Shown: one piece after another, positions 1 to 64,000 of the stretch | Layout of the letters: every line of letters starts with the position of its first letter | Numbering within the stretch: the first letter of the stretch is position 1 | Source of the DNA: Thermodesulfobacteriota bacterium | Lineage (GTDB): Bacteria; Desulfobacterota_D; UBA1144; Nemesobacterales; UBA2774 | Reading direction: 5' to 3' | Length of the DNA stretch: 64,000 nucleotides | Assembly (NCBI GenBank): GCA_040754335.1 | Contig: JBFMCV010000005.1 | Span: 263,586-327,585 of the forward strand | Translations under genes and position numbers: made by a program | The notes under the pieces: generated by a model | Database searches by the model: none | What the model was told of the DNA's origin: nothing | The model's input: the letters and a program-made list of their open reading frames with translations, nothing else

Positions 1-8
1 GGGGAGGG

Positions 9-2075
9 GTGTATCTCTTACGACTGGCTCGACCTGTTTTTCTGTTAATCGCTCTAAGCTTGGTTTCAATACCGACGATCGCAACTGCTCAGACTACGGG
101 CACCAGCTCTTCGTTCGGCGCGTTCGCGGACCTGACATTGCTGCCGCTTCTCGGCCCGGGCATCAACATCGATCTGGGACCCGTATCCACCGCTTCGGGG
201 AATGCGCCGCCCGATTATTCGGACTCTGACACGGTGCTGAGTGCCGGATTGTCCACAGGCCTGACGGGGAATATTCTATCGACCGGCGTCCTCGCGACGA
301 ACGCGAGCTCTGTTATCGCAAATGACAACACTTCTGCCGATGCCACGGTCGACGACCTGGCCCTCTCCATAGTGGGGGCGCTACAGCTTTTGACGATCGG
401 GGCCGATACCGTCGTTTCGACTGCCGATGTAAGCGGGGACTGCGGCACGGGCAGCCTGACGGCTACGGGGACGACGACGATAGAGGGAGCGTCCGTGGGA
501 GGAACGCTCGGGCTCGGTCTCAGCATCGCCGTGAACCCCCCGCCCAATTTCGAGCTCATTAACCTCCTCGGCATCAGGGTCGTGCTGAACGAGCAGATAG
601 TAACCGGCGACGGCGTTACCAGCAGAGGTATAACCGTAAACGCAATACACGTCGACCTGACGAATACGATTCTCACGCTGATAGGCGCACTCAGCGGGGA
701 TATTATTATTTCACAATCCCAGGCGCAGGTGCAGTGTAATGAGGTACAAGCATCAGCCGATCTCTCCATTACCAAAGCCGACAGTCCCGACCCCGTTACA
801 GTGGGTAACGTCCTCACGTACACGCTGACCGTGACCAACAGCGGGCCTGACCAGGCGACCGGAGTCACCGTCACCGACGTAATACCTTCGAGTTTTACGT
901 TCAACAACGCCACTCCCAGCCAGGGGACGTGCAACCCGCTCGTCGGCCAGACGCTCACCTGTAATCTGGGGACCATAGCAAACGGGGATAACGCCTCTGT
1001 TACTATATCTGTAACACCCACACAGGCCGGTATTATTTCAAATATGGCCGTAGTGTCGGGGAACGAGCCCGACCCCGACCCCGACGATAATTCGGATACG
1101 GAATCCACGACTGTCGAGGGGGCCGGTCCCGCGAGCGCCAATCTTTCGGTCGTAAAGTCGGACAGCCCCGACCCGGTAATCGTCAATCAGCAGCTGACGT
1201 ACACGGTTACGGTTACGAATCTGGGTCCCGACGACGCTACGAACGTCGTCGGGACGGACACTCTCCCCGCAGGCGCGACCTTCGGCTCCGCCACGCCGGA
1301 ACAGGGTAGCTGCGGTGAGGCAGCGGGAGTAGTAACGTGCAACCTGGGCGGCATTCCGAGCGGAAGCAGCGTAAATATCACGATCATAATTACTCCGACC
1401 GCTACCGGAACGGCCGTTAACACGGTCTCCGTTGCAGGTGACGAGAGCGATCCCGACAGCAACAATAATTCGGATACCGAAAATACGGCTGTCGATCCAG
1501 TTCCGCAGAACGCCGATCTTTCAATCGCAAAGTCGGACAGCCCCGACCCTGTAATTGTAAATCAGCCGCTGACGTATACTCTCACGGTTACTAATACGGG
1601 GCCCGACACGGCGACGAACGTCGTAGTGACTGATACACTGCCCGCTGGGGCCGTATTCGGCTCGGCCACGGCCGAGCAGGGGAGCTGCGGCGAAGCGGCG
1701 GGTGTAGTTACATGCAGCCTCGGAAACATAGCGGACGGGGACAGCGTGATAGTTACGATAACAGTTACCCCGACGGTCGTCGGAAACAACGTGAACAGCG
1801 CATCTGTGATAGGAGACGTCAACGACCCTGACCCGGGCGACAACTCTGATGACGAGGATACGGATGTCGATCCGGCCCCTCCGGGACCAACGCCGACAGG
1901 GCCTGTTCCGACGATCGATCCGTCAGAACCGCCGGGAACGCCACTCCCGGGTCCACGAATAAACTCGATACCCACACTCTCCGGCTGGGCGTCGGCAGGG
2001 ATGCCGCTGCTCATGGTGCTGATCTCGATCATGGTGCTCAGGAGGCGGGCTAAGAGGGGCACGGGAAACGTATGA
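9..2075 (+). CDS. Secreted surface protein with three or more DUF11 (conserved repeat domain) repeats, a Pro-rich linker and an IPTL-CTERM sorting signal. It may start just upstream of the window.
   Basis: N-terminal signal peptide (MYLLRLARPVFLLIALSLVSIPTIATAQ). Three repeats of the DUF11 pattern DLSI(T/A)KSDSPDPV..LTYT(L/V)TVTN.GPD.AT.V.VTD.LP. C-terminus PRINSIPTLSGWASAGMPLLMVLISIMVLRRRAKRG, i.e. IPTL/SEWG-like motif, TM helix, then an Arg cluster. The GTG start at position 9 has no room for an RBS, so the true start may lie outside the window. Confidence 0.8.
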   Translation: MYLLRLARPVFLLIALSLVSIPTIATAQTTGTSSSFGAFADLTLLPLLGPGINIDLGPVSTASGNAPPDYSDSDTVLSAGLSTGLTGNILSTGVLATNASSVIANDNTSADATVDDLALSIVGALQLLTIGADTVVSTADVSGDCGTGSLTATGTTTIEGASVGGTLGLGLSIAVNPPPNFELINLLGIRVVLNEQIVTGDGVTSRGITVNAIHVDLTNTILTLIGALSGDIIISQSQAQVQCNEVQASADLSITKADSPDPVTVGNVLTYTLTVTNSGPDQATGVTVTDVIPSSFTFNNATPSQGTCNPLVGQTLTCNLGTIANGDNASVTISVTPTQAGIISNMAVVSGNEPDPDPDDNSDTESTTVEGAGPASANLSVVKSDSPDPVIVNQQLTYTVTVTNLGPDDATNVVGTDTLPAGATFGSATPEQGSCGEAAGVVTCNLGGIPSGSSVNITIIITPTATGTAVNTVSVAGDESDPDSNNNSDTENTAVDPVPQNADLSIAKSDSPDPVIVNQPLTYTLTVTNTGPDTATNVVVTDTLPAGAVFGSATAEQGSCGEAAGVVTCSLGNIADGDSVIVTITVTPTVVGNNVNSASVIGDVNDPDPGDNSDDEDTDVDPAPPGPTPTGPVPTIDPSEPPGTPLPGPRINSIPTLSGWASAGMPLLMVLISIMVLRRRAKRGTGNV

Positions 2076-2087
2076 GCTAAGGTGACG

Positions 2088-2131
2088 AAATGAGGCGCAT
2101 ATGCCGTATCGCGGCTGAGCGCCTCTTTTCT
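2088..2131 (+). terminator. Possible intrinsic terminator after the DUF11 gene
   Basis: GAGGCGC ... GCGCCTC inverted repeat followed by CTTTTCT. The loop is long (about 23 nt), so this is weak. Confidence 0.3.
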
Positions 2132-2265
2132 GTCACCGGCAATCCCTCAAAAATTTCAGTACGATAATTTCTGTTAAAGAACAAAAGCCGTTGGGCGGAA
2201 TGACAGCTCAACGGCTTTTGCATATTAGAGGAGATATTGAGAATAGGGTTTCCTTGTTTAAGGCT

Positions 2266-2841
2266 TCAGTTTATCAAACCTTTTCTTCCCGAGTCTCTGC
2301 AGCACGCATTGAGTGCGAAAGAATCCTTATCGAGAACCCTGTCCATTGGAATAAAGTTCACTCTACTTTCGAGCCCCAGATCATCCGTACCGGAAGCTAC
2401 TTGTTTAGCTGAATCCCGGCATCCGTCGGCCGTTATGATTCTGTCGGGGTCAATTCCCATATCTATGAAATACTTTTTTATGGAGTCGGCTCTATCCGCG
2501 CCAAGCGTGTCCGCTGAATTCTCACCCGCACTGCAATACGCCTCGATCACGACGTCAATATCGGGCGATTCTTTGAGGACGCTGACATTTTCGTCGAGCA
2601 CTGGCTTCGCGTCATCCCTTATTTCAAAGCTGCCCGGGTCGAAGAAGACGTCCTTTAATTCGGGGATGTACGGATTGGGCAGAGCGGAGTCGGATGACGA
2701 GGCCGCGCCTGACAGTCCGGAGCCGGGCTCTTGCCCGTTTGAAACCGCGTGTACGTAGGTCGACGAGATCCCCATGACAATAAATACGCCGAGAACTGCA
2801 GCTAATAAATACCTATACCAAGAGTTAGAATGTTTATTCAT
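2266..2841 (-). CDS. OmpA/MotB-family peptidoglycan-binding protein (Pal-like)
   Basis: N-terminal TM/signal segment. C-terminal OmpA-like module (DVFFDPGSFEIRDDAKPVLDENVSVLKESPDIDVVIEAYCSAGENSADTL...ADRADSIKKYFIDMGIDPDRI), the typical OmpA_C pattern. Confidence 0.75.
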   Translation of the reverse strand: MNKHSNSWYRYLLAAVLGVFIVMGISSTYVHAVSNGQEPGSGLSGAASSSDSALPNPYIPELKDVFFDPGSFEIRDDAKPVLDENVSVLKESPDIDVVIEAYCSAGENSADTLGADRADSIKKYFIDMGIDPDRIITADGCRDSAKQVASGTDDLGLESRVNFIPMDRVLDKDSFALNACCRDSGRKGLIN

Positions 2842-3040
2842 ATCGATTACCTCCTGTAAATTGAGCTTGACTGCCTGGGGATAATAAGTGCAATCCCTGT
2901 GCCATAGCGGGGACGCTGAATAGTTCTATAATGCCGGGATATTACGGAGCATAGAGACAGATTCAGGCTATTAGAGATTTAGGGTTGTACAGATTCGTAC
3001 AATCCGGGTTGTTCGGAAATATACCGGGTAATCGGCCGTA

Positions 3041-3601
3041 TCAGGGGTTGATTTTATCGAGCTCCTGCTTTGCGAGAGCGGCTTCTCTCGAATCGGGGAA
3101 CCTGTCTATGAGAGTCTTGAAAAAGAATTTCGCCCCGTCAGGCCTCCCGATTTTAACGAGAGAAAGGCCCTGCTTCAGATAAGCGTCCGCGACTTTCCCG
3201 TCGTTCGGATAAGTGTCGATAAATACCTGATAAGCCAGTATAGCGTTCAGATACTGCCCCTCGTTGTAAAGGGCGGTTGCGCGCTGGTAGAGGTCTCCCG
3301 TAGGGGGTGGTGGTATCTCCTCGAGAGGGGATTCGCCCTTGGGCGACGCCGGCAGGACCCGCTTCTTCTGGAGGTCGTCCATTTTCATATACATGTCAGA
3401 ATAATTCTGCTCGAGGCTCCTGATTCTCGCTCCCTGAATTTCGAGTCTTCTCTGTATGTCGTTTAAATCACTTGACATGGCCGCGACTGTTTTTTCGAGG
3501 CTTTCCTGCCTCTCGTTGAGCTCCTGTATGGAACCGGGACCGGCGATGCAGCCGGCAAGCATGCACGAGAAAGCTAATATGGCGCAGATCGATATCTTCA
3601 T
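3041..3601 (-). CDS. YbgF/CpoB-like periplasmic lipoprotein (coiled coil plus C-terminal TPR)
   Basis: Lipoprotein signal MKISICAILAFSCMLAGC. Central coiled coil (LNDIQRRLEIQGARIRSLEQ). C-terminal TPR-like segment (YQRATALYNEGQYLNAILAYQVFIDTYPNDGKVADAYLKQGLSL). Adjacent to the OmpA-like gene. Confidence 0.6.
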   Translation of the reverse strand: MKISICAILAFSCMLAGCIAGPGSIQELNERQESLEKTVAAMSSDLNDIQRRLEIQGARIRSLEQNYSDMYMKMDDLQKKRVLPASPKGESPLEEIPPPPTGDLYQRATALYNEGQYLNAILAYQVFIDTYPNDGKVADAYLKQGLSLVKIGRPDGAKFFFKTLIDRFPDSREAALAKQELDKINP

Positions 3602-3671
3602 ATGCGACCCCGGGATTGTTCAATTGTCGTAGGGCATTAACTTGCTAAGTCTTTTTCACCCCGAGGAGAGA

Positions 3672-3700
3672 ATTATCTGATAATAATTCAGTGTTGTCAA
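3672..3700 (-). promoter_or_regulatory. Sigma-70-like promoter for the ybgF-like gene
   Basis: On the minus strand: TTGACA, 17 nt spacer, GATAAT (revcomp of plus 3695-3700 and 3672-3677), about 70 nt upstream of the start codon. Confidence 0.35.
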
Positions 3701-3738
3701 AGCGATCCTGATAATTGGCAAATACAGGTTTGTTTTCG

Positions 3739-3790
3739 CGGCTGGCCTGTCCTGAACTTGATTCAGGAAAGCCGCTCCTACAATCACGCA
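3739..3790. repeat. Copy 1 of a repeated intergenic palindromic element (GCTGGCCTGTCCTGAA ... TTCAGGAAAGCCGCTCCTACAA)
   Basis: Shares 5' arm GGCTGGCCTGTCCTGAAC and 3' arm TTCAGGAAAGCCGCTCCTACAA with 8341-8407. Contains the inverted repeat TCCTGAA/TTCAGGA. Confidence 0.5.
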
Positions 3791-3912
3791 AGATTCACGA
3801 TACAGGATGAGATTGCCGGGAAGTGGTTCAGGATTTGGCTCAACATGACAAGAAAATTAGAGAATTCCATCCGCGAATTATTTAACATCTACAGGGGGGA
3901 GGGGGAGATGAA

Positions 3913-3949
3913 TAAAAAAAGCGGCAGGGACGGGGCAAACGTCCCTGCC
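3913..3949 (-). terminator. Rho-independent terminator of the LysM gene
   Basis: Minus-strand hairpin GGCAGGGACG-(7 nt loop)-CGTCCCTGCC followed by GCTTTTTTTATTC. It lies about 70 nt past the stop codon of the 4021-4683 gene. Confidence 0.55.
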
Positions 3950-4020
3950 GGCATATTAACTTGAATAGCAGGCTAGCGCATAGCCGCTAAAGAAGTTAGG
4001 GTGTGTGAGAGTCTTTCGGT

Positions 4021-4683
4021 TCAGGCGCTCTTCTCGACCTTTTCCAGAGAAATGACCGTGCCGTTTTCGATTTCGAGCTTGACGAAATCGCCTACCGTCA
4101 CTCCTTCGAGCATAGTGTCGTCCTCGAATTTAGTGAAGGAATGTGTCATTCCCTGCTCGTCTTTAAGTGACAACTTGTCATTATCGGGGCTGATTTCCGT
4201 GATCTCGCCCTTGAGCTCCTGCTCACGGTTCATGGGCTGACTGTCCTCCGGCTTTTCGCTTTCCGTCATATCACCTGAGCCGGATTCGGCATCTTTCGCA
4301 GAAGTTTCTGCTGCGATATCCTGCTCCTGAGAGATTTCCTCATTATTCGCCTGGCCGGCCGCGCCGTCCTCAGCCGGAATCGTCAGCGTCTGCCCCTCGA
4401 AAATCCGGTCCGGGTTCTCGAGGTTGTTGGCCATCGCTATTTCCTGCCACCTGTCCTGAGACCCGAGCTGCTCTTCCGCTATCGTTGCGAGCGTGTCTCC
4501 GGCCTTAACCGTATACTGTCCGCCTACCGCACTGTGCTGATCCTGGGCCGGATCGAGCTGGTAATTCTCCGACGGCTGGCTGCCGTCTTCGGGATTTCCA
4601 TATTGATCGGCCGCATAAACCCCGCTCGCTCCGCCGAGAGCAAGCCCCGTAGCTAAAATCGATGCTAGTAATAAACGATTCAT
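4021..4683 (-). CDS. Secreted LysM-domain protein
   Basis: Signal peptide (MNRLLLASILATGLALGGASGVYAA). LysM motif YTVKAGDTLATIAEEQLGSQDRWQEIAMANNLENPDRIFEGQTLTIP. Acidic low-complexity linker and a C-terminal small beta domain. Confidence 0.75.
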   Translation of the reverse strand: MNRLLLASILATGLALGGASGVYAADQYGNPEDGSQPSENYQLDPAQDQHSAVGGQYTVKAGDTLATIAEEQLGSQDRWQEIAMANNLENPDRIFEGQTLTIPAEDGAAGQANNEEISQEQDIAAETSAKDAESGSGDMTESEKPEDSQPMNREQELKGEITEISPDNDKLSLKDEQGMTHSFTKFEDDTMLEGVTVGDFVKLEIENGTVISLEKVEKSA

Positions 4684-5013
4684 ATCTAATACCTCCCTGG
4701 TATAGGATTTTATGCATGCATATTCTATGCATACTCAAGGCAATAACGGCAAAAGCCGTGCCAGGTCTGCGCTCGCGTCGCATATTTTTAATGATTCCTT
4801 TTGGTTGCATTTAGAATTCGTCCGGCGGGGGGAACGAAGAATGACCGGTCAGTCGCATATGGAACAGAACAAGCTGTTTAGAATCTTACAATGCGGATTC
4901 TTTGCTGATATCGAGAGATTATTAATTTTCGGGTTTGAAAAACATTTAATTCTTCCGGGTAAAAGCTGGTAGAATTATCTTTTACCTCCGCAGAGGGTCG
5001 GGAGAGACTAAAA

Positions 5014-6282
5014 TTGAAACTCAGTAAACAGATAAGGCTCGGGTTCGGCCTCATGCTGATTCTCATGGTTATCATCGGGGGTCTTTTTGTATACAACGTC
5101 TACAGGCTGAACGACGCGGCTTCCAATATCGAGGGAAGGTATTCTACCCTGTATAAGCTGTTCTCGAACCCTGACAACACGATCGAGCCCGACCCCGGTA
5201 TCGGCAAGGAGATCGTCGACCGCGCCGTGGCGCTCGTCGACGAGCAGCTGAAATATAATTACACCTACGTATTGATCGCTGTCGGATTATCTTTGCTATT
5301 CGCGGGAATGATTACTGTCCTCTTCCCGTCAAAGATCACGAGACCGATTGAGCGGCTGATAAACGCCACAAAAACCGTAAAGAAGGGGGATTACTCCTAC
5401 AGGATCAAGAGCGTGGGGGAAGCCGACGAGATTTCCGCGCTGGCCGGCTCGTTCAACGAAATGCTTCAGAACATAGAGGACACCCACAGGAGCAACCTGG
5501 AGCTGCTCGAGCAGACAAAGAGGTTCAACGAGACCCTCAGGGAGAGGGTGGACGAGGCGACAAGCGAGATCAGGGAACAGCAGAACGAGCTTATCAAGGC
5601 GGAGAGGCTTGCGACGATCGGAGAGTTCGCGGCTCGCATAGCGCATGAGATAAAAAACCCGCTTTCGGGGATCACCGTTGCGCTTGAAATAATGAAAAGC
5701 AAATCGGATGACAATGACCAGCAGCAGTCCATTTCGGAGGTCCTGAAAGAGGTAAGGAGGCTCGATCGAATCCTGAAGGATCTGCTTCAGCTTTCGGTCC
5801 CGAAGGAAATGGATTTCAGAAAAGCCGATCCAAACGATATAGTGGAAAGGTCTATCCTTGTGGTGTCTCCGATCGCGGAAGAAAAGGGAGTGACCATAGA
5901 AACGGACCTCGGGTGCTCTGAAGAATTCAATCTCGATTATGAGAAGTGCCAGCAGGTCGTCATCAACCTCCTGATAAACGGAATAGACGCACTCGGGACG
6001 GGAGGAGGAAAGGTGACGGTCGGGACCGAAAGCGTCGACGGGGAGCTCCATATAAGAGTCACGGATACCGGCCACGGCATTCCGCCGCAGGATATAGATA
6101 AGGTCTTCGAGCCCTTTTATACGAGCAAAAAACAAGGTACCGGCCTCGGGCTCGCGATATCAAAAAGAATCGCGGAAGCACACGACGGGAGGATCACTGT
6201 TTCAAGCGAATTGGGGAAGGGTTCTACTTTTACGCTGGTTTTACCCGGGAGCTCAATGGAGAAAGCCAGAATATCGGTCTAG
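5014..6282 (+). CDS. Sensor histidine kinase (membrane anchor, coiled coil, HisKA, HATPase_c)
   Basis: N-terminal TM. H-box AHEIKNPLSGI. N/G1/G2 boxes (LINGIDAL, DTGHGIPPQDIDKVFEPFYTSK, GTGLGLAISKRI). Confidence 0.85.
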   Translation: MKLSKQIRLGFGLMLILMVIIGGLFVYNVYRLNDAASNIEGRYSTLYKLFSNPDNTIEPDPGIGKEIVDRAVALVDEQLKYNYTYVLIAVGLSLLFAGMITVLFPSKITRPIERLINATKTVKKGDYSYRIKSVGEADEISALAGSFNEMLQNIEDTHRSNLELLEQTKRFNETLRERVDEATSEIREQQNELIKAERLATIGEFAARIAHEIKNPLSGITVALEIMKSKSDDNDQQQSISEVLKEVRRLDRILKDLLQLSVPKEMDFRKADPNDIVERSILVVSPIAEEKGVTIETDLGCSEEFNLDYEKCQQVVINLLINGIDALGTGGGKVTVGTESVDGELHIRVTDTGHGIPPQDIDKVFEPFYTSKKQGTGLGLAISKRIAEAHDGRITVSSELGKGSTFTLVLPGSSMEKARISV

Positions 6283-6344
6283 TGTCGAGGCGCTCCTGTC
6301 GAGAACCCGAGTCCGCTGGTGTATTCTATGTCAAGGAGTAAAGA

Positions 6345-7721
6345 TTGAGCCAGACCGTATTGATAATCGACGACGAGGATTTCCTCTGTAAAAAATTGAG
6401 CGAGAGCCTCTCAGACGAGGGATTTCTCGTCAGCGCCGCCAACGACGGAGAGTCAGGGCTTCTTCTTGCCAGGAGAGACAACCCTGACCTGATCCTGCTC
6501 GACCTGAGACTCCCGGACATGGACGGGATCGAGGCCCTGGGCCAGATAAATAATATGGACCCCAGGCCCGTGACAATTCTCATGAGCGGGCACGGCAACG
6601 TGGACATGGCGGTCTCGGCCATTAAAAAGGGCGCGTATGATTTTATAGAGAAACCCTTTTCCATAGACAAGCTTAAAATAATCGTGAAGAACGCTCTCGA
6701 TAACGTCGGGCTCAAAAAAAACCTCGACACGAGGTTAAGGAGCGAGCAGAAGCAGTACGGGTTTCATGCATTAATAGGAAAGAGCGAGGCTATCAGGAAA
6801 ATTATCGAGCTCTTCGAGAAGCTCGTTACGACCGACCCCAAGACGGTGCTGATAAGCGGCGAGAGCGGGACCGGCAAGGGGCTTGCGGCGAAGGTTCTCC
6901 ACCACAACGGCGTGAGGGCTGAGAAGCCTATAATAGAGCTCAACTGCGCGGCGATTCCTGAAACACTCCTCGAAAGCGAGCTGTTCGGACACGAGGCGGG
7001 CTCGTTCACCGACGCTAAAAAGATGAAGACCGGAATATTGGAGGACGCTAACGGCGGGACTATTTTTCTCGACGAGATAGGGGATATGAGCCCCGCCCTC
7101 CAGGCGAAGCTCGTGAAGGCGGTCGAGGAGAGGACGTTCAGGAGGATCGGCGGCAAGAGGGACATAAAAGTAGACGTGAGGGTCGTCGCCGCAACGAACA
7201 AGGACTTGAAGGACCTGGTCGAAAAGAACCTTTTCAGGGAGGACCTCTACCACAGGCTCAACGTGATAAATTTCGAGATGCCGAGCCTGAGGGAGAGGAG
7301 GGAGGACATCCCCCTTCTCACGGAGCATTTTATAAGTTACTTCAACGTGGATTTCAACAAGAACATAAAGCACGTCCCCGAGGAAGTAGAAATGGCGTTT
7401 ATGGGCTACCAGTGGCCGGGGAACGTCCGCGAGCTACGGAGCACCATAGAGAGGGCGGTATTGCTCAGCGAAGGCGACACGCTCAACCCTAAGTACGTGC
7501 AGATCGACGAGCAGAGCAAGGGAGTAAAAATTCATGGCGACGAGCACAAGATGTTCTTCGAGCTCGATATGGACAAGCTCACGCTGGATACGGTCGAGGA
7601 GATGGTCATCAGGAAAGCGCTCGAGCTCAGCAGCTGGAACCAGACCAAGGCCGCCGATATGCTAGGGGTTACGAGACAGGTGCTCAGGAACAGGATGATT
7701 AAGATGGACCTGCTCAATTGA
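6345..7721 (+). CDS. Sigma-54-dependent response regulator (NtrC family: REC, AAA+ sigma-54 activator, Fis-type HTH)
   Basis: REC domain (LIIDDE...LLDLRLPDMDG). Walker A GESGTGKGLAAKVLH. GAFTGA-like GSFTDA. ESELFGHE. C-terminal HTH (TKAADMLGVTRQVLRNRM). Immediately downstream of the kinase. Confidence 0.9.
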   Translation: MSQTVLIIDDEDFLCKKLSESLSDEGFLVSAANDGESGLLLARRDNPDLILLDLRLPDMDGIEALGQINNMDPRPVTILMSGHGNVDMAVSAIKKGAYDFIEKPFSIDKLKIIVKNALDNVGLKKNLDTRLRSEQKQYGFHALIGKSEAIRKIIELFEKLVTTDPKTVLISGESGTGKGLAAKVLHHNGVRAEKPIIELNCAAIPETLLESELFGHEAGSFTDAKKMKTGILEDANGGTIFLDEIGDMSPALQAKLVKAVEERTFRRIGGKRDIKVDVRVVAATNKDLKDLVEKNLFREDLYHRLNVINFEMPSLRERREDIPLLTEHFISYFNVDFNKNIKHVPEEVEMAFMGYQWPGNVRELRSTIERAVLLSEGDTLNPKYVQIDEQSKGVKIHGDEHKMFFELDMDKLTLDTVEEMVIRKALELSSWNQTKAADMLGVTRQVLRNRMIKMDLLN

Positions 7722-7885
7722 TGTAATCGCAGAGATAAAATTCTCGTAACAAACCAGCCGAAAGTTCCCTCGTATCTTGATTGTTGGTAAAGAGATCTCG
7801 GTTTTGAGCTTTTCGGGAAAAAATTGTAATATGTCGCTTTATACGTGCATCAGTTTCCGTCTGGGGCTCGACAAAGGAGAATGAA

Positions 7886-8152
7886 ATGATGGAGATAATC
7901 TCGTGGATAATATTCGGACTCGTGGCGGGGGCAGTCGCAAAGATGCTGATGCCCGGAAAGGACCCCGGGGGCTTTATCGGCACTATAGCGATTGGCGTCG
8001 TCGGGGCGTTCGTTGGCGGGCTTATTGCCAGTATGCCGATGTTCGGAGGGACTCAAGTACAGCCCGGCTTCAACCTCAAGAGCTTTTTATTCGCGGTCGC
8101 GGGCTCTATCATTCTGCTGGCAGTGTACAGGTTGGTGAAGGGGAAGGCTTGA
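7886..8152 (+). CDS. GlsB/YeaQ/YmgE-family small membrane protein (transglycosylase-associated)
   Basis: MMEIISWIIFGLVAGAVAKMLMPGKDPGGFIGTIAIGVVGAFVGG is the hallmark of PF04226. Confidence 0.8.
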   Translation: MMEIISWIIFGLVAGAVAKMLMPGKDPGGFIGTIAIGVVGAFVGGLIASMPMFGGTQVQPGFNLKSFLFAVAGSIILLAVYRLVKGKA

Positions 8153-8303
8153 CCTAAGAACCTTACATCCTTCGACTGCACACTACGTGTGCGCTCAGGA
8201 TAAACGGTTTTTAGGAAAGGAAAATCCTCCCTAACCTATTTTGGCTTAGGCAACGACGACGCGGAAGATAATTTACTCATACGCCTTTGTTGGTATGGCG
8301 TCT

Positions 8304-8336
8304 GGTTCTTGCACACATTCAGAACCGTTCTTTTTC
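8304..8336 (+). terminator. Rho-independent terminator
   Basis: GGTTCT-(11 nt)-AGAACC hairpin followed by GTTCTTTTTCT. It sits about 150 nt downstream of the yeaQ-like stop. Confidence 0.5.
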
Positions 8337-8340
8337 TAAG

Positions 8341-8407
8341 GGCTGGCCTGTCCTGAACCATGTCCTGAATTTATTTCAGGATCTATTCAGGAAAGCCGCT
8401 CCTACAA
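8341..8407. repeat. Copy 2 of the same palindromic element, with a nested second TCCTGAA/TTCAGGA stem
   Basis: Same flanking arms as 3739-3790. The internal insertion duplicates the inverted-repeat core. About 85 nt upstream of the nif3 gene. Confidence 0.5.
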
Positions 8408-8491
8408 GGTATGAGGATTAAAGAAGCGAACCCGAGGGTTTTGTTCTAGTGAACTTACCAAGAATCCGTTAGTTGTGCATACTTTGAATCT

Positions 8492-9250
8492 ATGCCGAAG
8501 CTGAACAAGATCGTTGCATTCCTGGATGATTATCTCAAAACCGATGACATAGATGATTCCTCGTGGAACGGGCTCCAGTTCGAGGGAAAGGGGAATGTGA
8601 AGAAGGTCGCGTTTGCGGTGGATGCGGGAGTCGAGGCTTTCGAGAAAGCAGCCGGGGAGAAGACTGATTTGCTAGTAGTGCATCACGGACATTTCTGGGA
8701 TTTCCGCAACCCTTCCATAACCGGCTGGGCGAAGGAAAGAATAAGGATACTGTTCGAGAACGATATTTCTCTCTACGTGAGCCACAATCCGCTCGACAGG
8801 CACAAAGAGATCGGTCATAACGCGGAGCTCCTAAAATTGCTGGGCGCCAAGATTACGGAAGAATTCTTTCACTACCACGGGAAAAACATCGGCTGGATAG
8901 GGGAGGTCAAGAAGGGGCTTCCGCTCAAAGATATCGAGGAGAAGCTCAACCGTGAGTTAAGCACGATATGCAGGGTGCTCCCGTTCGGCCCGGATAGAGT
9001 CAGGTCGATAGCAGTCTGCAGCGGCGGGGGGAGCTACAGCGGGTTTTACAATGCGCTCGATGCGGGTGTCGATCTATACATAACCGGGGACGCGGTCGAG
9101 ATTTACCACACGGCGAAGGACGCGCGGGTCAACGTAATATTCGCCGGCCACCACGCGACCGAGACTCTGGGGTTAAAAGCGTTGTCCCGGATATTGAAGA
9201 AAAAATTCGGGATAGAGACGGTTTTCATAGACCTGCCGACAGGTTTATAG
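8492..9250 (+). CDS. Nif3-family dinuclear metal-centre protein (YqfO/YbgI-like)
   Basis: N-terminal LDDYLKTDDIDDSSWNGLQFEG...VAFAVDAG...DLLVVHHGHFW and C-terminal AGHHATE, typical of NIF3. Confidence 0.85.
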   Translation: MPKLNKIVAFLDDYLKTDDIDDSSWNGLQFEGKGNVKKVAFAVDAGVEAFEKAAGEKTDLLVVHHGHFWDFRNPSITGWAKERIRILFENDISLYVSHNPLDRHKEIGHNAELLKLLGAKITEEFFHYHGKNIGWIGEVKKGLPLKDIEEKLNRELSTICRVLPFGPDRVRSIAVCSGGGSYSGFYNALDAGVDLYITGDAVEIYHTAKDARVNVIFAGHHATETLGLKALSRILKKKFGIETVFIDLPTGL

Positions 9251-9354
9251 GGAATTCCCCGAACGGGGTTCCCGTCCATTCCCCACGCCAGCCCTTCAAT
9301 TGACAAAACATGCTCTAAGTCTTAGACTAATTTGAATTTGAGGAGGCGTAAGAG

Positions 9355-10902
9355 ATGGGCAGCGACAATATGGTGAAGATATTCGACACGACTTTAAGGG
9401 ATGGAGAACAGGCCCCGGGCTGCGGCATGACCGCGGAAGAGAAGCTCAGGGTGGCTCACCAGCTCGAAAAGCTCGGCGTCGATGTCATCGAAGCCGGCTT
9501 CCCGATTTCTTCAGAAGGCGATTTTCAGTCGGTGAAGGTCATTGCGGAGAAGATACGGGGCTGCGAGATCGCGGGCCTATGCAGGGCCAATTTCAACGAT
9601 ATAGACAGGGGCTGGGAAGCGGTCAAGAACGCCGAGTACCCGAGAATACACACATTCATCGCCACCTCCGACATCCATCTGAAACACAAGCTCAGAAAAT
9701 CGAGGGACGAGGTGCTCGAGATCATCAGCACCGCCGTCAAGCACGCGAGGCACTACACGGAGAACGTCGAGTTCTCGTGCGAGGACGCGACGAGGACGGA
9801 TTTGGATTACCTATGCCGCGCGGTAGACGTCGCGGTGAGATCAGGCGCAAAGATAATAAACATCCCTGACACGGTCGGATACACCGTCCCGGAGGAGTTC
9901 GCGTTCTTCATCAGGACTCTTAAGGAAAAGGTCCCCGGCCTCGACGACATCATACTGAGTGTACACTGCCATAACGACCTCGGGCTTGCGGTCGCGAACT
10001 CAATCGCCGCGATAAGGGAAGGCGCGAGGCAGGTCGAATGCACGATCAACGGCCTCGGGGAGAGGGCTGGGAACGCCTCGCTCGAAGAAATAGTGATGGG
10101 ACTAAAGGTCAGGAACGACCGCAATCCATACCTGACCAGAATAAACACCGACCAGCTCTATCCGACGAGCAGGCTCGTCTCGCAGGTTACGGGTGTAAAC
10201 GTCCAGCCGAATAAAGCTATCGTCGGCGCGAACGCGTTCGCCCACGAAGCGGGCATACACCAGGACGGCGTGCTCAAGGAAAGGATCACCTATGAGATCA
10301 TGGACCCCGAAGAGGTAGGGATTCCCTCGAACAAGCTCATCCTCGGAAAGCACTCGGGACGGCACGCTTTTAAGGACCGCCTCGAGGACTACGGGTATTT
10401 CCTCGACGATAAGGCGTTCGAGAGCGCGTTCAAGAAGTTCAAGGACCTGGCGGACAAGAAAAAATACGTCTTCGACGAAGACATCGAAGCTATTATAAGC
10501 GAAGAGTTCGTCCGCTCGTCCGATTTTTACAAGCTCATTACCGCCAACTACTCGGGCGGCTCCGACATGCAGCCCGTGGCCACGGTGAAGCTCCTCATCG
10601 ACGGCAAGGAAGTTACCGTTTCCGAGAGCGGGGACGGCCCGGTGGACGCGGCGTATCAGGCCGTGTCGAAAGCGACGGGACTCAGCCCTACGCTTGAAAG
10701 CTACGTCGTCACAGCTATTACCGAAGGCATAGACGCACAGGGGGAGGTTACCGTGAGGGTCGAGGACGAAGGCGTCATAACCCAGGGTCAGGGATCCAAT
10801 ACGGACATAGTGGTTGCGAGTGTAAAAGCGTACGTGAACGCGCTCAACAAGCTACGCTGGCGTAAAGAGCACCCGAAGAGGGTCACGTCGCAGGGGATGT
10901 AA
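9355..10902 (+). CDS. leuA: 2-isopropylmalate synthase (LeuA/CimA family, with C-terminal LeuA-dimer regulatory domain)
   Basis: KIFDTTLRDGEQAPGCGMT, HCHNDLGLAVANS and a roughly 130 aa C-terminal regulatory domain. Good RBS (GAGGAGG). Citramalate synthase cannot be excluded. Confidence 0.8.
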   Translation: MGSDNMVKIFDTTLRDGEQAPGCGMTAEEKLRVAHQLEKLGVDVIEAGFPISSEGDFQSVKVIAEKIRGCEIAGLCRANFNDIDRGWEAVKNAEYPRIHTFIATSDIHLKHKLRKSRDEVLEIISTAVKHARHYTENVEFSCEDATRTDLDYLCRAVDVAVRSGAKIINIPDTVGYTVPEEFAFFIRTLKEKVPGLDDIILSVHCHNDLGLAVANSIAAIREGARQVECTINGLGERAGNASLEEIVMGLKVRNDRNPYLTRINTDQLYPTSRLVSQVTGVNVQPNKAIVGANAFAHEAGIHQDGVLKERITYEIMDPEEVGIPSNKLILGKHSGRHAFKDRLEDYGYFLDDKAFESAFKKFKDLADKKKYVFDEDIEAIISEEFVRSSDFYKLITANYSGGSDMQPVATVKLLIDGKEVTVSESGDGPVDAAYQAVSKATGLSPTLESYVVTAITEGIDAQGEVTVRVEDEGVITQGQGSNTDIVVASVKAYVNALNKLRWRKEHPKRVTSQGM

Positions 10903-10974
10903 TAGTCCTCTATCCTTCATAATCCGCATTCCCGCAACTAATCAGACAGACTTGCTATATACTTACCAATAGTC

Positions 10975-12441
10975 ATGGCGTTCCCCACAAAGACTATCGA
11001 GAATTACGTAAAAGCGGGCTACCCGATCATCTATCTCGTCTCGTGGGAGGAGGAGAGGGTCGAGAATACGCTCAAATCCATAGGGAAAAACGTATACGGC
11101 GAGTCCGGCAAGTTCTCCGTATGGGCGTGTAACGACGGATTCAGGGAGGGAGCCGAGAACCTGGTAAATGCGCTCGACAGGGTGATGGTCGAGCAGGTAA
11201 AGGGGTTTTACGTTTTTAAGGACGTGAATTATTTTCTCGACGAACCCAGGCTGATAAGGAAGCTGAAAGACGCGTACCAGAAGCTCAGAAAGTCGTCCAA
11301 CACGATATTCATACTTTCAAACACCCTTTCAGTTCCGATTGAGCTCGAGAAGGAAGTCGCCGTCGTCGATATCGACCTCCCCGACAGGGCTGAGACCGGC
11401 AAGATCTTCGACTTCGTTATTAAAAACTATACGCCCGAGAGCGTGCAGAGTACGATGAAGCCATATTTCAGGGAGGCGGCCATAAACGCGCTCCAGGGTC
11501 TCGGCGCGCTGGAGATGGAGCTCGCGCTCAGGAGGACGCTCGTCGGAAGGGAAGAGCTCGGGGAAGACGCGGTCGACGCGCTGCTCGAAGAAAAGGCGCA
11601 GCTCGTGAGGAAATCGGGGACGCTCGATTTCGTGAGGAGCAGGGTCGATATAGAGAAGGTCGGGGGGCTCGAGAATATAAAAGAGTGGCTCAACGTAAGG
11701 AGGCTCGCCTTTTCGAGCGAGGCCAGGGAGTTCGGGCTGGATACGCCAAAGGGCATACTTCTCATGGGGATAAGCGGGTGCGGGAAGAGCCTCTGCGCTA
11801 AGGCGATAGCGACCGCGTGGAACCTGCCGCTCTTGAGATTAGATTTGAATCAGGTCTACAGCGAATCTTTCGGGAGCCCCGAGGAAGCGTTCAGGAAGGC
11901 GATAAAGACGGTAGAGGCGAGCGCCCCGTGCGTGCTGTGGATAGACGAGATCGAGGCGGGAATCACGAGGAGCGGGGAGAAGTCCGGGGACAGCCCTACG
12001 GCGAGGATATTCGGGTACTTCCTCACATGGATGCAGGAAAAGGCGTATCCAGTCTTCGTCACCGCTACGGCTAACCAGATAGACCTGCTCCCGCCCGAGA
12101 TACTGCGGAAGGGCAGGTTCGACGAGATATTCTTCATCACGTTGCCTAACCTGAAAGAAAGGAAGGAGATTTTCAGGATACACCTTCAGAACAGAGGTAA
12201 GAACCCCGAAGGGTTCGACCTCGATTCCCTCGCCAAGAACACGGAGGGCTTAAGCGGGGCCGAGATAGAGCAGGCCGTCATTTCGGCGCTCTTCGAGTCC
12301 TATTCAAAGGGGAAGGAGCTCGACGACAGGGAGCTCATAATCGCCGCTTCCTCGATTGTGCCTCTCTCGACCACGATGAGGGAGGAGATATCGAAGCTCG
12401 AGCGCTGGGCTTCTAACAGGGCGGTCAAGGCTTCGAGGTAA
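10975..12441 (+). CDS. AAA+ ATPase with a roughly 230 aa N-terminal extension (Ycf46-like)
   Basis: Walker A GILLMGISGCGKSLCAKAIA. Walker B PCVLWIDEIE. Arg finger region. The C-terminal AAA lid resembles cyanobacterial/plastid Ycf46-type standalone AAA proteins. Confidence 0.75.
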   Translation: MAFPTKTIENYVKAGYPIIYLVSWEEERVENTLKSIGKNVYGESGKFSVWACNDGFREGAENLVNALDRVMVEQVKGFYVFKDVNYFLDEPRLIRKLKDAYQKLRKSSNTIFILSNTLSVPIELEKEVAVVDIDLPDRAETGKIFDFVIKNYTPESVQSTMKPYFREAAINALQGLGALEMELALRRTLVGREELGEDAVDALLEEKAQLVRKSGTLDFVRSRVDIEKVGGLENIKEWLNVRRLAFSSEAREFGLDTPKGILLMGISGCGKSLCAKAIATAWNLPLLRLDLNQVYSESFGSPEEAFRKAIKTVEASAPCVLWIDEIEAGITRSGEKSGDSPTARIFGYFLTWMQEKAYPVFVTATANQIDLLPPEILRKGRFDEIFFITLPNLKERKEIFRIHLQNRGKNPEGFDLDSLAKNTEGLSGAEIEQAVISALFESYSKGKELDDRELIIAASSIVPLSTTMREEISKLERWASNRAVKASR

Positions 12442-12593
12442 TAGGCCGCCAGTCAATTGAAGCCCGCCGTGAAATGTGTTATATAATTTGCCTGCCGTTA
12501 TGATTCAGGATACAAGATGCAAGATTCATGCTGCATGATAAAAAAATGTCACATCATGTATCCTGTATCGTGCATCTTGCATCGTGAAACCGT

Positions 12594-12670
12594 GGGGATG
12601 TAGCTCAGCTTGGGAGAGCGCCGCGTTCGCAACGCGGAGGTCGGGGGTTCGATTCCCCTCATCTCCACCA
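12594..12670 (+). tRNA. tRNA-Ala (anticodon CGC)
   Basis: Cloverleaf fold by hand. Acceptor GGGGATG/CATCTCC with the G3:U70 alanine identity pair. Anticodon loop TTCGCAA. T-arm GGGGGTTCGATTCCCCC. Encoded CCA. Confidence 0.9.
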
Positions 12671-12676
12671 ATGGTT

Positions 12677-13010
12677 TCAGGGGGTTGCGTCACCTTCCCT
12701 TGATTGTAAATCTCTCCTGTCACCGGATTTGTCACCAATTGAGTCAGAAAAACAGGCAGAGAGTCCTTCTAAAGCCATCTTTAGGGACTCGTTAGGGTGA
12801 GCGTATCTCATGGTCATATCCAAGGTCGAATGTCCGAGTATCTCCTTTACCGCCACTATAGAATGCCCTAGCTCAACCATTCTTGTTGCCGCGGTATGTC
12901 TCAGGTCGTGAAACCTCAGTCCTTTTATACCTGCTTTTTCTAATGCGAGAGTGTAGGCTCTTTTTAAAGAGTCATGTCTCTTATAGGGTGTTCCTTTGGA
13001 GCTAAGAAAT
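12677..13010 (-). pseudogene. Frameshifted remnant of a tyrosine recombinase (phage-type integrase) C-terminus
   Basis: The 67 aa ORF ends ...ILGHSTLDMTMRYAHPNE (catalytic Tyr box). Further upstream, in another frame, revcomp of 12895-12916 encodes HDLRHTAAT (the integrase HxxR box). The frames are broken, so the gene is not intact. Confidence 0.6.
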
Positions 13011-13012
13011 AC

Positions 13013-13036
13013 GTTCGATTCCCCTCATCTCCACCA
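13013..13036 (+). repeat. Direct repeat of the tRNA-Ala 3' end (att-like), copy 2
   Basis: GTTCGATTCCCCTCATCTCCACCA matches tRNA positions 12647-12670 exactly. The downstream flank (GTGATCTCAGGGGGTTGCGG) also resembles the flank after the tRNA. Confidence 0.6.
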
Positions 13037-13254
13037 GTGATCTCAGGGGGTTGCGGATTCTTCTAACATAGGTTTTTGCCGATCCGGGCGATCTTCAATT
13101 TTACTACCTCTCTTGTATCGATAGCCCGAGAAAAAACAGCTTAGTTTTTCCAGTCTCGTATTGTAAGATTGATTTGACGGGTGGCAAGGGCGTGGCCGCT
13201 CAACAGAGCTGATAACGTCCATCCGAACGTAAATTAAATAAAGGAGGTTAGATC

Positions 13255-13716
13255 ATGCGAGACAAAATCGTTGTTCTTGTTATGGTCTTCTTAATCGCCG
13301 CGACCCCTTTCTCCTTTGCAAAGCAGAACCAGGTTTGTGATTCATCATGCGAGAACGACGTTACGATTGTCTACCAGTTTGATCCGCGAACGGAAAGCTG
13401 CGTCAAGCACTTCGCGTATCCGTGCGAGCCATACGCCTGTGATGCTGAAGGACTCACCTGCAAAACGTCATGCGTCAGCGATGCGGACTGTTCTCAGGCT
13501 GGGAAGTGCGATACGGCAACCGGCAAGTGCGGCACCATATCGTCTTTCTGCAAGGACGCTCTCACCGTAAAGCTGACCAACGGAATAGAGCAGGAATGTA
13601 CCCCGTATGCGTGTGTCGGAGGAGCATGTCAGCAGCAGTGTGTTACTGACGGCGACTGTGCGGAGGGATATGCGTGTGCGGACGGTCACAAGTGCGAACT
13701 ACTGCCAGCTGAGTAA
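13255..13716 (+). CDS. Small secreted Cys-rich protein (about 20 Cys) made of two homologous modules
   Basis: Signal peptide MRDKIVVLVMVFLIAATPFSFA. Module 1 CEPYACDAEGLTCKTSCVSDADCSQAGKCDTATGKCG and module 2 CTPYACVGGACQQQCVTDGDCAEGYACADGHKCE. Good RBS (AAGGAGG). Confidence 0.55.
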   Translation: MRDKIVVLVMVFLIAATPFSFAKQNQVCDSSCENDVTIVYQFDPRTESCVKHFAYPCEPYACDAEGLTCKTSCVSDADCSQAGKCDTATGKCGTISSFCKDALTVKLTNGIEQECTPYACVGGACQQQCVTDGDCAEGYACADGHKCELLPAE

Positions 13717-13784
13717 GCGGCCATTTAGTTAGTCCGGGCCGCTTTGCGTGTTTCAGATTTGATGAATCCCTGCTCATTGCGAGG

Positions 13785-13832
13785 CTGTGTCCGCAACGCG
13801 GACGCCAGGTTCGATTCCCCTCATCTCCACCA
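13785..13832 (+). repeat. Partial tRNA-Ala 3' half (pseudo-tRNA, att-like), copy 3
   Basis: GTCCGCAACGCGGACGCCAGGTTCGATTCCCCTCATCTCCACCA reproduces the anticodon-stem 3' side, the T-arm and the acceptor 3' end. It is followed by GTGATTACAGGTGGTTG, similar to the flank of copy 2. Confidence 0.6.
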
Positions 13833-13944
13833 GTGATTACAGGTGGTTGTGATACGATTGAGTTAGTTCCAGTTAGATATGTGATCTGTGTACATGATAT
13901 CATCAGCCCTTCTATCCAGGCTTATTTAAGCGCTCAGCACCCCG

Positions 13945-14232
13945 TCAAAATAATCCGCTCGCTGCCAGGAAAGGAATAACGAGATAAATAAATGAATCTC
14001 TTACAATGTAATAAGCAATCACTACGAGAATAAATTTCAGTCCCCGGGTTCGTAACAGTTCTTTAAAACCTCTGTTCTTGATGATAAAGACGCTATCGAT
14101 GATATAGTACTTGTACATACTAAAGAGATAATTCTCTTTTAATATCGTTAGAATCTTGCTCATAATAACCTCCCATGCTTTGTGATAGCGGGATCGGATT
14201 CGGAAAACCAGCCATGCCGGCCCCAGTCCCAT
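13945..14232 (-). CDS. Hypothetical small membrane protein
   Basis: ORF only. AT-rich. Predicted TM segments. Confidence 0.25.
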   Translation of the reverse strand: MGLGPAWLVFRIRSRYHKAWEVIMSKILTILKENYLFSMYKYYIIDSVFIIKNRGFKELLRTRGLKFILVVIAYYIVRDSFIYLVIPFLAASGLF

Positions 14233-14241
14233 ATCACGAGT

Positions 14242-15027
14242 TCAAGCTACGGTATCAACCGTCTTCTCTTCTGTATGATGTTTCATCTTCCTGGTAAACG
14301 GTATAAACATCGGAACAGACTCCCGATATTGTTCGTACGCCCTACCGTGCTCTGATATCAAATCTCTTTCTTCGTATCTGATGGCAACGAGTATGTAAGC
14401 GGTCGTAGCGATAGCGAAGAAAAGATGGGCTGCGGTCATAGTCGGAGTCGCCCAGAAAGCAAACAACCATCCGACATATAGCGGGTGTCTTATGTATTTA
14501 TACGGTCCGGGCGTTCCGAATTTAAGCTGAGTATACGTTTCACCCATCAAATAGAGCCATACCTGGCGCAGTCCGAATAGATCAAAATGGTTTATCAGAA
14601 AACTCGTCACTAAAACAGTCACCCACCCGAATGCAAAAAGTGAGTACAGAATTATTCTTAAAGTTTCATTTTCTGCGTTCCATATGGTTCCCCCCATAGG
14701 TTGCCACTGCCAGAATAACAATATAAGCGCGAGGTTCGAGAATAATACGTAGGTGCTGCGCTCGGCTGCTTTGGGAATGAGTTTGGTCAAAATACGTTTA
14801 AATCCCGGTCTGGCCATTATACTGTGTTGCAGGGCAAAGATTCCCAGTAACACCGTATTCAGTAATAGAGCTTGAGATAGAGGAGCTTCCGGGGTTGAGT
14901 CAATGGATTTAGGCACCAGAAAATTACCTACAAAACCTATGGCGTATAAATATGTTGCAACAAATAAAAAATAAGAAACCACTCCATATCCGAAAACTAT
15001 TATTCTTTTAGAAATATCGTCTTTCAT
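14242..15027 (-). CDS. Integral-membrane methyltransferase of the ICMT/PEMT/NnrU family
   Basis: Multi-TM protein with the C-terminal motif YKYIRHPLYVGWLFAFWATP...RYEERDL, characteristic of isoprenylcysteine carboxyl methyltransferase-like enzymes. Lower GC than the flanks. Confidence 0.65.
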   Translation of the reverse strand: MKDDISKRIIVFGYGVVSYFLFVATYLYAIGFVGNFLVPKSIDSTPEAPLSQALLLNTVLLGIFALQHSIMARPGFKRILTKLIPKAAERSTYVLFSNLALILLFWQWQPMGGTIWNAENETLRIILYSLFAFGWVTVLVTSFLINHFDLFGLRQVWLYLMGETYTQLKFGTPGPYKYIRHPLYVGWLFAFWATPTMTAAHLFFAIATTAYILVAIRYEERDLISEHGRAYEQYRESVPMFIPFTRKMKHHTEEKTVDTVA

Positions 15028-15109
15028 TTTTTCTCCCTCCTGATTTCATAAATTCTAAATAGAGCGGGAGTCTCGTTCGAACCAGACTCCCAGCCCGTTT
15101 AAACCTTTG

Positions 15110-15370
15110 TTATATCCTGACGCCGAACACGAGAAGAGTATTCTCATCGCTCGTCTCCTCAACCGTGGTCAACGTATCGTCGCCGTGCGTCTTGACCGGG
15201 CTGAGGTAGAAGCTCATCGGGCTCGTCTCTACTTCCCCGCCTATCGTCTCGCTCTTCAGCTCACAGACCGCAGGGCCGTTTGTGTAAAGGACCATGTAGT
15301 CGGAAGCGAACGATAGGGCGGAAAAACCGAGCGATAACCCTAATACCGTGACTGCGATTAACTTCTTCAT
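15110..15370 (-). CDS. Hypothetical small secreted protein
   Basis: Signal peptide MKKLIAVTVLGLSLGFSALSFA. ORF only. Confidence 0.4.
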   Translation of the reverse strand: MKKLIAVTVLGLSLGFSALSFASDYMVLYTNGPAVCELKSETIGGEVETSPMSFYLSPVKTHGDDTLTTVEETSDENTLLVFGVRI

Positions 15371-15582
15371 TGCACTTACCTCCGTTTGATTTATTTGCTG
15401 AGATAATGGTGCAACGGATGTGCCAAAGATAAATGAGAAACATATATCAACGATTACAGCGAGTTATGAAGTTATAGAGGGTAACGAATTATTATTGAAT
15501 TTTCGCTCATAGCGATTTCTCGCTACAATGTGCTAATATCTGTGATAACTAGGCTCGCTGTAATGAGAGCTCCGGGAAGGGG

Positions 15583-15990
15583 GTGGCAGAAATGAGGGGC
15601 ATGTACCTAGCATGTGCGGCGGCTGTTTTTATTATGCTTGTCGTACCGTTTTCCCGCGCCGGGTCGAACCTGAACTCGTCGAAGAGCAACCTCTATAAGC
15701 TCGTATATTCGACGGATGCAGTGAGCTCATCTCAGGCGGCGGCTATACTCGCGGACCTCGATGCCGCAACGCAGAGCCAGGGACGGGTAAATCTCGATGC
15801 CGCGGTGGGTCAGGCTTTGAACAAGCAGGGCCTCGACACGAAAATCAAAAAGACGATCATCAGGCCTGCGGCGGCAGGTCAGCTTACGACAATCATCATA
15901 CTCTCGAACCCTGCTGACGAGGCTCAGGCGATAGCCGTGGCCGACGAGGGCGTGCCAGCGGATAAGCCGAAAGGGAAGAAGACGAACTGA
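15583..15990 (+). CDS. Hypothetical secreted protein
   Basis: Hydrophobic N-terminus. ORF only. Confidence 0.4.
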   Translation: MAEMRGMYLACAAAVFIMLVVPFSRAGSNLNSSKSNLYKLVYSTDAVSSSQAAAILADLDAATQSQGRVNLDAAVGQALNKQGLDTKIKKTIIRPAAAGQLTTIIILSNPADEAQAIAVADEGVPADKPKGKKTN

Positions 15991-16115
15991 AGGACAGCTT
16001 TTTGCCGACTTCGGCGGTTCGATCCCATCTATCTCCGTGAGCGATCTTAACAACTCACACAGCGCCCTGGCGGGCGGAATAAAATCGTATAATTAAAGTC
16101 AATGTATCACGCGGG

Positions 16116-16829
16116 GTGAATCCGGCAATGTATGCGAAGAATATACCTTTCGCCAGTCACGAGGTGAGGTGGTTTTTCGACGGGGCTGTCGATAAAAATC
16201 CCGCCCTGGGGAGCTGGTTTGAAACCAGCTCGCCTATTCCAAAGCAGGGCGGCTTCGGCCCGCCTGTGTGGATGGGAAGACTCGGCGGCGAGCCTGACGT
16301 GTATCTGCTCGTACCGGGGGCGGACGACATGGGCATCAAGTGGCGGGAAGGGAACTTTCAGGTCAAGGGACGCACGGCTTCACTCGGGGTGCACTCGTTT
16401 TGCGGGCGGTTTCAAGGGTCTGTCGAGCGCTGGGTGAGGTGGTCCTACGCGGGCATGCCGGAGGCGTACCGGAATTTGTTTCTCGACGGGAACGAAAAGG
16501 GTTTAATCACAGTAAGCGTCCGGAAGACACGGGCACTCCGCAAGATAAAGATAGACACATACGACGGGAGCGCATTGGAAGTCGATCCGAAGGAGTTCAT
16601 CGACCGCGGGATTAATTTCGAGCTCACTGATATAGAAGTCGGCGGGAAGCCTTATTGCACGGTTGCGTTCGAAGCGTATCCCGACGATTCGGCGATGCAC
16701 GCCGCGTTTACGCGGGTGGTTGAAGCGTTTCTCGGCGGGCTTAAGGGGGTTGAATTGGGCGCGGGGAACTCGATGTCGTATCCGGAGTGGCTTTTGAACA
16801 TAGTTTCAGGAGCTGGTAATAGCGGATAA
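16116..16829 (+). CDS. Hypothetical protein
   Basis: Coding-like composition. No motif I can name. Confidence 0.45.
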   Translation: MNPAMYAKNIPFASHEVRWFFDGAVDKNPALGSWFETSSPIPKQGGFGPPVWMGRLGGEPDVYLLVPGADDMGIKWREGNFQVKGRTASLGVHSFCGRFQGSVERWVRWSYAGMPEAYRNLFLDGNEKGLITVSVRKTRALRKIKIDTYDGSALEVDPKEFIDRGINFELTDIEVGGKPYCTVAFEAYPDDSAMHAAFTRVVEAFLGGLKGVELGAGNSMSYPEWLLNIVSGAGNSG

Positions 16830-16989
16830 ATGGGGTAATTGTGGATTGGTCGAGGAGGGAGCAGAAAAAGTATTATCAAGATTACTGATATAGCTTGATG
16901 GAAAATTTTCCTTCATACTGTCGGATGTTATAGAAGCACGGTCAGACTATCAAAAGTTAAAAGAATCTGATTACTATTATAATATTTAT

Positions 16990-17916
16990 ATGACTGGCCC
17001 GAAAATAAATTACATTGCAAAGGTGGGCGAAAACAAAGGGTGGCGTTTGTTAGGTGATGAACCACAAATGCAATGGAAAGCATTGGAGCGATATATTGCT
17101 GAAAACTGGGGAAAAGACAAAGCCGGCATGAAGGCAATTTTAGGTTGCCTAGTAAAGCTTGATGCTTGTTTGATGCAAATCAGTAGAATTAGGGAATTTT
17201 ACGATAAATTTATACAGTCAGCTAGTGATAACGCCACAAAGAATAAAGGCAAAGAGTTTTTGTTTGTTTTAAATGGTCAAGAAGCAATTGCGGATTTTGA
17301 ATCATTACTACTTCATGGGAGAGCAGCGTTAGATAGATTGACATGGTTGGTTTCGGAGAAATATAATAGCAAAACGCAGAGTTATAGGAGTCTTGAAAAG
17401 ATTCTGAATAATTTTGCACACAAGGATCAAAAAGCAAAAAACATACTTGAGTTTGTAAATATATCGAATAGCTGGGTGCTTGGATTACTTGCTACAGTTG
17501 GCAATGATGAATCATTCAGGGATTTTGTCGCTCACAAAATTGCTAGCATAGAGAAGCGAGTAACTTGTTTTCAGATACATGTTATGACTGATGGTAAATG
17601 CATTTTACTAGATTGTGTTTTAGATAGGTTTCCCGTTTTCAAAAGTAGTACTGAAGCAGTTAAATTCCTGTCATATCTAGTCTTGAACTCATTGGCTACA
17701 ATTGTGGAACAGAAAGTATATAGTATAGATAAGTACGATTCGCTGTGGGAGAATAAAGCAGTTGTTTTCGCAGATTTTGTACTTGACGAGCCGGAAAATT
17801 CACCACTAGGTAAAAATCATTTAAGGGTCGTAAGTGATATGAATCCTGATAATTTCGTTCTACGTACTAGAAACGTGAGACCGGATATATTTAATCATAG
17901 CATTAAGTTACTGTAA
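16990..17916 (+). CDS. Hypothetical protein in a strongly AT-rich segment (likely foreign); contains an Rx4H motif (RDFVAH)
   Basis: Composition shifts sharply relative to neighbours (visually about 35-40% GC). 308 aa ORF with no recognisable catalytic motifs except a HEPN-compatible Rx4H. Confidence 0.5.
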   Translation: MTGPKINYIAKVGENKGWRLLGDEPQMQWKALERYIAENWGKDKAGMKAILGCLVKLDACLMQISRIREFYDKFIQSASDNATKNKGKEFLFVLNGQEAIADFESLLLHGRAALDRLTWLVSEKYNSKTQSYRSLEKILNNFAHKDQKAKNILEFVNISNSWVLGLLATVGNDESFRDFVAHKIASIEKRVTCFQIHVMTDGKCILLDCVLDRFPVFKSSTEAVKFLSYLVLNSLATIVEQKVYSIDKYDSLWENKAVVFADFVLDEPENSPLGKNHLRVVSDMNPDNFVLRTRNVRPDIFNHSIKLL

Positions 17917-18021
17917 TGAATAATTTTAGAATCTACCGTATCCTTCCAGAATTTCTTAATCCAATTCTAATATTGTCTATAGCTATGTTTGTAATGTTAT
18001 TAGGTCTAATAAATCTCGGTT

Positions 18022-19584
18022 TCACGCGATTTGGGCTTTCTTCTGCCTCTTTTCCATTTCGGACTTGAGGTAGGCGTTCTGGTCGTGGTAGATAGCGCCC
18101 TCGGGCAGGTATTCCCAGAGGGGGCCGAGGTCCTTCTTCATTATATCGATGTAGAACTGGGGTATCTCCCTCGTCTCGCCCTCGAAGAACGCCCTGAACT
18201 GAACATCATCGTCCAAAAATTTCCTTATCTTGCGATAGTACCGAAGACGCCCGAAGCCTTCCGTGGAGACGGCGCGCATCAGGTTCATCCACCGGGGAAT
18301 GCGAGTCCTCGTTTTCCTGAAGCGGTTGTAGATAGAGCGCCACGAGTACGAGTATTCGGCAAGCCCGATTATATTGTCGTAGAATTCGGGCCATGAGTAG
18401 TTCCTGGGCTTCACGTTAGAGGCGTGGCTGTTGTTCATAAAATGGAACGGGAACGGGAGCACCCTGTCCTCGCTCTGGTATTCGAGGTTGAGCGGCGCAG
18501 CCCTGCCGAAAGCCGTGATAAGCGGATAGGCAGGGAAAGCGGCGGGAGCGAGATCGACGAACCTCTTCGTGAGCTCGAAAGACTCCGCCCCGTTATCGCT
18601 GTCGAGCCCGACGACGAAATTCGTCTGCACGTAGGGTATGTAACTCAGTATTTGATTTATATGCTCCGAGACGGCCTTTACCTTTTCCATCCCCTGCTTC
18701 GCCCCGGTCTTGGACTTATTCCCCATATCGAACCAGGATTCGATGCCCGGCAGTACGGCCTGGAAGCAGTTTTGTTTGAGGCGCTTCAGGTGGGGCTCGG
18801 AAAGGAGAGAGAGGCTGCTCTCGGCTATGAAGTCGATGCTCCCTACCGGTACGGCTTCTTCGATCGCGTTCATGTAATCGTCGAAACGTACGCCGAAGTT
18901 GGGGTCGTACCAGCTCACAAGCGGCCGTTTTATCTTCGTCCGGACGAATCTTAAATCTTCCTTGAGCATATCGAAGTCGAGCGGCTGATAAGGCTCGCTC
19001 GCGTCGATGCAGAAGCTGCATGTATAAGGGCAGCCGAGGCTCCCGATCATCGGGACTACCTTAAAGAGGAAAGTCGTCTTCTCCAGCGCCTTCGAGATGT
19101 ACTTCCAGCGCTCCCTCACTCCGGGGAGGTGTTTCGGTGAGCTCTTCGCCGACAAGCTCACACCTTCGGGCCTGTAGGGCCTGCAGTCCTCGAGCACGTC
19201 CCGGCATAGCTCCTCGTCGGTGATCCCCATTACGTAGTCGAAATACTTGACCGCGTCTTCGGGGTAACAGCGTGCGTGAGGACCTCCAAGAGCGGTGACT
19301 ACGCCCTCCCGCCTGTATTTCGCACTAAGCGCATAAGCCTGAATTGCGGATTGAGTAAAGGCGCTTATGAAGACCATGTCCACGTCTTTCGGCGCGTCCT
19401 TAGCCAGGTCTTCGAGCCCCGTAAAAATGAAATATTGAACCTCGTGTCCCGCGTCCTCGCACCATTTGGCTATGACCTGGGGCATGATGCCCATGAAGTT
19501 TGCGTGCATAACGCGCGCCCAGATAGAATGGTTAGGGGACTTTGTGATGAAGTCGATTACGCCGATTTTGAGTTTCTGCATCAA
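18022..19584 (-). CDS. B12-binding-domain radical SAM enzyme (class B rSAM)
   Basis: N-terminal Rossmann-like B12-binding region. Radical SAM cluster motif GCPYTCSFC (Cx3Cx2C). About 520 aa, typical of class B rSAM methyltransferase-like enzymes. Confidence 0.8.
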   Translation of the reverse strand: MMQKLKIGVIDFITKSPNHSIWARVMHANFMGIMPQVIAKWCEDAGHEVQYFIFTGLEDLAKDAPKDVDMVFISAFTQSAIQAYALSAKYRREGVVTALGGPHARCYPEDAVKYFDYVMGITDEELCRDVLEDCRPYRPEGVSLSAKSSPKHLPGVRERWKYISKALEKTTFLFKVVPMIGSLGCPYTCSFCIDASEPYQPLDFDMLKEDLRFVRTKIKRPLVSWYDPNFGVRFDDYMNAIEEAVPVGSIDFIAESSLSLLSEPHLKRLKQNCFQAVLPGIESWFDMGNKSKTGAKQGMEKVKAVSEHINQILSYIPYVQTNFVVGLDSDNGAESFELTKRFVDLAPAAFPAYPLITAFGRAAPLNLEYQSEDRVLPFPFHFMNNSHASNVKPRNYSWPEFYDNIIGLAEYSYSWRSIYNRFRKTRTRIPRWMNLMRAVSTEGFGRLRYYRKIRKFLDDDVQFRAFFEGETREIPQFYIDIMKKDLGPLWEYLPEGAIYHDQNAYLKSEMEKRQKKAQIA

Positions 19585-20051
19585 GCTCCCGATTAAATCT
19601 CACGACACTAGTAGGGTCCGTTCTGGTTTAATCAGGAATGGAATAAATTCAGAAGGGTCTACTTACCATTTTCTGTAAGAGAACATTAAAGAGCCCAGGA
19701 AGATCATCTACGCTCTTTCAGAACATTTACAGAATACACGAAGGGTGGGGAGAAAGCAATCGTGATTAGAAATTCCCCTTAGGGGAGAGGGGAGTCGAGA
19801 AGACGAAGGACAGGGTATGTATATATTCAGACGACAGGCGGGCGGGAGCTGTAAGTTATTGCGGCATATGGGCTATCCGACTGTAGGGGAGTAGGCCGGC
19901 GATGAAAAAAGGTTGAGAGTAACCCAAAGAATCCAATTGTAATAGTAATAAAATTATTTTAATATCGACAGGGGGGATATTCTGCGATGACAAAATAAAC
20001 TATGCGTCATGTGATTATTAGTGAGGCATGAAGCAAAAGGAGGCGGGCATC

Positions 20052-21422
20052 ATGGGTATTTCAATATGTAATAAGCAGAATATTTCGGGGCGCTTGGGCA
20101 GTGACTTAATCGGAATTGCAGCAGTACTCCTCTTGTCGTTTTTTTCTCTCGATGTCCTTAGTAATTTTTCCTCGGCTCAGGAGGACTGCACGATTATGCA
20201 GGTTACCGATACAGTAGGCGGAGAGTCCGATGTTTGGTTTTTGAACTCGGGCGGGACATTGGGGGGTTTTGATTCCAATGCGGATGTAAACGGAGGTAAT
20301 CCCGACGGCAGCTTCGAAGCGTATCTGATCAACACGGATACGTTTGTCATAACACAGCTGACCGACAACGCGGGATTGGACAGCTTTCCCTTCGATATAT
20401 CCGCGGGGGACAACATCGTCGCTCTGTCTTCTGAAGGGGATCCGACGGGGGATAATCCTGACGGCAACAGGGAGATATTCCTGTTCGACAGGGGGACGGA
20501 GATATTCACTCAGATAACGGATACAACGGGTGAAGATAATATCGTTCCAGCGCTGAACAGCGACGGCACACTGATTGCCTTTGACTCTTCCGCGGATGTA
20601 ACTGGCGGGAACCCTGACGGGAACAGGGAGATATTCCTCTACGATGCCGATACGGATACATTCACTCAGATAACCGATACCGTGTCCGGAGACAGCCTCG
20701 TTCCCGACATAACGCCCGACGGGACCACCATCGGCTTTCATTCTTCCGCAGACCTGACCGGCTCAAACCCTGACGCGAGCCTGGAGGTATTTCTATTTGA
20801 CGTGGTCTCGATGACGTTTACACAGATAACGGACGGTGACGGCATAAATAGCGCGACGGCCGCGCTAAGCTCCGACGGCGGGGTTATCGGGCTCAACAGC
20901 GATACTAATCCGACAGGCGGGAACCCCGATAACAACCGTGAGATATTCCTGTTCGATACCGTTGCTATGTCATTCACGCAGGTGACGGATTCAGCTGATA
21001 CGGATAATGGCGGACCTTCTATAAGCGCGGACGGCACACGTCTCGTATTTACTTCACGCGCCAATCTGACCGGAGATAATCCCGACGGGAATAGAGAGGT
21101 GTTCCTTTTTGACGCAAATACGGGAATTACCACTCAGATAACCGATAGCGTGGGCGGCAGCTTCTCGGACGCCGTAATAAGCGGCGACGGCACGAGGATA
21201 CTGTTCACTTCGGGTTCGGATATTACGGGGGAGAACCCGGACGGGAACATAGAGGTCTATTTCGCCGACTGCCGCGTGATAGTAAGCGACGGCGACACAA
21301 GCGGCGGGTGCGCGATTGCCGGGGAGGTTTCGCCGGGTCAGGCGGGGGTAAATGCAGCCATAATGCTGCTCATTCTTTTCGCTGGGGTTTCAGGGGTGCT
21401 GAGGAAGAGAAAACGGGTTTAG
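20052..21422 (+). CDS. Secreted protein with about 9 PD40 (WD40-like beta-propeller) repeats and a Cys-containing C-terminal sorting-like signal
   Basis: Repeated S(S/D)DG..IAF.S.ADLTG.NPDGN.EIFL(F/Y)D units. C-terminus GGCAIAGEVSPGQAGVNAAIMLLILFAGVSGVLRKRKRV (motif, TM, then basic tail). Start moved to the ATG at 20052, which sits 8 nt after the RBS AAGGAGG. Confidence 0.75.
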   Translation: MGISICNKQNISGRLGSDLIGIAAVLLLSFFSLDVLSNFSSAQEDCTIMQVTDTVGGESDVWFLNSGGTLGGFDSNADVNGGNPDGSFEAYLINTDTFVITQLTDNAGLDSFPFDISAGDNIVALSSEGDPTGDNPDGNREIFLFDRGTEIFTQITDTTGEDNIVPALNSDGTLIAFDSSADVTGGNPDGNREIFLYDADTDTFTQITDTVSGDSLVPDITPDGTTIGFHSSADLTGSNPDASLEVFLFDVVSMTFTQITDGDGINSATAALSSDGGVIGLNSDTNPTGGNPDNNREIFLFDTVAMSFTQVTDSADTDNGGPSISADGTRLVFTSRANLTGDNPDGNREVFLFDANTGITTQITDSVGGSFSDAVISGDGTRILFTSGSDITGENPDGNIEVYFADCRVIVSDGDTSGGCAIAGEVSPGQAGVNAAIMLLILFAGVSGVLRKRKRV

Positions 21423-21500
21423 CCTAGCCTTATGCGTTGGAATTTGCTGAGAAAATTCCCCGCGGCGGATGAGCCCGCCGCGGGGAGTGTGGAACAAGTT

Positions 21501-22319
21501 CTAATTCTTCGCTTCCGGCGTGAATTCGCTTACTACGACATACTGCGGGTATACGAAGCTTCCCTGAGTCCATATCGCCCAGTCGGGCGCCTCTGCTAGG
21601 GGCTTTATCTTGTTGAGCGGGTGGTCTTCCGGGGCCTTGAACGTTATCTTCGGATTCTTCATCTCGACCGTGCCGCCGACCCAGGGTATCGGGTACTTCA
21701 CTACCTGGCTCGTCGTTTTGCCGTCTTTCTCTTCCGTCATTAATCCGAAGTAATTGAGGTGTCCTCCGCCGAAATTCCCGAGCTCGCTCCCTACGTCGGC
21801 AGTCGCCTCGATGAGGGGCTTTCCGTCAGCCGATGTGAGCACGGCAGTGAGCTTGCCGTCCTTTACCGTGGTGGTCGTCATGCCTTCCTGCGCGGGGATG
21901 CCTATCTTCTTCGTGTATTCGCGCATGGCGGGCGAGCTGTTGAAGTAATAGACGAAGTACCTCCCCGGGATCGTCGTATCTGACCCCATGACGTACGAGT
22001 CCTGGCCGTTCAGCTCGACGGTGAGATAGGTGAGCGTGTAGGCCCCGAAGCCCGAGGTCTGTGTCGCGTTCGGAACAGTGTACATGTTGATGACTATATG
22101 CCCCGCCGGGTTGGGCTCTAGTCCCGGCGGCAGGAGGGCTTTAAGCGTCTCGGGGTCGGTCTTGTAGGCCGCTATGAACATCCACGCGTCCGTCACAAGC
22201 TGGGGCGCGGGAAGGTCGGCGGCACGGGCGGCGTCCGCCTTCCAGACGCTCCCCACAGCGGACAGGGCGATCGATGCAAAAAGCAAAGCGGTACAGAATA
22301 TCTTGGCTAATCTTCTCAT
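21501..22319 (-). CDS. Hypothetical secreted protein
   Basis: Signal peptide MRRLAKIFCTALLFASIALSAVG. ORF only. Confidence 0.5.
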   Translation of the reverse strand: MRRLAKIFCTALLFASIALSAVGSVWKADAARAADLPAPQLVTDAWMFIAAYKTDPETLKALLPPGLEPNPAGHIVINMYTVPNATQTSGFGAYTLTYLTVELNGQDSYVMGSDTTIPGRYFVYYFNSSPAMREYTKKIGIPAQEGMTTTTVKDGKLTAVLTSADGKPLIEATADVGSELGNFGGGHLNYFGLMTEEKDGKTTSQVVKYPIPWVGGTVEMKNPKITFKAPEDHPLNKIKPLAEAPDWAIWTQGSFVYPQYVVVSEFTPEAKN

Positions 22320-22672
22320 AACATATCTCCTTTGATGATATGGGATAGATGCTGATACATTTTTAATACTAATATGAGAAGCCCGGCCGTTGCAAGAGGT
22401 TTTTAAACGCCCGGACGATAAGTCGAAGACAGAGTAATCCCAGTATTTGCGGGGGCTAAGCTTGAGAAACTAACGTTTGTACCAGGGATGGATAATTCGA
22501 AACAGGATTGACCACCCTCCAATCCTCCTTTATTCAATCGAAGAAAGGTCAATCTGCTACACAAGCTATTCTCATCGATTTTCACAATTATGTCAAGACT
22601 CTTTGTGCTTATGGAGGAAAGGCCGCCGGGAGCCGGGCCGGGCCGGGTCGTATTTTGAGGCTGGAAGCCGTA

Positions 22673-23293
22673 TCACAGGGACGACTTTTCACACATATAA
22701 ATGAATGCCGGCGGGATGTTACTCCACACGATCGGGCTCGTTTCGACTTTGTCGAATTTTGCATAGAGCTTCTTTTTGAACCTCCAGGCCGCTGGAGCCA
22801 CGACCCCGAGCACGTATGCATATGTCAGAAATAAGCCACCCGGCTTTAACACGTCGTAGATGGAATCGAGTATGAGCTGCTGGGTCTCTCCGTTGAATGT
22901 AGACCACGGGAGGCTGCTGATAATCCGGTCGCAGCCGCTCTCTCCGTGCATCTCCAGGTGCTTCATGACGTATTCGGCCGAGGACTGGTAGACGACGGCG
23001 TCGGGGCACTTTCTTTTGGTAGCCTCGACGAATGCGGGGTTTATCTCGAGTGCGAAGAAAGTAGTGCTCTCGGCTTTTTTCCGCATTATTTTTTCAGTAA
23101 CTACACCCGTCCCCGAGCCGAGCTCGATCACCGTGGAAACGTCCCCGAGTCCCGCCATGTCCGTCATCAGCTCGCAGAGCCTGTCGCTCGAAGGAAGGAT
23201 GGCTCCGGTTCTTGCCGGATTTATTATGAACTGGGTGAAGAATTTAAGGTTGTACTCTAGCTCCGTATCGGCGCTGATGTCGTTTCTTCTCAT
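22673..23293 (-). CDS. Class I SAM-dependent methyltransferase (small, PmtA-like)
   Basis: Motif I VIELGSGTGVVTEK. About 200 aa. ISSLPW post-II motif resembling phospholipid N-methyltransferases. Confidence 0.6.
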   Translation of the reverse strand: MRRNDISADTELEYNLKFFTQFIINPARTGAILPSSDRLCELMTDMAGLGDVSTVIELGSGTGVVTEKIMRKKAESTTFFALEINPAFVEATKRKCPDAVVYQSSAEYVMKHLEMHGESGCDRIISSLPWSTFNGETQQLILDSIYDVLKPGGLFLTYAYVLGVVAPAAWRFKKKLYAKFDKVETSPIVWSNIPPAFIYMCEKSSL

Positions 23294-23547
23294 CGCGTAT
23301 TGCCCCGTACTGCTGCAGCGCCGTAATAAGAGTGGCTATTAGGGGCGTGCAACCGTTTGTTATAAGCCTTTCTTTATACATCGATTGGGGGGAAATGTCA
23401 ATTTTTATGGCGTATTGGTGTTATCTCGCGAGAGCCCCGGCTCTTTTTGACAAATTATTGTTGTATAATTACAATCCCGAATGATCTTCTGAGAATTTAA
23501 TCACCGTTAGTGATTTATCATCACCTGATTGAAACGGCGGACATCGG

Positions 23548-24303
23548 ATGCAGGATGAAATAATTATAGACATAAAGGACGTTTATAAATCCTTCGGCCC
23601 CAAGGAAGTCCATATGGGCCTCACGCTGTCCATCAAAAAAGGGGAAAATATCACCGTGCTCGGCGGGAGCGGCTCGGGAAAGAGCGTGCTGCTCAAGGAA
23701 ATCACGGGGCTTCTGAAACCCGACTCGGGGGACGTTATAGTGGAAGGAGAAAATATCGTACCGATGGAAGAGAATGATCTCGTCAACGTGAGGAAGAAGA
23801 TGGGCATGCTTTTTCAGGGCGCCGCGCTCTTCGATTCGCTCACGGTCGAGGAGAACGTCGCATATCCGCTGAGAGAGAATACGAAGCTGCCGGAGAACGA
23901 AATCAGGGACATGGTCGCTAAAAACCTCGAGCTCGTTGGGCTTCCGGGGATAGAGGACAAGATGCCGTCCGACCTGAGCGGCGGTATGAAGAAGAGGGTC
24001 GGACTCGCGAGGGCGATGGCGATGAACCCGCGCATACTACTTTACGACGAGCCTACGACAGGGCTCGACCCGCCCAATATAAGCAGGATAAACCAGCTCA
24101 TAAGGCACATGCAGGCCCAGTTCGGCATAACGGCCGTCATAATCACGCACGACGTGAAGAGCGCTTTCGAGATATCTGACAGGATCGCGTTCCTCCATCA
24201 CGGGAAGATCATATTCACAGGGACCGTGAGCGATGCGGAAAAAACCGATATAGAGATCCTGAGCGACTTCATACACGGCAGGATGGGCGGGGCCGACGAG
24301 TGA
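23548..24303 (+). CDS. ABC transporter ATP-binding protein (MlaF-like)
   Basis: Walker A GGSGSGKSVLLK. Signature LSGGMKKRVGLARA. Walker B ILLYDEPTTGLD. H-loop ITHD. Confidence 0.85.
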   Translation: MQDEIIIDIKDVYKSFGPKEVHMGLTLSIKKGENITVLGGSGSGKSVLLKEITGLLKPDSGDVIVEGENIVPMEENDLVNVRKKMGMLFQGAALFDSLTVEENVAYPLRENTKLPENEIRDMVAKNLELVGLPGIEDKMPSDLSGGMKKRVGLARAMAMNPRILLYDEPTTGLDPPNISRINQLIRHMQAQFGITAVIITHDVKSAFEISDRIAFLHHGKIIFTGTVSDAEKTDIEILSDFIHGRMGGADE

Positions 24304-24328
24304 ATTATTTCACCGACACGGGCCTCCG

Positions 24329-24802
24329 CTAATAATCTCCCGGGGTGTCGAGTCCTTCGACTCCGGTGATCTTCCATCCGCCGATTCCCGATTTTTCGAG
24401 AGTGACCGTGACGTTGTCCGGGGACCCATCGCTTCCTATCAGTGTATGCGGCATTCCGGATTCGTGTCCCTTGACTAGGACATCAAGGTTTGCCGCGGCC
24501 TCCTTTTCGCCGGATTCGTTTTTGCCGAAGACGACGGAGAGCCCCGAGTACGAGACCTCGATCCTGTCGTACCGCTCAATGGCCTTCTTGATTATATTCT
24601 TCACGGCGGGGTAGCTCTCTCCGTATTCGCCTTTGTATTGAAGGGAGAAGTGTTCGGTTACGCCGTCCGTATCTTTATTGTCCGCCGCGACTATCATTTT
24701 ATTGAATACCGCTTCTATATCCCCCGCATCGTTCCCGCGCGGGAAGAAAAAATATATAACAGCCAGGGCCGCTACGACCAGAATCAGCAGATATTTCGAC
24801 AC
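24329..24802 (-). CDS. Hypothetical membrane-anchored protein
   Basis: N-terminal TM (YLLILVVAALAVIYFFF) plus a soluble domain. ORF only. Confidence 0.45.
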   Translation of the reverse strand: MSKYLLILVVAALAVIYFFFPRGNDAGDIEAVFNKMIVAADNKDTDGVTEHFSLQYKGEYGESYPAVKNIIKKAIERYDRIEVSYSGLSVVFGKNESGEKEAAANLDVLVKGHESGMPHTLIGSDGSPDNVTVTLEKSGIGGWKITGVEGLDTPGDY

Positions 24803-24811
24803 GGAGAAAGT

Positions 24812-27205
24812 TTACTTTAAGTCGACTTTCTTTTCACTGCCGTAAGATTCCGCGCTCAAATCCGTGCCGTCCGTTTCGACGGTTACCTCTCCGAGGACGG
24901 AAGTATCGAAGACTGCAACATGCCTTAGGGATTCTCTTAGCGGAACGTCGTCAGCCATGAGCGACGGATCATGCTCTCCCGTTACCAGAATGCGGGGCGA
25001 TACCTCGTTCAGGAATGAAGAAAACGCTTCGTCTGTAATAACGGGAGAAATAAAGAGGACGTCGCTCCTCAGCCTCTCCCCGTAAGTGCCCGTGAGCGCC
25101 GAAAGAGCCTTGGCATCGCCGAGGGACTCGCCCGTGAGAAAAATCCGGTTCTCGAAAGCAAGCCTGAGCGCGAGCGGGCGGGGGAGAGAAGAGTCCCTGA
25201 TTACGAAGTCGCCGCCGGGCTTAAATACTTCCAGTTTCGATCCATCGCCAAGTGGGATCTCGTCCATGCCGGCAAGGTCTTGCCAATTTATCCCCTTCTC
25301 CTTGATGATTCCCCAGAGCCCGCCGTCGAGCTTGTCGCCGTTCGTTATTACCTTACCTACCCTGAAATTCTCGAGCAGGTATTTCGCGCCGCTCATGTGG
25401 TCCTTATCTGTCGAAGTCAGAATCAGTATGTCGATACCGTTCACTCCGGAATGGAGCAGGAATCTGCCGGCCACGTTTCTTTCTATGTACCCCTTCCTGT
25501 CGAGGTTCGAATAGCCGCCGTCTATGAGGAGGTTTCTGCCGCCCGGGAGCTCGAAGAAGACAATGCTTTTATCCTCTCCGGCGTCGAGGAAGCTTGCCGT
25601 TAGTCCGCGGCCGCGATACCTCTCGATAACCGGGTACGCCGCGCTCAGTACGAATGCGAGCGCTATCGCGGGAAGGATGAATTTTATCCTCCCGTATCTT
25701 CCCGCGAGCAGTATGGCTATGCCGAGGGCAAAGAAGAGCAGAAGGCTGAGCGCGCCGAGAGGGGGTATCGTCAGGGACGAGTACGGTATATCGAGCAGCA
25801 GCCCGATGCCGAATACCATCATGTTGATGAAATGTATGTTGATGGATATGAGTGCCCACGCTATGCGTTCGGAAATCATAAATACAAGGAAAGAGAGTAG
25901 GCCCAGAGGCACTATCAGAAGCTCGACGAGCGGCACCAAGACGATGTTCGCCGGTACGGATACGAGGGGGAGTATGCCGAACGAGTTTATTATCAGCGGG
26001 AACGTCGCGAACGTGGCGGCGCACGTCGTCTTTACGAGAGTCGCCGCCTTATCCCTTAGCGTGCCGAACCTGAAGGGGAAGAACTTGTGCGCGAGCAGGA
26101 TGCCGAGAACTGCCGCGAACGAGAGCTGGAACGAGAGCTCGAACAAAGACCACGGGTGCCAGAGGAGAATGACGAACCCTGCAACGCCCAGGGTATTCAG
26201 CTTGTTTTCGTCCCTCCCGGCCATTATCGCGAGGAAGAAAACGGATATCATGATAAAGGCCCTGACCGCGGGAGTGTTGAAGCCGGCGACGGCGGTATAG
26301 AAGAAGAGAGGCAGTATCGTTAATGCCGCCGCGATCTTCATCACCTTGAAGCGAAGCATCATGTACTCGGAGCGCTTGAGAAGCCATTTGATCAAGAGAA
26401 AGAAGACCACGGCCACAGCGCCTACGTGAAGACCCGACACGGATAGCACATGGGCCACTCCGGCTTTCGAGAACTCCACCCTCGCGCCGGGCGGGATGCC
26501 GCCGTCGTCTCCTATGGTGAGCGCGTTAAGTATCTCGTTCCCGGGCGGCGGGAAATTCGTCCTAACGAAGTTCCCGTACCGGAGCCTGAGCCTGTCGAGG
26601 GAATATATGACGGAGCTATACGATTTATCGCGCCCGAACGAGATGATGTACTCGCTTCCCTCGACGAACCCCGTCGCGTAGACGCCCTGTCTTTCATAGT
26701 ACTTTCTGACGTCGAACGCACCTTCGTTTCTGAAATTGGTAACGGGCTTAAGCTTTACGCCTATAACGCGTATCCTGTCCCCGTACGAGATCCCGGGGGC
26801 GTCTTCAGCCGTCGAGATTATGACCTTTCCGTTCACCGGTTCTGGGACCCCGTCCGCTATCGCATATTCCGTATCTAAAAAGAGCCTGGATCCCGTTTCC
26901 TTTTTCTCGGGAGACTTGTAGACAGTACCTTCGAGGTCGATCTTCGTTCCCTCGAACGACGTAATGCCCGCGCCGGGGGAATATAAAGGGCCCACGCTGA
27001 AAAGAATGCCGATCGGGATGAATAAAAGGAACCTCAGGGCCGGTGCGAGGAGGGCGATTATGCCGAAAAGAGGGGTCGTTATTGCGATAACGAGCCAGGG
27101 GGTCCCTATATACTCGTTCAACAGAATGCCTGCGCAGAGTCCTGAGAGAGGGGGGATTATTTTATACCTTGCCGTGAAATCCCGTAAGATGGCTGCGATC
27201 CGCAT
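24812..27205 (-). CDS. comEC: DNA internalisation competence protein ComEC/Rec2 (DUF4131, competence and metallo-beta-lactamase domains)
   Basis: Multi-TM competence domain with the HVLSVSGLHVGAV motif. C-terminal MBL fold (LTASFLDAGEDKSIVFFELPGGRNLLIDGG ... HDHMSG). Confidence 0.85.
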   Translation of the reverse strand: MRIAAILRDFTARYKIIPPLSGLCAGILLNEYIGTPWLVIAITTPLFGIIALLAPALRFLLFIPIGILFSVGPLYSPGAGITSFEGTKIDLEGTVYKSPEKKETGSRLFLDTEYAIADGVPEPVNGKVIISTAEDAPGISYGDRIRVIGVKLKPVTNFRNEGAFDVRKYYERQGVYATGFVEGSEYIISFGRDKSYSSVIYSLDRLRLRYGNFVRTNFPPPGNEILNALTIGDDGGIPPGARVEFSKAGVAHVLSVSGLHVGAVAVVFFLLIKWLLKRSEYMMLRFKVMKIAAALTILPLFFYTAVAGFNTPAVRAFIMISVFFLAIMAGRDENKLNTLGVAGFVILLWHPWSLFELSFQLSFAAVLGILLAHKFFPFRFGTLRDKAATLVKTTCAATFATFPLIINSFGILPLVSVPANIVLVPLVELLIVPLGLLSFLVFMISERIAWALISINIHFINMMVFGIGLLLDIPYSSLTIPPLGALSLLLFFALGIAILLAGRYGRIKFILPAIALAFVLSAAYPVIERYRGRGLTASFLDAGEDKSIVFFELPGGRNLLIDGGYSNLDRKGYIERNVAGRFLLHSGVNGIDILILTSTDKDHMSGAKYLLENFRVGKVITNGDKLDGGLWGIIKEKGINWQDLAGMDEIPLGDGSKLEVFKPGGDFVIRDSSLPRPLALRLAFENRIFLTGESLGDAKALSALTGTYGERLRSDVLFISPVITDEAFSSFLNEVSPRILVTGEHDPSLMADDVPLRESLRHVAVFDTSVLGEVTVETDGTDLSAESYGSEKKVDLK

Positions 27206-27562
27206 TATCGTGTGTTCCGTAAGTATCCGACGTCCGGTCCGGGTTTGAGTATCAATTATATGACGAAGAGAGTGATATTCTCAATATCGAGAATCATCGT
27301 CGTACTACCCATAATCATTTATGATTGAAGCATCGGTTCGGTTTAGTAAGGGGATCCATCGAAAATTAGTTTTTATCGGAGTCTTTTCTTCATTTTGTAA
27401 TCAATTCATCGACCCAACTGAGGCTTGGTTTGTTTATATCAATCCCTCCTTGACGTATCAATCAATGATGCTATAATAATCATAACAGAATCATCACTTG
27501 GCCGATTGTTTTTGTTTGGTGATTCAGTTATATTAAAAAAGCACACTCGAAGAGGTGTTATT

Positions 27563-27991
27563 ATGATTGAGATTAGAGAAGCAATAGCTCAGAAAAAACG
27601 TGATATAGCCCGTCTTCGTTCAGCGGTAGCTGAACTTAAAGAAGCGGAAGAAGATCTAAAGGCTCTTGAACGGGCATATGAGTTAATGGGTGGTGCAAAT
27701 GAAAAGTCACCACAGCCGAAACTATCGATTGAACCGACTGATAAGACACAAAATCTAACCATTTCTGAAGCAGTGGAGATGATTCTAAATAAACGGAAAA
27801 CACCCTTACACATGGATGAAATCTTGAAAGAAATCAACGTAACCTACGGTAAAGATACAACAAAAGAAGCTTTGGCGGTCGCAATAGGCCGTAGTATGGC
27901 AAGACATAAGATCTTTATCAAAACAGATCCCGCAACGTATGGGTTAGTTACATGGTATCAGAAAGAAAATGATAAAAATAAAAAAGAATAG
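27563..27991 (+). CDS. Small protein with N-terminal coiled coil and C-terminal HARE-HTH-like winged-helix domain
   Basis: Located in an AT-rich stretch. C-terminal segment TISEAVEMILNKRKTPLHMDEILKEI...TDPATYGLVTW matches the HARE-HTH pattern (ends F.k...G.YGL). Start set at the ATG at 27563 after GAAGAGGTG. Confidence 0.45.
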   Translation: MIEIREAIAQKKRDIARLRSAVAELKEAEEDLKALERAYELMGGANEKSPQPKLSIEPTDKTQNLTISEAVEMILNKRKTPLHMDEILKEINVTYGKDTTKEALAVAIGRSMARHKIFIKTDPATYGLVTWYQKENDKNKKE

Positions 27992-28085
27992 GCGTTTAAT
28001 CGTGATCTTGTTCTTGAAAGGTGATAATTACGAAGAAAGCGGAGAAAGATACCCTAAATATCCTTCTCCGCTCAAACATGTTTTT

Positions 28086-28159
28086 GCTGCTGTCGTCTAG
28101 AGGGTCGAGGACACCCGACTTTGGATCGGGTAACGGGGGTTCAAATCCCCCCAGCAGCA
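28086..28159 (+). tRNA. tRNA-Gln (anticodon TTG)
   Basis: Acceptor GCTGCTG/CAGCAGC. Glu/Gln-type D-arm TCGTCTAGAGGGTCGAGGAC. Anticodon arm CCCGA-CTTTGGA-TCGGG. T-arm GGGGGTTCAAATCCCCC. CCA not encoded. Confidence 0.75.
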
Positions 28160-28252
28160 CTTATTATAAAATTATAACACGTATATATATCTTGTATAGG
28201 TATATACATTTAGCCTAAAGTAAATGAATGTCGGGCTGATTTTTCGTTGAAA

Positions 28253-28816
28253 TCATGTAAATGAGGTGGATTTTATCAAAGCGATTGCATAAGCCGCTAT
28301 GCCCTCTCCCCTGCCTGTAAACCCCATGCGGTCTGTGGTTGTGGCCTTTACCCCGATCCTGTTTCCGGGGAGCCCCATGATTTGAGAGAGCGAGTCTTTA
28401 ATAGCCTGAACATGGGGGGCGATCCTGGGCTTTTCGCATACGATGACGCTGTCTACGTTCTCGACTTCGTATCCTTCGCGGTTCAACATCCGGAGAATCT
28501 CGCTCAGGAACGAGAGGCTCGACACGCCTTTATACCGGGGGTCGCTGTCGGGGAAGAGAGAGCCTATGTCTCCCTCTCCCAGCGCTCCCAGGAGCGCGTC
28601 GCATATAGCGTGAGTCAGCACGTCCGCGTCCGAATGTCCCGACAAGCCGAGGCCGAACGGTATTTCGAGGCCTCCGAGTACGAGCTTCCTGCCTTCCGAG
28701 AATTTATGGGCGTCGAACCCGAATCCTATTTTGTACATATATGCGGCCTGTAACGTGATCAATCGCGAGCGGGCATATTTTTTGGAATGGATGCCGTCGC
28801 TCTTATTATTGCCCAC
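28253..28816 (-). CDS. ispF: 2-C-methyl-D-erythritol 2,4-cyclodiphosphate synthase (IspF)
   Basis: KIGFGFDAHKF ... GHSDADVLTHAICDALLGA ... typical IspF. The true start may be the internal ATG at 28738 (MYKIGFGFD). The long form overlaps ispD by 11 nt. Confidence 0.85.
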   Translation of the reverse strand: MGNNKSDGIHSKKYARSRLITLQAAYMYKIGFGFDAHKFSEGRKLVLGGLEIPFGLGLSGHSDADVLTHAICDALLGALGEGDIGSLFPDSDPRYKGVSSLSFLSEILRMLNREGYEVENVDSVIVCEKPRIAPHVQAIKDSLSQIMGLPGNRIGVKATTTDRMGFTGRGEGIAAYAIALIKSTSFT

Positions 28817-29543
28817 CCTGTCTCATTTTTAATATGAGCTCCCCCAGCATGAGGTCCTCAGGCGTCGTAATCTTGATATTGTAAGGCGAACCCTTCACTA
28901 TCTTTACCTTAACGCCCGTCCTCTCGACGAGCTGGGATTCGTCCGTACCCGTAAACCCTTCATTGTACGCCTTCGAGAAGGCGTATTTCAATATATCGTA
29001 TCTGAATGCCTGAGGTGTCTGCGCAAACCAGAGAGAGTCTCTCGGGACCGTGTCCTCCACGTGCATGTCTATGGACGTTCTCTTGATCGTATCGCTTGAG
29101 GGGAGCGCCGCCAAAGCTCCGCCGGAGATTAAGGCCTCCCTGATCACCTCTTCGAGTAGCTCGATTGTTACGAGCGGACGCGCGCCGTCGTGGACGACCA
29201 CGACGCCGGGGTTTCCCGACAGGGCATTTAAGCCGTTTAAGACCGAGTCCTGTCTTTCGGGGCCGCCGGGTATTACCCGTGTGACTTTCGCTATGGAGAA
29301 CCTGTCCACTATATCGGCTTTGACCGATCCCGCGCAATCGTAAGGGACGACTATTACGATCTCGCTTATAAGGTCCGACTTCGAGAACGTTTCCGCGGAA
29401 TACGCGAGTACGGGCTTCCCAAGGAGAGGCATGAACTGCTTCTGCAAGCCGTCCCCGAACCTTTTTCCCTGACCGGCCGCCGCAATGACAGCCGAGGCGC
29501 GAATTCTATCCACGGTAGTCGGAAACCGCGTGCTTGCTGTCAT
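28806..29543 (-). CDS. ispD: 2-C-methyl-D-erythritol 4-phosphate cytidylyltransferase (IspD)
   Basis: AVIAAAGQGKRFG ... KQFMPLLGKPVL ... VVVHDGARP motifs. Confidence 0.85.
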   Translation of the reverse strand: MTASTRFPTTVDRIRASAVIAAAGQGKRFGDGLQKQFMPLLGKPVLAYSAETFSKSDLISEIVIVVPYDCAGSVKADIVDRFSIAKVTRVIPGGPERQDSVLNGLNALSGNPGVVVVHDGARPLVTIELLEEVIREALISGGALAALPSSDTIKRTSIDMHVEDTVPRDSLWFAQTPQAFRYDILKYAFSKAYNEGFTGTDESQLVERTGVKVKIVKGSPYNIKITTPEDLMLGELILKMRQGGQ

Positions 29544-30525
29544 CTTCCTTGACCCTCGAGAATATCATCCTGCCGGTCGGGGTCTGGAGCACGCTCGTAA
29601 CGGATACCTCTATCTGGTCGCCGAGGTATCTCTTGGCCTCATCGACGACGACCATAGTGCCGTCGTCCAGATACCCTACGCCCTGGTTTTCCTCTTTCCC
29701 TTCCTTTACGACATGGATGCTCATCGTCTCTCCGGGAAGGACGACGGGCTTAAGCGCGTTCGAAAGCTGGTTCAGGTTCATTACCTTGACGTGCTGGAGA
29801 GCGGCTACTTTATTGAGGTTGAAGTCGTTCGTAATGATTATTCCCTTGAGCCTCCGCGCAAGTTCCACGAGCTTGAGGTCGGCCTCTTTTATGTTCGGGA
29901 AATCGTGGTTCGTGATCTTTACGGAAACGTTCGGAATGTCTTTCTGCATTCTCTTGAGGACGTCGAGGCCCCTTCTCCCGCGGACGCGCTTTATGGGCTC
30001 GGACGAATCCGCGATGTGCTGGAGCTCCTTGATAATGAATTTGGGGATTATCATAGGACCGCTTATAAAGCCCGCTTCTGCGACGTCGGCTATCCTGCCG
30101 TCGATGATCACGCTGGTGTCGAGAATCTTCGTTTCTGTCACCATTCTCGTATGGACCCGACCTCTACCGGCAGCCTGCTCGGTTTCCTTCCCCTTCCGGT
30201 ATCCGATCGTTATTCCGACGTAGAATAGAAACAGGAAGAACGCCGCCGAGATCAAAGGAGAAATCGCGCCCGGAAGCGCGAACCCCGAAACGACCTCCTT
30301 TACGGCGAAAAAGGAAAGAGAAGCGGCTGCTATTCCGATAGCCGCTCCGAGAAAAGATTTAGGTGTGTAGCTCCTGATATTTCTTTCGAGATAGAGCGCA
30401 ATGCCTGTGGATACGGCTCCCAGAAGGACGCCGGCCGCGGCTGCAATAACCAGGTCGTAATGCGTATAGGCAATAGAAAAACCTGTCAGAGCACCGAGTA
30501 TAAAAAATAGAACCTTTGTTTTCAT
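29506..30525 (-). CDS. PIN-domain and TRAM-domain membrane protein (YacL-like)
   Basis: N-terminal TM helices. PIN core ILDTSVIIDGRI. C-terminal TRAM-like beta domain. Conserved yacL-ispD-ispF synteny, as in Bacillus. Confidence 0.75.
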   Translation of the reverse strand: MKTKVLFFILGALTGFSIAYTHYDLVIAAAAGVLLGAVSTGIALYLERNIRSYTPKSFLGAAIGIAAASLSFFAVKEVVSGFALPGAISPLISAAFFLFLFYVGITIGYRKGKETEQAAGRGRVHTRMVTETKILDTSVIIDGRIADVAEAGFISGPMIIPKFIIKELQHIADSSEPIKRVRGRRGLDVLKRMQKDIPNVSVKITNHDFPNIKEADLKLVELARRLKGIIITNDFNLNKVAALQHVKVMNLNQLSNALKPVVLPGETMSIHVVKEGKEENQGVGYLDDGTMVVVDEAKRYLGDQIEVSVTSVLQTPTGRMIFSRVKEDDSKHAVSDYRG

Positions 30526-30724
30526 TTCTCCCTCACCACAATCCCTGCCCCTCTTGTATGGATTCGGTTATGACTAAGTATAAGTAATCGCTAAATTTTC
30601 ACAAGTTTACGAAAGAGCGCTTCGATTAAACCATGAAAGTCCGTCTTGAATCCGGGCGCGGCTTCGATTACTGATTCCGGAATCCGCAAGGGGAGCGAGA
30701 TTGTTATTTTTTAGTGTAAAGCTA

Positions 30725-31267
30725 TCAAGACTTGCCGCTGTTCACGGCGTCTATGACTTTCACAATCTCGTCAACAACTCTCACATACTTGCTTCTTCCG
30801 GTTCCGGGGGGCTTTGCCCTGCCGTCTATGCCAACATCGGCTAAGATTTCCCCGGTAGTTTCATCGACCAAAGTTACCCTGACCTGAACGGACATTTTTC
30901 CCTTGTCGTCGTAACCCATGAAAATATACTCACAGTACTTACATCCCCTGGTATATCCGCTTACGATCCCGTCGACAAGCAGTATCTTCTGATCGCCGCT
31001 CGATTCGAAATCGCTCACGCGGCTTATGACCTTAAACTTGTCCTGAGTCCTAAGCTCCTCGGCCACCATATCCGCTATTACGGTGCCTGAGTCATAAGGC
31101 ACCCATTCCAGATCCGTTTTCCTGAAGTCCGGGATCAGAACGACTTCGTAAGCAGAATAGGAGGCTTCGGGCGCTTTAAATACATTTACGTTGGTCGGGC
31201 CTTTGGCACACCCGAATAATAAGAGGAAATTTAGGATTACGCATATATATAAATATCTTGCTACCAT
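30725..31267 (-). CDS. Hypothetical lipoprotein
   Basis: Signal plus lipobox (LLLFGC). ORF only. Confidence 0.45.
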   Translation of the reverse strand: MVARYLYICVILNFLLLFGCAKGPTNVNVFKAPEASYSAYEVVLIPDFRKTDLEWVPYDSGTVIADMVAEELRTQDKFKVISRVSDFESSGDQKILLVDGIVSGYTRGCKYCEYIFMGYDDKGKMSVQVRVTLVDETTGEILADVGIDGRAKPPGTGRSKYVRVVDEIVKVIDAVNSGKS

Positions 31268-31499
31268 TACGTTCCTCCGTTTTTCGTGGGTTATATTGTA
31301 TACGATATTGCAATTTGTTAAAGTACCGTTTTTATTTGGATGACGAGCGTGAAAACCTGGATTCCCGCCGCCGTTCCAATCAAGAAATTAATGGAAGGCC
31401 GGGCATCGCTCAGCGCGCTTATATTTTCTACGCAGAAAACGAGACTATCCCGATGATTCCCTTTCGGGCGGTTCCCGGGGAGGGGAGCCGGGCTCCGCA

Positions 31500-32825
31500 G
31501 TGAGTCGGATGACGTCAATGAGCCTCTATAACTTTATCAGCTTTGCCGGGATATTCATACTCGTCGGGTTCGCGTGGCTTATTTCTTCCGACAGGAGGAA
31601 CGTGAATTACCGGGTGGTGATATGGGGAATCTCGCTCCAGCTGCTGTTCGGTGCGTTTATATTCCTCCTGCCTGCGGGAGCGAGTGTATTCCTCTTCGTT
31701 AACGATATTGTGGTAATGGTCTTGGGCTCTGCCTCTGCGGGCGCGGAGTTCCTTTTCGGGAGGCTCGCTCTCCCACCGGGCGGCACGAACGCCGCGGGGG
31801 AGGGCTCGCTCGGGTTTTTTCTGGCTTTCCAGGCCCTTCCGACAATTATCTTTTTCTCGGCCCTCATGTCCATCCTCTATTACACGGGCGTGATGCCCAG
31901 GGTCGTAAAGGGATTCTCTTCGATGTTCTCGAGGCTGATGAGAGTATCAGGGGCGGAATCCGTGAGCACGGCGTCTAATATCTTTGTCGGGATCGAATCG
32001 CTCCTGACGATAAAGCCTTATCTCGACCGGATGACCCGCTCCGAGCTCTGCACGGTCCTGACGGCGGGCATGGCGACCGTTTCATCGAATGTTCTCGCGC
32101 TCTATATTTTCAGCTTAAGGAGCGAATTCCCTACGATCGCGGCGCACCTCGTTTCGGCGTCCATACTCTCGGCTCCAGCCTCTCTCGTCATGTCCAAGCT
32201 GATAATCCCGGAGGACTCGGTCCCGCTGACCCTGGGGATAAAGGTGGAGCCTTATTTCGAAAGGGAGGCCAGCCTGTTTGAGGCCGTGATCAACGGAGCC
32301 GAGGGCGGGGTGAGGCTTATCGTTGGCATAGTCGCGCTTCTCGTTGCGGTGCTCGGGCTCGTAGCGCTGCTCGACCTCGTTACAGGAGGTCTCGGCTCGT
32401 ATTTGAATAATTTTCTCGGATTAGATATCGACTGGTCCCTGAAAGGACTGCTCGGGTATTTATTCTATCCGTTTACGCTCGTGATAGGGGTACCCCTTTC
32501 AGACGCTTATCAAATATCCAAAATAATCGGCGAGCGCGCCGTGGTCACGGAAGTCGTTTCCTACCAGGACCTCGCGCGCGCGATGAGGGAGGGGACGATA
32601 GCCGACCCACGCTCCCCCGTACTTGCGGCCTATGCCCTGTGCGGCTTCGCTCACGTGGCCTCCATGGCAATATTCGTGGGAGGAGCGGCGGCCCTTGCTC
32701 CGTCGAGGAAAAAGGATATCGCCTCCGTCGGACTGAGGGCGTTAATAGCAGCCACACTCGCCTGCCTGATGACCGCCTGCATCGCCGGCGTTTTCTTTAT
32801 GGGCAAATCCGCCCTTCTCGGTTGA
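31500..32825 (+). CDS. NupC/CNT-family concentrative nucleoside transporter
   Basis: About 440 aa, multi-TM. N-terminal pattern VVIWGISLQLLFGAFIF and GAEFLFG motif typical of CNT transporters. Confidence 0.75.
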   Translation: MSRMTSMSLYNFISFAGIFILVGFAWLISSDRRNVNYRVVIWGISLQLLFGAFIFLLPAGASVFLFVNDIVVMVLGSASAGAEFLFGRLALPPGGTNAAGEGSLGFFLAFQALPTIIFFSALMSILYYTGVMPRVVKGFSSMFSRLMRVSGAESVSTASNIFVGIESLLTIKPYLDRMTRSELCTVLTAGMATVSSNVLALYIFSLRSEFPTIAAHLVSASILSAPASLVMSKLIIPEDSVPLTLGIKVEPYFEREASLFEAVINGAEGGVRLIVGIVALLVAVLGLVALLDLVTGGLGSYLNNFLGLDIDWSLKGLLGYLFYPFTLVIGVPLSDAYQISKIIGERAVVTEVVSYQDLARAMREGTIADPRSPVLAAYALCGFAHVASMAIFVGGAAALAPSRKKDIASVGLRALIAATLACLMTACIAGVFFMGKSALLG

Positions 32826-32915
32826 GACGTAGTTCCATTGTAGAGCCCCCGTTCAGGGTGAGTTCGGCTACCTGAAACATCCGGGCCTATAGACAGGTAT
32901 CGAGGAGGAGTCTGA

Positions 32916-34115
32916 ATGCACAAGGCGGTTTCATATGAGGCGGCCTTCGATGGGCTTGATTACGAATCCGGGGAATTACCGGAGGAGGCGCTTCCCCAGG
33001 AGGGCTTCGAGTTCGATTTTACGGAAGGTGATGATGAACCGGAGAGCGGCCCTGTCGCTGAGGGCCGGGGGCTCGTGTCCGGAGACCTCAACCAGGAGCT
33101 AAGGCTCGTAAATGCATACTTTAAAGAGGTAGGCACGGAAGCACTTCTCACGAGGAGGGAGGAGGTAGAGATTGCCGCCAAGATGAAGGAGTGCGAGGCG
33201 CATTCGCTTCGAATAAAGAAGGCGATAAGCCGGCTACTCGGCAGACGAGCCGCCGGTGAGCTATTCATGGACGAGCTCAAGATGCTTGCAGACGGATGCG
33301 CAGACAAACCGGTGTTGAACAGCGGGGAGAGAGACCGCTTGAGGAGGCTGGTTCATCTCCTCGAAGCATATACGAGAGCCGGAGCCAGGCTAAGGAACCG
33401 GTTTATAAAGGCTAACCTGAGACTGGTCGCCAGTCTGGCGAAGAAATACGTCGGGAGAGGGATCCCGTTCCTCGATTTGATACAGGAGGGAAACCTCGGT
33501 CTCATGAAAGCGGTAGAGAGGTTCGACCACACGAGGGGCTACAGGTTTTCGACCTACGCCTGCTGGTGGATAAACCAGTCGATGCTGAGGGGCATCTTCA
33601 ACCAGACGCGGACGGTAAAGATACCGGCGTACGTTCTCGAGAAGGCCGGGAAGGTATGGGCCGAGCGGGGAAAATTTGTGGAAGAGAAGGGAAGGGAGCC
33701 ATACCCATACGAGATCGCGGATTCAGTCGAGATGAGCGAGGAGAACGTAAAACAGATACTGGAATCGGGAAACGGGGTCAACATGGTAAGGCTCGACTCC
33801 CCGGTATGGGCCGGCGAGAAGGCTACATATATGGATTATATTCCCGATTCTGGCTCAACGCCCGTAGACTCGCTCATTGCCGAGATTTCCATCCCCGAGA
33901 GCGTCGAGCGGGCGTTACGCATGCTCGACGAGAGGGAGAGGGAGATCATAAAAATGAGGTTCGGCATCGGATATCAGGGGACGTTCACACTGAACGAGAT
34001 CGGAACCAGGTTCGGACTAACGAGAGAGAGGATAAGGCAGTTAGAAAAGAAAGCCCTTTCAACCTTAAGGCATTCGGATTGCGCGCAGGCTCTCAAGAGC
34101 CTTATCGAGCATTGA
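32916..34115 (+). CDS. RNA polymerase sigma factor, sigma-70 family (RpoD/RpoS-like, group 1/2)
   Basis: Region 2 (ANLRLVASLAKKYVGRGIPFLDLIQEGNLGLMKAVERFDHTRGYRFSTYACWWI). Region 3. Region 4 HTH (TLNEIGTRFGLTRERIRQLEKKAL). Confidence 0.85.
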   Translation: MHKAVSYEAAFDGLDYESGELPEEALPQEGFEFDFTEGDDEPESGPVAEGRGLVSGDLNQELRLVNAYFKEVGTEALLTRREEVEIAAKMKECEAHSLRIKKAISRLLGRRAAGELFMDELKMLADGCADKPVLNSGERDRLRRLVHLLEAYTRAGARLRNRFIKANLRLVASLAKKYVGRGIPFLDLIQEGNLGLMKAVERFDHTRGYRFSTYACWWINQSMLRGIFNQTRTVKIPAYVLEKAGKVWAERGKFVEEKGREPYPYEIADSVEMSEENVKQILESGNGVNMVRLDSPVWAGEKATYMDYIPDSGSTPVDSLIAEISIPESVERALRMLDEREREIIKMRFGIGYQGTFTLNEIGTRFGLTRERIRQLEKKALSTLRHSDCAQALKSLIEH

Positions 34116-34338
34116 ACATGGGTCGTCGGGCCGTATGTTACATGATTATGCTCTACTTGTTGAGCCCGGCAATTCAAACCTATATATTTTCTGAAAAAAT
34201 AAACGTTGGGATACAGCGAGTTACAACACTTCCAGCCCTATTCCCCTACAAATTTAGCTGTAAATTAAAAAATCTCTTGACAGTGCTGCTGTGAATGGTA
34301 ATATTTTACCGACTAGTCAACTAAAGGTTTTGAATCAA

Positions 34339-34965
34339 ATGGGACGCACGAGCGATACAAAAGAAAATCTCTTAAACAGTGCGATAGAGCTCATAGGGAC
34401 TCGCAGCTACAATGCGGTCGGGGTTCAGGAGCTTTGCGAGCACGCCGGGGTGAAGAAGGGTAGTTTTTATCACTTTTTCCCTTCGAAGCGCGATCTCACT
34501 CTGGCGGCCCTGGACAGGATATGGAAGAAGTTCAAGGATGAGACTCTCGACCCGGTCTTTAACTCCGAGACTACGACACTCGAAAAGTTCCAGACGCTGC
34601 TCGCGAGGTCTTATGAATACCAGTCAAACCAAAAGGACTGCACGGGGTGTATGACCGGATGCGGCTTCGGGAATCTGGCCCTCGAATTGAGCACTCAGGA
34701 CGAGGAGATAAGGAAGAAGATCGAGGAGATATTCTGCGAATGGGTGAGGTATCTGGAAAAGGTAATTGCGCAGGCCGTCGAAGAGGGTGTGCTGCCCTCG
34801 GATACCGACCCCTCCGTCACGTCGCAAGCCGTGGTCGCTTATATCGAGGGTGTTTACCTGCTGGGCAAGACATTTAACGACCCGTGCATGATACAAAGGC
34901 TCGGTGAAGGGGTGCTGAAGTTATGCATACCGAAAAAGAAGACGGGTGCATGTTCTCAAGGGTAA
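34339..34965 (+). CDS. TetR/AcrR-family transcriptional regulator
   Basis: N-terminal HTH (YNAVGVQELCEHAGVKKGSFYHFFPSKRDL). Start placed at the ATG at 34339. Confidence 0.75.
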   Translation: MGRTSDTKENLLNSAIELIGTRSYNAVGVQELCEHAGVKKGSFYHFFPSKRDLTLAALDRIWKKFKDETLDPVFNSETTTLEKFQTLLARSYEYQSNQKDCTGCMTGCGFGNLALELSTQDEEIRKKIEEIFCEWVRYLEKVIAQAVEEGVLPSDTDPSVTSQAVVAYIEGVYLLGKTFNDPCMIQRLGEGVLKLCIPKKKTGACSQG

Positions 34966-35041
34966 AAAGATCGGGGCATATATTTTTTGTTGACGAACAA
35001 ACAGACCGGTCAACTATATTATCGAATCAGGAGGCGTATTT

Positions 35042-35731
35042 ATGAAGTCCGCTAAATCTGCTCATGAAAGGATGATCTCGGTATTGAGTCTCAAGAATAA
35101 AGCCGGCTGGGGTGTCGAGCGCAGCGTAAGCGAGCTTCCCGACGAGGAGCTCGTGAGCCTGTTCGTCGCCGGAAGGGACGAAGAAGCATTCAACGAGCTC
35201 GTGAACAGGTATGGGGACAAGGTTTTCAGGCTCGCCTATAGGATAACGAATAATCAGAACGATGCCGAAGAAATACTTCAGGAGGTTTTTCTCATACTCG
35301 TGGAAAAGCTGGCTACATTCAGGAAAGAATCCAGGTTTTCGACCTGGCTTTACAGGGTAGCCTCGAACGCGAGCTTCATGTATATAAGGAATTCGAGAAG
35401 GAGCAGCGACAGGGTGCTGAGCCTGGACGACTATAAGCCCTATAACGATTACGGTGTGCTCGACGGTGTCGAGGAGAGGGACTGGAGCGGCAGGCCTGAT
35501 TCCGAGCTCCTCGGAAAGGAGGGTAGAAACGTTATAGAAAAAGCCATAGGCGAGCTGCCGGAAGAGTACCGGGTGGTCTTTCACATGAAGGATATTGAAA
35601 AAATGACGAGTAAAGAAATATCAAGCATATTGAAGCTTTCGGTGCCGGCGGTGAAATCGAGGGTGTTAAGAGCGAGGCTCTTCCTGAGGGATAAGCTTTC
35701 GGAATACTATTCGGAGCTAGATAACGGCTAG
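35042..35731 (+). CDS. ECF-type RNA polymerase sigma factor (sigma-24 family)
   Basis: Region 2 (ELVNRYGDKVFRLAYRITNNQNDAEEILQEVF ... WLYRVASN) and region 4 HTH (MTSKEISSILKLSVPAVKSRV). Confidence 0.8.
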   Translation: MKSAKSAHERMISVLSLKNKAGWGVERSVSELPDEELVSLFVAGRDEEAFNELVNRYGDKVFRLAYRITNNQNDAEEILQEVFLILVEKLATFRKESRFSTWLYRVASNASFMYIRNSRRSSDRVLSLDDYKPYNDYGVLDGVEERDWSGRPDSELLGKEGRNVIEKAIGELPEEYRVVFHMKDIEKMTSKEISSILKLSVPAVKSRVLRARLFLRDKLSEYYSELDNG

Positions 35732-35732
35732 G

Positions 35733-36053
35733 TTATTCCCGCACGGCTTCCTTGAGTATGGGTTCGAGCTCGCCCGACTCGTCCATTTCGACGCATATAT
35801 CGCACCCGCCTATGAACTTTCCGCCGACGAACAGCTGGGGGATCGTTGGCCACTGGGAATACTCCTTGATTCCCTGTCTGATCTCGGGGTCCGCAAGCAC
35901 GTCGACGGTCTCATAATCGACGCCGTAGGAGTTCAATATCTGCACGACTTTCGCCGAAAAACCGCACTGAGGCATTTCCCTCGTTCCCTTCATAAATAAA
36001 ATCACTTTGTTGTTCGCGATCTGCGATTCTATTTTCTTTTGCACGTCTTCCAT
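35733..36053 (-). CDS. grxD: Grx4-family monothiol glutaredoxin
   Basis: [17 protein letters not shown] active site. [19 protein letters not shown]. Confidence 0.9.
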
Positions 36054-36132
36054 TTTATACCGCCTCCCGATTCTAAACGATCTGCTATAAATTCAAGCGC
36101 CTGACCATACGGCACGATCCGTGTTTCGAGCT

Positions 36133-36369
36133 CTATTTAATCTTTTCCCGCTGTTCGGGGGTGTAGGTCTTGAGCGATAGCGCGTGGATCCTTTCCTTCA
36201 TGGCGTCGCCCAGGACCTTATATACTAGCTGGTGGCGCTCGAGCAGTGTCTTTCCGTTAAATTCGCTTGATACGATTACCGCTTCGAAATGCGTCCCGTC
36301 CCCGTCCACATCGACGGAAGAACCCGGCATTCCGGCCTCAATCATGGCTTTGATTTCCTTCGGATCCAT
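36133..36369 (-). CDS. BolA-family protein
   Basis: HFEAVIVSSEFNGKTLLERHQLVYKVL ... IHALSLKTYTPEQ. Paired with Grx4, as is usual. Confidence 0.85.
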   Translation of the reverse strand: MDPKEIKAMIEAGMPGSSVDVDGDGTHFEAVIVSSEFNGKTLLERHQLVYKVLGDAMKERIHALSLKTYTPEQREKIK

Positions 36370-36749
36370 CGGATTATTATAAATGTTTTTAGTACCCTTT
36401 CAAGAAACCGGTGCTCCGCGGGGCTATTGAAACGGAGGGCTTGGAAACCTATAATTTCAAGCGTGAGCTGGAGAACCGCTGTCGGCATTATTATTCTCAT
36501 AGTCCTTATTTTCGGGGTCTCAAAACTCCTGGGGCGCCTCGGGGAAAAGCACGACCCTTCCGATTCTTATCTGCGCGAGATGGTCCATACGACGAAGAAA
36601 GTCAGGGATCTTAAGGAAGAGAGGTCGAAGCTGATAAAGGAGCAGGAAGAAGACGTTCTCGAACCTGAATAAACGAAACCTCCGTGCCGGTTTCATTCCC
36701 TGCGCCCGTATACAATGACACGAGCAAAGTCTATGAGCGGAATTGAGAG

Positions 36750-37112
36750 ATGAGCAAGTTCGGCGTCAGCCCCGCGAAGGAGAAAGCCCTCATTGAAAGG
36801 ATGGCCGAGCTTGGAATACGCGAAAACGACCTGGAGGAGACGTTTCTCAAATCGGGGGGGCCGGGCGGACAGAACGTCAACAAGGTCTCTACATGTGTCC
36901 GGCTGAAGCATATCCCGACTGGATTAGTGGTAAGGGCGGATAAAGAACGCTCACAGGGGCTCAATCGTTTTCTCGCCCGGAGGGTGCTCGTATCGAAGAT
37001 CGAAGAAACGGTGTCAGGCAGGCCGTCGCCTGGGGCGATCAAGAGGGAGAAACTCCGGAAGCAGAAGAAGAGGAGGGAGAGGAGAGCCAGATCTAAGTCC
37101 CTACCGGAATGA
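36750..37112 (+). CDS. arfB: Alternative ribosome-rescue factor ArfB (peptidyl-tRNA hydrolase, RF-like GGQ domain)
   Basis: GGPGGQNVNKVSTCVRLKHIPTG GGQ motif. Basic C-terminal tail (KLRKQKKRRERRARSK). Confidence 0.8.
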   Translation: MSKFGVSPAKEKALIERMAELGIRENDLEETFLKSGGPGGQNVNKVSTCVRLKHIPTGLVVRADKERSQGLNRFLARRVLVSKIEETVSGRPSPGAIKREKLRKQKKRRERRARSKSLPE

Positions 37113-37161
37113 ACCCCGCCCGAGCCTCTCCGGCACTTGATACGCGCGAGAACTGACCCCT

Positions 37162-38775
37162 CTATTCCCTCACCCTGTACAGCTTGTATCCGCCGATCTC
37201 TTTCTCGAGATAATAATTATCGCTGATGAACTCGTCGATATAGTCGATGCGGGTTATCTGCCCTTCGTGTTTACCTTCATAGACAACGAAATATTCGGGC
37301 TTGTTGGCGTTTAACGCCGGCGGCACCGTTTCCTTAAGATTTAATATCTCGAAGAGGACTTCGTGGTGATTGGGCCACCAGAAGTCTTTTATAGGCGCCC
37401 TTCTGTCTGAAAGGAATTGTACTATAGGCTGCCCGCCGATAACGAGAATGGTGTCATCCTCCGAAGTATTGCTTCTTATATAATCGGCGACCGCGTAGCT
37501 TGTGTCCGCTTCGAACCACACCTTGTCTTCGTTCTTCACGTACCGGATCGTCTCCGTTACGGGGTAGTGGACCAGGAACACCGCCGCGAGTATGACGATC
37601 AGCGCCTGGACGTATTTTCCACCGAGCCCGAGCTTCGAGACGCCGAGAGCGGTCAATAGAGAGAAAGACAGGCTCATTTGAAGGTAATAGTGCGGAAACA
37701 TACGCCTTCCCCAGAGCACTCCGACGAGCGAGAGAACCGTTAGAGCTGCGATGAACAGGAGAGACCTTTTTCCCTCGTCGCCGAACTTCCGCCTAAAAAG
37801 CTGAATCAGGATGACTAACGACGAAACGGTGGCCAGGAGCGTCGTGAAGTCTCGGCTCCATACGACAGCACCGTAAATAAAATAGTACAGGTTATCTACC
37901 GCTTCCCTGAACGAAACAGCCCCTACGTATCTGCCGTTGATAACGAAATACGTATAATAGAAATCGTATACGGCTCCGTGAATCGAAAAATATATGGTGA
38001 GGACCGATACTATCGACAGGACGCCCAGGGAGTACGAGGCCGATTCCTTTATGAACGATTTTATATCGAACCTTCGGTGTTTAACGTTCCTGTAAATTAT
38101 AAACAGAGGCACTACGAAGGCTGAGAACACCGCTGTGCCCTTCGTAAAGAAAGCAGCCGCCGTAAAAAATCCGCTCAGGAATAAAAGCGTCAATCCCCCT
38201 TTTTTCTCATAATCCAGAAAACAGAGAAGAGCCAGAATTACTGGAAGCATCATGAAGAGCTCGCCGTTTGAGGCCAGCCCTCCCATACCCGGCGTCGTAA
38301 AACTCAGGCCGTAGATTAAAGGCGGGATAAGGGATGTAAAGCCCTGAAAGAACCTCCGGGCCAACAAATAGACGAAGAACATGGATAGAAGAAGATAGAG
38401 CGTGGTATAGATGCGAAGCGCGGCGATGCTTTCGTCGAAGAGGAGGATCACGGGGACGAACGCGAAGAATAGAAAAGGGCCTTTTGTGTCCCAGGAGGTC
38501 TTATAAGGCACTCCCCCGTTAGCTACGTCCTGGGCGATAGTAAAGTAAACGGACTCGTCCCAGTCTATCACCGAGACGTCCGCGACCGGCAGCCTAAGTG
38601 CGAAAATCAGAAGCATTATCAGGAATAGCCAGACGGACTGGCTGTTTAACAAGCCTTTAAGTGTCATCTTCTCATCCGTTCCCACGTGGGGACATATTAT
38701 AATATTCGATTCATTTTGTGAAGCTGCACGTTCATCCCGGAGGCGGGATTTGACTGATCGACGAGAGCGAAGCAA
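37162..38775 (-). CDS. GT-C fold integral-membrane glycosyltransferase (GT39/GT83, ArnT/PMT-like)
   Basis: About 12 TM helices. First-loop motif VIDWDESVYF resembling the DE motif of PMT/ArnT. 537 aa. Confidence 0.65.
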   Translation of the reverse strand: MLRSRRSVKSRLRDERAASQNESNIIICPHVGTDEKMTLKGLLNSQSVWLFLIMLLIFALRLPVADVSVIDWDESVYFTIAQDVANGGVPYKTSWDTKGPFLFFAFVPVILLFDESIAALRIYTTLYLLLSMFFVYLLARRFFQGFTSLIPPLIYGLSFTTPGMGGLASNGELFMMLPVILALLCFLDYEKKGGLTLLFLSGFFTAAAFFTKGTAVFSAFVVPLFIIYRNVKHRRFDIKSFIKESASYSLGVLSIVSVLTIYFSIHGAVYDFYYTYFVINGRYVGAVSFREAVDNLYYFIYGAVVWSRDFTTLLATVSSLVILIQLFRRKFGDEGKRSLLFIAALTVLSLVGVLWGRRMFPHYYLQMSLSFSLLTALGVSKLGLGGKYVQALIVILAAVFLVHYPVTETIRYVKNEDKVWFEADTSYAVADYIRSNTSEDDTILVIGGQPIVQFLSDRRAPIKDFWWPNHHEVLFEILNLKETVPPALNANKPEYFVVYEGKHEGQITRIDYIDEFISDNYYLEKEIGGYKLYRVRE

Positions 38776-38961
38776 CTCATCCGTCCGGGTTTCATTTCAC
38801 GTAATTTATTTAGGCGCATAAGGCGGGTATCGCTTAGTTGAAATTTTCCGTGAATTAATTGTTAATCGGCGAGTACTTACACGTAAGTTATTGACAACGA
38901 AAAACGTTTAACTGTAAATTTTCAAAAGGCGTGGATTTCTTAATTTAGAGAACACTACTCA

Positions 38962-39642
38962 GAAGGAGGATTTTCAGCCGTGACGAGGATAAGGAAATAC
39001 TTCCCTCTCATTATTTTCATAATTCCGGTAACAGCGATTTTATTAATCTTAGGACCGACCAGGTTCAACAAGCCCGTAAAGGGGAGCTCCGATTCTCTGA
39101 GCGTTCGGACAGAGAACGACTTCGTTACGGACCCCGGACTTGTAGCCCTGCCCGGGGAGGACATAGTGGCTGTGCTTCTGGAATCCCAGGACTGCAGCGT
39201 TCTCGAGAAAGACACCGGGGGTAAGGGTTACGACATAATCCCGTATAGATATACGGCGCCGATGGAGCAGACGTTCTGCTGGGACGACCGGAACAAGGGT
39301 GCGGGGCATTACATGGTGCTGGTAGACGACGAGGGCGTTGAGGTTCTTCAAGTTAATGCGAACGGGGAATGCGCTACGGGGACGGTGGAGGCCGGGGATT
39401 ACGAGATGAGGGTGTTCCACGACGAGGAGACGGAGAAGAACGTGGCCGTGTTCATAGTGCCCGAGAACAACAAATCTACTCTCAGCACTGCGTCGGACGA
39501 GACGCTCGAGAATATATCAACCTTTCTCGATACGGACAGGTGCGTGGGGTGTGATCTTTCTGGGGCGAACCTTTACAATGCCGATCTCAGCGGAGTGGAC
39601 CTTGAGGGGGCGAAGCTTAATGACGCGATATTGGCTAATGCG
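38962..39642 (+). repeat. About 680 bp block nucleotide-identical to 44854-45534 (RBS plus the 5' coding region of the giant paralogs)
   Basis: Six-frame ORFs on both strands are letter-for-letter identical between the copies (e.g. 39049-39420 and 44941-45312). The offset is exactly 5892 bp. Identity decays to about 80-90% after 39642. Confidence 0.85.
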
Positions 39643-42600
39643 GATCTGAGCGGAGCAAACCTGAAAGGGGCTGAGCTTAAGAACGCTGACCTGACGGGGG
39701 CTAAGCTGAAGGGGGCGGCGCTTGCAGGAGCGGACCTCACGAACGCGGTTCTAATAAACTCGGACCTTTCGGACGCGGACCTCACCGCGGCCAACATGGA
39801 GGGCGCGGACGTAACGGGGGCTAACGTCACGGACGCTCAACTTTCAGGGGCGGTTACGACAGGGATAGTACGAAATAATATTGACACGGGTGAAGAGATT
39901 AAACCGAGGGTCCACGAGGACATGGTTTCAACCGTCACCTGCACTACTGGTGCAATAGCCGCCGGAACGGGGGAGGACCTCGATGTCACGGGCCCGTGCA
40001 CGGTCGGCGCGGGGACTTACCACTACCGCAACGTTCATATATATAACGGCGGCTCGCTCACTTTCGAGGACGCCGTAATTCATTTCTGGGCTTACAACAT
40101 ACTTGTGGAAAATAACGGGAGCCTAATTGCGGGTTCTGTAACAACTCCTATCGGCGCAGCCGGCGGTAAACTGACGATTCATTTATACGGCGAGGACCAG
40201 GGCAACGGCGGAAAAGGCGTTCTCTGCAAAACGGGCGACATGTGCGGCGTGGATACCAACATATGGAACAACGACCATACGAGCAAGCAGAGCCTGCCCG
40301 GTCCGGTATCCGACTTCTTCTACCAGTACCATCACCTGCCTGTTGACTCGGGCGATACTCATGGCTACTTCGGGTACAAGACTCTCGCGGTCTCTTACGG
40401 CGGGACTTTGAGATTGTTCGGAAAGAAGGGGGCACTTTATCCCGATACAGCTCCCTCGCCTTCCGATTCCGGAATGAGCTGGGTGCGTCTAAACGGCACG
40501 GTCAACGTCGGAGCCACGCAGCTTACGGTCGACCGTCCCGTCGATTGGGGAGTCGGGGACAGGATCGTGATCACTACGACCGACTATCTCCCCGCGCATT
40601 CCGAGGTCCTCGAAATAATAGCGCCGCCAGTCAGCAGTACGACGTTTAATTTCAAGGTCATAAACCCGTTCACGGGCGCGGAAATACCCGGCGGGCTGAA
40701 GTACAGGCACCACGGCGTCACTTACCCCCTGACCGCGATACCTACTTCATACGGAATAAACATCAAGGTCAACGGCCAGCCGGCCGCCGAGACAAGGGCT
40801 GCAGTTGCGCTGCTGTCGCGCAGCATACGCATAGTTTCGGGGGGCGACACTTTCAACGCCGCGAACCCCACGTGTGAATACGACTGCCTCAGCAGCTCCC
40901 CCGCGACCTATCACTTCGGGGGCCACACGAGCGTGAGACAAGGGGCTAAAGAGGTCAAGATACAGGGCGTCGAGTTTTACCAGCTCGGGCAGGGCGGGAG
41001 GCTCGGACACTATCCGGTCCACTTCCACATAGCGAGGCAAGTTCCGGACGGCACTTTCGTGAAGGACTCCTCCATATGGGATTCGATGACCCGGTTTATC
41101 ACCATACATGCGACCCAGGGCGTTACGCTCGCGAGAAACGTGGGTTTCATGTCCATAGGCCACGGTTTTTATCTCGAGGACGGCACGGAGATAAACAACA
41201 AGCTCTATTCGAATATAGGCATACTTGCGCGCGCGGCGGTAAACAACCCTCAGAACCCGCGCCAGGTGCCGGGCATACTCGCCTGGAGCGGGAACCCCGG
41301 CGCTCCGCTGGTTCCTTATAATTCGGATATCTACAATCCAACCGTTTTCTGGATCATGAACGGGTGGAACGATTTCGAATATAACATGGCCGCGGGCGCA
41401 ACCGGGTGCGGCGTGTGCTACTGGCTCCTTTCCGGCGCCAACAGCGGCGCTTCGCAGGGCATGAAGTGGGAATCCTACGCCTCGATGCAGAGCGGCCCGG
41501 TCAAGACGGTAGACATGAAGACGTACGAGGAAAATTTCGGCAGGGCAGGGATGACGCCTCTTAAATCGTTCGTAGGCAACTACTGCACGTCGGCAATGAT
41601 GTCCTTCAATACCGTGGGAGCCACTGATTCATGCATAGGCGTGAGCAGCTTCACTCCGCTTACCAACCCGCTGGCCGAGACGCCGGCAGGGGATAAAAAC
41701 ATGGAAACCTATTACCCGAAGGTCGACCCCGGAGGCGGACGCTTCGCCACCAGGTGCGACGGCACTGACTGCGGCCCGACGGCGATACCGAACAGGTGCA
41801 GCACCGGCGACCGGAGCAAGTGCATGGTCACTGTACTCGACAGGTACACTTCGTCCTTCCACTGGCCTCAGCAGAATTTCGCCGCGATATGGCTCCGTCC
41901 GCAGTGGTACCTCTATATAAATAGCTTCCTCTCAGACGTGCAGAACGGCGGGCTCGGCTTCGTTACCGGAGGGGACTATACGCTTGCGAGCGTAATCCCG
42001 GGTCTCTGGCAGCTTGCGACGAAATCCGTCTTCGTAGGACATACACAGACCGATAACCCTCTCTCTTCGAACGCAGGGCCGTTCAACCCGCTCAAGAGCA
42101 CAGACATGAAGATTTCCGGCCTTGTCTGCGACAACGGCGATGCCAACCACTGCAGGTCGGCAGCGGAGGGTATAAGCATGCCGATCGACAATTTCGGCGT
42201 GAATCAGCGTTTCTACAACATATACGACGGCCCCAATTACCAGGACACGAACGCGTACCTCGACATAACGGAAACAAATCTCAACCCGGTGTGCCAGCCG
42301 GGCAATTGTCCCCAGTTCGGACCGGGAATCGGCATGCCTGCATGGATGTATACGCGGGTTATAGGAGTACCTGTAAACAAGACGAAGAACGCGTGTGTCC
42401 TGCCGAACGCGGCTATAGGATGGAAACAGCCGAACGGATTTTTCTATCCCCCTGCTTTCCATTCGGAGAAGCTTTATTTCCACAATGTGGACATACGACA
42501 TTATGTGCTTGAGCCTCTTTGGGATGCCGGTACATATACAACGAATGAGGATAAAGTCAAAACGGATTACTGCACGTTTCCAGCAAGCAATATGTTCGGA

Positions 42601-44622
42601 AACTTCAGCAGTGTCGACAGGCAGACCGTGCTAAACGACGACGACGGGTCGCTCACCGGACTATTGAGTCCCCCTGTTCCCGCCAAGGGTGAAACTATTT
42701 CAGTGAACCTCGACCCCTTCTTTAACGCACCGATTGAAGCAACTGAGTGCGAGTCCTTCAACACCGCAAAAACGAGTCCGTACGAGTACCTATCTACCAT
42801 TATTTATCCGGGTTGTGTGGGGAACAAGGACTGCGGCGCAAAGTGCGCCATCGACCAGAAGCCGTGCCTCGATAACAGCAACTGCGGCGGGGTTTGCAAG
42901 ATCGACCACAAGTCATGCTCCACTAACAACGATTGCAATTTGAGTAATCCGGACAATACGTGCGACTTTGGCCTCAATGCGTGTAATCTCAATGTTTCTT
43001 ACTGGTCAAGGCCATGTACTAACGCATCCTGCTACGGTGTCCCTCTGGAGAGGCAGCTCTTGACGTCAGCGGACAATCCTGATTTGTCCACAACGGGAAT
43101 CCGAATGGCCGGGATGGATCTCTATCAGAGGAGCATGATGACGCTCAACGACGGCGTTTATTACATTGATACGACGGTTTCGGAGGCCGAGCAGAGAAAG
43201 ACCGCGCAGAACCTGAACGTGTTTAAGCCGGGGGATACATACTATGTGTTCTTCCTCTACGCCAAGCCGAGCACGAAGCAGACATACCAGATATACGTGG
43301 GCACAGGGCTTAACCTTGACACCGATGTCAACATCGTACGTGCCAACATTGCCGGTTTTCCGATCATGTTCCCTGCAGGACCGGCCGACTGGGGCAGCGT
43401 CGGGTGGACGAAGAATTACGACAGCAATACTGGCATACTGACCGTCACTGTCGATATGAGCTCGTTCGCTACGGAATTCGCAGACACAAAGAAAGATTTC
43501 TGCCAGCCGGCGAGCTTCTGCACCCTGACCGGGGATACATGCGGATGCTCGACCTCGCTCCCGAGTGACCAGCTTGCGGCTTGCCAGGCGGGCAATATAT
43601 GCGGCAAGTGGGCGGGAAAGGATATAGACTGTCCCAAGGGCGGGTGCCTCGGTTTCTCGTTCAAACTCCCGAATCCGGGTTTCGTCGCGGACAATAAGGG
43701 GAATATCCTCCAACCCACGGGACACCGCCCAAAGCCTGTGTGCTTCCCGAACGAGGCTCCCTGGAATATAAGCCTGACGCGCGCGTCTGTTGAAGTCGCG
43801 GGCTCGTGCTCGACTACGCCGATAGACAATCCCAAGTTCTGCTCGCCGGGTGTTCCGCCTCCACCTCCGCCTCCGACCGAGCCTCCACCTCCGCCCCCGC
43901 CTCCTCCCCCAGGCGCTGATAAGGACAACGACGGAGTTGGGGACGACGTTGATTCCGACGGTGATAACGACGGCATTCCTAACAGCATGGAATCGTCATC
44001 GAGCGCTACAAACGTATTGAGCTCGACGCGCCTGACGATACTCAACGACCCCGACGGGGACGGGATACCGAACGAGTTCGACCTTGATTCGGACGGGGAC
44101 GGCATCCCCGACCACTTCGAAGCGGGCGGGAACAACGATGCGAACAGGGACGGACTTGCGGACAACCATATTGATACGGACGGGGACGGCCACCACGACG
44201 CGCACGATCCCGAAACGGGCGGCGCTCTCCTGCCGCTCCACGACACGGACGGGGACGATATACCGGACTTCCTGGATACGGATTCGGACGGGGACGGCGT
44301 TACAGACACGAATGAAACTGCGGGCTGTGTGGATGCGGACGGGGACGGTGAGCACGATAATTCCGGTGATTCGAACAGTGACGGACTTCCGGACAGCGTT
44401 CATCCCGCTACGGGCGCCCCGTGCGGTTTAATCGATTCGGACGGTGACGGGATTTTCGACCACCTCGACGCCGTGCACGACGGAGGGGGTGTTGAAGATG
44501 ACGGAGGCGGGAACTGCGCGATCGCCGGAACCGGTAGCGGCAAAGGAAGCCTCGCCGGACTCCTGCTCGCGTATTCTCTCATACCCGCAAGCATCCTTGT
44601 ACGCAGGAAGATGAGGAGTTAG
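38980..44622 (+). CDS. Giant secreted/surface protein 1 (1880 aa) with pentapeptide repeats, a large conserved core, Cys-rich inserts, a poly-Pro linker, TSP3-like Ca-binding repeats and a C-terminal sorting-like signal
   Basis: GTG start 8 nt after the RBS AAGGAGGA. N-terminal TM/signal (YFPLIIFIIPVTAILLILG). Pentapeptide repeats A(D/N)L(S/T)GA(N/K)L. Motifs shared with the paralog (RAAVALLSRSIRIVS, GVEFYQLGQGGR.G.YPVH.H, NGWNDFEYNMAAGA). PPPPPPTEPPPPPPPPPP. DxDxDG repeats (DSDGDGIPDHFE etc). C-terminus GGGNCAIAGTGSGKGSLAGLLLAYSLIPASILVRRKMRS. Confidence 0.85.
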   Translation: MTRIRKYFPLIIFIIPVTAILLILGPTRFNKPVKGSSDSLSVRTENDFVTDPGLVALPGEDIVAVLLESQDCSVLEKDTGGKGYDIIPYRYTAPMEQTFCWDDRNKGAGHYMVLVDDEGVEVLQVNANGECATGTVEAGDYEMRVFHDEETEKNVAVFIVPENNKSTLSTASDETLENISTFLDTDRCVGCDLSGANLYNADLSGVDLEGAKLNDAILANADLSGANLKGAELKNADLTGAKLKGAALAGADLTNAVLINSDLSDADLTAANMEGADVTGANVTDAQLSGAVTTGIVRNNIDTGEEIKPRVHEDMVSTVTCTTGAIAAGTGEDLDVTGPCTVGAGTYHYRNVHIYNGGSLTFEDAVIHFWAYNILVENNGSLIAGSVTTPIGAAGGKLTIHLYGEDQGNGGKGVLCKTGDMCGVDTNIWNNDHTSKQSLPGPVSDFFYQYHHLPVDSGDTHGYFGYKTLAVSYGGTLRLFGKKGALYPDTAPSPSDSGMSWVRLNGTVNVGATQLTVDRPVDWGVGDRIVITTTDYLPAHSEVLEIIAPPVSSTTFNFKVINPFTGAEIPGGLKYRHHGVTYPLTAIPTSYGINIKVNGQPAAETRAAVALLSRSIRIVSGGDTFNAANPTCEYDCLSSSPATYHFGGHTSVRQGAKEVKIQGVEFYQLGQGGRLGHYPVHFHIARQVPDGTFVKDSSIWDSMTRFITIHATQGVTLARNVGFMSIGHGFYLEDGTEINNKLYSNIGILARAAVNNPQNPRQVPGILAWSGNPGAPLVPYNSDIYNPTVFWIMNGWNDFEYNMAAGATGCGVCYWLLSGANSGASQGMKWESYASMQSGPVKTVDMKTYEENFGRAGMTPLKSFVGNYCTSAMMSFNTVGATDSCIGVSSFTPLTNPLAETPAGDKNMETYYPKVDPGGGRFATRCDGTDCGPTAIPNRCSTGDRSKCMVTVLDRYTSSFHWPQQNFAAIWLRPQWYLYINSFLSDVQNGGLGFVTGGDYTLASVIPGLWQLATKSVFVGHTQTDNPLSSNAGPFNPLKSTDMKISGLVCDNGDANHCRSAAEGISMPIDNFGVNQRFYNIYDGPNYQDTNAYLDITETNLNPVCQPGNCPQFGPGIGMPAWMYTRVIGVPVNKTKNACVLPNAAIGWKQPNGFFYPPAFHSEKLYFHNVDIRHYVLEPLWDAGTYTTNEDKVKTDYCTFPASNMFGNFSSVDRQTVLNDDDGSLTGLLSPPVPAKGETISVNLDPFFNAPIEATECESFNTAKTSPYEYLSTIIYPGCVGNKDCGAKCAIDQKPCLDNSNCGGVCKIDHKSCSTNNDCNLSNPDNTCDFGLNACNLNVSYWSRPCTNASCYGVPLERQLLTSADNPDLSTTGIRMAGMDLYQRSMMTLNDGVYYIDTTVSEAEQRKTAQNLNVFKPGDTYYVFFLYAKPSTKQTYQIYVGTGLNLDTDVNIVRANIAGFPIMFPAGPADWGSVGWTKNYDSNTGILTVTVDMSSFATEFADTKKDFCQPASFCTLTGDTCGCSTSLPSDQLAACQAGNICGKWAGKDIDCPKGGCLGFSFKLPNPGFVADNKGNILQPTGHRPKPVCFPNEAPWNISLTRASVEVAGSCSTTPIDNPKFCSPGVPPPPPPPTEPPPPPPPPPPGADKDNDGVGDDVDSDGDNDGIPNSMESSSSATNVLSSTRLTILNDPDGDGIPNEFDLDSDGDGIPDHFEAGGNNDANRDGLADNHIDTDGDGHHDAHDPETGGALLPLHDTDGDDIPDFLDTDSDGDGVTDTNETAGCVDADGDGEHDNSGDSNSDGLPDSVHPATGAPCGLIDSDGDGIFDHLDAVHDGGGVEDDGGGNCAIAGTGSGKGSLAGLLLAYSLIPASILVRRKMRS

Positions 44623-44871
44623 TACGACAAATTCGTCTGCACTCAATCGTCCTTACAGCATTGCTTCGAGCGGGGTGTCGCGTGTCGTAACGACACCCTG
44701 TTCGAAACTCCTCCCTGCGGTAAACCGGTTACCGGGTTAATCAATCGATATAAACAGTAGTCTTTTGGTTTTTTATGTTCTTTTGATATATAAATACAAG
44801 AAGCGTTAAAATTATCATGGAGTTGGATGTTTCTATAATTGGGGCAATACCTTGAAGGAGGATATTCAGCC

Positions 44872-47800
44872 GTGACGAGGATAAGGAAATACTTCCCTCT
44901 CATTATTTTCATAATTCCGGTAACAGCGATTTTATTAATCTTAGGACCGACCAGGTTCAACAAGCCCGTAAAGGGGAGCTCCGATTCTCTGAGCGTTCGG
45001 ACAGAGAACGACTTCGTTACGGACCCCGGACTTGTAGCCCTGCCCGGGGAGGACATAGTGGCTGTGCTTCTGGAATCCCAGGACTGCAGCGTTCTCGAGA
45101 AAGACACCGGGGGTAAGGGTTACGACATAATCCCGTATAGATATACGGCGCCGATGGAGCAGACGTTCTGCTGGGACGACCGGAACAAGGGTGCGGGGCA
45201 TTACATGGTGCTGGTAGACGACGAGGGCGTTGAGGTTCTTCAAGTTAATGCGAACGGGGAATGCGCTACGGGGACGGTGGAGGCCGGGGATTACGAGATG
45301 AGGGTGTTCCACGACGAGGAGACGGAGAAGAACGTGGCCGTGTTCATAGTGCCCGAGAACAACAAATCTACTCTCAGCACTGCGTCGGACGAGACGCTCG
45401 AGAATATATCAACCTTTCTCGATACGGACAGGTGCGTGGGGTGTGATCTTTCTGGGGCGAACCTTTACAATGCCGATCTCAGCGGAGTGGACCTTGAGGG
45501 GGCGAAGCTTAATGACGCGATATTGGCTAATGCGAATCTCTCAGGGGCTAACTTAAAGGGGGCGGAGCTCAGGAACGCTGACCTGACGGGGGCTAAGCTC
45601 AAGGGTGCAACACTTGCGGGTGCAGATCTCACGAACGCGGTGCTTATAAACTCGGACCTCTCAGACGCGGACCTCACCGCGGCCAACATGGAGGGCGCGG
45701 ATGTGACGGGGGCTAATTTCGGTAATGCAAACCTTACGGGCGTCTTACAAACCAAATCCGCTGATACGGGCGCCGACGCCGGTGAAGATATTGTCTCACT
45801 GAGCGAGGAGCTGGAGGCCGCTCCAACAGACACATGTTCCGAGGGTAAGCTCGCGCCGGGGGACGGAACGAAGGACCTCCTTATATCTGCTAAATGCGAT
45901 GTGTCGGCTGGAGTATACCTTTATCAGAACGTAAACGTTATACAAAACGGCGTGCTCAATTTCGTGGACGGGGGCGGAGAGACGCATTTCTGGGCCAAGT
46001 CTATACTGGTCGAGAACAACGGAACTATATCGGCGGGAACCACGCAGGCGCCGTTCGGGAAAAATAAGAGCGTCCTAACGATACACCTCTACGGGGGCGA
46101 CAGCGACAAGACGGGCATTGAATGCAGGACTCCCAAGCAGAATACAAATGATCCGCCGTGCGGCATAGACAAGAATGTGTGGACCTCAAACGGTGGATCA
46201 AAAGTCACCCTGCCGCCGGGTAACATTTCGGATTATTTCTACCAGTATACTCAGCACGATAATACGCAGGGCGAAACGGGTTTCTTCGGCAGAAAAGTAT
46301 TAGCTGTATCCTACGGCGGGACTTTGAAGCTATACGGCAAGAAGGGTGCTAAATACGGGGACAACATTCCAAATTACGACTCGGGCACTAGCTGGGTGAG
46401 GCTAAAGAACGACAAAGACGCATCCAAAACACTAATCTTTCTCGACCGCGACGTGGATTGGGAAGTGGGGGACCGCATAGTGGTCACCACTACGGACTAC
46501 CTTCCCGGGCATTCCGAGGAGCTTCAGATCGTAAAGAAAGAGGGACCGAGAAAGCTCAGGATAACTATTGTCGACCCCGCGACGAATATGCCGCCCGCGG
46601 GCTGTGTCACCGATAATCCCAATGTAGACAAGTGCGGTCTCAGGTGGGTGCATAACGGGGATACTTACCCGGATACTGACTTCAACTTTCAGAGTGACGA
46701 TCTTAAGCGCCTGAGTCTCAATATCAAACTAGCCAACGGCGGGGTCGACAACGGGAAGGCGCTTGCCGAGACCAGGGCCGCTGTCGCGCTCCTCTCCCGC
46801 AGCATACGCATAGTGTCCGCGGGAGACAGTATCCCGGCTGAATCCGGCAGGAAGTGCAAGTTCGACTGCTTCCCGACGGGATTTTACGGCGGCCATACCA
46901 TGTTAAGGCAGGGCATTAAGCTCGTACAGATACAGGGGGTCGAGTTTTACCAACTGGGCCAGGGAGGGCGGAAGGGACGCTACCCGGTCCATTTGCACCT
47001 GCTCCGCAAAGCGCCTCCTACTACGTTCGTTAAAGATTCTTCAATAAACGAGTCTATGACCAGGTGGATTACGTTCCACGGCACGCAGAACGTGACCGCC
47101 GCGAGGAACGTGGGCTGGAAGTCCATAGGGCACGGATATTATCTCGAGGACGGCACGGAGACGGATAACAAGTTATATTCGAACATAGGTATCTTCGCCC
47201 GGGCTGCGCTCAACAACGTACAGAACCCGCGCCAGGTGCCCGGAATTCTGGCGTACGCAGTTGCCGACGTACCTTTTGGAAAGCAGGACACGGTTGCCGT
47301 CCCCTACCACAGTGATTACGCGCAGCCAGCAGTGTTCTGGATAATGAACGGATGGAATGACTTCGAATACAACATGGCCGCGGGGGCGAACGCATGCGGC
47401 ATCTGTTACTGGTGGCTGCCGGGAGCTATAAGCGGCATGTCGCAGGACCAGAAATGGGAGTCCTACGCCTCGCAGCAAAGTAATCTGGGCAGGGCGGGAC
47501 TCACACCGCTCAAGAATTTCAAGGGCAATTACTGCTCTTCGGCGATGAACGCCTTTAATTCCATACAGGATATAAGCCCGTGTCTCGGCGTCGGCGGTAT
47601 TGGAGGCACGTTCCCGACCCTCGAGCCTGTTACCGTAGGAAACATTTCACCTGCGCCTAAGCCGGGGGAGGGGGAAAGATATTATCCCAAGGTTAACGGT
47701 TCGCATAATCCTACGAAATGCGACCAGACTGACTGTTCTAATGCGCCCGTCTGTACATCGGGAGACCGAAAAAATTGCGTGGTCGCTGTTATAGACCGGC

Positions 47801-49767
47801 TTACTACTGCGTTTCACTGGGCCGAGACGAATTTTTCGGCAATATGGCTCCGCCCGCGGTGGTATCTCGTCATAAACAGCGTGATATCGGACGTACAGAG
47901 CGCGGGCCTGACATTCGTGACCGGCGGCGACTATACGGAATCGAATTTCTTCCCCGGACAGTGGCAGCTAGCTAGGCAGAATGTATTTATAGGTCAGACT
48001 CAGCCCAATAATCCACTCGCGTCGGCCGCGGGACCTGTCAATAAGGGTACGAATCTTAAATGCGCGGACCAAACCAACGGCGTCGTAGTCAATAGTTATT
48101 GCCTACTCAAGGATGAGGGAATAAGCTTCCCCCTCGCAAATTTCGCGAACAACCAGCGTTTGTTCAATATATACGACGGCCCGAGTTTCGAAGACTCGAA
48201 TGCCTTTTTCGACATCAAAAAGACGTTTATAGACGATTGCACGGTTGGGCAAGGTAGCTGCTCGGCAAGTAAGTCGATGTACGGAAGGGTTCCGCTTATG
48301 CCTTATGATAAGAAGAAAAATCAGTGCTATCTGCCGAACGCAGCGATCGCATGGAAACAGCCGAACGGCTTTTACTACCCTCCGGCATTCCACTCTGCGA
48401 ACCTCTATTTCCGGAACAACGTCGATATACGCCATTTCGTTATAGAGCCGCTGTTTCAGCCGGGCAAGTTCGCATTCCAGTCTGACGACGAGCGCACAAA
48501 ACAGAATTACTGTACCTTCACACTTAACAACTCCGAAGGTTTCGGGGGATCGTTCGGCAATTTCTCTGCTATCGACAGGCAGACCATACTCAACGACGAC
48601 GACGGCTCGCTGACCGGGCTTAAGAACACGATATCCGTAAATGAGGACCCGTTTTTTAACGCTCCGACTGAAACGCTCGAATGTCAGTCGGAGGAGACGG
48701 CCAAAACCAGTCCTTATGACTATGTAACGACGGTCATATATCCGGACTGTGTGGCGAAAAAGAACTGCGGCGGTGTATGTAAAGTGGACAAGAAACCATG
48801 CGCCGATACCAGTAATTGCGCGGATATTCCGAATAATACGTGCGATGACAGTAACGCGTTCTGGAACAGCGACTGCGGGAGCTCTTTCTGCTACGGCGTC
48901 CCGCTTTACAGGCAGTTACTTACCAAAGACGAAGCAAGCAACACGAAAGGCGCCGAGATACGCATGATGGGAATGAACTTTTTCCAGAGGAGCAACCTCA
49001 CGGCAAACCACGGCGTTTATTACATTGATACTACGGTTTCAGATGCGAACCAGAGGGCGGGTCTGAATCTAGCGCCTCTTCAGAAGCCTTCCGTGAACGT
49101 ATTTAAGGGCGGTGAAACTTATTACGTACTCTTCATATTCGCCAAGGCTAACACGAAGCAGACTTACCAGATTTATGTCGGGAACGGGTTCGATCCTGAG
49201 AAAGACGTAAGCGGAATACAGTCCCCCCTTAAAAAGAGCCGTCCGCTCGACGTTAATTCTATAAGCTGGCCGGCTAAATGGACGAGAAAATGGTATAAAG
49301 ACGACCCGTCGACGGGCATCCTGGAAGTTACGGTGGATTTCAGTGACTTCAAGACGCAGTTCGATAACGCCAGGAAGGACAGGTGCCAGCCGGAGACTTT
49401 CTGCACGTGGACCGGTTCCGCCGCTACGGGCTCGTGCGGATGTTCTGATAAGCTGAAGACGAGCAACCCCGAGCTCTACGCTGAATGCACAAAGTCGCTC
49501 GGGGATAATAAGAACAATATATGCAGCTGGGCTGTGAGAGCGGTCGACTGCCCCGAGGGCGGCTGCTACGGGTTTGCGGTCAATCTGAAGAATGATCCCC
49601 CGGCCGAGCCTATTGCCCCTCCGGCGCCGTGCTGCTTCCCCGATAACCCAGACTGGAATGTTAACTTCAGCCCGGTGGGACAGAACGTAGCCGGGAGCTG
49701 TCAGGACTCGAATCCGCCGAAACCTGAGTTCTGCACTTCTCCGGTATGTCCGACGACACAGTTGTAA
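44872..49767 (+). CDS. Giant secreted protein 2 (about 1630 aa), paralog of 38980-44622, lacking the TSP3 repeats and the C-terminal sorting signal
   Basis: Same GTG/RBS context as copy 1, which is why I prefer 44872 over the upstream ATG of the ORF track. The first roughly 220 aa are identical, then about 55-60% identical through the core. Ends ...EFCTSPVCPTTQL. Confidence 0.85.
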   Translation: MTRIRKYFPLIIFIIPVTAILLILGPTRFNKPVKGSSDSLSVRTENDFVTDPGLVALPGEDIVAVLLESQDCSVLEKDTGGKGYDIIPYRYTAPMEQTFCWDDRNKGAGHYMVLVDDEGVEVLQVNANGECATGTVEAGDYEMRVFHDEETEKNVAVFIVPENNKSTLSTASDETLENISTFLDTDRCVGCDLSGANLYNADLSGVDLEGAKLNDAILANANLSGANLKGAELRNADLTGAKLKGATLAGADLTNAVLINSDLSDADLTAANMEGADVTGANFGNANLTGVLQTKSADTGADAGEDIVSLSEELEAAPTDTCSEGKLAPGDGTKDLLISAKCDVSAGVYLYQNVNVIQNGVLNFVDGGGETHFWAKSILVENNGTISAGTTQAPFGKNKSVLTIHLYGGDSDKTGIECRTPKQNTNDPPCGIDKNVWTSNGGSKVTLPPGNISDYFYQYTQHDNTQGETGFFGRKVLAVSYGGTLKLYGKKGAKYGDNIPNYDSGTSWVRLKNDKDASKTLIFLDRDVDWEVGDRIVVTTTDYLPGHSEELQIVKKEGPRKLRITIVDPATNMPPAGCVTDNPNVDKCGLRWVHNGDTYPDTDFNFQSDDLKRLSLNIKLANGGVDNGKALAETRAAVALLSRSIRIVSAGDSIPAESGRKCKFDCFPTGFYGGHTMLRQGIKLVQIQGVEFYQLGQGGRKGRYPVHLHLLRKAPPTTFVKDSSINESMTRWITFHGTQNVTAARNVGWKSIGHGYYLEDGTETDNKLYSNIGIFARAALNNVQNPRQVPGILAYAVADVPFGKQDTVAVPYHSDYAQPAVFWIMNGWNDFEYNMAAGANACGICYWWLPGAISGMSQDQKWESYASQQSNLGRAGLTPLKNFKGNYCSSAMNAFNSIQDISPCLGVGGIGGTFPTLEPVTVGNISPAPKPGEGERYYPKVNGSHNPTKCDQTDCSNAPVCTSGDRKNCVVAVIDRLTTAFHWAETNFSAIWLRPRWYLVINSVISDVQSAGLTFVTGGDYTESNFFPGQWQLARQNVFIGQTQPNNPLASAAGPVNKGTNLKCADQTNGVVVNSYCLLKDEGISFPLANFANNQRLFNIYDGPSFEDSNAFFDIKKTFIDDCTVGQGSCSASKSMYGRVPLMPYDKKKNQCYLPNAAIAWKQPNGFYYPPAFHSANLYFRNNVDIRHFVIEPLFQPGKFAFQSDDERTKQNYCTFTLNNSEGFGGSFGNFSAIDRQTILNDDDGSLTGLKNTISVNEDPFFNAPTETLECQSEETAKTSPYDYVTTVIYPDCVAKKNCGGVCKVDKKPCADTSNCADIPNNTCDDSNAFWNSDCGSSFCYGVPLYRQLLTKDEASNTKGAEIRMMGMNFFQRSNLTANHGVYYIDTTVSDANQRAGLNLAPLQKPSVNVFKGGETYYVLFIFAKANTKQTYQIYVGNGFDPEKDVSGIQSPLKKSRPLDVNSISWPAKWTRKWYKDDPSTGILEVTVDFSDFKTQFDNARKDRCQPETFCTWTGSAATGSCGCSDKLKTSNPELYAECTKSLGDNKNNICSWAVRAVDCPEGGCYGFAVNLKNDPPAEPIAPPAPCCFPDNPDWNVNFSPVGQNVAGSCQDSNPPKPEFCTSPVCPTTQL

Positions 49768-49782
49768 TGTTTAAGTGATCTG

Positions 49783-49814
49783 AATAGTCTGCTGCCGGTC
49801 CGAGAGGGCCGGCG
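49783..49814 (+). terminator. Possible intrinsic terminator after giant protein 2
   Basis: CCGGTCC-GAGAG-GGGCCGG hairpin, then a weak T tract (CTCTTT). Confidence 0.3.
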
Positions 49815-49890
49815 GCACTCTTTGGGACGTACACTCCTGTTAAAATAATCCTGTGCAAGCGAGGCTATTGTCCGGCTCGTAGCTTTGTAT

Positions 49891-50686
49891 TCAAACAGTC
49901 TCGGATCGCCCTGCCTTACTTGCTTTATAAGAGTAGTAAAGAAGGAAAGCGAGCATCGATAGCCAGATAACCGCTTGGCCGGTCCTGAATAGTGTCCCGA
50001 GCGGGGGCTGGAGCTGGAGAAAGAAGGCAGGTGAAAGTAGCCCGAGGCAGGAGAGGATTAAAATCAAGACCGCTGCTCTTCTCTGGTTTTCTGAAAGCCC
50101 TCCGCTTCTTAACAACCTGAATACCGCAACAATAGGGATTAATATCAGCAGGTCGTCATAGAGCCTGTGGTAGGTCCATAACCGCGCGATTATGGCTATG
50201 ACGCCTAGCTGGATCCATATATCCGTTTTACGGTATTTATAAACCCATATTCCCGAAGCGGCCATCAATATCAGCGAGGAAGGGAGCAGCAGGTATTTCA
50301 TGCCGAAGGGGCCTAGAAAGTGATGGATGTTGGCGTAACCGCCTCTGGTGATGATAATTGAATTAACTTCGACCCAGCGGGACGAGTATTGAATAATATC
50401 CATGTCACGGAACGAGAGCGCCAGGAATGTGAGAAAGATATATGCGGCGGCAACAGATATTATTACCCTGAAAGCTCTTTGGGAAATAAGTATTATGAGG
50501 AAAAAGGGCGCCTCCGTTTTTCTCAAGTACAAACACGAGCCGCCATATCTCGTAAGAGAGCCTCGACACGGCAAGAATACCCATTGACCACAACAACGCA
50601 TTGAGAATTCTCTTGCGGTTCCTAGCCGACCATGCTTCGATAGCGGAGAGACGGGAAAGAGTCGAGGAGCTAATGTTGAAAGCCAT
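49891..50686 (-). pseudogene. Disrupted tandem paralog of the 50953-52167 membrane protein (frameshift plus internal deletion)
   Basis: The 236 aa ORF matches the C-terminal half of the neighbour at about 70% (RGGYANIH ... IWIQLGV.AI.ARLWTYHRLYDDLLI ... FRTGQA.IWLSMLAFLLYYSYK). A separate 93 aa ORF (50405-50686) in another frame matches its N-terminus. About 100 aa of the middle are missing. Confidence 0.5.
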
Positions 50687-50952
50687 AATTTATAAGATGC
50701 CGATAGATTTCGTGTTTGGACGATATAATATTTTTTCTTATCGAGCGAGTCAATGAGGGCGGCGCATAGAATATTATCGAATTCATCAGCGGATAAAGGT
50801 CAGGAGTGCGGGTATGTATTCCAATAAACCATACATGTTTCATAACAATAGATTCGTGGGATGCCGATTTCGGAATGTTTGGCCGGAGTAAGCGGTAAAT
50901 ATATGATAGTCGGCATTATCGACGCGGGTCAGGCAGGACTTTCCTGTGGATA

Positions 50953-52167
50953 TCAGCTCTTGAAGACGGGTCCTGTCCTCTCTGTTTTATAGGAGTAGTA
51001 AAGAAGGAATGCCAGCATCGATAGCCAGATAAACGCCTGGCCGGTTCTGAAAGGTGTCCCGAGAGGAAAAGGGAGCTGGAGGAAGGACCCGGGAGAGAGT
51101 AGGGCCAGCCAGGAGATAAGGAGCAGGAGGTCGGCTGCGAGACTCTCATTCGGAGAAAGTTTATCAGTTCTTACTATTCTGAAGATTGCAATCATCGGAA
51201 CGATAATCAACAGGTCGTCGTACAGGCGGTGATAAGTCCAGAGACGAGCGACAATAGCAGCGACCCCGAGCTGAATCCAGATGTCAATTTTCCGGAATTT
51301 GAATAACCAGAGTGAGAACGCTGCGATGAGGACGAATGAGGCAGGGAATATTAATCGTTCGAGGCCAAGGGTAATGAGCCAGATGTGGATGTTCGCATAT
51401 CCACCCCGTGCCGCCACGGCGGAACAATCATGAAGCCAGATTTGAAGCGTCTGAACAAGGCCCTCGTCTCTGTACGATATTGCAACGTAGGTCAGAACTG
51501 AATAACCGCAGGCTGCAATAGCTAAAGGGCGGATAGCTCTTTGGGTAATGAGCGCTATCAGAAAGAACGGCGCTGTAACGGTGATCTTGAGTGAGGCAAA
51601 AAGGAAAAGCAAGGAGAGAATGACGTCCTTGATTATGCTGATTTCACGCTCGCTCTCCATCAACACAGCCGTTAGGATGCACGGAAGGAGAAAGAGGATG
51701 ACCTGACCGTTCCCGATCGTTATTCCTGTCGGGTAGATTGACAGGATAAATAGAGCAGCGAATATTCTCTCTTCCCTTTTCTCGATACCGGTTTCTGCTG
51801 ACACTATTCGAAAGAGCCACACAATTGAGACTGCATATAAAGCCGCCCAAAGCCATCTCGTCGATTCGAAGGAGAGCCATCCCGTGAGCGGCCAGATTAT
51901 CGCGTAGGTCGCGGGAAGGTGTATGATCTCAAAGAGCGCCTCTCCTTTGAACCATTGGTCGACGCTTTCATAGATGATTCTGAGATCGATCGCTCCGTTC
52001 CAATTATGGTCGAGCAGGAGGCGCCAGAACTGATATCCCAGTCTCGTTACCGCAAGTATGGACATCAAAACAAATGCGATTCTGAATAACGGCGCTCGCG
52101 GATGACGGCACCGCCGCTGAATTACGGACAACCGTTTTGTAAATGAAGCACCGGCCGGGGAGCTCAT
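50953..52167 (-). CDS. Polytopic membrane protein, putative polyprenol-phosphate-sugar-dependent glycosyltransferase (DUF2029/GT87-like, tentative)
   Basis: About 10 TM helices, 404 aa. The family assignment is by topology and size only. Confidence 0.5.
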   Translation of the reverse strand: MSSPAGASFTKRLSVIQRRCRHPRAPLFRIAFVLMSILAVTRLGYQFWRLLLDHNWNGAIDLRIIYESVDQWFKGEALFEIIHLPATYAIIWPLTGWLSFESTRWLWAALYAVSIVWLFRIVSAETGIEKREERIFAALFILSIYPTGITIGNGQVILFLLPCILTAVLMESEREISIIKDVILSLLFLFASLKITVTAPFFLIALITQRAIRPLAIAACGYSVLTYVAISYRDEGLVQTLQIWLHDCSAVAARGGYANIHIWLITLGLERLIFPASFVLIAAFSLWLFKFRKIDIWIQLGVAAIVARLWTYHRLYDDLLIIVPMIAIFRIVRTDKLSPNESLAADLLLLISWLALLSPGSFLQLPFPLGTPFRTGQAFIWLSMLAFLLYYSYKTERTGPVFKS

Positions 52168-52407
52168 ATGGTCCAGCCTACGATATTATCATATCCAGCC
52201 GGCGCTTTATACAGATTCCGGGGCCGGATGCCGTTCCGGGACCGGGCGCACCCGACCCATGCCTCAATTTATTTCGGGACTGCCGCAGCACGGACTGGAA
52301 TGCGCTATTTTTTAGACCGGCTTTCAAATCAATTAAATTATTTTATTATCATTAGTGATTCCGGTGGGATTGCCGCCAGAGGGATCAACACACACTAGAG
52401 CTTAAAT

Positions 52408-53838
52408 ATGATGAAGGTCGGTGTCATAGGCGCGGGTCCCGCTGGTCTCTCATGTGCGTATCAGCTGGCTAAGGCGGGTATAAAAACAGACGTGTACGAG
52501 GCGAGCGGTCACGTCGGCGGGCTTGCGAGGTCGTTTGACCTGTGGGATCAGCGTGTCGATCTTGGACCACACCGTTTTTTCAGCAAAGACCCCCGCGTAA
52601 ACAGGCTCTGGCTCGAGGTAGTGGGCAGGGACTATCTGATGGTCGACCGATTGACGAGGATCTTGTACAATAACCGGTTCTACCGCTACCCCCTTCAGGC
52701 GGTAGACGTCGTCACGAAGCTCGGGGCTGCCGAGATGTCTCTTTGTTTATTAAGCTACATGCGGCAGAAAGCTGCCCCTACGGAGAGCGGGGGTGAGGAG
52801 ACGTTCGAGAACTGGGTTGTCAGGAGGTTCGGCAGGAGACTGTTCGAGATTTTTTTTAAAACTTACAGCGAGAAGCTATGGGGTATACCCTGCAGCGAGC
52901 TCGACGCCGATTTCGCCGTACAGAGGATTAAAAAGTTTTCGCTTTTCGAGGCGCTCAAGGCCGCGGTCTCGACCGATAAGTCGGGTAAGCATAAGACGCT
53001 CGTAGACAGGTTCGCTTACCCCGTGGAAGGTACGGGAATGGTCTATGAGCGGATGGCGGCTTATGTCTCGGAGAAAGGCGGGAATATCTACCTGAAGGCG
53101 CCAATCAAAAGGGTTATCAATACGGCACGGGAAGTTAAGGGCATCGAGCTTATGGACGGCAGGACGGAGAATTATGATAAAATCGTCTCTACTATGCCGC
53201 TGCCGCTGCTCGTTCTCGGTTTGCATGGTGCGGATACGGAGGCGATTGCTTCCGCGAAAGCCCTCAAGTTCAGGAATACAATACTGGTCTATCTGAATGT
53301 CCGGAACGATAATCTATTCCCCGACAACTGGGTTTATGTCCATTCGCCGCAGATGAAGGTGGGGAGGATCACAAATTTCAGGAACTGGTCGCCCCGTTTA
53401 TACGGAGCGTCAAGCAACTCGATACTGGCGCTCGAATACTGGTGCGATGAATCGGACGCATTCTGGTCATGGGACGATAATAAGCTGATCGAATTGGGAA
53501 TGAAGGAGATAAACGACACGGGGCTCGCGAGGGCCGGAGATACGAGCGAGGGTTATGTGCACCGAATAAACAGATGCTATCCGGTATACATGAAAGGGTA
53601 CAAAAAACTTCTGAAACCGATTGAGAAGTACCTTGACGGAATGAAGGGGCTGACCGTGATCGGACGGTACGGTGCGTTTAAGTATAATAACCAGGACCAC
53701 AGCATATTGATGGGCATCCTGGCAGCAGAAAACATAGTTAACGGTGCGGAAAATAATCTATGGGCCACGAACACAGATTACGAATATCAGGAGTCCGCTT
53801 TGATCACGGAGACCGGCCTCGTCGAATTGAATAAATGA
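52408..53838 (+). CDS. FAD/NAD(P)-binding oxidoreductase of the amine-oxidase/UDP-galactopyranose-mutase superfamily (UGM-like)
   Basis: N-terminal dinucleotide fold VGVIGAGPAGLSCAYQLAKAGIKTDVYEASGHVGGLARSF, followed by DLGPHRFFSKDPRVNRLW, resembling the Glf GAHIFHTND segment. 476 aa. Confidence 0.65.
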   Translation: MMKVGVIGAGPAGLSCAYQLAKAGIKTDVYEASGHVGGLARSFDLWDQRVDLGPHRFFSKDPRVNRLWLEVVGRDYLMVDRLTRILYNNRFYRYPLQAVDVVTKLGAAEMSLCLLSYMRQKAAPTESGGEETFENWVVRRFGRRLFEIFFKTYSEKLWGIPCSELDADFAVQRIKKFSLFEALKAAVSTDKSGKHKTLVDRFAYPVEGTGMVYERMAAYVSEKGGNIYLKAPIKRVINTAREVKGIELMDGRTENYDKIVSTMPLPLLVLGLHGADTEAIASAKALKFRNTILVYLNVRNDNLFPDNWVYVHSPQMKVGRITNFRNWSPRLYGASSNSILALEYWCDESDAFWSWDDNKLIELGMKEINDTGLARAGDTSEGYVHRINRCYPVYMKGYKKLLKPIEKYLDGMKGLTVIGRYGAFKYNNQDHSILMGILAAENIVNGAENNLWATNTDYEYQESALITETGLVELNK

Positions 53839-53859
53839 GCGGGCATAAATCACAACATC

Positions 53860-55305
53860 ATGTCCAGAAACGGCGTTTTGCAAAGATATTCATCGCATCT
53901 CAAAATTCTGATGAAAAAAGATACTGAGGACGTGCTGTGGCGGGTCTTGTTATGGGGGATATTTGCGGGAATCCTCGTCTCTATTTTTTTCTATTCGTAT
54001 AATCGGGAATTTGATCCGGATGAAATAGAGCATTTACATACTGCATGGAAAATCGCTCAGGGTCAGGAAATATTTGTCGATTTCTTTCAGCACCATCATC
54101 CGTTCTTCGATTACTTGATTACACCAATTATCCGTACTTTCGGGGCCACCGTCGAGTCCATATTCGTTAGTCGTTATTTCATGTTATTGTTCACTGCTTG
54201 TATTTTGATTACGACCTATCTGTTGTCTCTCAGAATATTCAAGAATTCCGAAGTGGGAATCATCAGTTTGATATTGACCTCGACTGACATTACGTTTTAT
54301 ATGAAATCGATCGAGATCAGGCCCGACGTTCCGCAAGTACTGGCGGGACTTTTATCAATATATTTTTTATTTGTCTACTATGATAGAAAGTCTCTCAAGA
54401 GTCTTATAGCCAGTTCGGTATTCCTGGCAGTCTCTTTTCTTTTTCTGCAAAAAAGCATTGTTTTAATTATTGCTATCGGCGCACTGCTGCTTTACGACGT
54501 ATTCAAAAAGTACGTTACCTACCGGCATGCAGCCCTATACGCGGCGGTCTTTATAATATCGATATCGCCGTATTACATATATGTCTTGCTGAGCGGTACT
54601 TTTGAGCAATATTTTGTGACAAACTGGTTAGTCAACTATCATCTTCATGAGGGTTCAGGAATGCTGGATATCTATCTTGTAATCGCGAGAGAGAACACCA
54701 TTACGTTGGTCCTTTACCTGATAGGCGTGATAACGATGTTCGGGTTGGGCATGGAAAGGAGATTTGCTGCGCTTTCGCTCCTTCTGATGATCATCCCATC
54801 AATTTTGTTTCATAACATCTTGAGGCAGTACCTGGTGCTTGCAGTGCTCCCCTTCTGTATTATCGCGAGCTACGCGCTTTATTCGGTTTTTGACAGAAGG
54901 CTGTTCAGGCTAATCGTTGTAATAGGGGCAATATATATACCTCTAATCTACACTCACAATTATGGATTTTTCAGATTGGATAGACGGGGTCAGAGAGATC
55001 AGCTGGCTAAAATTGAATATGTGTTGTCGATAACCGACGAAAACGACAAAGTTTATGACGGCAATGTCATATTTAATGTATTTCGTGACGACATCGATTA
55101 TTTCTGGTTTTGCATGGAGCATTCGTCCTGTCTCGATGCGTATAAGAAAGTAACGGGTTACAAATATAACGTCTATGATTCGATCGTTGCAAAGAAGCCT
55201 AAAGTCATATCGACTTACGAAATTGGCAGTCTCGATGACGTAAGAATCAAGAATAACTATAAAGTGTCGGAGAGGTATCCGGATTTGTTAATAAGAGTGG
55301 ATTAG
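53860..55305 (+). CDS. GT-C-like integral-membrane glycosyltransferase candidate with a C-terminal soluble domain (paralog A)
   Basis: About 10 TM helices. First-loop motif FDPDEIEHLHTAWKI (DE motif as in PMT/ArnT). About 130 aa C-terminal soluble domain. About 60% identical to 55489-56883. Confidence 0.55.
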   Translation: MSRNGVLQRYSSHLKILMKKDTEDVLWRVLLWGIFAGILVSIFFYSYNREFDPDEIEHLHTAWKIAQGQEIFVDFFQHHHPFFDYLITPIIRTFGATVESIFVSRYFMLLFTACILITTYLLSLRIFKNSEVGIISLILTSTDITFYMKSIEIRPDVPQVLAGLLSIYFLFVYYDRKSLKSLIASSVFLAVSFLFLQKSIVLIIAIGALLLYDVFKKYVTYRHAALYAAVFIISISPYYIYVLLSGTFEQYFVTNWLVNYHLHEGSGMLDIYLVIARENTITLVLYLIGVITMFGLGMERRFAALSLLLMIIPSILFHNILRQYLVLAVLPFCIIASYALYSVFDRRLFRLIVVIGAIYIPLIYTHNYGFFRLDRRGQRDQLAKIEYVLSITDENDKVYDGNVIFNVFRDDIDYFWFCMEHSSCLDAYKKVTGYKYNVYDSIVAKKPKVISTYEIGSLDDVRIKNNYKVSERYPDLLIRVD

Positions 55306-55488
55306 GTCGATGAGAGTCGCTGAAAGAATTGATATCCACGTGGTTGGAACGGAAGAGAAAAATGTCTTAACCTTACTTTTCGCCCCGGAACCGGCCTTGT
55401 TGAATTGAATAACCGACCGGCATGCGGAGTTCATCATCATGTTTTGGCAGAAAGTGAAGTCACGGTTAGCATTGTAACTACAATCTAA

Positions 55489-56883
55489 ATGCTAAAGAAT
55501 CATAATGATATAGTCTGGACAGTTCTTCTATGGGTATTGTTTTTGGGGATACTGGTCTCCATATTTTTCTATTCGTATAACAGGGAGTATGACCAGGACG
55601 AGATCGAGCACCTGCACACGGGATGGAAGATCGTTCAGGGACAGAAAATCTATATTGACTTCTTTCAGCACCACCACCCGTTCTACGATTACATAATTGC
55701 GGCGGTCATCCGTACATATGGGGAAACCGTCGATTCCATATTCGCAAGTCGCTATGTCATGTTATTGCTCACCGCGGGGATTCTGGCTGCAACCTATCTT
55801 ATATCCGTCAGGGTGTTCAAGAGCGCCGAGGTCGGCGTCTTAAGCATGATACTGACTTCCACGGTAATTACGTTCTATATGAAAACTATAGAGATCAGGC
55901 CCGATGTCCCTCAGGCTCTTGCCGGACTTCTGTCGATATATTTCCTGTTTTCGTACTACGATAAGAAGTCTCTCAAGAGTCTTATAGCGAGCTCGGTATT
56001 CCTGGCCGTCTCTTTTCTCTTTCTGCAAAAAAGCATCGTTCTAATCGTCGCCATCGGCGCGCTGCTATTGTTCGACTTATATAAGAAGCGTATCGGATAC
56101 CGGCACGCTGTTATTTATGCGGGGACGTTCCTCATAGCGGTTTCGCCGTATTACATCTACCTGCTGCTGAGCGGCACGTTCGAGCAATATATCGTGATGA
56201 ACTGGCTCGTGAATTATTACATCCCGCAGGTCTTCGGCAAGGTTCATACTCTTGTCGCATTTTCAAGAGAGAATACAATAACATGCGTTTTTTACCTGAT
56301 AGGTCTGATAATATTGATGAGGACGGGTAAGTGCGGGAGGTTCGCAGCTCTGTCGGTCTTGCTGATGCTCTTGACCGTAATCGTATTTAACAACCTCTGG
56401 AGACAATATTTTTTGCTCTCGATTCCCCCGATTGCCATAATTGCGAGCTACGCTCTTTATTCCAGTTCCAACAGCAGGCTGATAAGACTCGTCTTTCTGA
56501 TTGGAGCCATATATTTCCCTGTGTCGTATATGCACAATTTCGCTCTTTTCAATATGGATGGGTCTCGGCAGCGTCAGCAGTTGGCCAAGATTGAGTATGT
56601 GTTATCAATAACGGACAAGGACGACAAGGTTTACGACGGCAATGTAGAATTCAACGTATTTCGCGACGATATTGATTTTGTCTGGTTCTGTATGGAGGAT
56701 CCCTCGTGTCTCGATGCCTACAGGCAGGTTGAGCCATATCAATATAACGTCTACGATTCGGTCGCCGCGCGGAATCCGAAAGTTATTTCTGATTTCGGGA
56801 TATACAGTTTCAATGACGTAAGGATAAGGAAAAAATACAAGAAGTCGGACAGATATCCTGACCTTTATATAAGAGTGGATTGA
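55489..56883 (+). CDS. GT-C-like integral-membrane glycosyltransferase candidate (paralog B, tandem)
   Basis: Same architecture and motifs (YDQDEIEHLHTGWKI ... RYPDLYIRVD). Tandem to paralog A. Confidence 0.55.
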   Translation: MLKNHNDIVWTVLLWVLFLGILVSIFFYSYNREYDQDEIEHLHTGWKIVQGQKIYIDFFQHHHPFYDYIIAAVIRTYGETVDSIFASRYVMLLLTAGILAATYLISVRVFKSAEVGVLSMILTSTVITFYMKTIEIRPDVPQALAGLLSIYFLFSYYDKKSLKSLIASSVFLAVSFLFLQKSIVLIVAIGALLLFDLYKKRIGYRHAVIYAGTFLIAVSPYYIYLLLSGTFEQYIVMNWLVNYYIPQVFGKVHTLVAFSRENTITCVFYLIGLIILMRTGKCGRFAALSVLLMLLTVIVFNNLWRQYFLLSIPPIAIIASYALYSSSNSRLIRLVFLIGAIYFPVSYMHNFALFNMDGSRQRQQLAKIEYVLSITDKDDKVYDGNVEFNVFRDDIDFVWFCMEDPSCLDAYRQVEPYQYNVYDSVAARNPKVISDFGIYSFNDVRIRKKYKKSDRYPDLYIRVD

Positions 56884-56911
56884 TGCCCGCTGACGGCATG
56901 GAGGTTATATT

Positions 56912-57469
56912 GTGATTCTGAATGACCTTGCTTTGTTTTCATCTCTTTTTCTATTCCAGATACTATTATTCTGTCTTCTGCAAATCGTAATTCTGAGGAT
57001 TTTTGCGGAAATCAACATTCTATGCTCATCGGCAGTTGCCGTCGTTCTGAGCGTATCATCGGTAACAATCCTGAGCTATTTTCTTGTCTCCGGCCTGTTT
57101 TCCACTCCCCAATCATACGCCGTTTCGGCTGCGGGGAGCGGAGCGGCTGCAGTATTCGCCTGCGGCCTCTATACGTTTTTGGGGCCGGCTACCGCGGACC
57201 GGTCATTGGCATGTCAGCTGCTGGTATTCCTTTATGGCAGGGCCGGGACCGCATACGGGCTGGAGGAACTGAATCTTCGTTTCGACTCTCTGGGTTTTAT
57301 CGAGAAGCGAATAAACGAATGCAGGAGAGAGGATATTATCGAGGATTTTAACGGAACGGTGGTATTGACGGAAAAGGGGAAAAGGATCGCGAAGGTCTAT
57401 ATATTTCTTCTCCGCTCACTCGGTCTTCGCGAAAGAAGTGATTACAAGGAATATTTCCCGAACGGTTAG
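56912..57469 (+). CDS. Hypothetical small membrane protein with a C-terminal soluble domain
   Basis: Three predicted TM segments. ORF only. Confidence 0.35.
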   Translation: MILNDLALFSSLFLFQILLFCLLQIVILRIFAEINILCSSAVAVVLSVSSVTILSYFLVSGLFSTPQSYAVSAAGSGAAAVFACGLYTFLGPATADRSLACQLLVFLYGRAGTAYGLEELNLRFDSLGFIEKRINECRREDIIEDFNGTVVLTEKGKRIAKVYIFLLRSLGLRERSDYKEYFPNG

Positions 57470-57477
57470 CACGCATA

Positions 57478-59097
57478 ATGGATGAGCGGAATAAATCTCT
57501 ATATCGCGCTCTTTTAAATTATATTCGGTGCACGGATAAGCTTTTCTGGCTGCTGCTTGTCGTCTTCGCGGGGATCCCCATATTGTATTTTTCCTATGTC
57601 CCGGTTTGGGACGGATGGCAGTTTTCCCGCTGTTACATGCAGGCGGTGACAGAGGGGTCACTGGATTGCCACAGGCACAGCGCATTTCTGCACACACTTA
57701 TTTTCAGCCTCACGCAATGGATAGATCTCGGAAATTTTCGGCTCATCTATACATTGAATTTACTGTTCGGGATTCTGGGGCTGATATGTTTTAGGTCCTT
57801 ATTGCGAAACCTTTTCGGCAGCCGCTTGTCCCCTGTCAATCTCACCTTGCTTACATTCTGCTTCGGGCTTAATCCGGTCTTTTTAGTCCACGTGATACAG
57901 CCGTCTCTCGATTTTACGCTCCCGATTTATTTGGTGATACTCCTACTTTGCCTGTTTAAGAAAAGGTTTTTATATGCAACAGCAGTGGGCATACCGCTCG
58001 TCTTCACCAAGGAATCCGGATTCATGCTCTACGGCGTAAGTGTATTTCTATTTATTCTTCTTATGGTATTAAACGATCCCTCACTGCTCAAAGATAAAAC
58101 CAAGCTCTTCAAGAAAATAAGCGTTCTGATTCTGCCTATTCCGCTCTTTGCTCTTTATATGGTCTTTGTCCCGGAAACACAAATCGGCCATTCCTGGACG
58201 GAAGGTATCATGAAGATGTTTCAGTTTTATTTGCCGGACAATATAATCCTGGCTCAGCTCGTATCATTGCTGATTATAAACTTCAATTGGATAATTACGG
58301 CATTCATTCTGGTTAACGTAATTACCCTGGGCGCTCTGTATTTAAAATCGCTGAAAAATAAGGTCGGCATAAGGCCGGTTTTTAACAGCGGGTACGAAGG
58401 CGTGTATTTTTACCTGTTGTTCATAATTATTATTTATTTCCTCACCCGCATCCCGTTCGTAAACAACCCGCGGTACATGCTGCCTGTTCTTCCGATACTG
58501 ATAATCCTGCTCGGCGGTTCGCTCATAAACGTTCTGCGGAAACAGTTGCTTATTACGGTTGCACTGGCCATGATGCTCGTGTTATTGACGGCGTCGTCTT
58601 TCAGGACTGTCGATCCGGTATCGAAAAAGATCATGGGCACGTTTCAATTCGGATCACATGAAATGCTTCAAATGGCGAGATACGACGAGCTCAAGCACGG
58701 CTTCGGAAAGGACCAGCTCGTCTATAATTTCGAGTTCACTCAATTCCATTACATAACGGAAAAGATATTCAGAAGAGTGGGGTGGGCAGGAATTTTCGCC
58801 ATCGCGCGGGAATTCACATGGCTGCCTGATTTCAGCGCTTTTGACACCGGGTCAGGTCATCGGTCCATACATGGGGAAGAGGTCAGATCTCTTCCATTCA
58901 TGTTCTCCGATGAAATTACCGCTGACAATGCTCCCCGGGAATTTTATTTTATTTCCTATCCTAATTACGACAGGGACAACGTTAACGCAAACGAGAGAGC
59001 CAGATTATCACGCATGTACGACCTTAAGGAGACTATCACGGTAGAAAACGACGGCTACAGCGTCGATGTTTATCGCTATGTGAGGAAGGATGGTTGA
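57478..59097 (+). CDS. Large polytopic membrane protein with a C-terminal soluble domain (possible third GT-C-type transferase)
   Basis: More than 10 TM helices followed by a roughly 160 aa soluble C-terminus. Lower GC, like its neighbours. Confidence 0.45.
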   Translation: MDERNKSLYRALLNYIRCTDKLFWLLLVVFAGIPILYFSYVPVWDGWQFSRCYMQAVTEGSLDCHRHSAFLHTLIFSLTQWIDLGNFRLIYTLNLLFGILGLICFRSLLRNLFGSRLSPVNLTLLTFCFGLNPVFLVHVIQPSLDFTLPIYLVILLLCLFKKRFLYATAVGIPLVFTKESGFMLYGVSVFLFILLMVLNDPSLLKDKTKLFKKISVLILPIPLFALYMVFVPETQIGHSWTEGIMKMFQFYLPDNIILAQLVSLLIINFNWIITAFILVNVITLGALYLKSLKNKVGIRPVFNSGYEGVYFYLLFIIIIYFLTRIPFVNNPRYMLPVLPILIILLGGSLINVLRKQLLITVALAMMLVLLTASSFRTVDPVSKKIMGTFQFGSHEMLQMARYDELKHGFGKDQLVYNFEFTQFHYITEKIFRRVGWAGIFAIAREFTWLPDFSAFDTGSGHRSIHGEEVRSLPFMFSDEITADNAPREFYFISYPNYDRDNVNANERARLSRMYDLKETITVENDGYSVDVYRYVRKDG

Positions 59098-59170
59098 TTA
59101 TTCGGCGCGTAAGGCACAATTGTGATTCCGGCGGGTATAGATTCATAGATTCCCGAAGTCGGCTGCCGGA

Positions 59171-60766
59171 TTATTTCCCGCTGGCTAAGACAGCCAATTG
59201 GACGTGCTCAGTTATCCTCGCAACGTGTCTGCTCACACGCCTCAGCCACCTGACCGCTTCGAGCTTACCCGTGCCGAGATAGACGTCGTAAGTTCCCCTT
59301 GCGATCCCGGCCATCACGCTCCTTCTGTACGGTCTGACTTTGAGGTGGATTTTTGAAGAGGCGTCGTTCGCTTTCTCCGCAGCCTGGAGCCAGTTATTGT
59401 CTTCGATATCGTCAACGATGCTTCTTACGCAGCTTATGAGCAGGCTGCATTCTTCCGCGAGCTCCGGGGTGTCTCTCGCGGTTACGGCGCGGTCCTCGTC
59501 CTCTTCGCACCTTTCGTGAAGCCGCTGCAGGTGGTCGAGCGTGTGAAACATATTCAGCAGCCTTTCCCATTCCGCTCCCTCGGTAGAACCGGGTTTAATA
59601 CGGTCGAGGAAGGCGTGGGTATCGTTGAGCGCGGTCTGGAGCTCCTCGAGGTCCGCCCTTTTGCCCCTTTCCTTATCGCCCAGAATGGCATTAACGTGCA
59701 GGAAGAGCGCCGTGGACAGCGTGCTTATGGCGGACTGAGCGGCGTTAAGCGCAAGGTCCGCATCTTCCAATACAGCACTGTCCAGCTTTTGTGTATAAAC
59801 GGATGCTCTTTCGGGAATAAGCTTTTCCATGAACCGGGCGAATCGGTTCGTGAAAGGCAGTATTATGATCACGCCCAGTATATTGAAGCACGTGTGAAAC
59901 GCGACGAGAGCGATCTCCGCGTTGCTGTTCAGCTCGCCCAGTGAGAAATAATTCCATGTCAAGGCGAATGGATTTATCAGGAGTAAGGCCAGGACTGCCG
60001 TTAAAATGTTGAATATAACATGGGAAAAACCCGTCCTCTTAACTCCTACCGAGCCGCCGATCGTCGCCAGAGCCGCCGTGGAGGTCGTGCCCAGATCCAT
60101 CCCGATTACAAGGGCTGCAGCCTGATTGAAATTGATTAAATCCGCGTATAATGCGGTCAGGGCCGCGGCGACACTGACGCTCGATGATTGCGTTATGACT
60201 GTGAATACCAGTCCCAGCGCGACTAACAGCAACCGGCCCGGGAGGGTATCGGCGGGCAGATTTTCAAATGAAACGAAACCCCGCAGCTCGCCCATGGACC
60301 CCTGCATGAAGGTAAGACCTACGAAGACCAGTCCGAATCCCGCGATTGCATACCCTATATCGGCCAGGCGTCCTTTTGAAAAAAGGCGTAGAACAGCTCC
60401 TATGAATACGATAGGCAAAAACACGTTCCCGAGGCTGAGCTTGAATCCCAGAACCGCGATGACCCACCCTTTGAGCGTGGTGCCGATATTGGCCCCGAAT
60501 ATTATTCCGAGGGCCTCCGGGAAGGTTATGAGACCGGCGCCTACGAAACCTACAGCGGCGACCGTGGTCACGCCCGACGCCTGAAGAATCGCTGTGCTTA
60601 CCGCGCCTGTGAGCGCCCCGGTCAGGGGACTCTTCGTAAAACGCATCAATGCTGACCGCATCGCGCTCCCGGCAAGCGCGCGGAGCCCGTCGGTGAGCAC
60701 TATCATGCCCAGTAGAAAAAGGCCGATGCCGCCCGCGATGTTGAGAAATATCAGGAGCTTGTCCAT
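59171..60766 (-). CDS. Na/Pi-cotransporter II-related protein (YjbB-like, with C-terminal PhoU-like domain)
   Basis: N-terminus MDKLLIFLNIAGGIGLFLLGM...TDGLR, duplicated Na_Pi_cotrans repeats, C-terminal PhoU-like helical domain. Confidence 0.8.
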   Translation of the reverse strand: MDKLLIFLNIAGGIGLFLLGMIVLTDGLRALAGSAMRSALMRFTKSPLTGALTGAVSTAILQASGVTTVAAVGFVGAGLITFPEALGIIFGANIGTTLKGWVIAVLGFKLSLGNVFLPIVFIGAVLRLFSKGRLADIGYAIAGFGLVFVGLTFMQGSMGELRGFVSFENLPADTLPGRLLLVALGLVFTVITQSSSVSVAAALTALYADLINFNQAAALVIGMDLGTTSTAALATIGGSVGVKRTGFSHVIFNILTAVLALLLINPFALTWNYFSLGELNSNAEIALVAFHTCFNILGVIIILPFTNRFARFMEKLIPERASVYTQKLDSAVLEDADLALNAAQSAISTLSTALFLHVNAILGDKERGKRADLEELQTALNDTHAFLDRIKPGSTEGAEWERLLNMFHTLDHLQRLHERCEEDEDRAVTARDTPELAEECSLLISCVRSIVDDIEDNNWLQAAEKANDASSKIHLKVRPYRRSVMAGIARGTYDVYLGTGKLEAVRWLRRVSRHVARITEHVQLAVLASGK

Positions 60767-60939
60767 GAATAATGTGCTCTGATTAATTTATAAATCGTCT
60801 GCGGTACATATGTCAACAAGTTCGCCGCATGAGGTTGAAATTAGTACGCCGCGAGCTGAATCTTCATTCGGATTAGAGGGTAAAAAAGATGATGGAGGAC
60901 CACTCCGTTTTCTAAAGGGTCTTTTTCCGGGCGGCTCTT

Positions 60940-61545
60940 TCAGAATGTGAAACCGGTCGCGAACATTATGTGCTCGAAGTCACTCGTCCCCAGGGTCATA
61001 TTGAGTTTTCCCAAACGCCCGACGTCGGCGCCCACCATGTTCTGCTGCTCGTAATATTTGATGATCTGATTTTTCATCAAATCGTCGAGATTATCGTCCG
61101 ACACGATTATAAGAGTGTCTTCCCCTTCGCCGCCGACCGCATAATCCTTGTATCCCTTATTGTTATCGAGGTAATAAACCAGCGTATCGTTGCCGGGGCC
61201 CAGGTTTATGAAGTCGCTCCCCGGCCCGTCGCTGACCGTGTCGCTGCCTTCGTTTCCCATTATGTAGTCGTCGCCCGCTCCGCCCTGTATCTTGTCGTCA
61301 CCCGCTCCGCCCGAGACGAGGTCGTCTCCCTCGCCAGATTCTATAAAATCGTTCCCGCCCTTTCCCGAAACGTTGTCGTTTCCGTCGCCCGTGTCTATTT
61401 TATCGTTCCCGTCCGTGCCCGTAACGACGTCTTCATTCGTTGCCGCCTCCGAATTTGCCTGATTCTGGGAACCGGCTCTGAGCGGTATTAAAAGTGCGGA
61501 CAGGAGCATAAGAATCACGATCAGGGATAAAAATTTAGCTTTCAT
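60940..61545 (-). CDS. Small secreted protein with haemolysin-type (RTX) Ca-binding nonapeptide repeats
   Basis: Signal peptide. Nine tandem GGxG(N/D)Dxxx units (GTDGNDKID TGDGNDNVS GKGGNDFIE SGEGDDLVS GGAGDDKIQ GGAGDDYIM ...). Confidence 0.7.
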   Translation of the reverse strand: MKAKFLSLIVILMLLSALLIPLRAGSQNQANSEAATNEDVVTGTDGNDKIDTGDGNDNVSGKGGNDFIESGEGDDLVSGGAGDDKIQGGAGDDYIMGNEGSDTVSDGPGSDFINLGPGNDTLVYYLDNNKGYKDYAVGGEGEDTLIIVSDDNLDDLMKNQIIKYYEQQNMVGADVGRLGKLNMTLGTSDFEHIMFATGFTF

Positions 61546-61636
61546 GGCTCATCCTCACGTGTTTGTGATGTCCTAACTATACAACAAGTGGGCCGTGCGA
61601 GTCTATCTGGATGTATTTTGAGTTAATGCAGCCGGT

Positions 61637-61714
61637 TGGTAGCCCCTACGGGATTTGAACCCGTGTTTTAGCCTTGAGAGGGCTACGTCCTAGGCCAGGC
61701 TAGACGAAGGGGCC
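61637..61714 (-). tRNA. tRNA-Glu (anticodon CTC)
   Basis: Minus-strand GGCCCCTTCGTCTAGCCTGGCCTAGGACG-TAGCC-CTCTCAA-GGCTA-...ACGGGTTCAAATCCCGT-AGGGGCT-A-CCA. Glu-type D-arm. Encoded CCA. Confidence 0.85.
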
Positions 61715-62044
61715 GTGCTCTAAAGCAGGCTTCTAAATTTATCATAAGGATACATAAAAGCAACGACACGGATATCGCGCTTCGGTTTAAAAGAAGAGGA
61801 AAGGGGTTTCTTGCGGGGTATAATTTATGCGTACCGGGGTTACCCCGATAAATGTTTCGGGCATGACACTTATTTTCTGTCATCGCGAGGCCGTGTTCCG
61901 GCCGTGGCGATCTCTCATTTTCAAGAGATTGCCGCGTCGCTTCCGGCTTCGCCTAAAGGCTACGCCGGGATAAATCGCTCCTCGCAATGACAATTAAACA
62001 AAGGGTAAAACGAGATTCTGAAACAAGTTCAGAATGACTAATAT

Positions 62045-62617
62045 GTGGAGGATGATTCGATCAAAAAGCTGCTCACTCTAAACGCGGTTCTTTTCATTTT
62101 ACTTCTGATCTTCGCTGCATGCGACGGCGGGTCGGGCGGGGGCGACTCTACGCCCGGGTCGACTAACCCGCCCCCTGCGAGTCCCCCTCCGGATGATCTC
62201 GAGTCCGCTATACTCGAGCTCATAAACGAGGCGAGGGCGGAAGGGCGGGACTGCGGGAATGAATTCTTCCCGGCGGCTCCCCCGCTCAGCTGGGACGACA
62301 GGTTAGAGGCCGCGGCGCTCGGGCACTCGCTCGATATGGCCGAGAACCAGTTCTTCGGCCACGAGGGCTCGGACGGCTCCGACACGGGCGACAGGCTCAT
62401 GAACGAAGGGTACGACCCGAGCGCATGGGGCGAGACCATACTCGTCGGTATTGAGGACGAAGCGGCCGTCGTTGAGGCCTTTCTGGATTCCCCTGACCAC
62501 TGCGCGATATTGATGGACCCCGTATACGAGGACGTCGGCGCTGGCGCAGCCGAGGGCATGTTTCAGGGAAGCTCTACCCTCTACTGGACGATCGACGTCG
62601 CGACCGAGAGCAATTAA
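62045..62617 (+). CDS. CAP/SCP/PR-1-like domain lipoprotein (YkwD-like)
   Basis: Lipobox LLLIFAAC. CAP motifs (LINEARAEG..CG ... HSLDMAENQFFGHEGSDG ... GETI). Confidence 0.7.
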   Translation: MEDDSIKKLLTLNAVLFILLLIFAACDGGSGGGDSTPGSTNPPPASPPPDDLESAILELINEARAEGRDCGNEFFPAAPPLSWDDRLEAAALGHSLDMAENQFFGHEGSDGSDTGDRLMNEGYDPSAWGETILVGIEDEAAVVEAFLDSPDHCAILMDPVYEDVGAGAAEGMFQGSSTLYWTIDVATESN

Positions 62618-62679
62618 CGGGCCGCCGTCCCGGTTTCTTGCTAAAGCCCCGCCACTTGGCTATTCTCAATGCTGACGAT

Positions 62680-64000
62680 ATGACTCAGGACGTTAAGGAA
62701 CTCGGTCTCATTACGAGCGGCTCGCTCGTCGAGGGGCTTCAGATGAAGCTCGGCACAGAGAGGAGCGTCGAGGAGGTGAAGGCCGGGAAGTTCGTCGTCA
62801 TTCACGGACTTTACAATCAGTTCTTCACACTAATCACGGACGTTAGGCTGGACGCCTCGTCCCCCGACATACTTGTCAATCCGCCTTCCCGTGATGAAGA
62901 GCTCCTGAGGAGCGTGCTCTCCGGCACGAGCGCATACGCGACGATCGAGCTTAGACCCATGCTGATGCTCGCGCACGGGGACCGTGAGCTCCGGCCTGTC
63001 AAGACCATCCCCCCGCATTTCGCATCAGTATCTGAAGCCTCGAGCGCTGATGTGAGCACCGTATTCGGCAAAGAGGACGGGAAGGGCAGGTTCTTCAACA
63101 TAGGCACGCCGCTCGATATGGACATACCTGTCTGCATAAACCTCGACAGGTTCGTCGAGAGGAGTAACGGCATATTCGGAAAGAGCGGGACAGGTAAGAC
63201 ATTTTTAACCAGGGTCATGCTCGCGGGCGTCATCAGATATGGGAAAGCCGTGAACCTCATATTCGACATGCACAACGAGTACGGCTGGGAAACTGAGAGC
63301 GAGGACTCGAAGGGCTTCGTCAAGGGGCTCAAGCAGCTCTTTCCCGAGAAGGTCGCCATATTCTCGCTCGACCCCGGGTCGACCAGGAAGAGAGGGAGGA
63401 AGCCCGACGTCGAGGCGTTCATATCGCTCGACCAGATAGACATCGAGGACATAGCGCTCCTCCAGGACGAGCTTCAGCTCAACACGACGGCGATAGAATC
63501 CGCGTTCGCCATATACAGGCGGTACGGGCAGAGGTGGCTCTCCGAGCTCCTCTCGTGGGAGGAAGACGAGCTCGCGGACATATCGAAAGAGCTCGGCACG
63601 CACGTACAGTCCCTCTCCGCAATGAGGAGGAAGCTCAACAGGATCAGGGCGCTCCCGTTCATAGTGGAGGACAGCGTTCAGAGCGAAGGGACGATCAAGA
63701 AAATACTCGACCACCTCGGGCGCGGGATAAGCATAGTGCTCGAGTTCGGAAGGAGCAACAGCGCGCTCGCGTACCTGCTTGCGGCGAACATCATATCGAG
63801 AAGGATCCACGATACATATATAGACAGGACAGAGAAATACCACGCGACGAAAGACTCTTCCGATAAGCCCCGGCAGCTCATGATCACGATCGAGGAAGCG
63901 CACAAGTTCCTGAATTCCCAGGCGGCGAAGCAGACCATATTCGGGACTATAGCGAGGGAGCTGAGAAAGTATTCGGTGACGATGCTCATAGTCGACCAGA
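62680..64000 (+). CDS. HerA/FtsK-like P-loop ATPase (DUF87-type), 3'-truncated by the window edge
   Basis: Open frame from the ATG at 62680 with no stop before the window end. Walker A GIFGKSGTGKTFL about 165 aa in. Walker-B-like MLIVDQ at the end. The listed minus-strand ORFs here are antisense shadows. Confidence 0.6.
   Translation, partial: MTQDVKELGLITSGSLVEGLQMKLGTERSVEEVKAGKFVVIHGLYNQFFTLITDVRLDASSPDILVNPPSRDEELLRSVLSGTSAYATIELRPMLMLAHGDRELRPVKTIPPHFASVSEASSADVSTVFGKEDGKGRFFNIGTPLDMDIPVCINLDRFVERSNGIFGKSGTGKTFLTRVMLAGVIRYGKAVNLIFDMHNEYGWETESEDSKGFVKGLKQLFPEKVAIFSLDPGSTRKRGRKPDVEAFISLDQIDIEDIALLQDELQLNTTAIESAFAIYRRYGQRWLSELLSWEEDELADISKELGTHVQSLSAMRRKLNRIRALPFIVEDSVQSEGTIKKILDHLGRGISIVLEFGRSNSALAYLLAANIISRRIHDTYIDRTEKYHATKDSSDKPRQLMITIEEAHKFLNSQAAKQTIFGTIARELRKYSVTMLIVDQ

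Follow-up and report, generated by a model that had tools for sequence, protein, structure and literature searches.

Tandem bacterial relatives of the TMEM2/CEMIP ectodomain with an N-terminal module very probably homogenised by gene conversion

Two giant genes stand in tandem in the 64,000-nucleotide stretch of DNA analysed here (the window, from the genome designated W). Their 5' ends are almost identical while the remainder has diverged to saturation, raising the question of how such a contrast is maintained and what kind of protein the pair encodes. The genes are very probably ancient tandem TMEM2-like paralogs whose N-terminal module has been homogenised by recurrent intrachromosomal gene conversion. 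The coordinates of the features are collected in Table 1.

Architecture of the two genes and their shared 5' block

The copy 1 product runs from a TM anchor through a PPC-like beta-sandwich, a pentapeptide beta-helix, a G8/CEMIP beta-helix core, a Cys-rich insert, a Pro-rich linker and DxDxDG repeats to a sorting-like tail. Copy 2 follows the same layout up to the C-terminal domain and ends with the residues CPTTQL, lacking the Pro-rich linker, the Ca-repeats and the tail. The preliminary description had proposed this colinearity, and the pentapeptide repeats, conserved core motifs and Cys-rich insert were confirmed in each gene; the sequence of both ORFs likewise bears out its confinement of linker, DxDxDG repeats and tail to copy 1. 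For copy 2, the mechanical ORF list places the start at TTG 44839, whereas GTG 44872 was adopted here. The N-terminal hydrophobic helix is probably an uncleaved signal anchor. The cysteine content (52 and 49 in the two proteins) is consistent with an extracytoplasmic location, and the very large products of both genes are probably extracytoplasmic, with a predicted membrane-anchored topology.

Table 1. Features of the tandem locus, in positions of the window
Feature	Position	Strand	Remarks
Sigma-70-like hexamers upstream of copy 1	38891..38920	+	Consensus match only
Probable recent conversion tract, upstream copy	38962..39642	+	RBS, start codon and codons 1-221; one mismatch (38972); dS = 0
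Copy 1	38980..44622	+	1880 aa; GTG start; NCBI MEW6145796.1
N-terminal hydrophobic helix (aa 8-24)	39001..39051	+	AF2 helix 8-24 and sequence; copy 2: 44893-44943
Beta-sandwich (aa 41-162), like collagenase collagen-binding/PPC domains	39100..39465	+	Copy 2: 44992-45357
Pentapeptide-repeat quadrilateral beta-helix (aa 177-292)	39508..39855	+	Copy 2: 45400-45747
Intermediate-divergence zone, rest of the pentapeptide repeats	39643..39824	+	Partner 45535-45716; 28 mismatches in 182; dS 0.80, dN 0.047
G8 (aa 346-406) to CEMIP beta-helix (aa 646-831), copy 1	40015..41472	+	Pfam, profile and fold
Pro-rich linker (aa 1626-1644)	43855-43911	+	Copy 1 only
Eight DxDxDG thrombospondin-type-3-like repeats (aa 1646-1830)	43915-44469	+	Copy 1 only
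C-terminal tripartite tail (aa 1842-1880)	44503..44619	+	GGGNCAIAG, hydrophobic stretch, RRKMRS; copy 1 only; kept in copy-1 orthologues
16-bp-stem hairpin, 43 nt past the copy 1 stop codon	44665..44706	+	dG -27.7 kcal/mol; no U tract
Sigma-70-like hexamers upstream of copy 2, two overlapping pairs	44783..44839	+	Outside the identical block; consensus match only
Probable recent conversion tract, downstream copy	44854..45534	+	Offset 5892
Copy 2	44872..49767	+	1631 aa; GTG start; NCBI MEW6145797.1
Copy 2 G8	45922-46113	+	
Copy 2 CEMIP beta-helix	46885-47550	+	

The beta-sandwich sequence matched no family in NCBIfam or Pfam, and only the fold search led to PPC and collagen-binding domains. The next segment consists of tandem A(D/N)LXX repeats with a quadrilateral beta-helix, as in pentapeptide-repeat proteins. 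Rfr32 (2g0y), MfpA and Qnr are free-standing cytoplasmic DNA mimics, whereas here the repeats constitute an internal, stalk-like segment of about 115 residues in an extracytoplasmic giant protein. The NCBI name, pentapeptide repeat-containing protein, covers about 6% of the protein.

The tail of copy 1 follows a pattern found in eight copy-1-type genes, G-[NG]-C-A-[IL]-A, then a hydrophobic stretch, then RR[KR] at the C terminus. It resembles MYXO-CTERM and PEP-CTERM-type signals in its Cys motif, hydrophobic helix and terminal Arg/Lys cluster, but the NCBIfam match to TIGR03901 remained below threshold (score 10.8 bits, cut-off 20, E 0.51), and the tail was not assigned to MYXO-CTERM. Among the window ORFs scanned with Pfam and NCBIfam, no cognate sorting enzyme or sortase appeared, and the scans gave no function for the ORFs at 49891-50601, 50953-52167, 56912-57469 and 57478-59097. 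Judging from its sequence, the hairpin between the genes is a possible terminator.

Within the window, blastn detects exactly two copies of the 5' block, which codes for the TM helix, the PPC-like beta-sandwich and most of the pentapeptide-repeat beta-helix. The preliminary description had called it perfect over about 680-690 bp at an offset of 5892, which is correct to within one base: in 681 bp only position 38972 differs (T versus A), between the GGAGG RBS (38965-38969) and the GTG, and the longest exact run extends over 670 bp (38973-39642). It had also placed the start of identity at the RBS rather than the promoter, and the sequences further upstream indeed compare at random level between the copies. 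In the adjoining intermediate zone the copies are about 85% identical, with most mismatches at multiples-of-3 spacing, and its mismatch count, dS and dN are consistent with an older conversion event; this zone ends where the paralog-specific linker begins, giving a block of 863 bp (38962-39824) that is 96.6% identical overall. Past 39824, patches of 64-69% nucleotide identity remain, and the core is 56% identical at the protein level, within the 55-60% estimated earlier. The dS between the W paralogs is 0 over codons 1-221, 0.80 over codons 222-283 and saturated (>2) elsewhere, so that synonymous divergence vanishes within the tract but is high beyond it. An exact run of 670 bp beside saturated synonymous divergence cannot be chance.

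Relation of the core to animal TMEM2 and CEMIP

This bacterial core is homologous to the ectodomain of the animal proteins TMEM2 and CEMIP, with G8 merged into a right-handed beta-helix. Pfam CEMIP_beta-hel (PF24606) scored 159.1 and 155.8 bits in the two proteins against a cut-off of 27.3, and G8 (PF10162), N-terminal to the beta-helix, reached 39.2 and 35.7 bits (cut-off 22.9) over model positions 28-87 of 124. The family profile had one sole match in the PDB, TMEM2 8c6i, which is colinear and has an E-value of 8.7e-45. The AF2 core model (pLDDT 84, pTM 0.87) matched 8c6i in Foldseek with an E-value of 4.4e-30 and TM of 0.51/0.48, while other matches had far weaker E-values and were mostly beta-helix glycan-active enzymes and tailspikes. 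The right-handed beta-helix of the core is of the type seen in polysaccharide lyases and hydrolases. These Pfam, profile and Foldseek results supersede the earlier verdict of an unknown core fold and uphold the guess of a G8/PbH1-like domain that accompanied it. An ordinary known family had been named as an outcome that would count against the preliminary description; the core does belong to a known Pfam family, but one that is uncharacterised in bacteria.

As in TMEM2 (CEMIP2) and CEMIP (KIAA1199, HYBID), a G8 segment is joined to a parallel beta-helix, and the likeness to TMEM2 8c6i runs in the same order through G8, the beta-helix and a later DDDGS-type motif, with GRYPVHFH and LEDGxE as common motifs. 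TMEM2 has type II topology, and an apparent N-terminal TM helix anchor with a large extracytoplasmic part is common to it and the bacterial proteins. The differences are considerable, with sequence identity in the fold alignment at 16%. By profile alignment the bacterial proteins lack a segment of about 170 residues that in TMEM2 contains lectin-like domain 1, where 16 profile positions (241-257) stand opposite TMEM2 residues 159-327; Pfam at E<=0.1 gave only G8, CEMIP_beta-hel and pentapeptide families, with no lectin-like (GG/PANDER-like) domain after G8. Conversely, they add the PPC-like domain, the pentapeptide repeats and the Cys-rich insert, and copy 1 also the Ca-repeats and the sorting-like tail.

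Lectin-like domain 1 of TMEM2 is the site of mutations reported to reduce hyaluronan degradation, and the catalytic activity of TMEM2 itself is disputed (PMC10206443 and PMC10276149 versus PMC10474455). Literature searches for CEMIP/G8 homologues that have been characterised in bacteria returned papers on animal proteins only. For a bacterium of soil or sediment, hyaluronan would be an unexpected substrate. The beta-helix relatives, together with conserved neighbouring PMT_2 (GT-C) glycosyltransferases, suggest a glycan-directed function for both proteins. In sequence comparison, GRYPVHFH, LEDGxE and DDDGS stand out as residues invariant across the bacterial proteins and TMEM2/CEMIP, and the active site of the animal proteins could lie there.

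Related genomes and the weighing of explanations

A search of other genomes for the paired arrangement, as proposed earlier, located the same syntenic pair in related Dadabacteria/Thermodesulfobacteriota MAGs, with a conserved gene order of ECF sigma, PMT_2, the pair, orf404, an amine-oxidase-like gene and two PMT_2 genes. Between W and the related genome L001, orthologous cores are 82% identical for copy 1 and 85% for copy 2, whereas paralogous cores reach 52-56%. N-terminal regions are 100% identical within W, 100% within L001 and 85% within L002, against 79-84% or 49-55% between genomes, the values to the L002 lineage being 50-55%. In this one segment alone, paralogs sharing a genome resemble each other more closely than orthologues from different genomes do. 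NJ trees of 20 genes cluster the cores by orthologue and the N-modules by genome; the clustering of the cores implies an old duplication, and core identities, NJ tree and synteny place it before the species splits. Recent tandem duplication was rejected, the cores being saturated in dS and orthologous to distinct genes elsewhere.

At least four more independent assemblies (L001, L002/L003, L004 and L013) contain such a tandem pair with a 5' block of high identity. L001, where the gene call begins at another codon, has its own perfect tract of 719 bp, measured by BLAST and alignment, which begins inside the TM-coding part about 17 codons into the gene, so that the tract start differs by lineage from the RBS start in W. 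The block extends over 843 bp at 96% in L013 and 863 bp at 83.7% in L004 and is about 80-83% identical in L002; all stop at about +850 nt. The events are independent, with differing end points and identities of 100, 100, 96, 84 and 83% in five genomes. In L004 the N-modules are only 84% identical within the genome and are not sisters in the NJ tree, which argues that conversion is episodic rather than continuous. Single-copy loci with both flanks visible comprise the N-module with a copy-2-type core in L009 and L012 and with a copy-1-type core in L018, and PMT_2 lies directly upstream of the single gene in L007 and L012. A third paralog type (the upstream gene of L002, and an L040 gene with a DUF7151-type C terminus) was considered and dropped because the NJ trees were too inconsistent.

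The proposal in the preliminary description that gene conversion is limited to the N-terminal module is thus supported by dS, identity matrices, trees and independent tracts, and other explanations have to be weighed against it. Both the RBS and the start codon lie within the block, and the module recurs in more than 30 full-length relatives aligned, as would be anticipated if extreme purifying selection, for example on an mRNA or translation-initiation structure, had kept the N-module from ever diverging with no conversion at all. At the same codons, however, dS is zero within the genome and about 1.05 between orthologues, N-module protein identity between genomes (79-84%, and 50-55% to the L002 lineage) does not exceed core identity, and the trees cluster N-modules by genome. 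Between W and L001 orthologues, codons 1-221 have a dS of 1.03-1.07 and a dN of 0.11, resembling the core (dS 0.95-1.5), so that the block is not unusually constrained. Refuted by the dS pattern, the identities and the trees, selection alone retains practically no probability. An assembly artefact, in which a collapsed or duplicated repeat or stitched strain variants made the block or the second gene unreal, is suggested by the source being a MAG and by the capacity of de Bruijn assemblers to homogenise near-identical repeats, but is highly improbable. The high-identity blocks in at least four other independent assemblies speak against it, among them L013 from a Nanopore-based MAG set (PMC12313526), whose block at 96% indicates that the repeat is no short-read artefact. 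The blocks of 83-85% in L002 and L004 cannot be collapse products, yet share the boundary, and the bodies of copy 1 and copy 2 are orthologous to separate genes elsewhere. If a short-read assembler collapsed the repeat or popped bubbles, the exact 100% identity in W could be slightly inflated.

Programmed surface variation, the pattern raised in the preliminary description, would make the 5' block a recombination cassette or the promoters a switch between two surface proteins. The differing upstream regions with promoter-like hexamers, the hairpin between the genes and the sorting-like tail in one copy only fit this explanation, as does the variation of copy number at the locus among related genomes, although those differences were observed between species-level genomes. 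The converted part is the invariant module rather than a variable epitope region, and the ancient cores are orthologously conserved, both under purifying rather than diversifying selection (dN/dS about 0.1 between genomes). Silent or promoterless cassettes are absent from the locus, as are promoter-flanking inverted repeats and homopolymer or simple-sequence tracts; the tandem repeats detected, a Pro-rich hexamer repeat and some weak ones, all lie in coding sequence, and each gene is complete, RBS and start codon included. Phase-variation machinery was rejected for want of repeats or cassettes, and surface variation as a whole is improbable.

Proposed mechanism and comparison with known systems

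On this account, the two paralogs of an ancient tandem duplication carry the same N-module, composed of the signal-anchor helix, the PPC/collagen-binding-like beta-sandwich and the pentapeptide stalk. Recurrent conversion between the direct repeats, presumably through RecA-type homologous recombination, would have preserved the likeness of that module alone in each genome. The tracts are limited upstream by the unrelated promoter regions and downstream by the paralog-specific linker, beyond which the cores, at about 65-70% nucleotide identity, would be too diverged to recombine. Judging from end states, the direct repeats may also permit loop-out deletion of the upstream core, which would leave genomes with a single gene in which the upstream flank and the N-module precede the downstream core.

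That the 5' module is functionally required, and more than a passive by-product of homology, is a rather doubtful addition to gene conversion, in one of two versions. Both paralogs may bind one partner, or each other, through the PPC-plus-pentapeptide stalk; the module would then co-evolve with the partner, and conversion would be selected for. Alternatively, the direct repeat may serve as a reversible copy-number switch by loop-out and re-duplication, which would place the other TMEM2-like catalytic core behind the upstream promoter and generate population heterogeneity in envelope glycan processing.

The locus offers a clean multi-genome case of module-limited concerted evolution, with anchor and stalk identical within a genome, enzyme-like cores saturated, and matching copy-number turnover visible in related genomes. 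For annotation, the name pentapeptide repeat-containing protein conceals that the product is a full-length bacterial relative of the ectodomain of TMEM2/CEMIP, and a large, diverse bacterial family sharing a few invariant motifs amounts to a conservation map that could guide TMEM2/CEMIP mutagenesis. Gene conversion between paralogs is a known process, and no new type of genetic system is involved.

Segmental gene conversion reportedly also affects the bab/hom outer-membrane paralogs of Helicobacter pylori. Concerted evolution by gene conversion in bacteria is known from tufA/tufB and 26 long-lasting cases (PMC6053082), and is reported for the H. pylori bab/hom paralogs (PMC4552749, PMC2795765). 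Like duplicated bacterial genes in concerted evolution, the present paralogs are closer within a genome than orthologues are between genomes, with recurrent lineage-specific events and loss of a copy in some lineages. A difference is that only one structural module is affected here (about 220-283 of 1600-1900 codons) while the remainder is saturated, and the genes are tandem rather than dispersed, encoding giant envelope proteins of an uncultured lineage rather than core-complex subunits.

Two tandem genes with a near-identical 5' block

The two genes, copy 1 upstream and copy 2 downstream, are arranged head to tail and share a block that starts at the ribosome-binding site (RBS). Positions 38962-39642 and 44854-45534, exactly 5892 bp apart, are equal but for one mismatch at 38972, between the GGAGG RBS and the GTG start, and their longest exact run is 670 bp (38973-39642). 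Beyond 39642 the block extends to 39824 with 28 more mismatches, mostly at multiple-of-three spacing, so that the whole block measures 863 bp with 96.6% identity. Identity 5' of the RBS is at random level, only patches with 64-69% identity are kept past the block, and the proteins are 56% identical in the core (the G8 and CEMIP beta-helix part). The block occurs twice in the window and nowhere else in it. The preliminary description of these paralogs and their N-terminal block is accurate within one base. Promoter-like hexamers lie 5' of each gene, and the hairpin begins 43 nt past the copy 1 stop codon with no U tract after it; these signals, pattern matches only, suggest separate transcription of the two copies.

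Features of the pair and its surroundings (window coordinates)
Feature	Position	Strand	Description
Copy 1	38980-44622	+	ORF, 1880 aa; NCBI MEW6145796.1
Copy 2	44872-49767	+	ORF, 1631 aa; NCBI MEW6145797.1
Hairpin	44665-44706	+	perfect 16-bp stem TTCGAGCGGGGTGTCG...CGACACCCTGTTCGAA, dG about -27.7 kcal/mol
Sigma-70	32916-34115	+	full-length, upstream of pair
Sigma factor	35042-35731	+	ECF-type, upstream of pair
PMT_2	37162-38775	-	GT-C fold, ArnT/PMT-like; flanks pair
PMT_2	53860-55305	+	GT-C fold, ArnT/PMT-like; flanks pair
PMT_2	55489-56883	+	GT-C fold, ArnT/PMT-like; flanks pair
ORF	49891-50601	-	236 aa
ORF	50953-52167	-	404 aa
RTX-repeat gene	60940-61545	-	201 aa; calcium-binding nonapeptide repeats (PF00353, E 9e-21)

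Probable recurrent conversion and copy-number turnover

The tandem pair is found in conserved synteny at related loci in independent assemblies, namely L001 (an ENA scaffold), L002/L003 (GCA_035325995, SPAdes), L004, and L013 (1.33-Mb contig, Microflora Danica MAG), with the gene order reversed in L002, where the copy-1 orthologue is the downstream gene. Identity matrices group the cores by orthologue and the N-terminal regions by genome. Core protein identities are 82% and 85% between the window and L001 for copies 1 and 2, respectively, and 78% between window copy 1 and the L002 downstream gene, against 52-56% between paralogs. Conversely, the N-terminal 185 residues are 100% identical within the window, 100% within L001, and 85% within L002, with 79-84% between the window and L001 and 49-55% between either of these and L002. 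Neighbour-joining trees of 20 genes display the same conflict. The window paralogs have a dS of 0 over codons 1-221 and 0.80 over codons 222-283, with saturation beyond. Over codons 1-221, orthologues of the window and L001 have a dS of 1.03-1.07 and a dN of 0.11, indistinguishable from the core, which indicates that the block is not specially constrained.

These comparisons indicate that the block was probably copied recently between paralogs, separately in each lineage. L001 carries its own perfect run of 719 bp, whose start lies not at the RBS but about 17 codons into the gene. The two blocks of a genome are 96% identical in L013, 84% in L004, and 80-83% in L002. The high-identity block stops near +850 nt in L001, L004, L013, and the window, at the end of the pentapeptide repeats and the start of a paralog-specific linker (30% identity); in L002, about 80% identity runs on for about 2.5 kb. 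The extent of usable homology would set the limits of conversion.

Purifying selection alone as the source of the 5' identity is refuted by the dS pattern. An assembly artefact is unlikely, since the pattern is seen again in independent assemblies and blocks of 83-85% identity cannot come from collapse, although short-read assembly may have slightly inflated an identity of exactly 100%. Moreover, L013 derives from a project with deep Nanopore sequencing (PMC12313526), an origin with which its broken reading frames are consistent. Programmed surface variation, proposed earlier from the differing upstream promoters, is not borne out by any positive evidence: each gene is complete and has an RBS of its own, searches showed neither inverted repeats around the promoters nor simple-sequence tracts, and the cores are under purifying selection. 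The 5' identity is best read as concerted evolution of one segment, through gene conversion that has recurred.

Several related genomes have a single gene at this locus, combining the N-module (the shared part from the membrane anchor to the pentapeptide repeats) with a copy-2-type core in L009 and L012 (Microflora Danica MAGs, both flanks visible) and in L007 and L011, whose contigs stop in or after the gene, or with a copy-1-type core in L018 and L025. In L007 and L012 the single gene is directly preceded by the counterpart of the PMT_2 gene located upstream of copy 1 in the window, an arrangement that recombination between the two direct repeats would produce by looping out the upstream core. 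Since L007 and L009 nest in the core tree among copy-2-type genes of two-copy genomes, loss is the parsimonious reading of these end states. Three contigs of one long-read MAG, MFD09730.bin.2.52 (L013, L014, and L023), each hold a version of the locus with cores 71-79% identical to copy 2, which suggests strain haplotigs or extra loci.

Protein architecture and homology

The pair comes from a Thermodesulfobacteriota (Dadabacteria-type) MAG, and NCBI names both proteins only 'pentapeptide repeat-containing protein'. Pfam detects pentapeptide repeats in both (93-97 bits), G8 in copies 1 and 2 (39 and 36 bits; cut-off 22.9), and the CEMIP beta-helix PF24606 (159 and 156 bits; cut-off 27.3). Among solved structures, sequence search matches the ectodomain of the animal protein TMEM2 (PDB 8c6i, E 2.6e-22), besides only pentapeptide-repeat proteins and two weak matches running through pentapeptide or DxDxDG repeats. 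A profile from 54 family members matches 8c6i alone (E 8.7e-45); the match is colinear, starting with G8, spanning the beta-helix and reaching a later DDDGS-type motif, and shared motifs include GRYPVHFH and LEDGxE. The AlphaFold model of copy 2 (residues 321-1520; pLDDT 84, pTM 0.87) matches 8c6i in Foldseek (E 4.4e-30, TM 0.51/0.48), with weaker matches mostly to polysaccharide lyases, glycosidases, and phage tailspikes of the beta-helix type. In contrast to TMEM2, the bacterial proteins lack lectin-like domain 1 (~170 residues) by profile alignment, to which substitutions reportedly abolishing hyaluronan degradation map (PMC10206443); they are therefore named TMEM2/CEMIP-like and not hyaluronidases.

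The N-module model (residues 1-345, pLDDT 77.5) predicts a transmembrane helix at residues 8-24 and a disordered linker. As described earlier, the Pro-rich linker, the DxDxDG repeats (eight), and the hydrophobic/basic C-terminal tail are confined to copy 1. This tail, G-N-C-A-I-A followed by a hydrophobic stretch and RRK, is kept in copy-1 orthologues and scores 10.8 bits against the MYXO-CTERM cut-off of 20. Cysteine counts (52 in copy 1, 49 in copy 2), together with the Ca-repeats and sorting-like tail, suggest that the proteins lie outside the cytoplasm.

About 105 full-length relatives listed by sequence search indicate a large family. Nearly all relatives that have the N-module belong to Dadabacteria/Thermodesulfobacteriota. 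G8 plus beta-helix proteins without it occur across many soil lineages and, among cultured bacteria, in Thiocapsa, Methylotetracoccus, and Paludibaculum. Some relatives (L002 10001-15247, L040 6313-11254) carry a DUF7151-type 'EVLT(M/V)ETDEPPGENCE(F/L)GGTKIETGLD' C terminus, followed in L002 by the same sorting-like tail, while the L040 frame stops at the contig end; these may represent a third paralog type. L008, L010, and L040 are clear Dadabacteria-type loci in MAGs labelled 'uncultured Spirochaetia bacterium', which may reflect mis-binning or mislabelling.

Genomic neighbourhood and significance

The conserved order runs from ECF sigma through small genes, PMT_2, the pair, orf404, and an amine-oxidase-like gene to two PMT_2. 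Three GT-C (PMT_2) glycosyltransferase genes stay beside the pair in several genomes, the association being kept in L001, L004, and L012, and both sigma factor genes are syntenic with the locus in L002, L007, L009, and L012. The two downstream PMT_2 genes are paralogous and stand in tandem, with 75% nt identity across 472 bp. The 236- and 404-aa ORFs, without a match in Pfam or NCBIfam, are mutual paralogs (70% nt over 318 bp, with tblastn cross-matches), and their family is kept 3' of the pair in relatives, some of which have two copies. A gene similar to the RTX-repeat gene lies at L001 23843-24451.

The favoured reading is that the pair encodes envelope-anchored glycan-binding or glycan-cleaving proteins, probably with two diverged specificities on a common stalk, because beta-helix relatives act on polysaccharides, the PMT_2 neighbours are kept, and the proteins are Cys-rich and N-terminally anchored, with a sorting-like tail in copy 1. 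Literature searches found no characterised bacterial member of the TMEM2/CEMIP-like family, and the activity of TMEM2 itself is contested in the literature. Residues shared with TMEM2/CEMIP possibly mark the active site of the animal proteins.

The analysis improves the annotation of both genes, whose products are TMEM2/CEMIP-like over their full length, and adds an example of module-restricted conversion. The outer-membrane paralogs of H. pylori also undergo gene conversion. Such exchange between bacterial paralogs is well known from tuf and from 26 long-lasting cases (PMC6053082). Compared with these, conversion here appears module-restricted and multi-lineage, and affects giant envelope genes that stand in tandem in an uncultured group.
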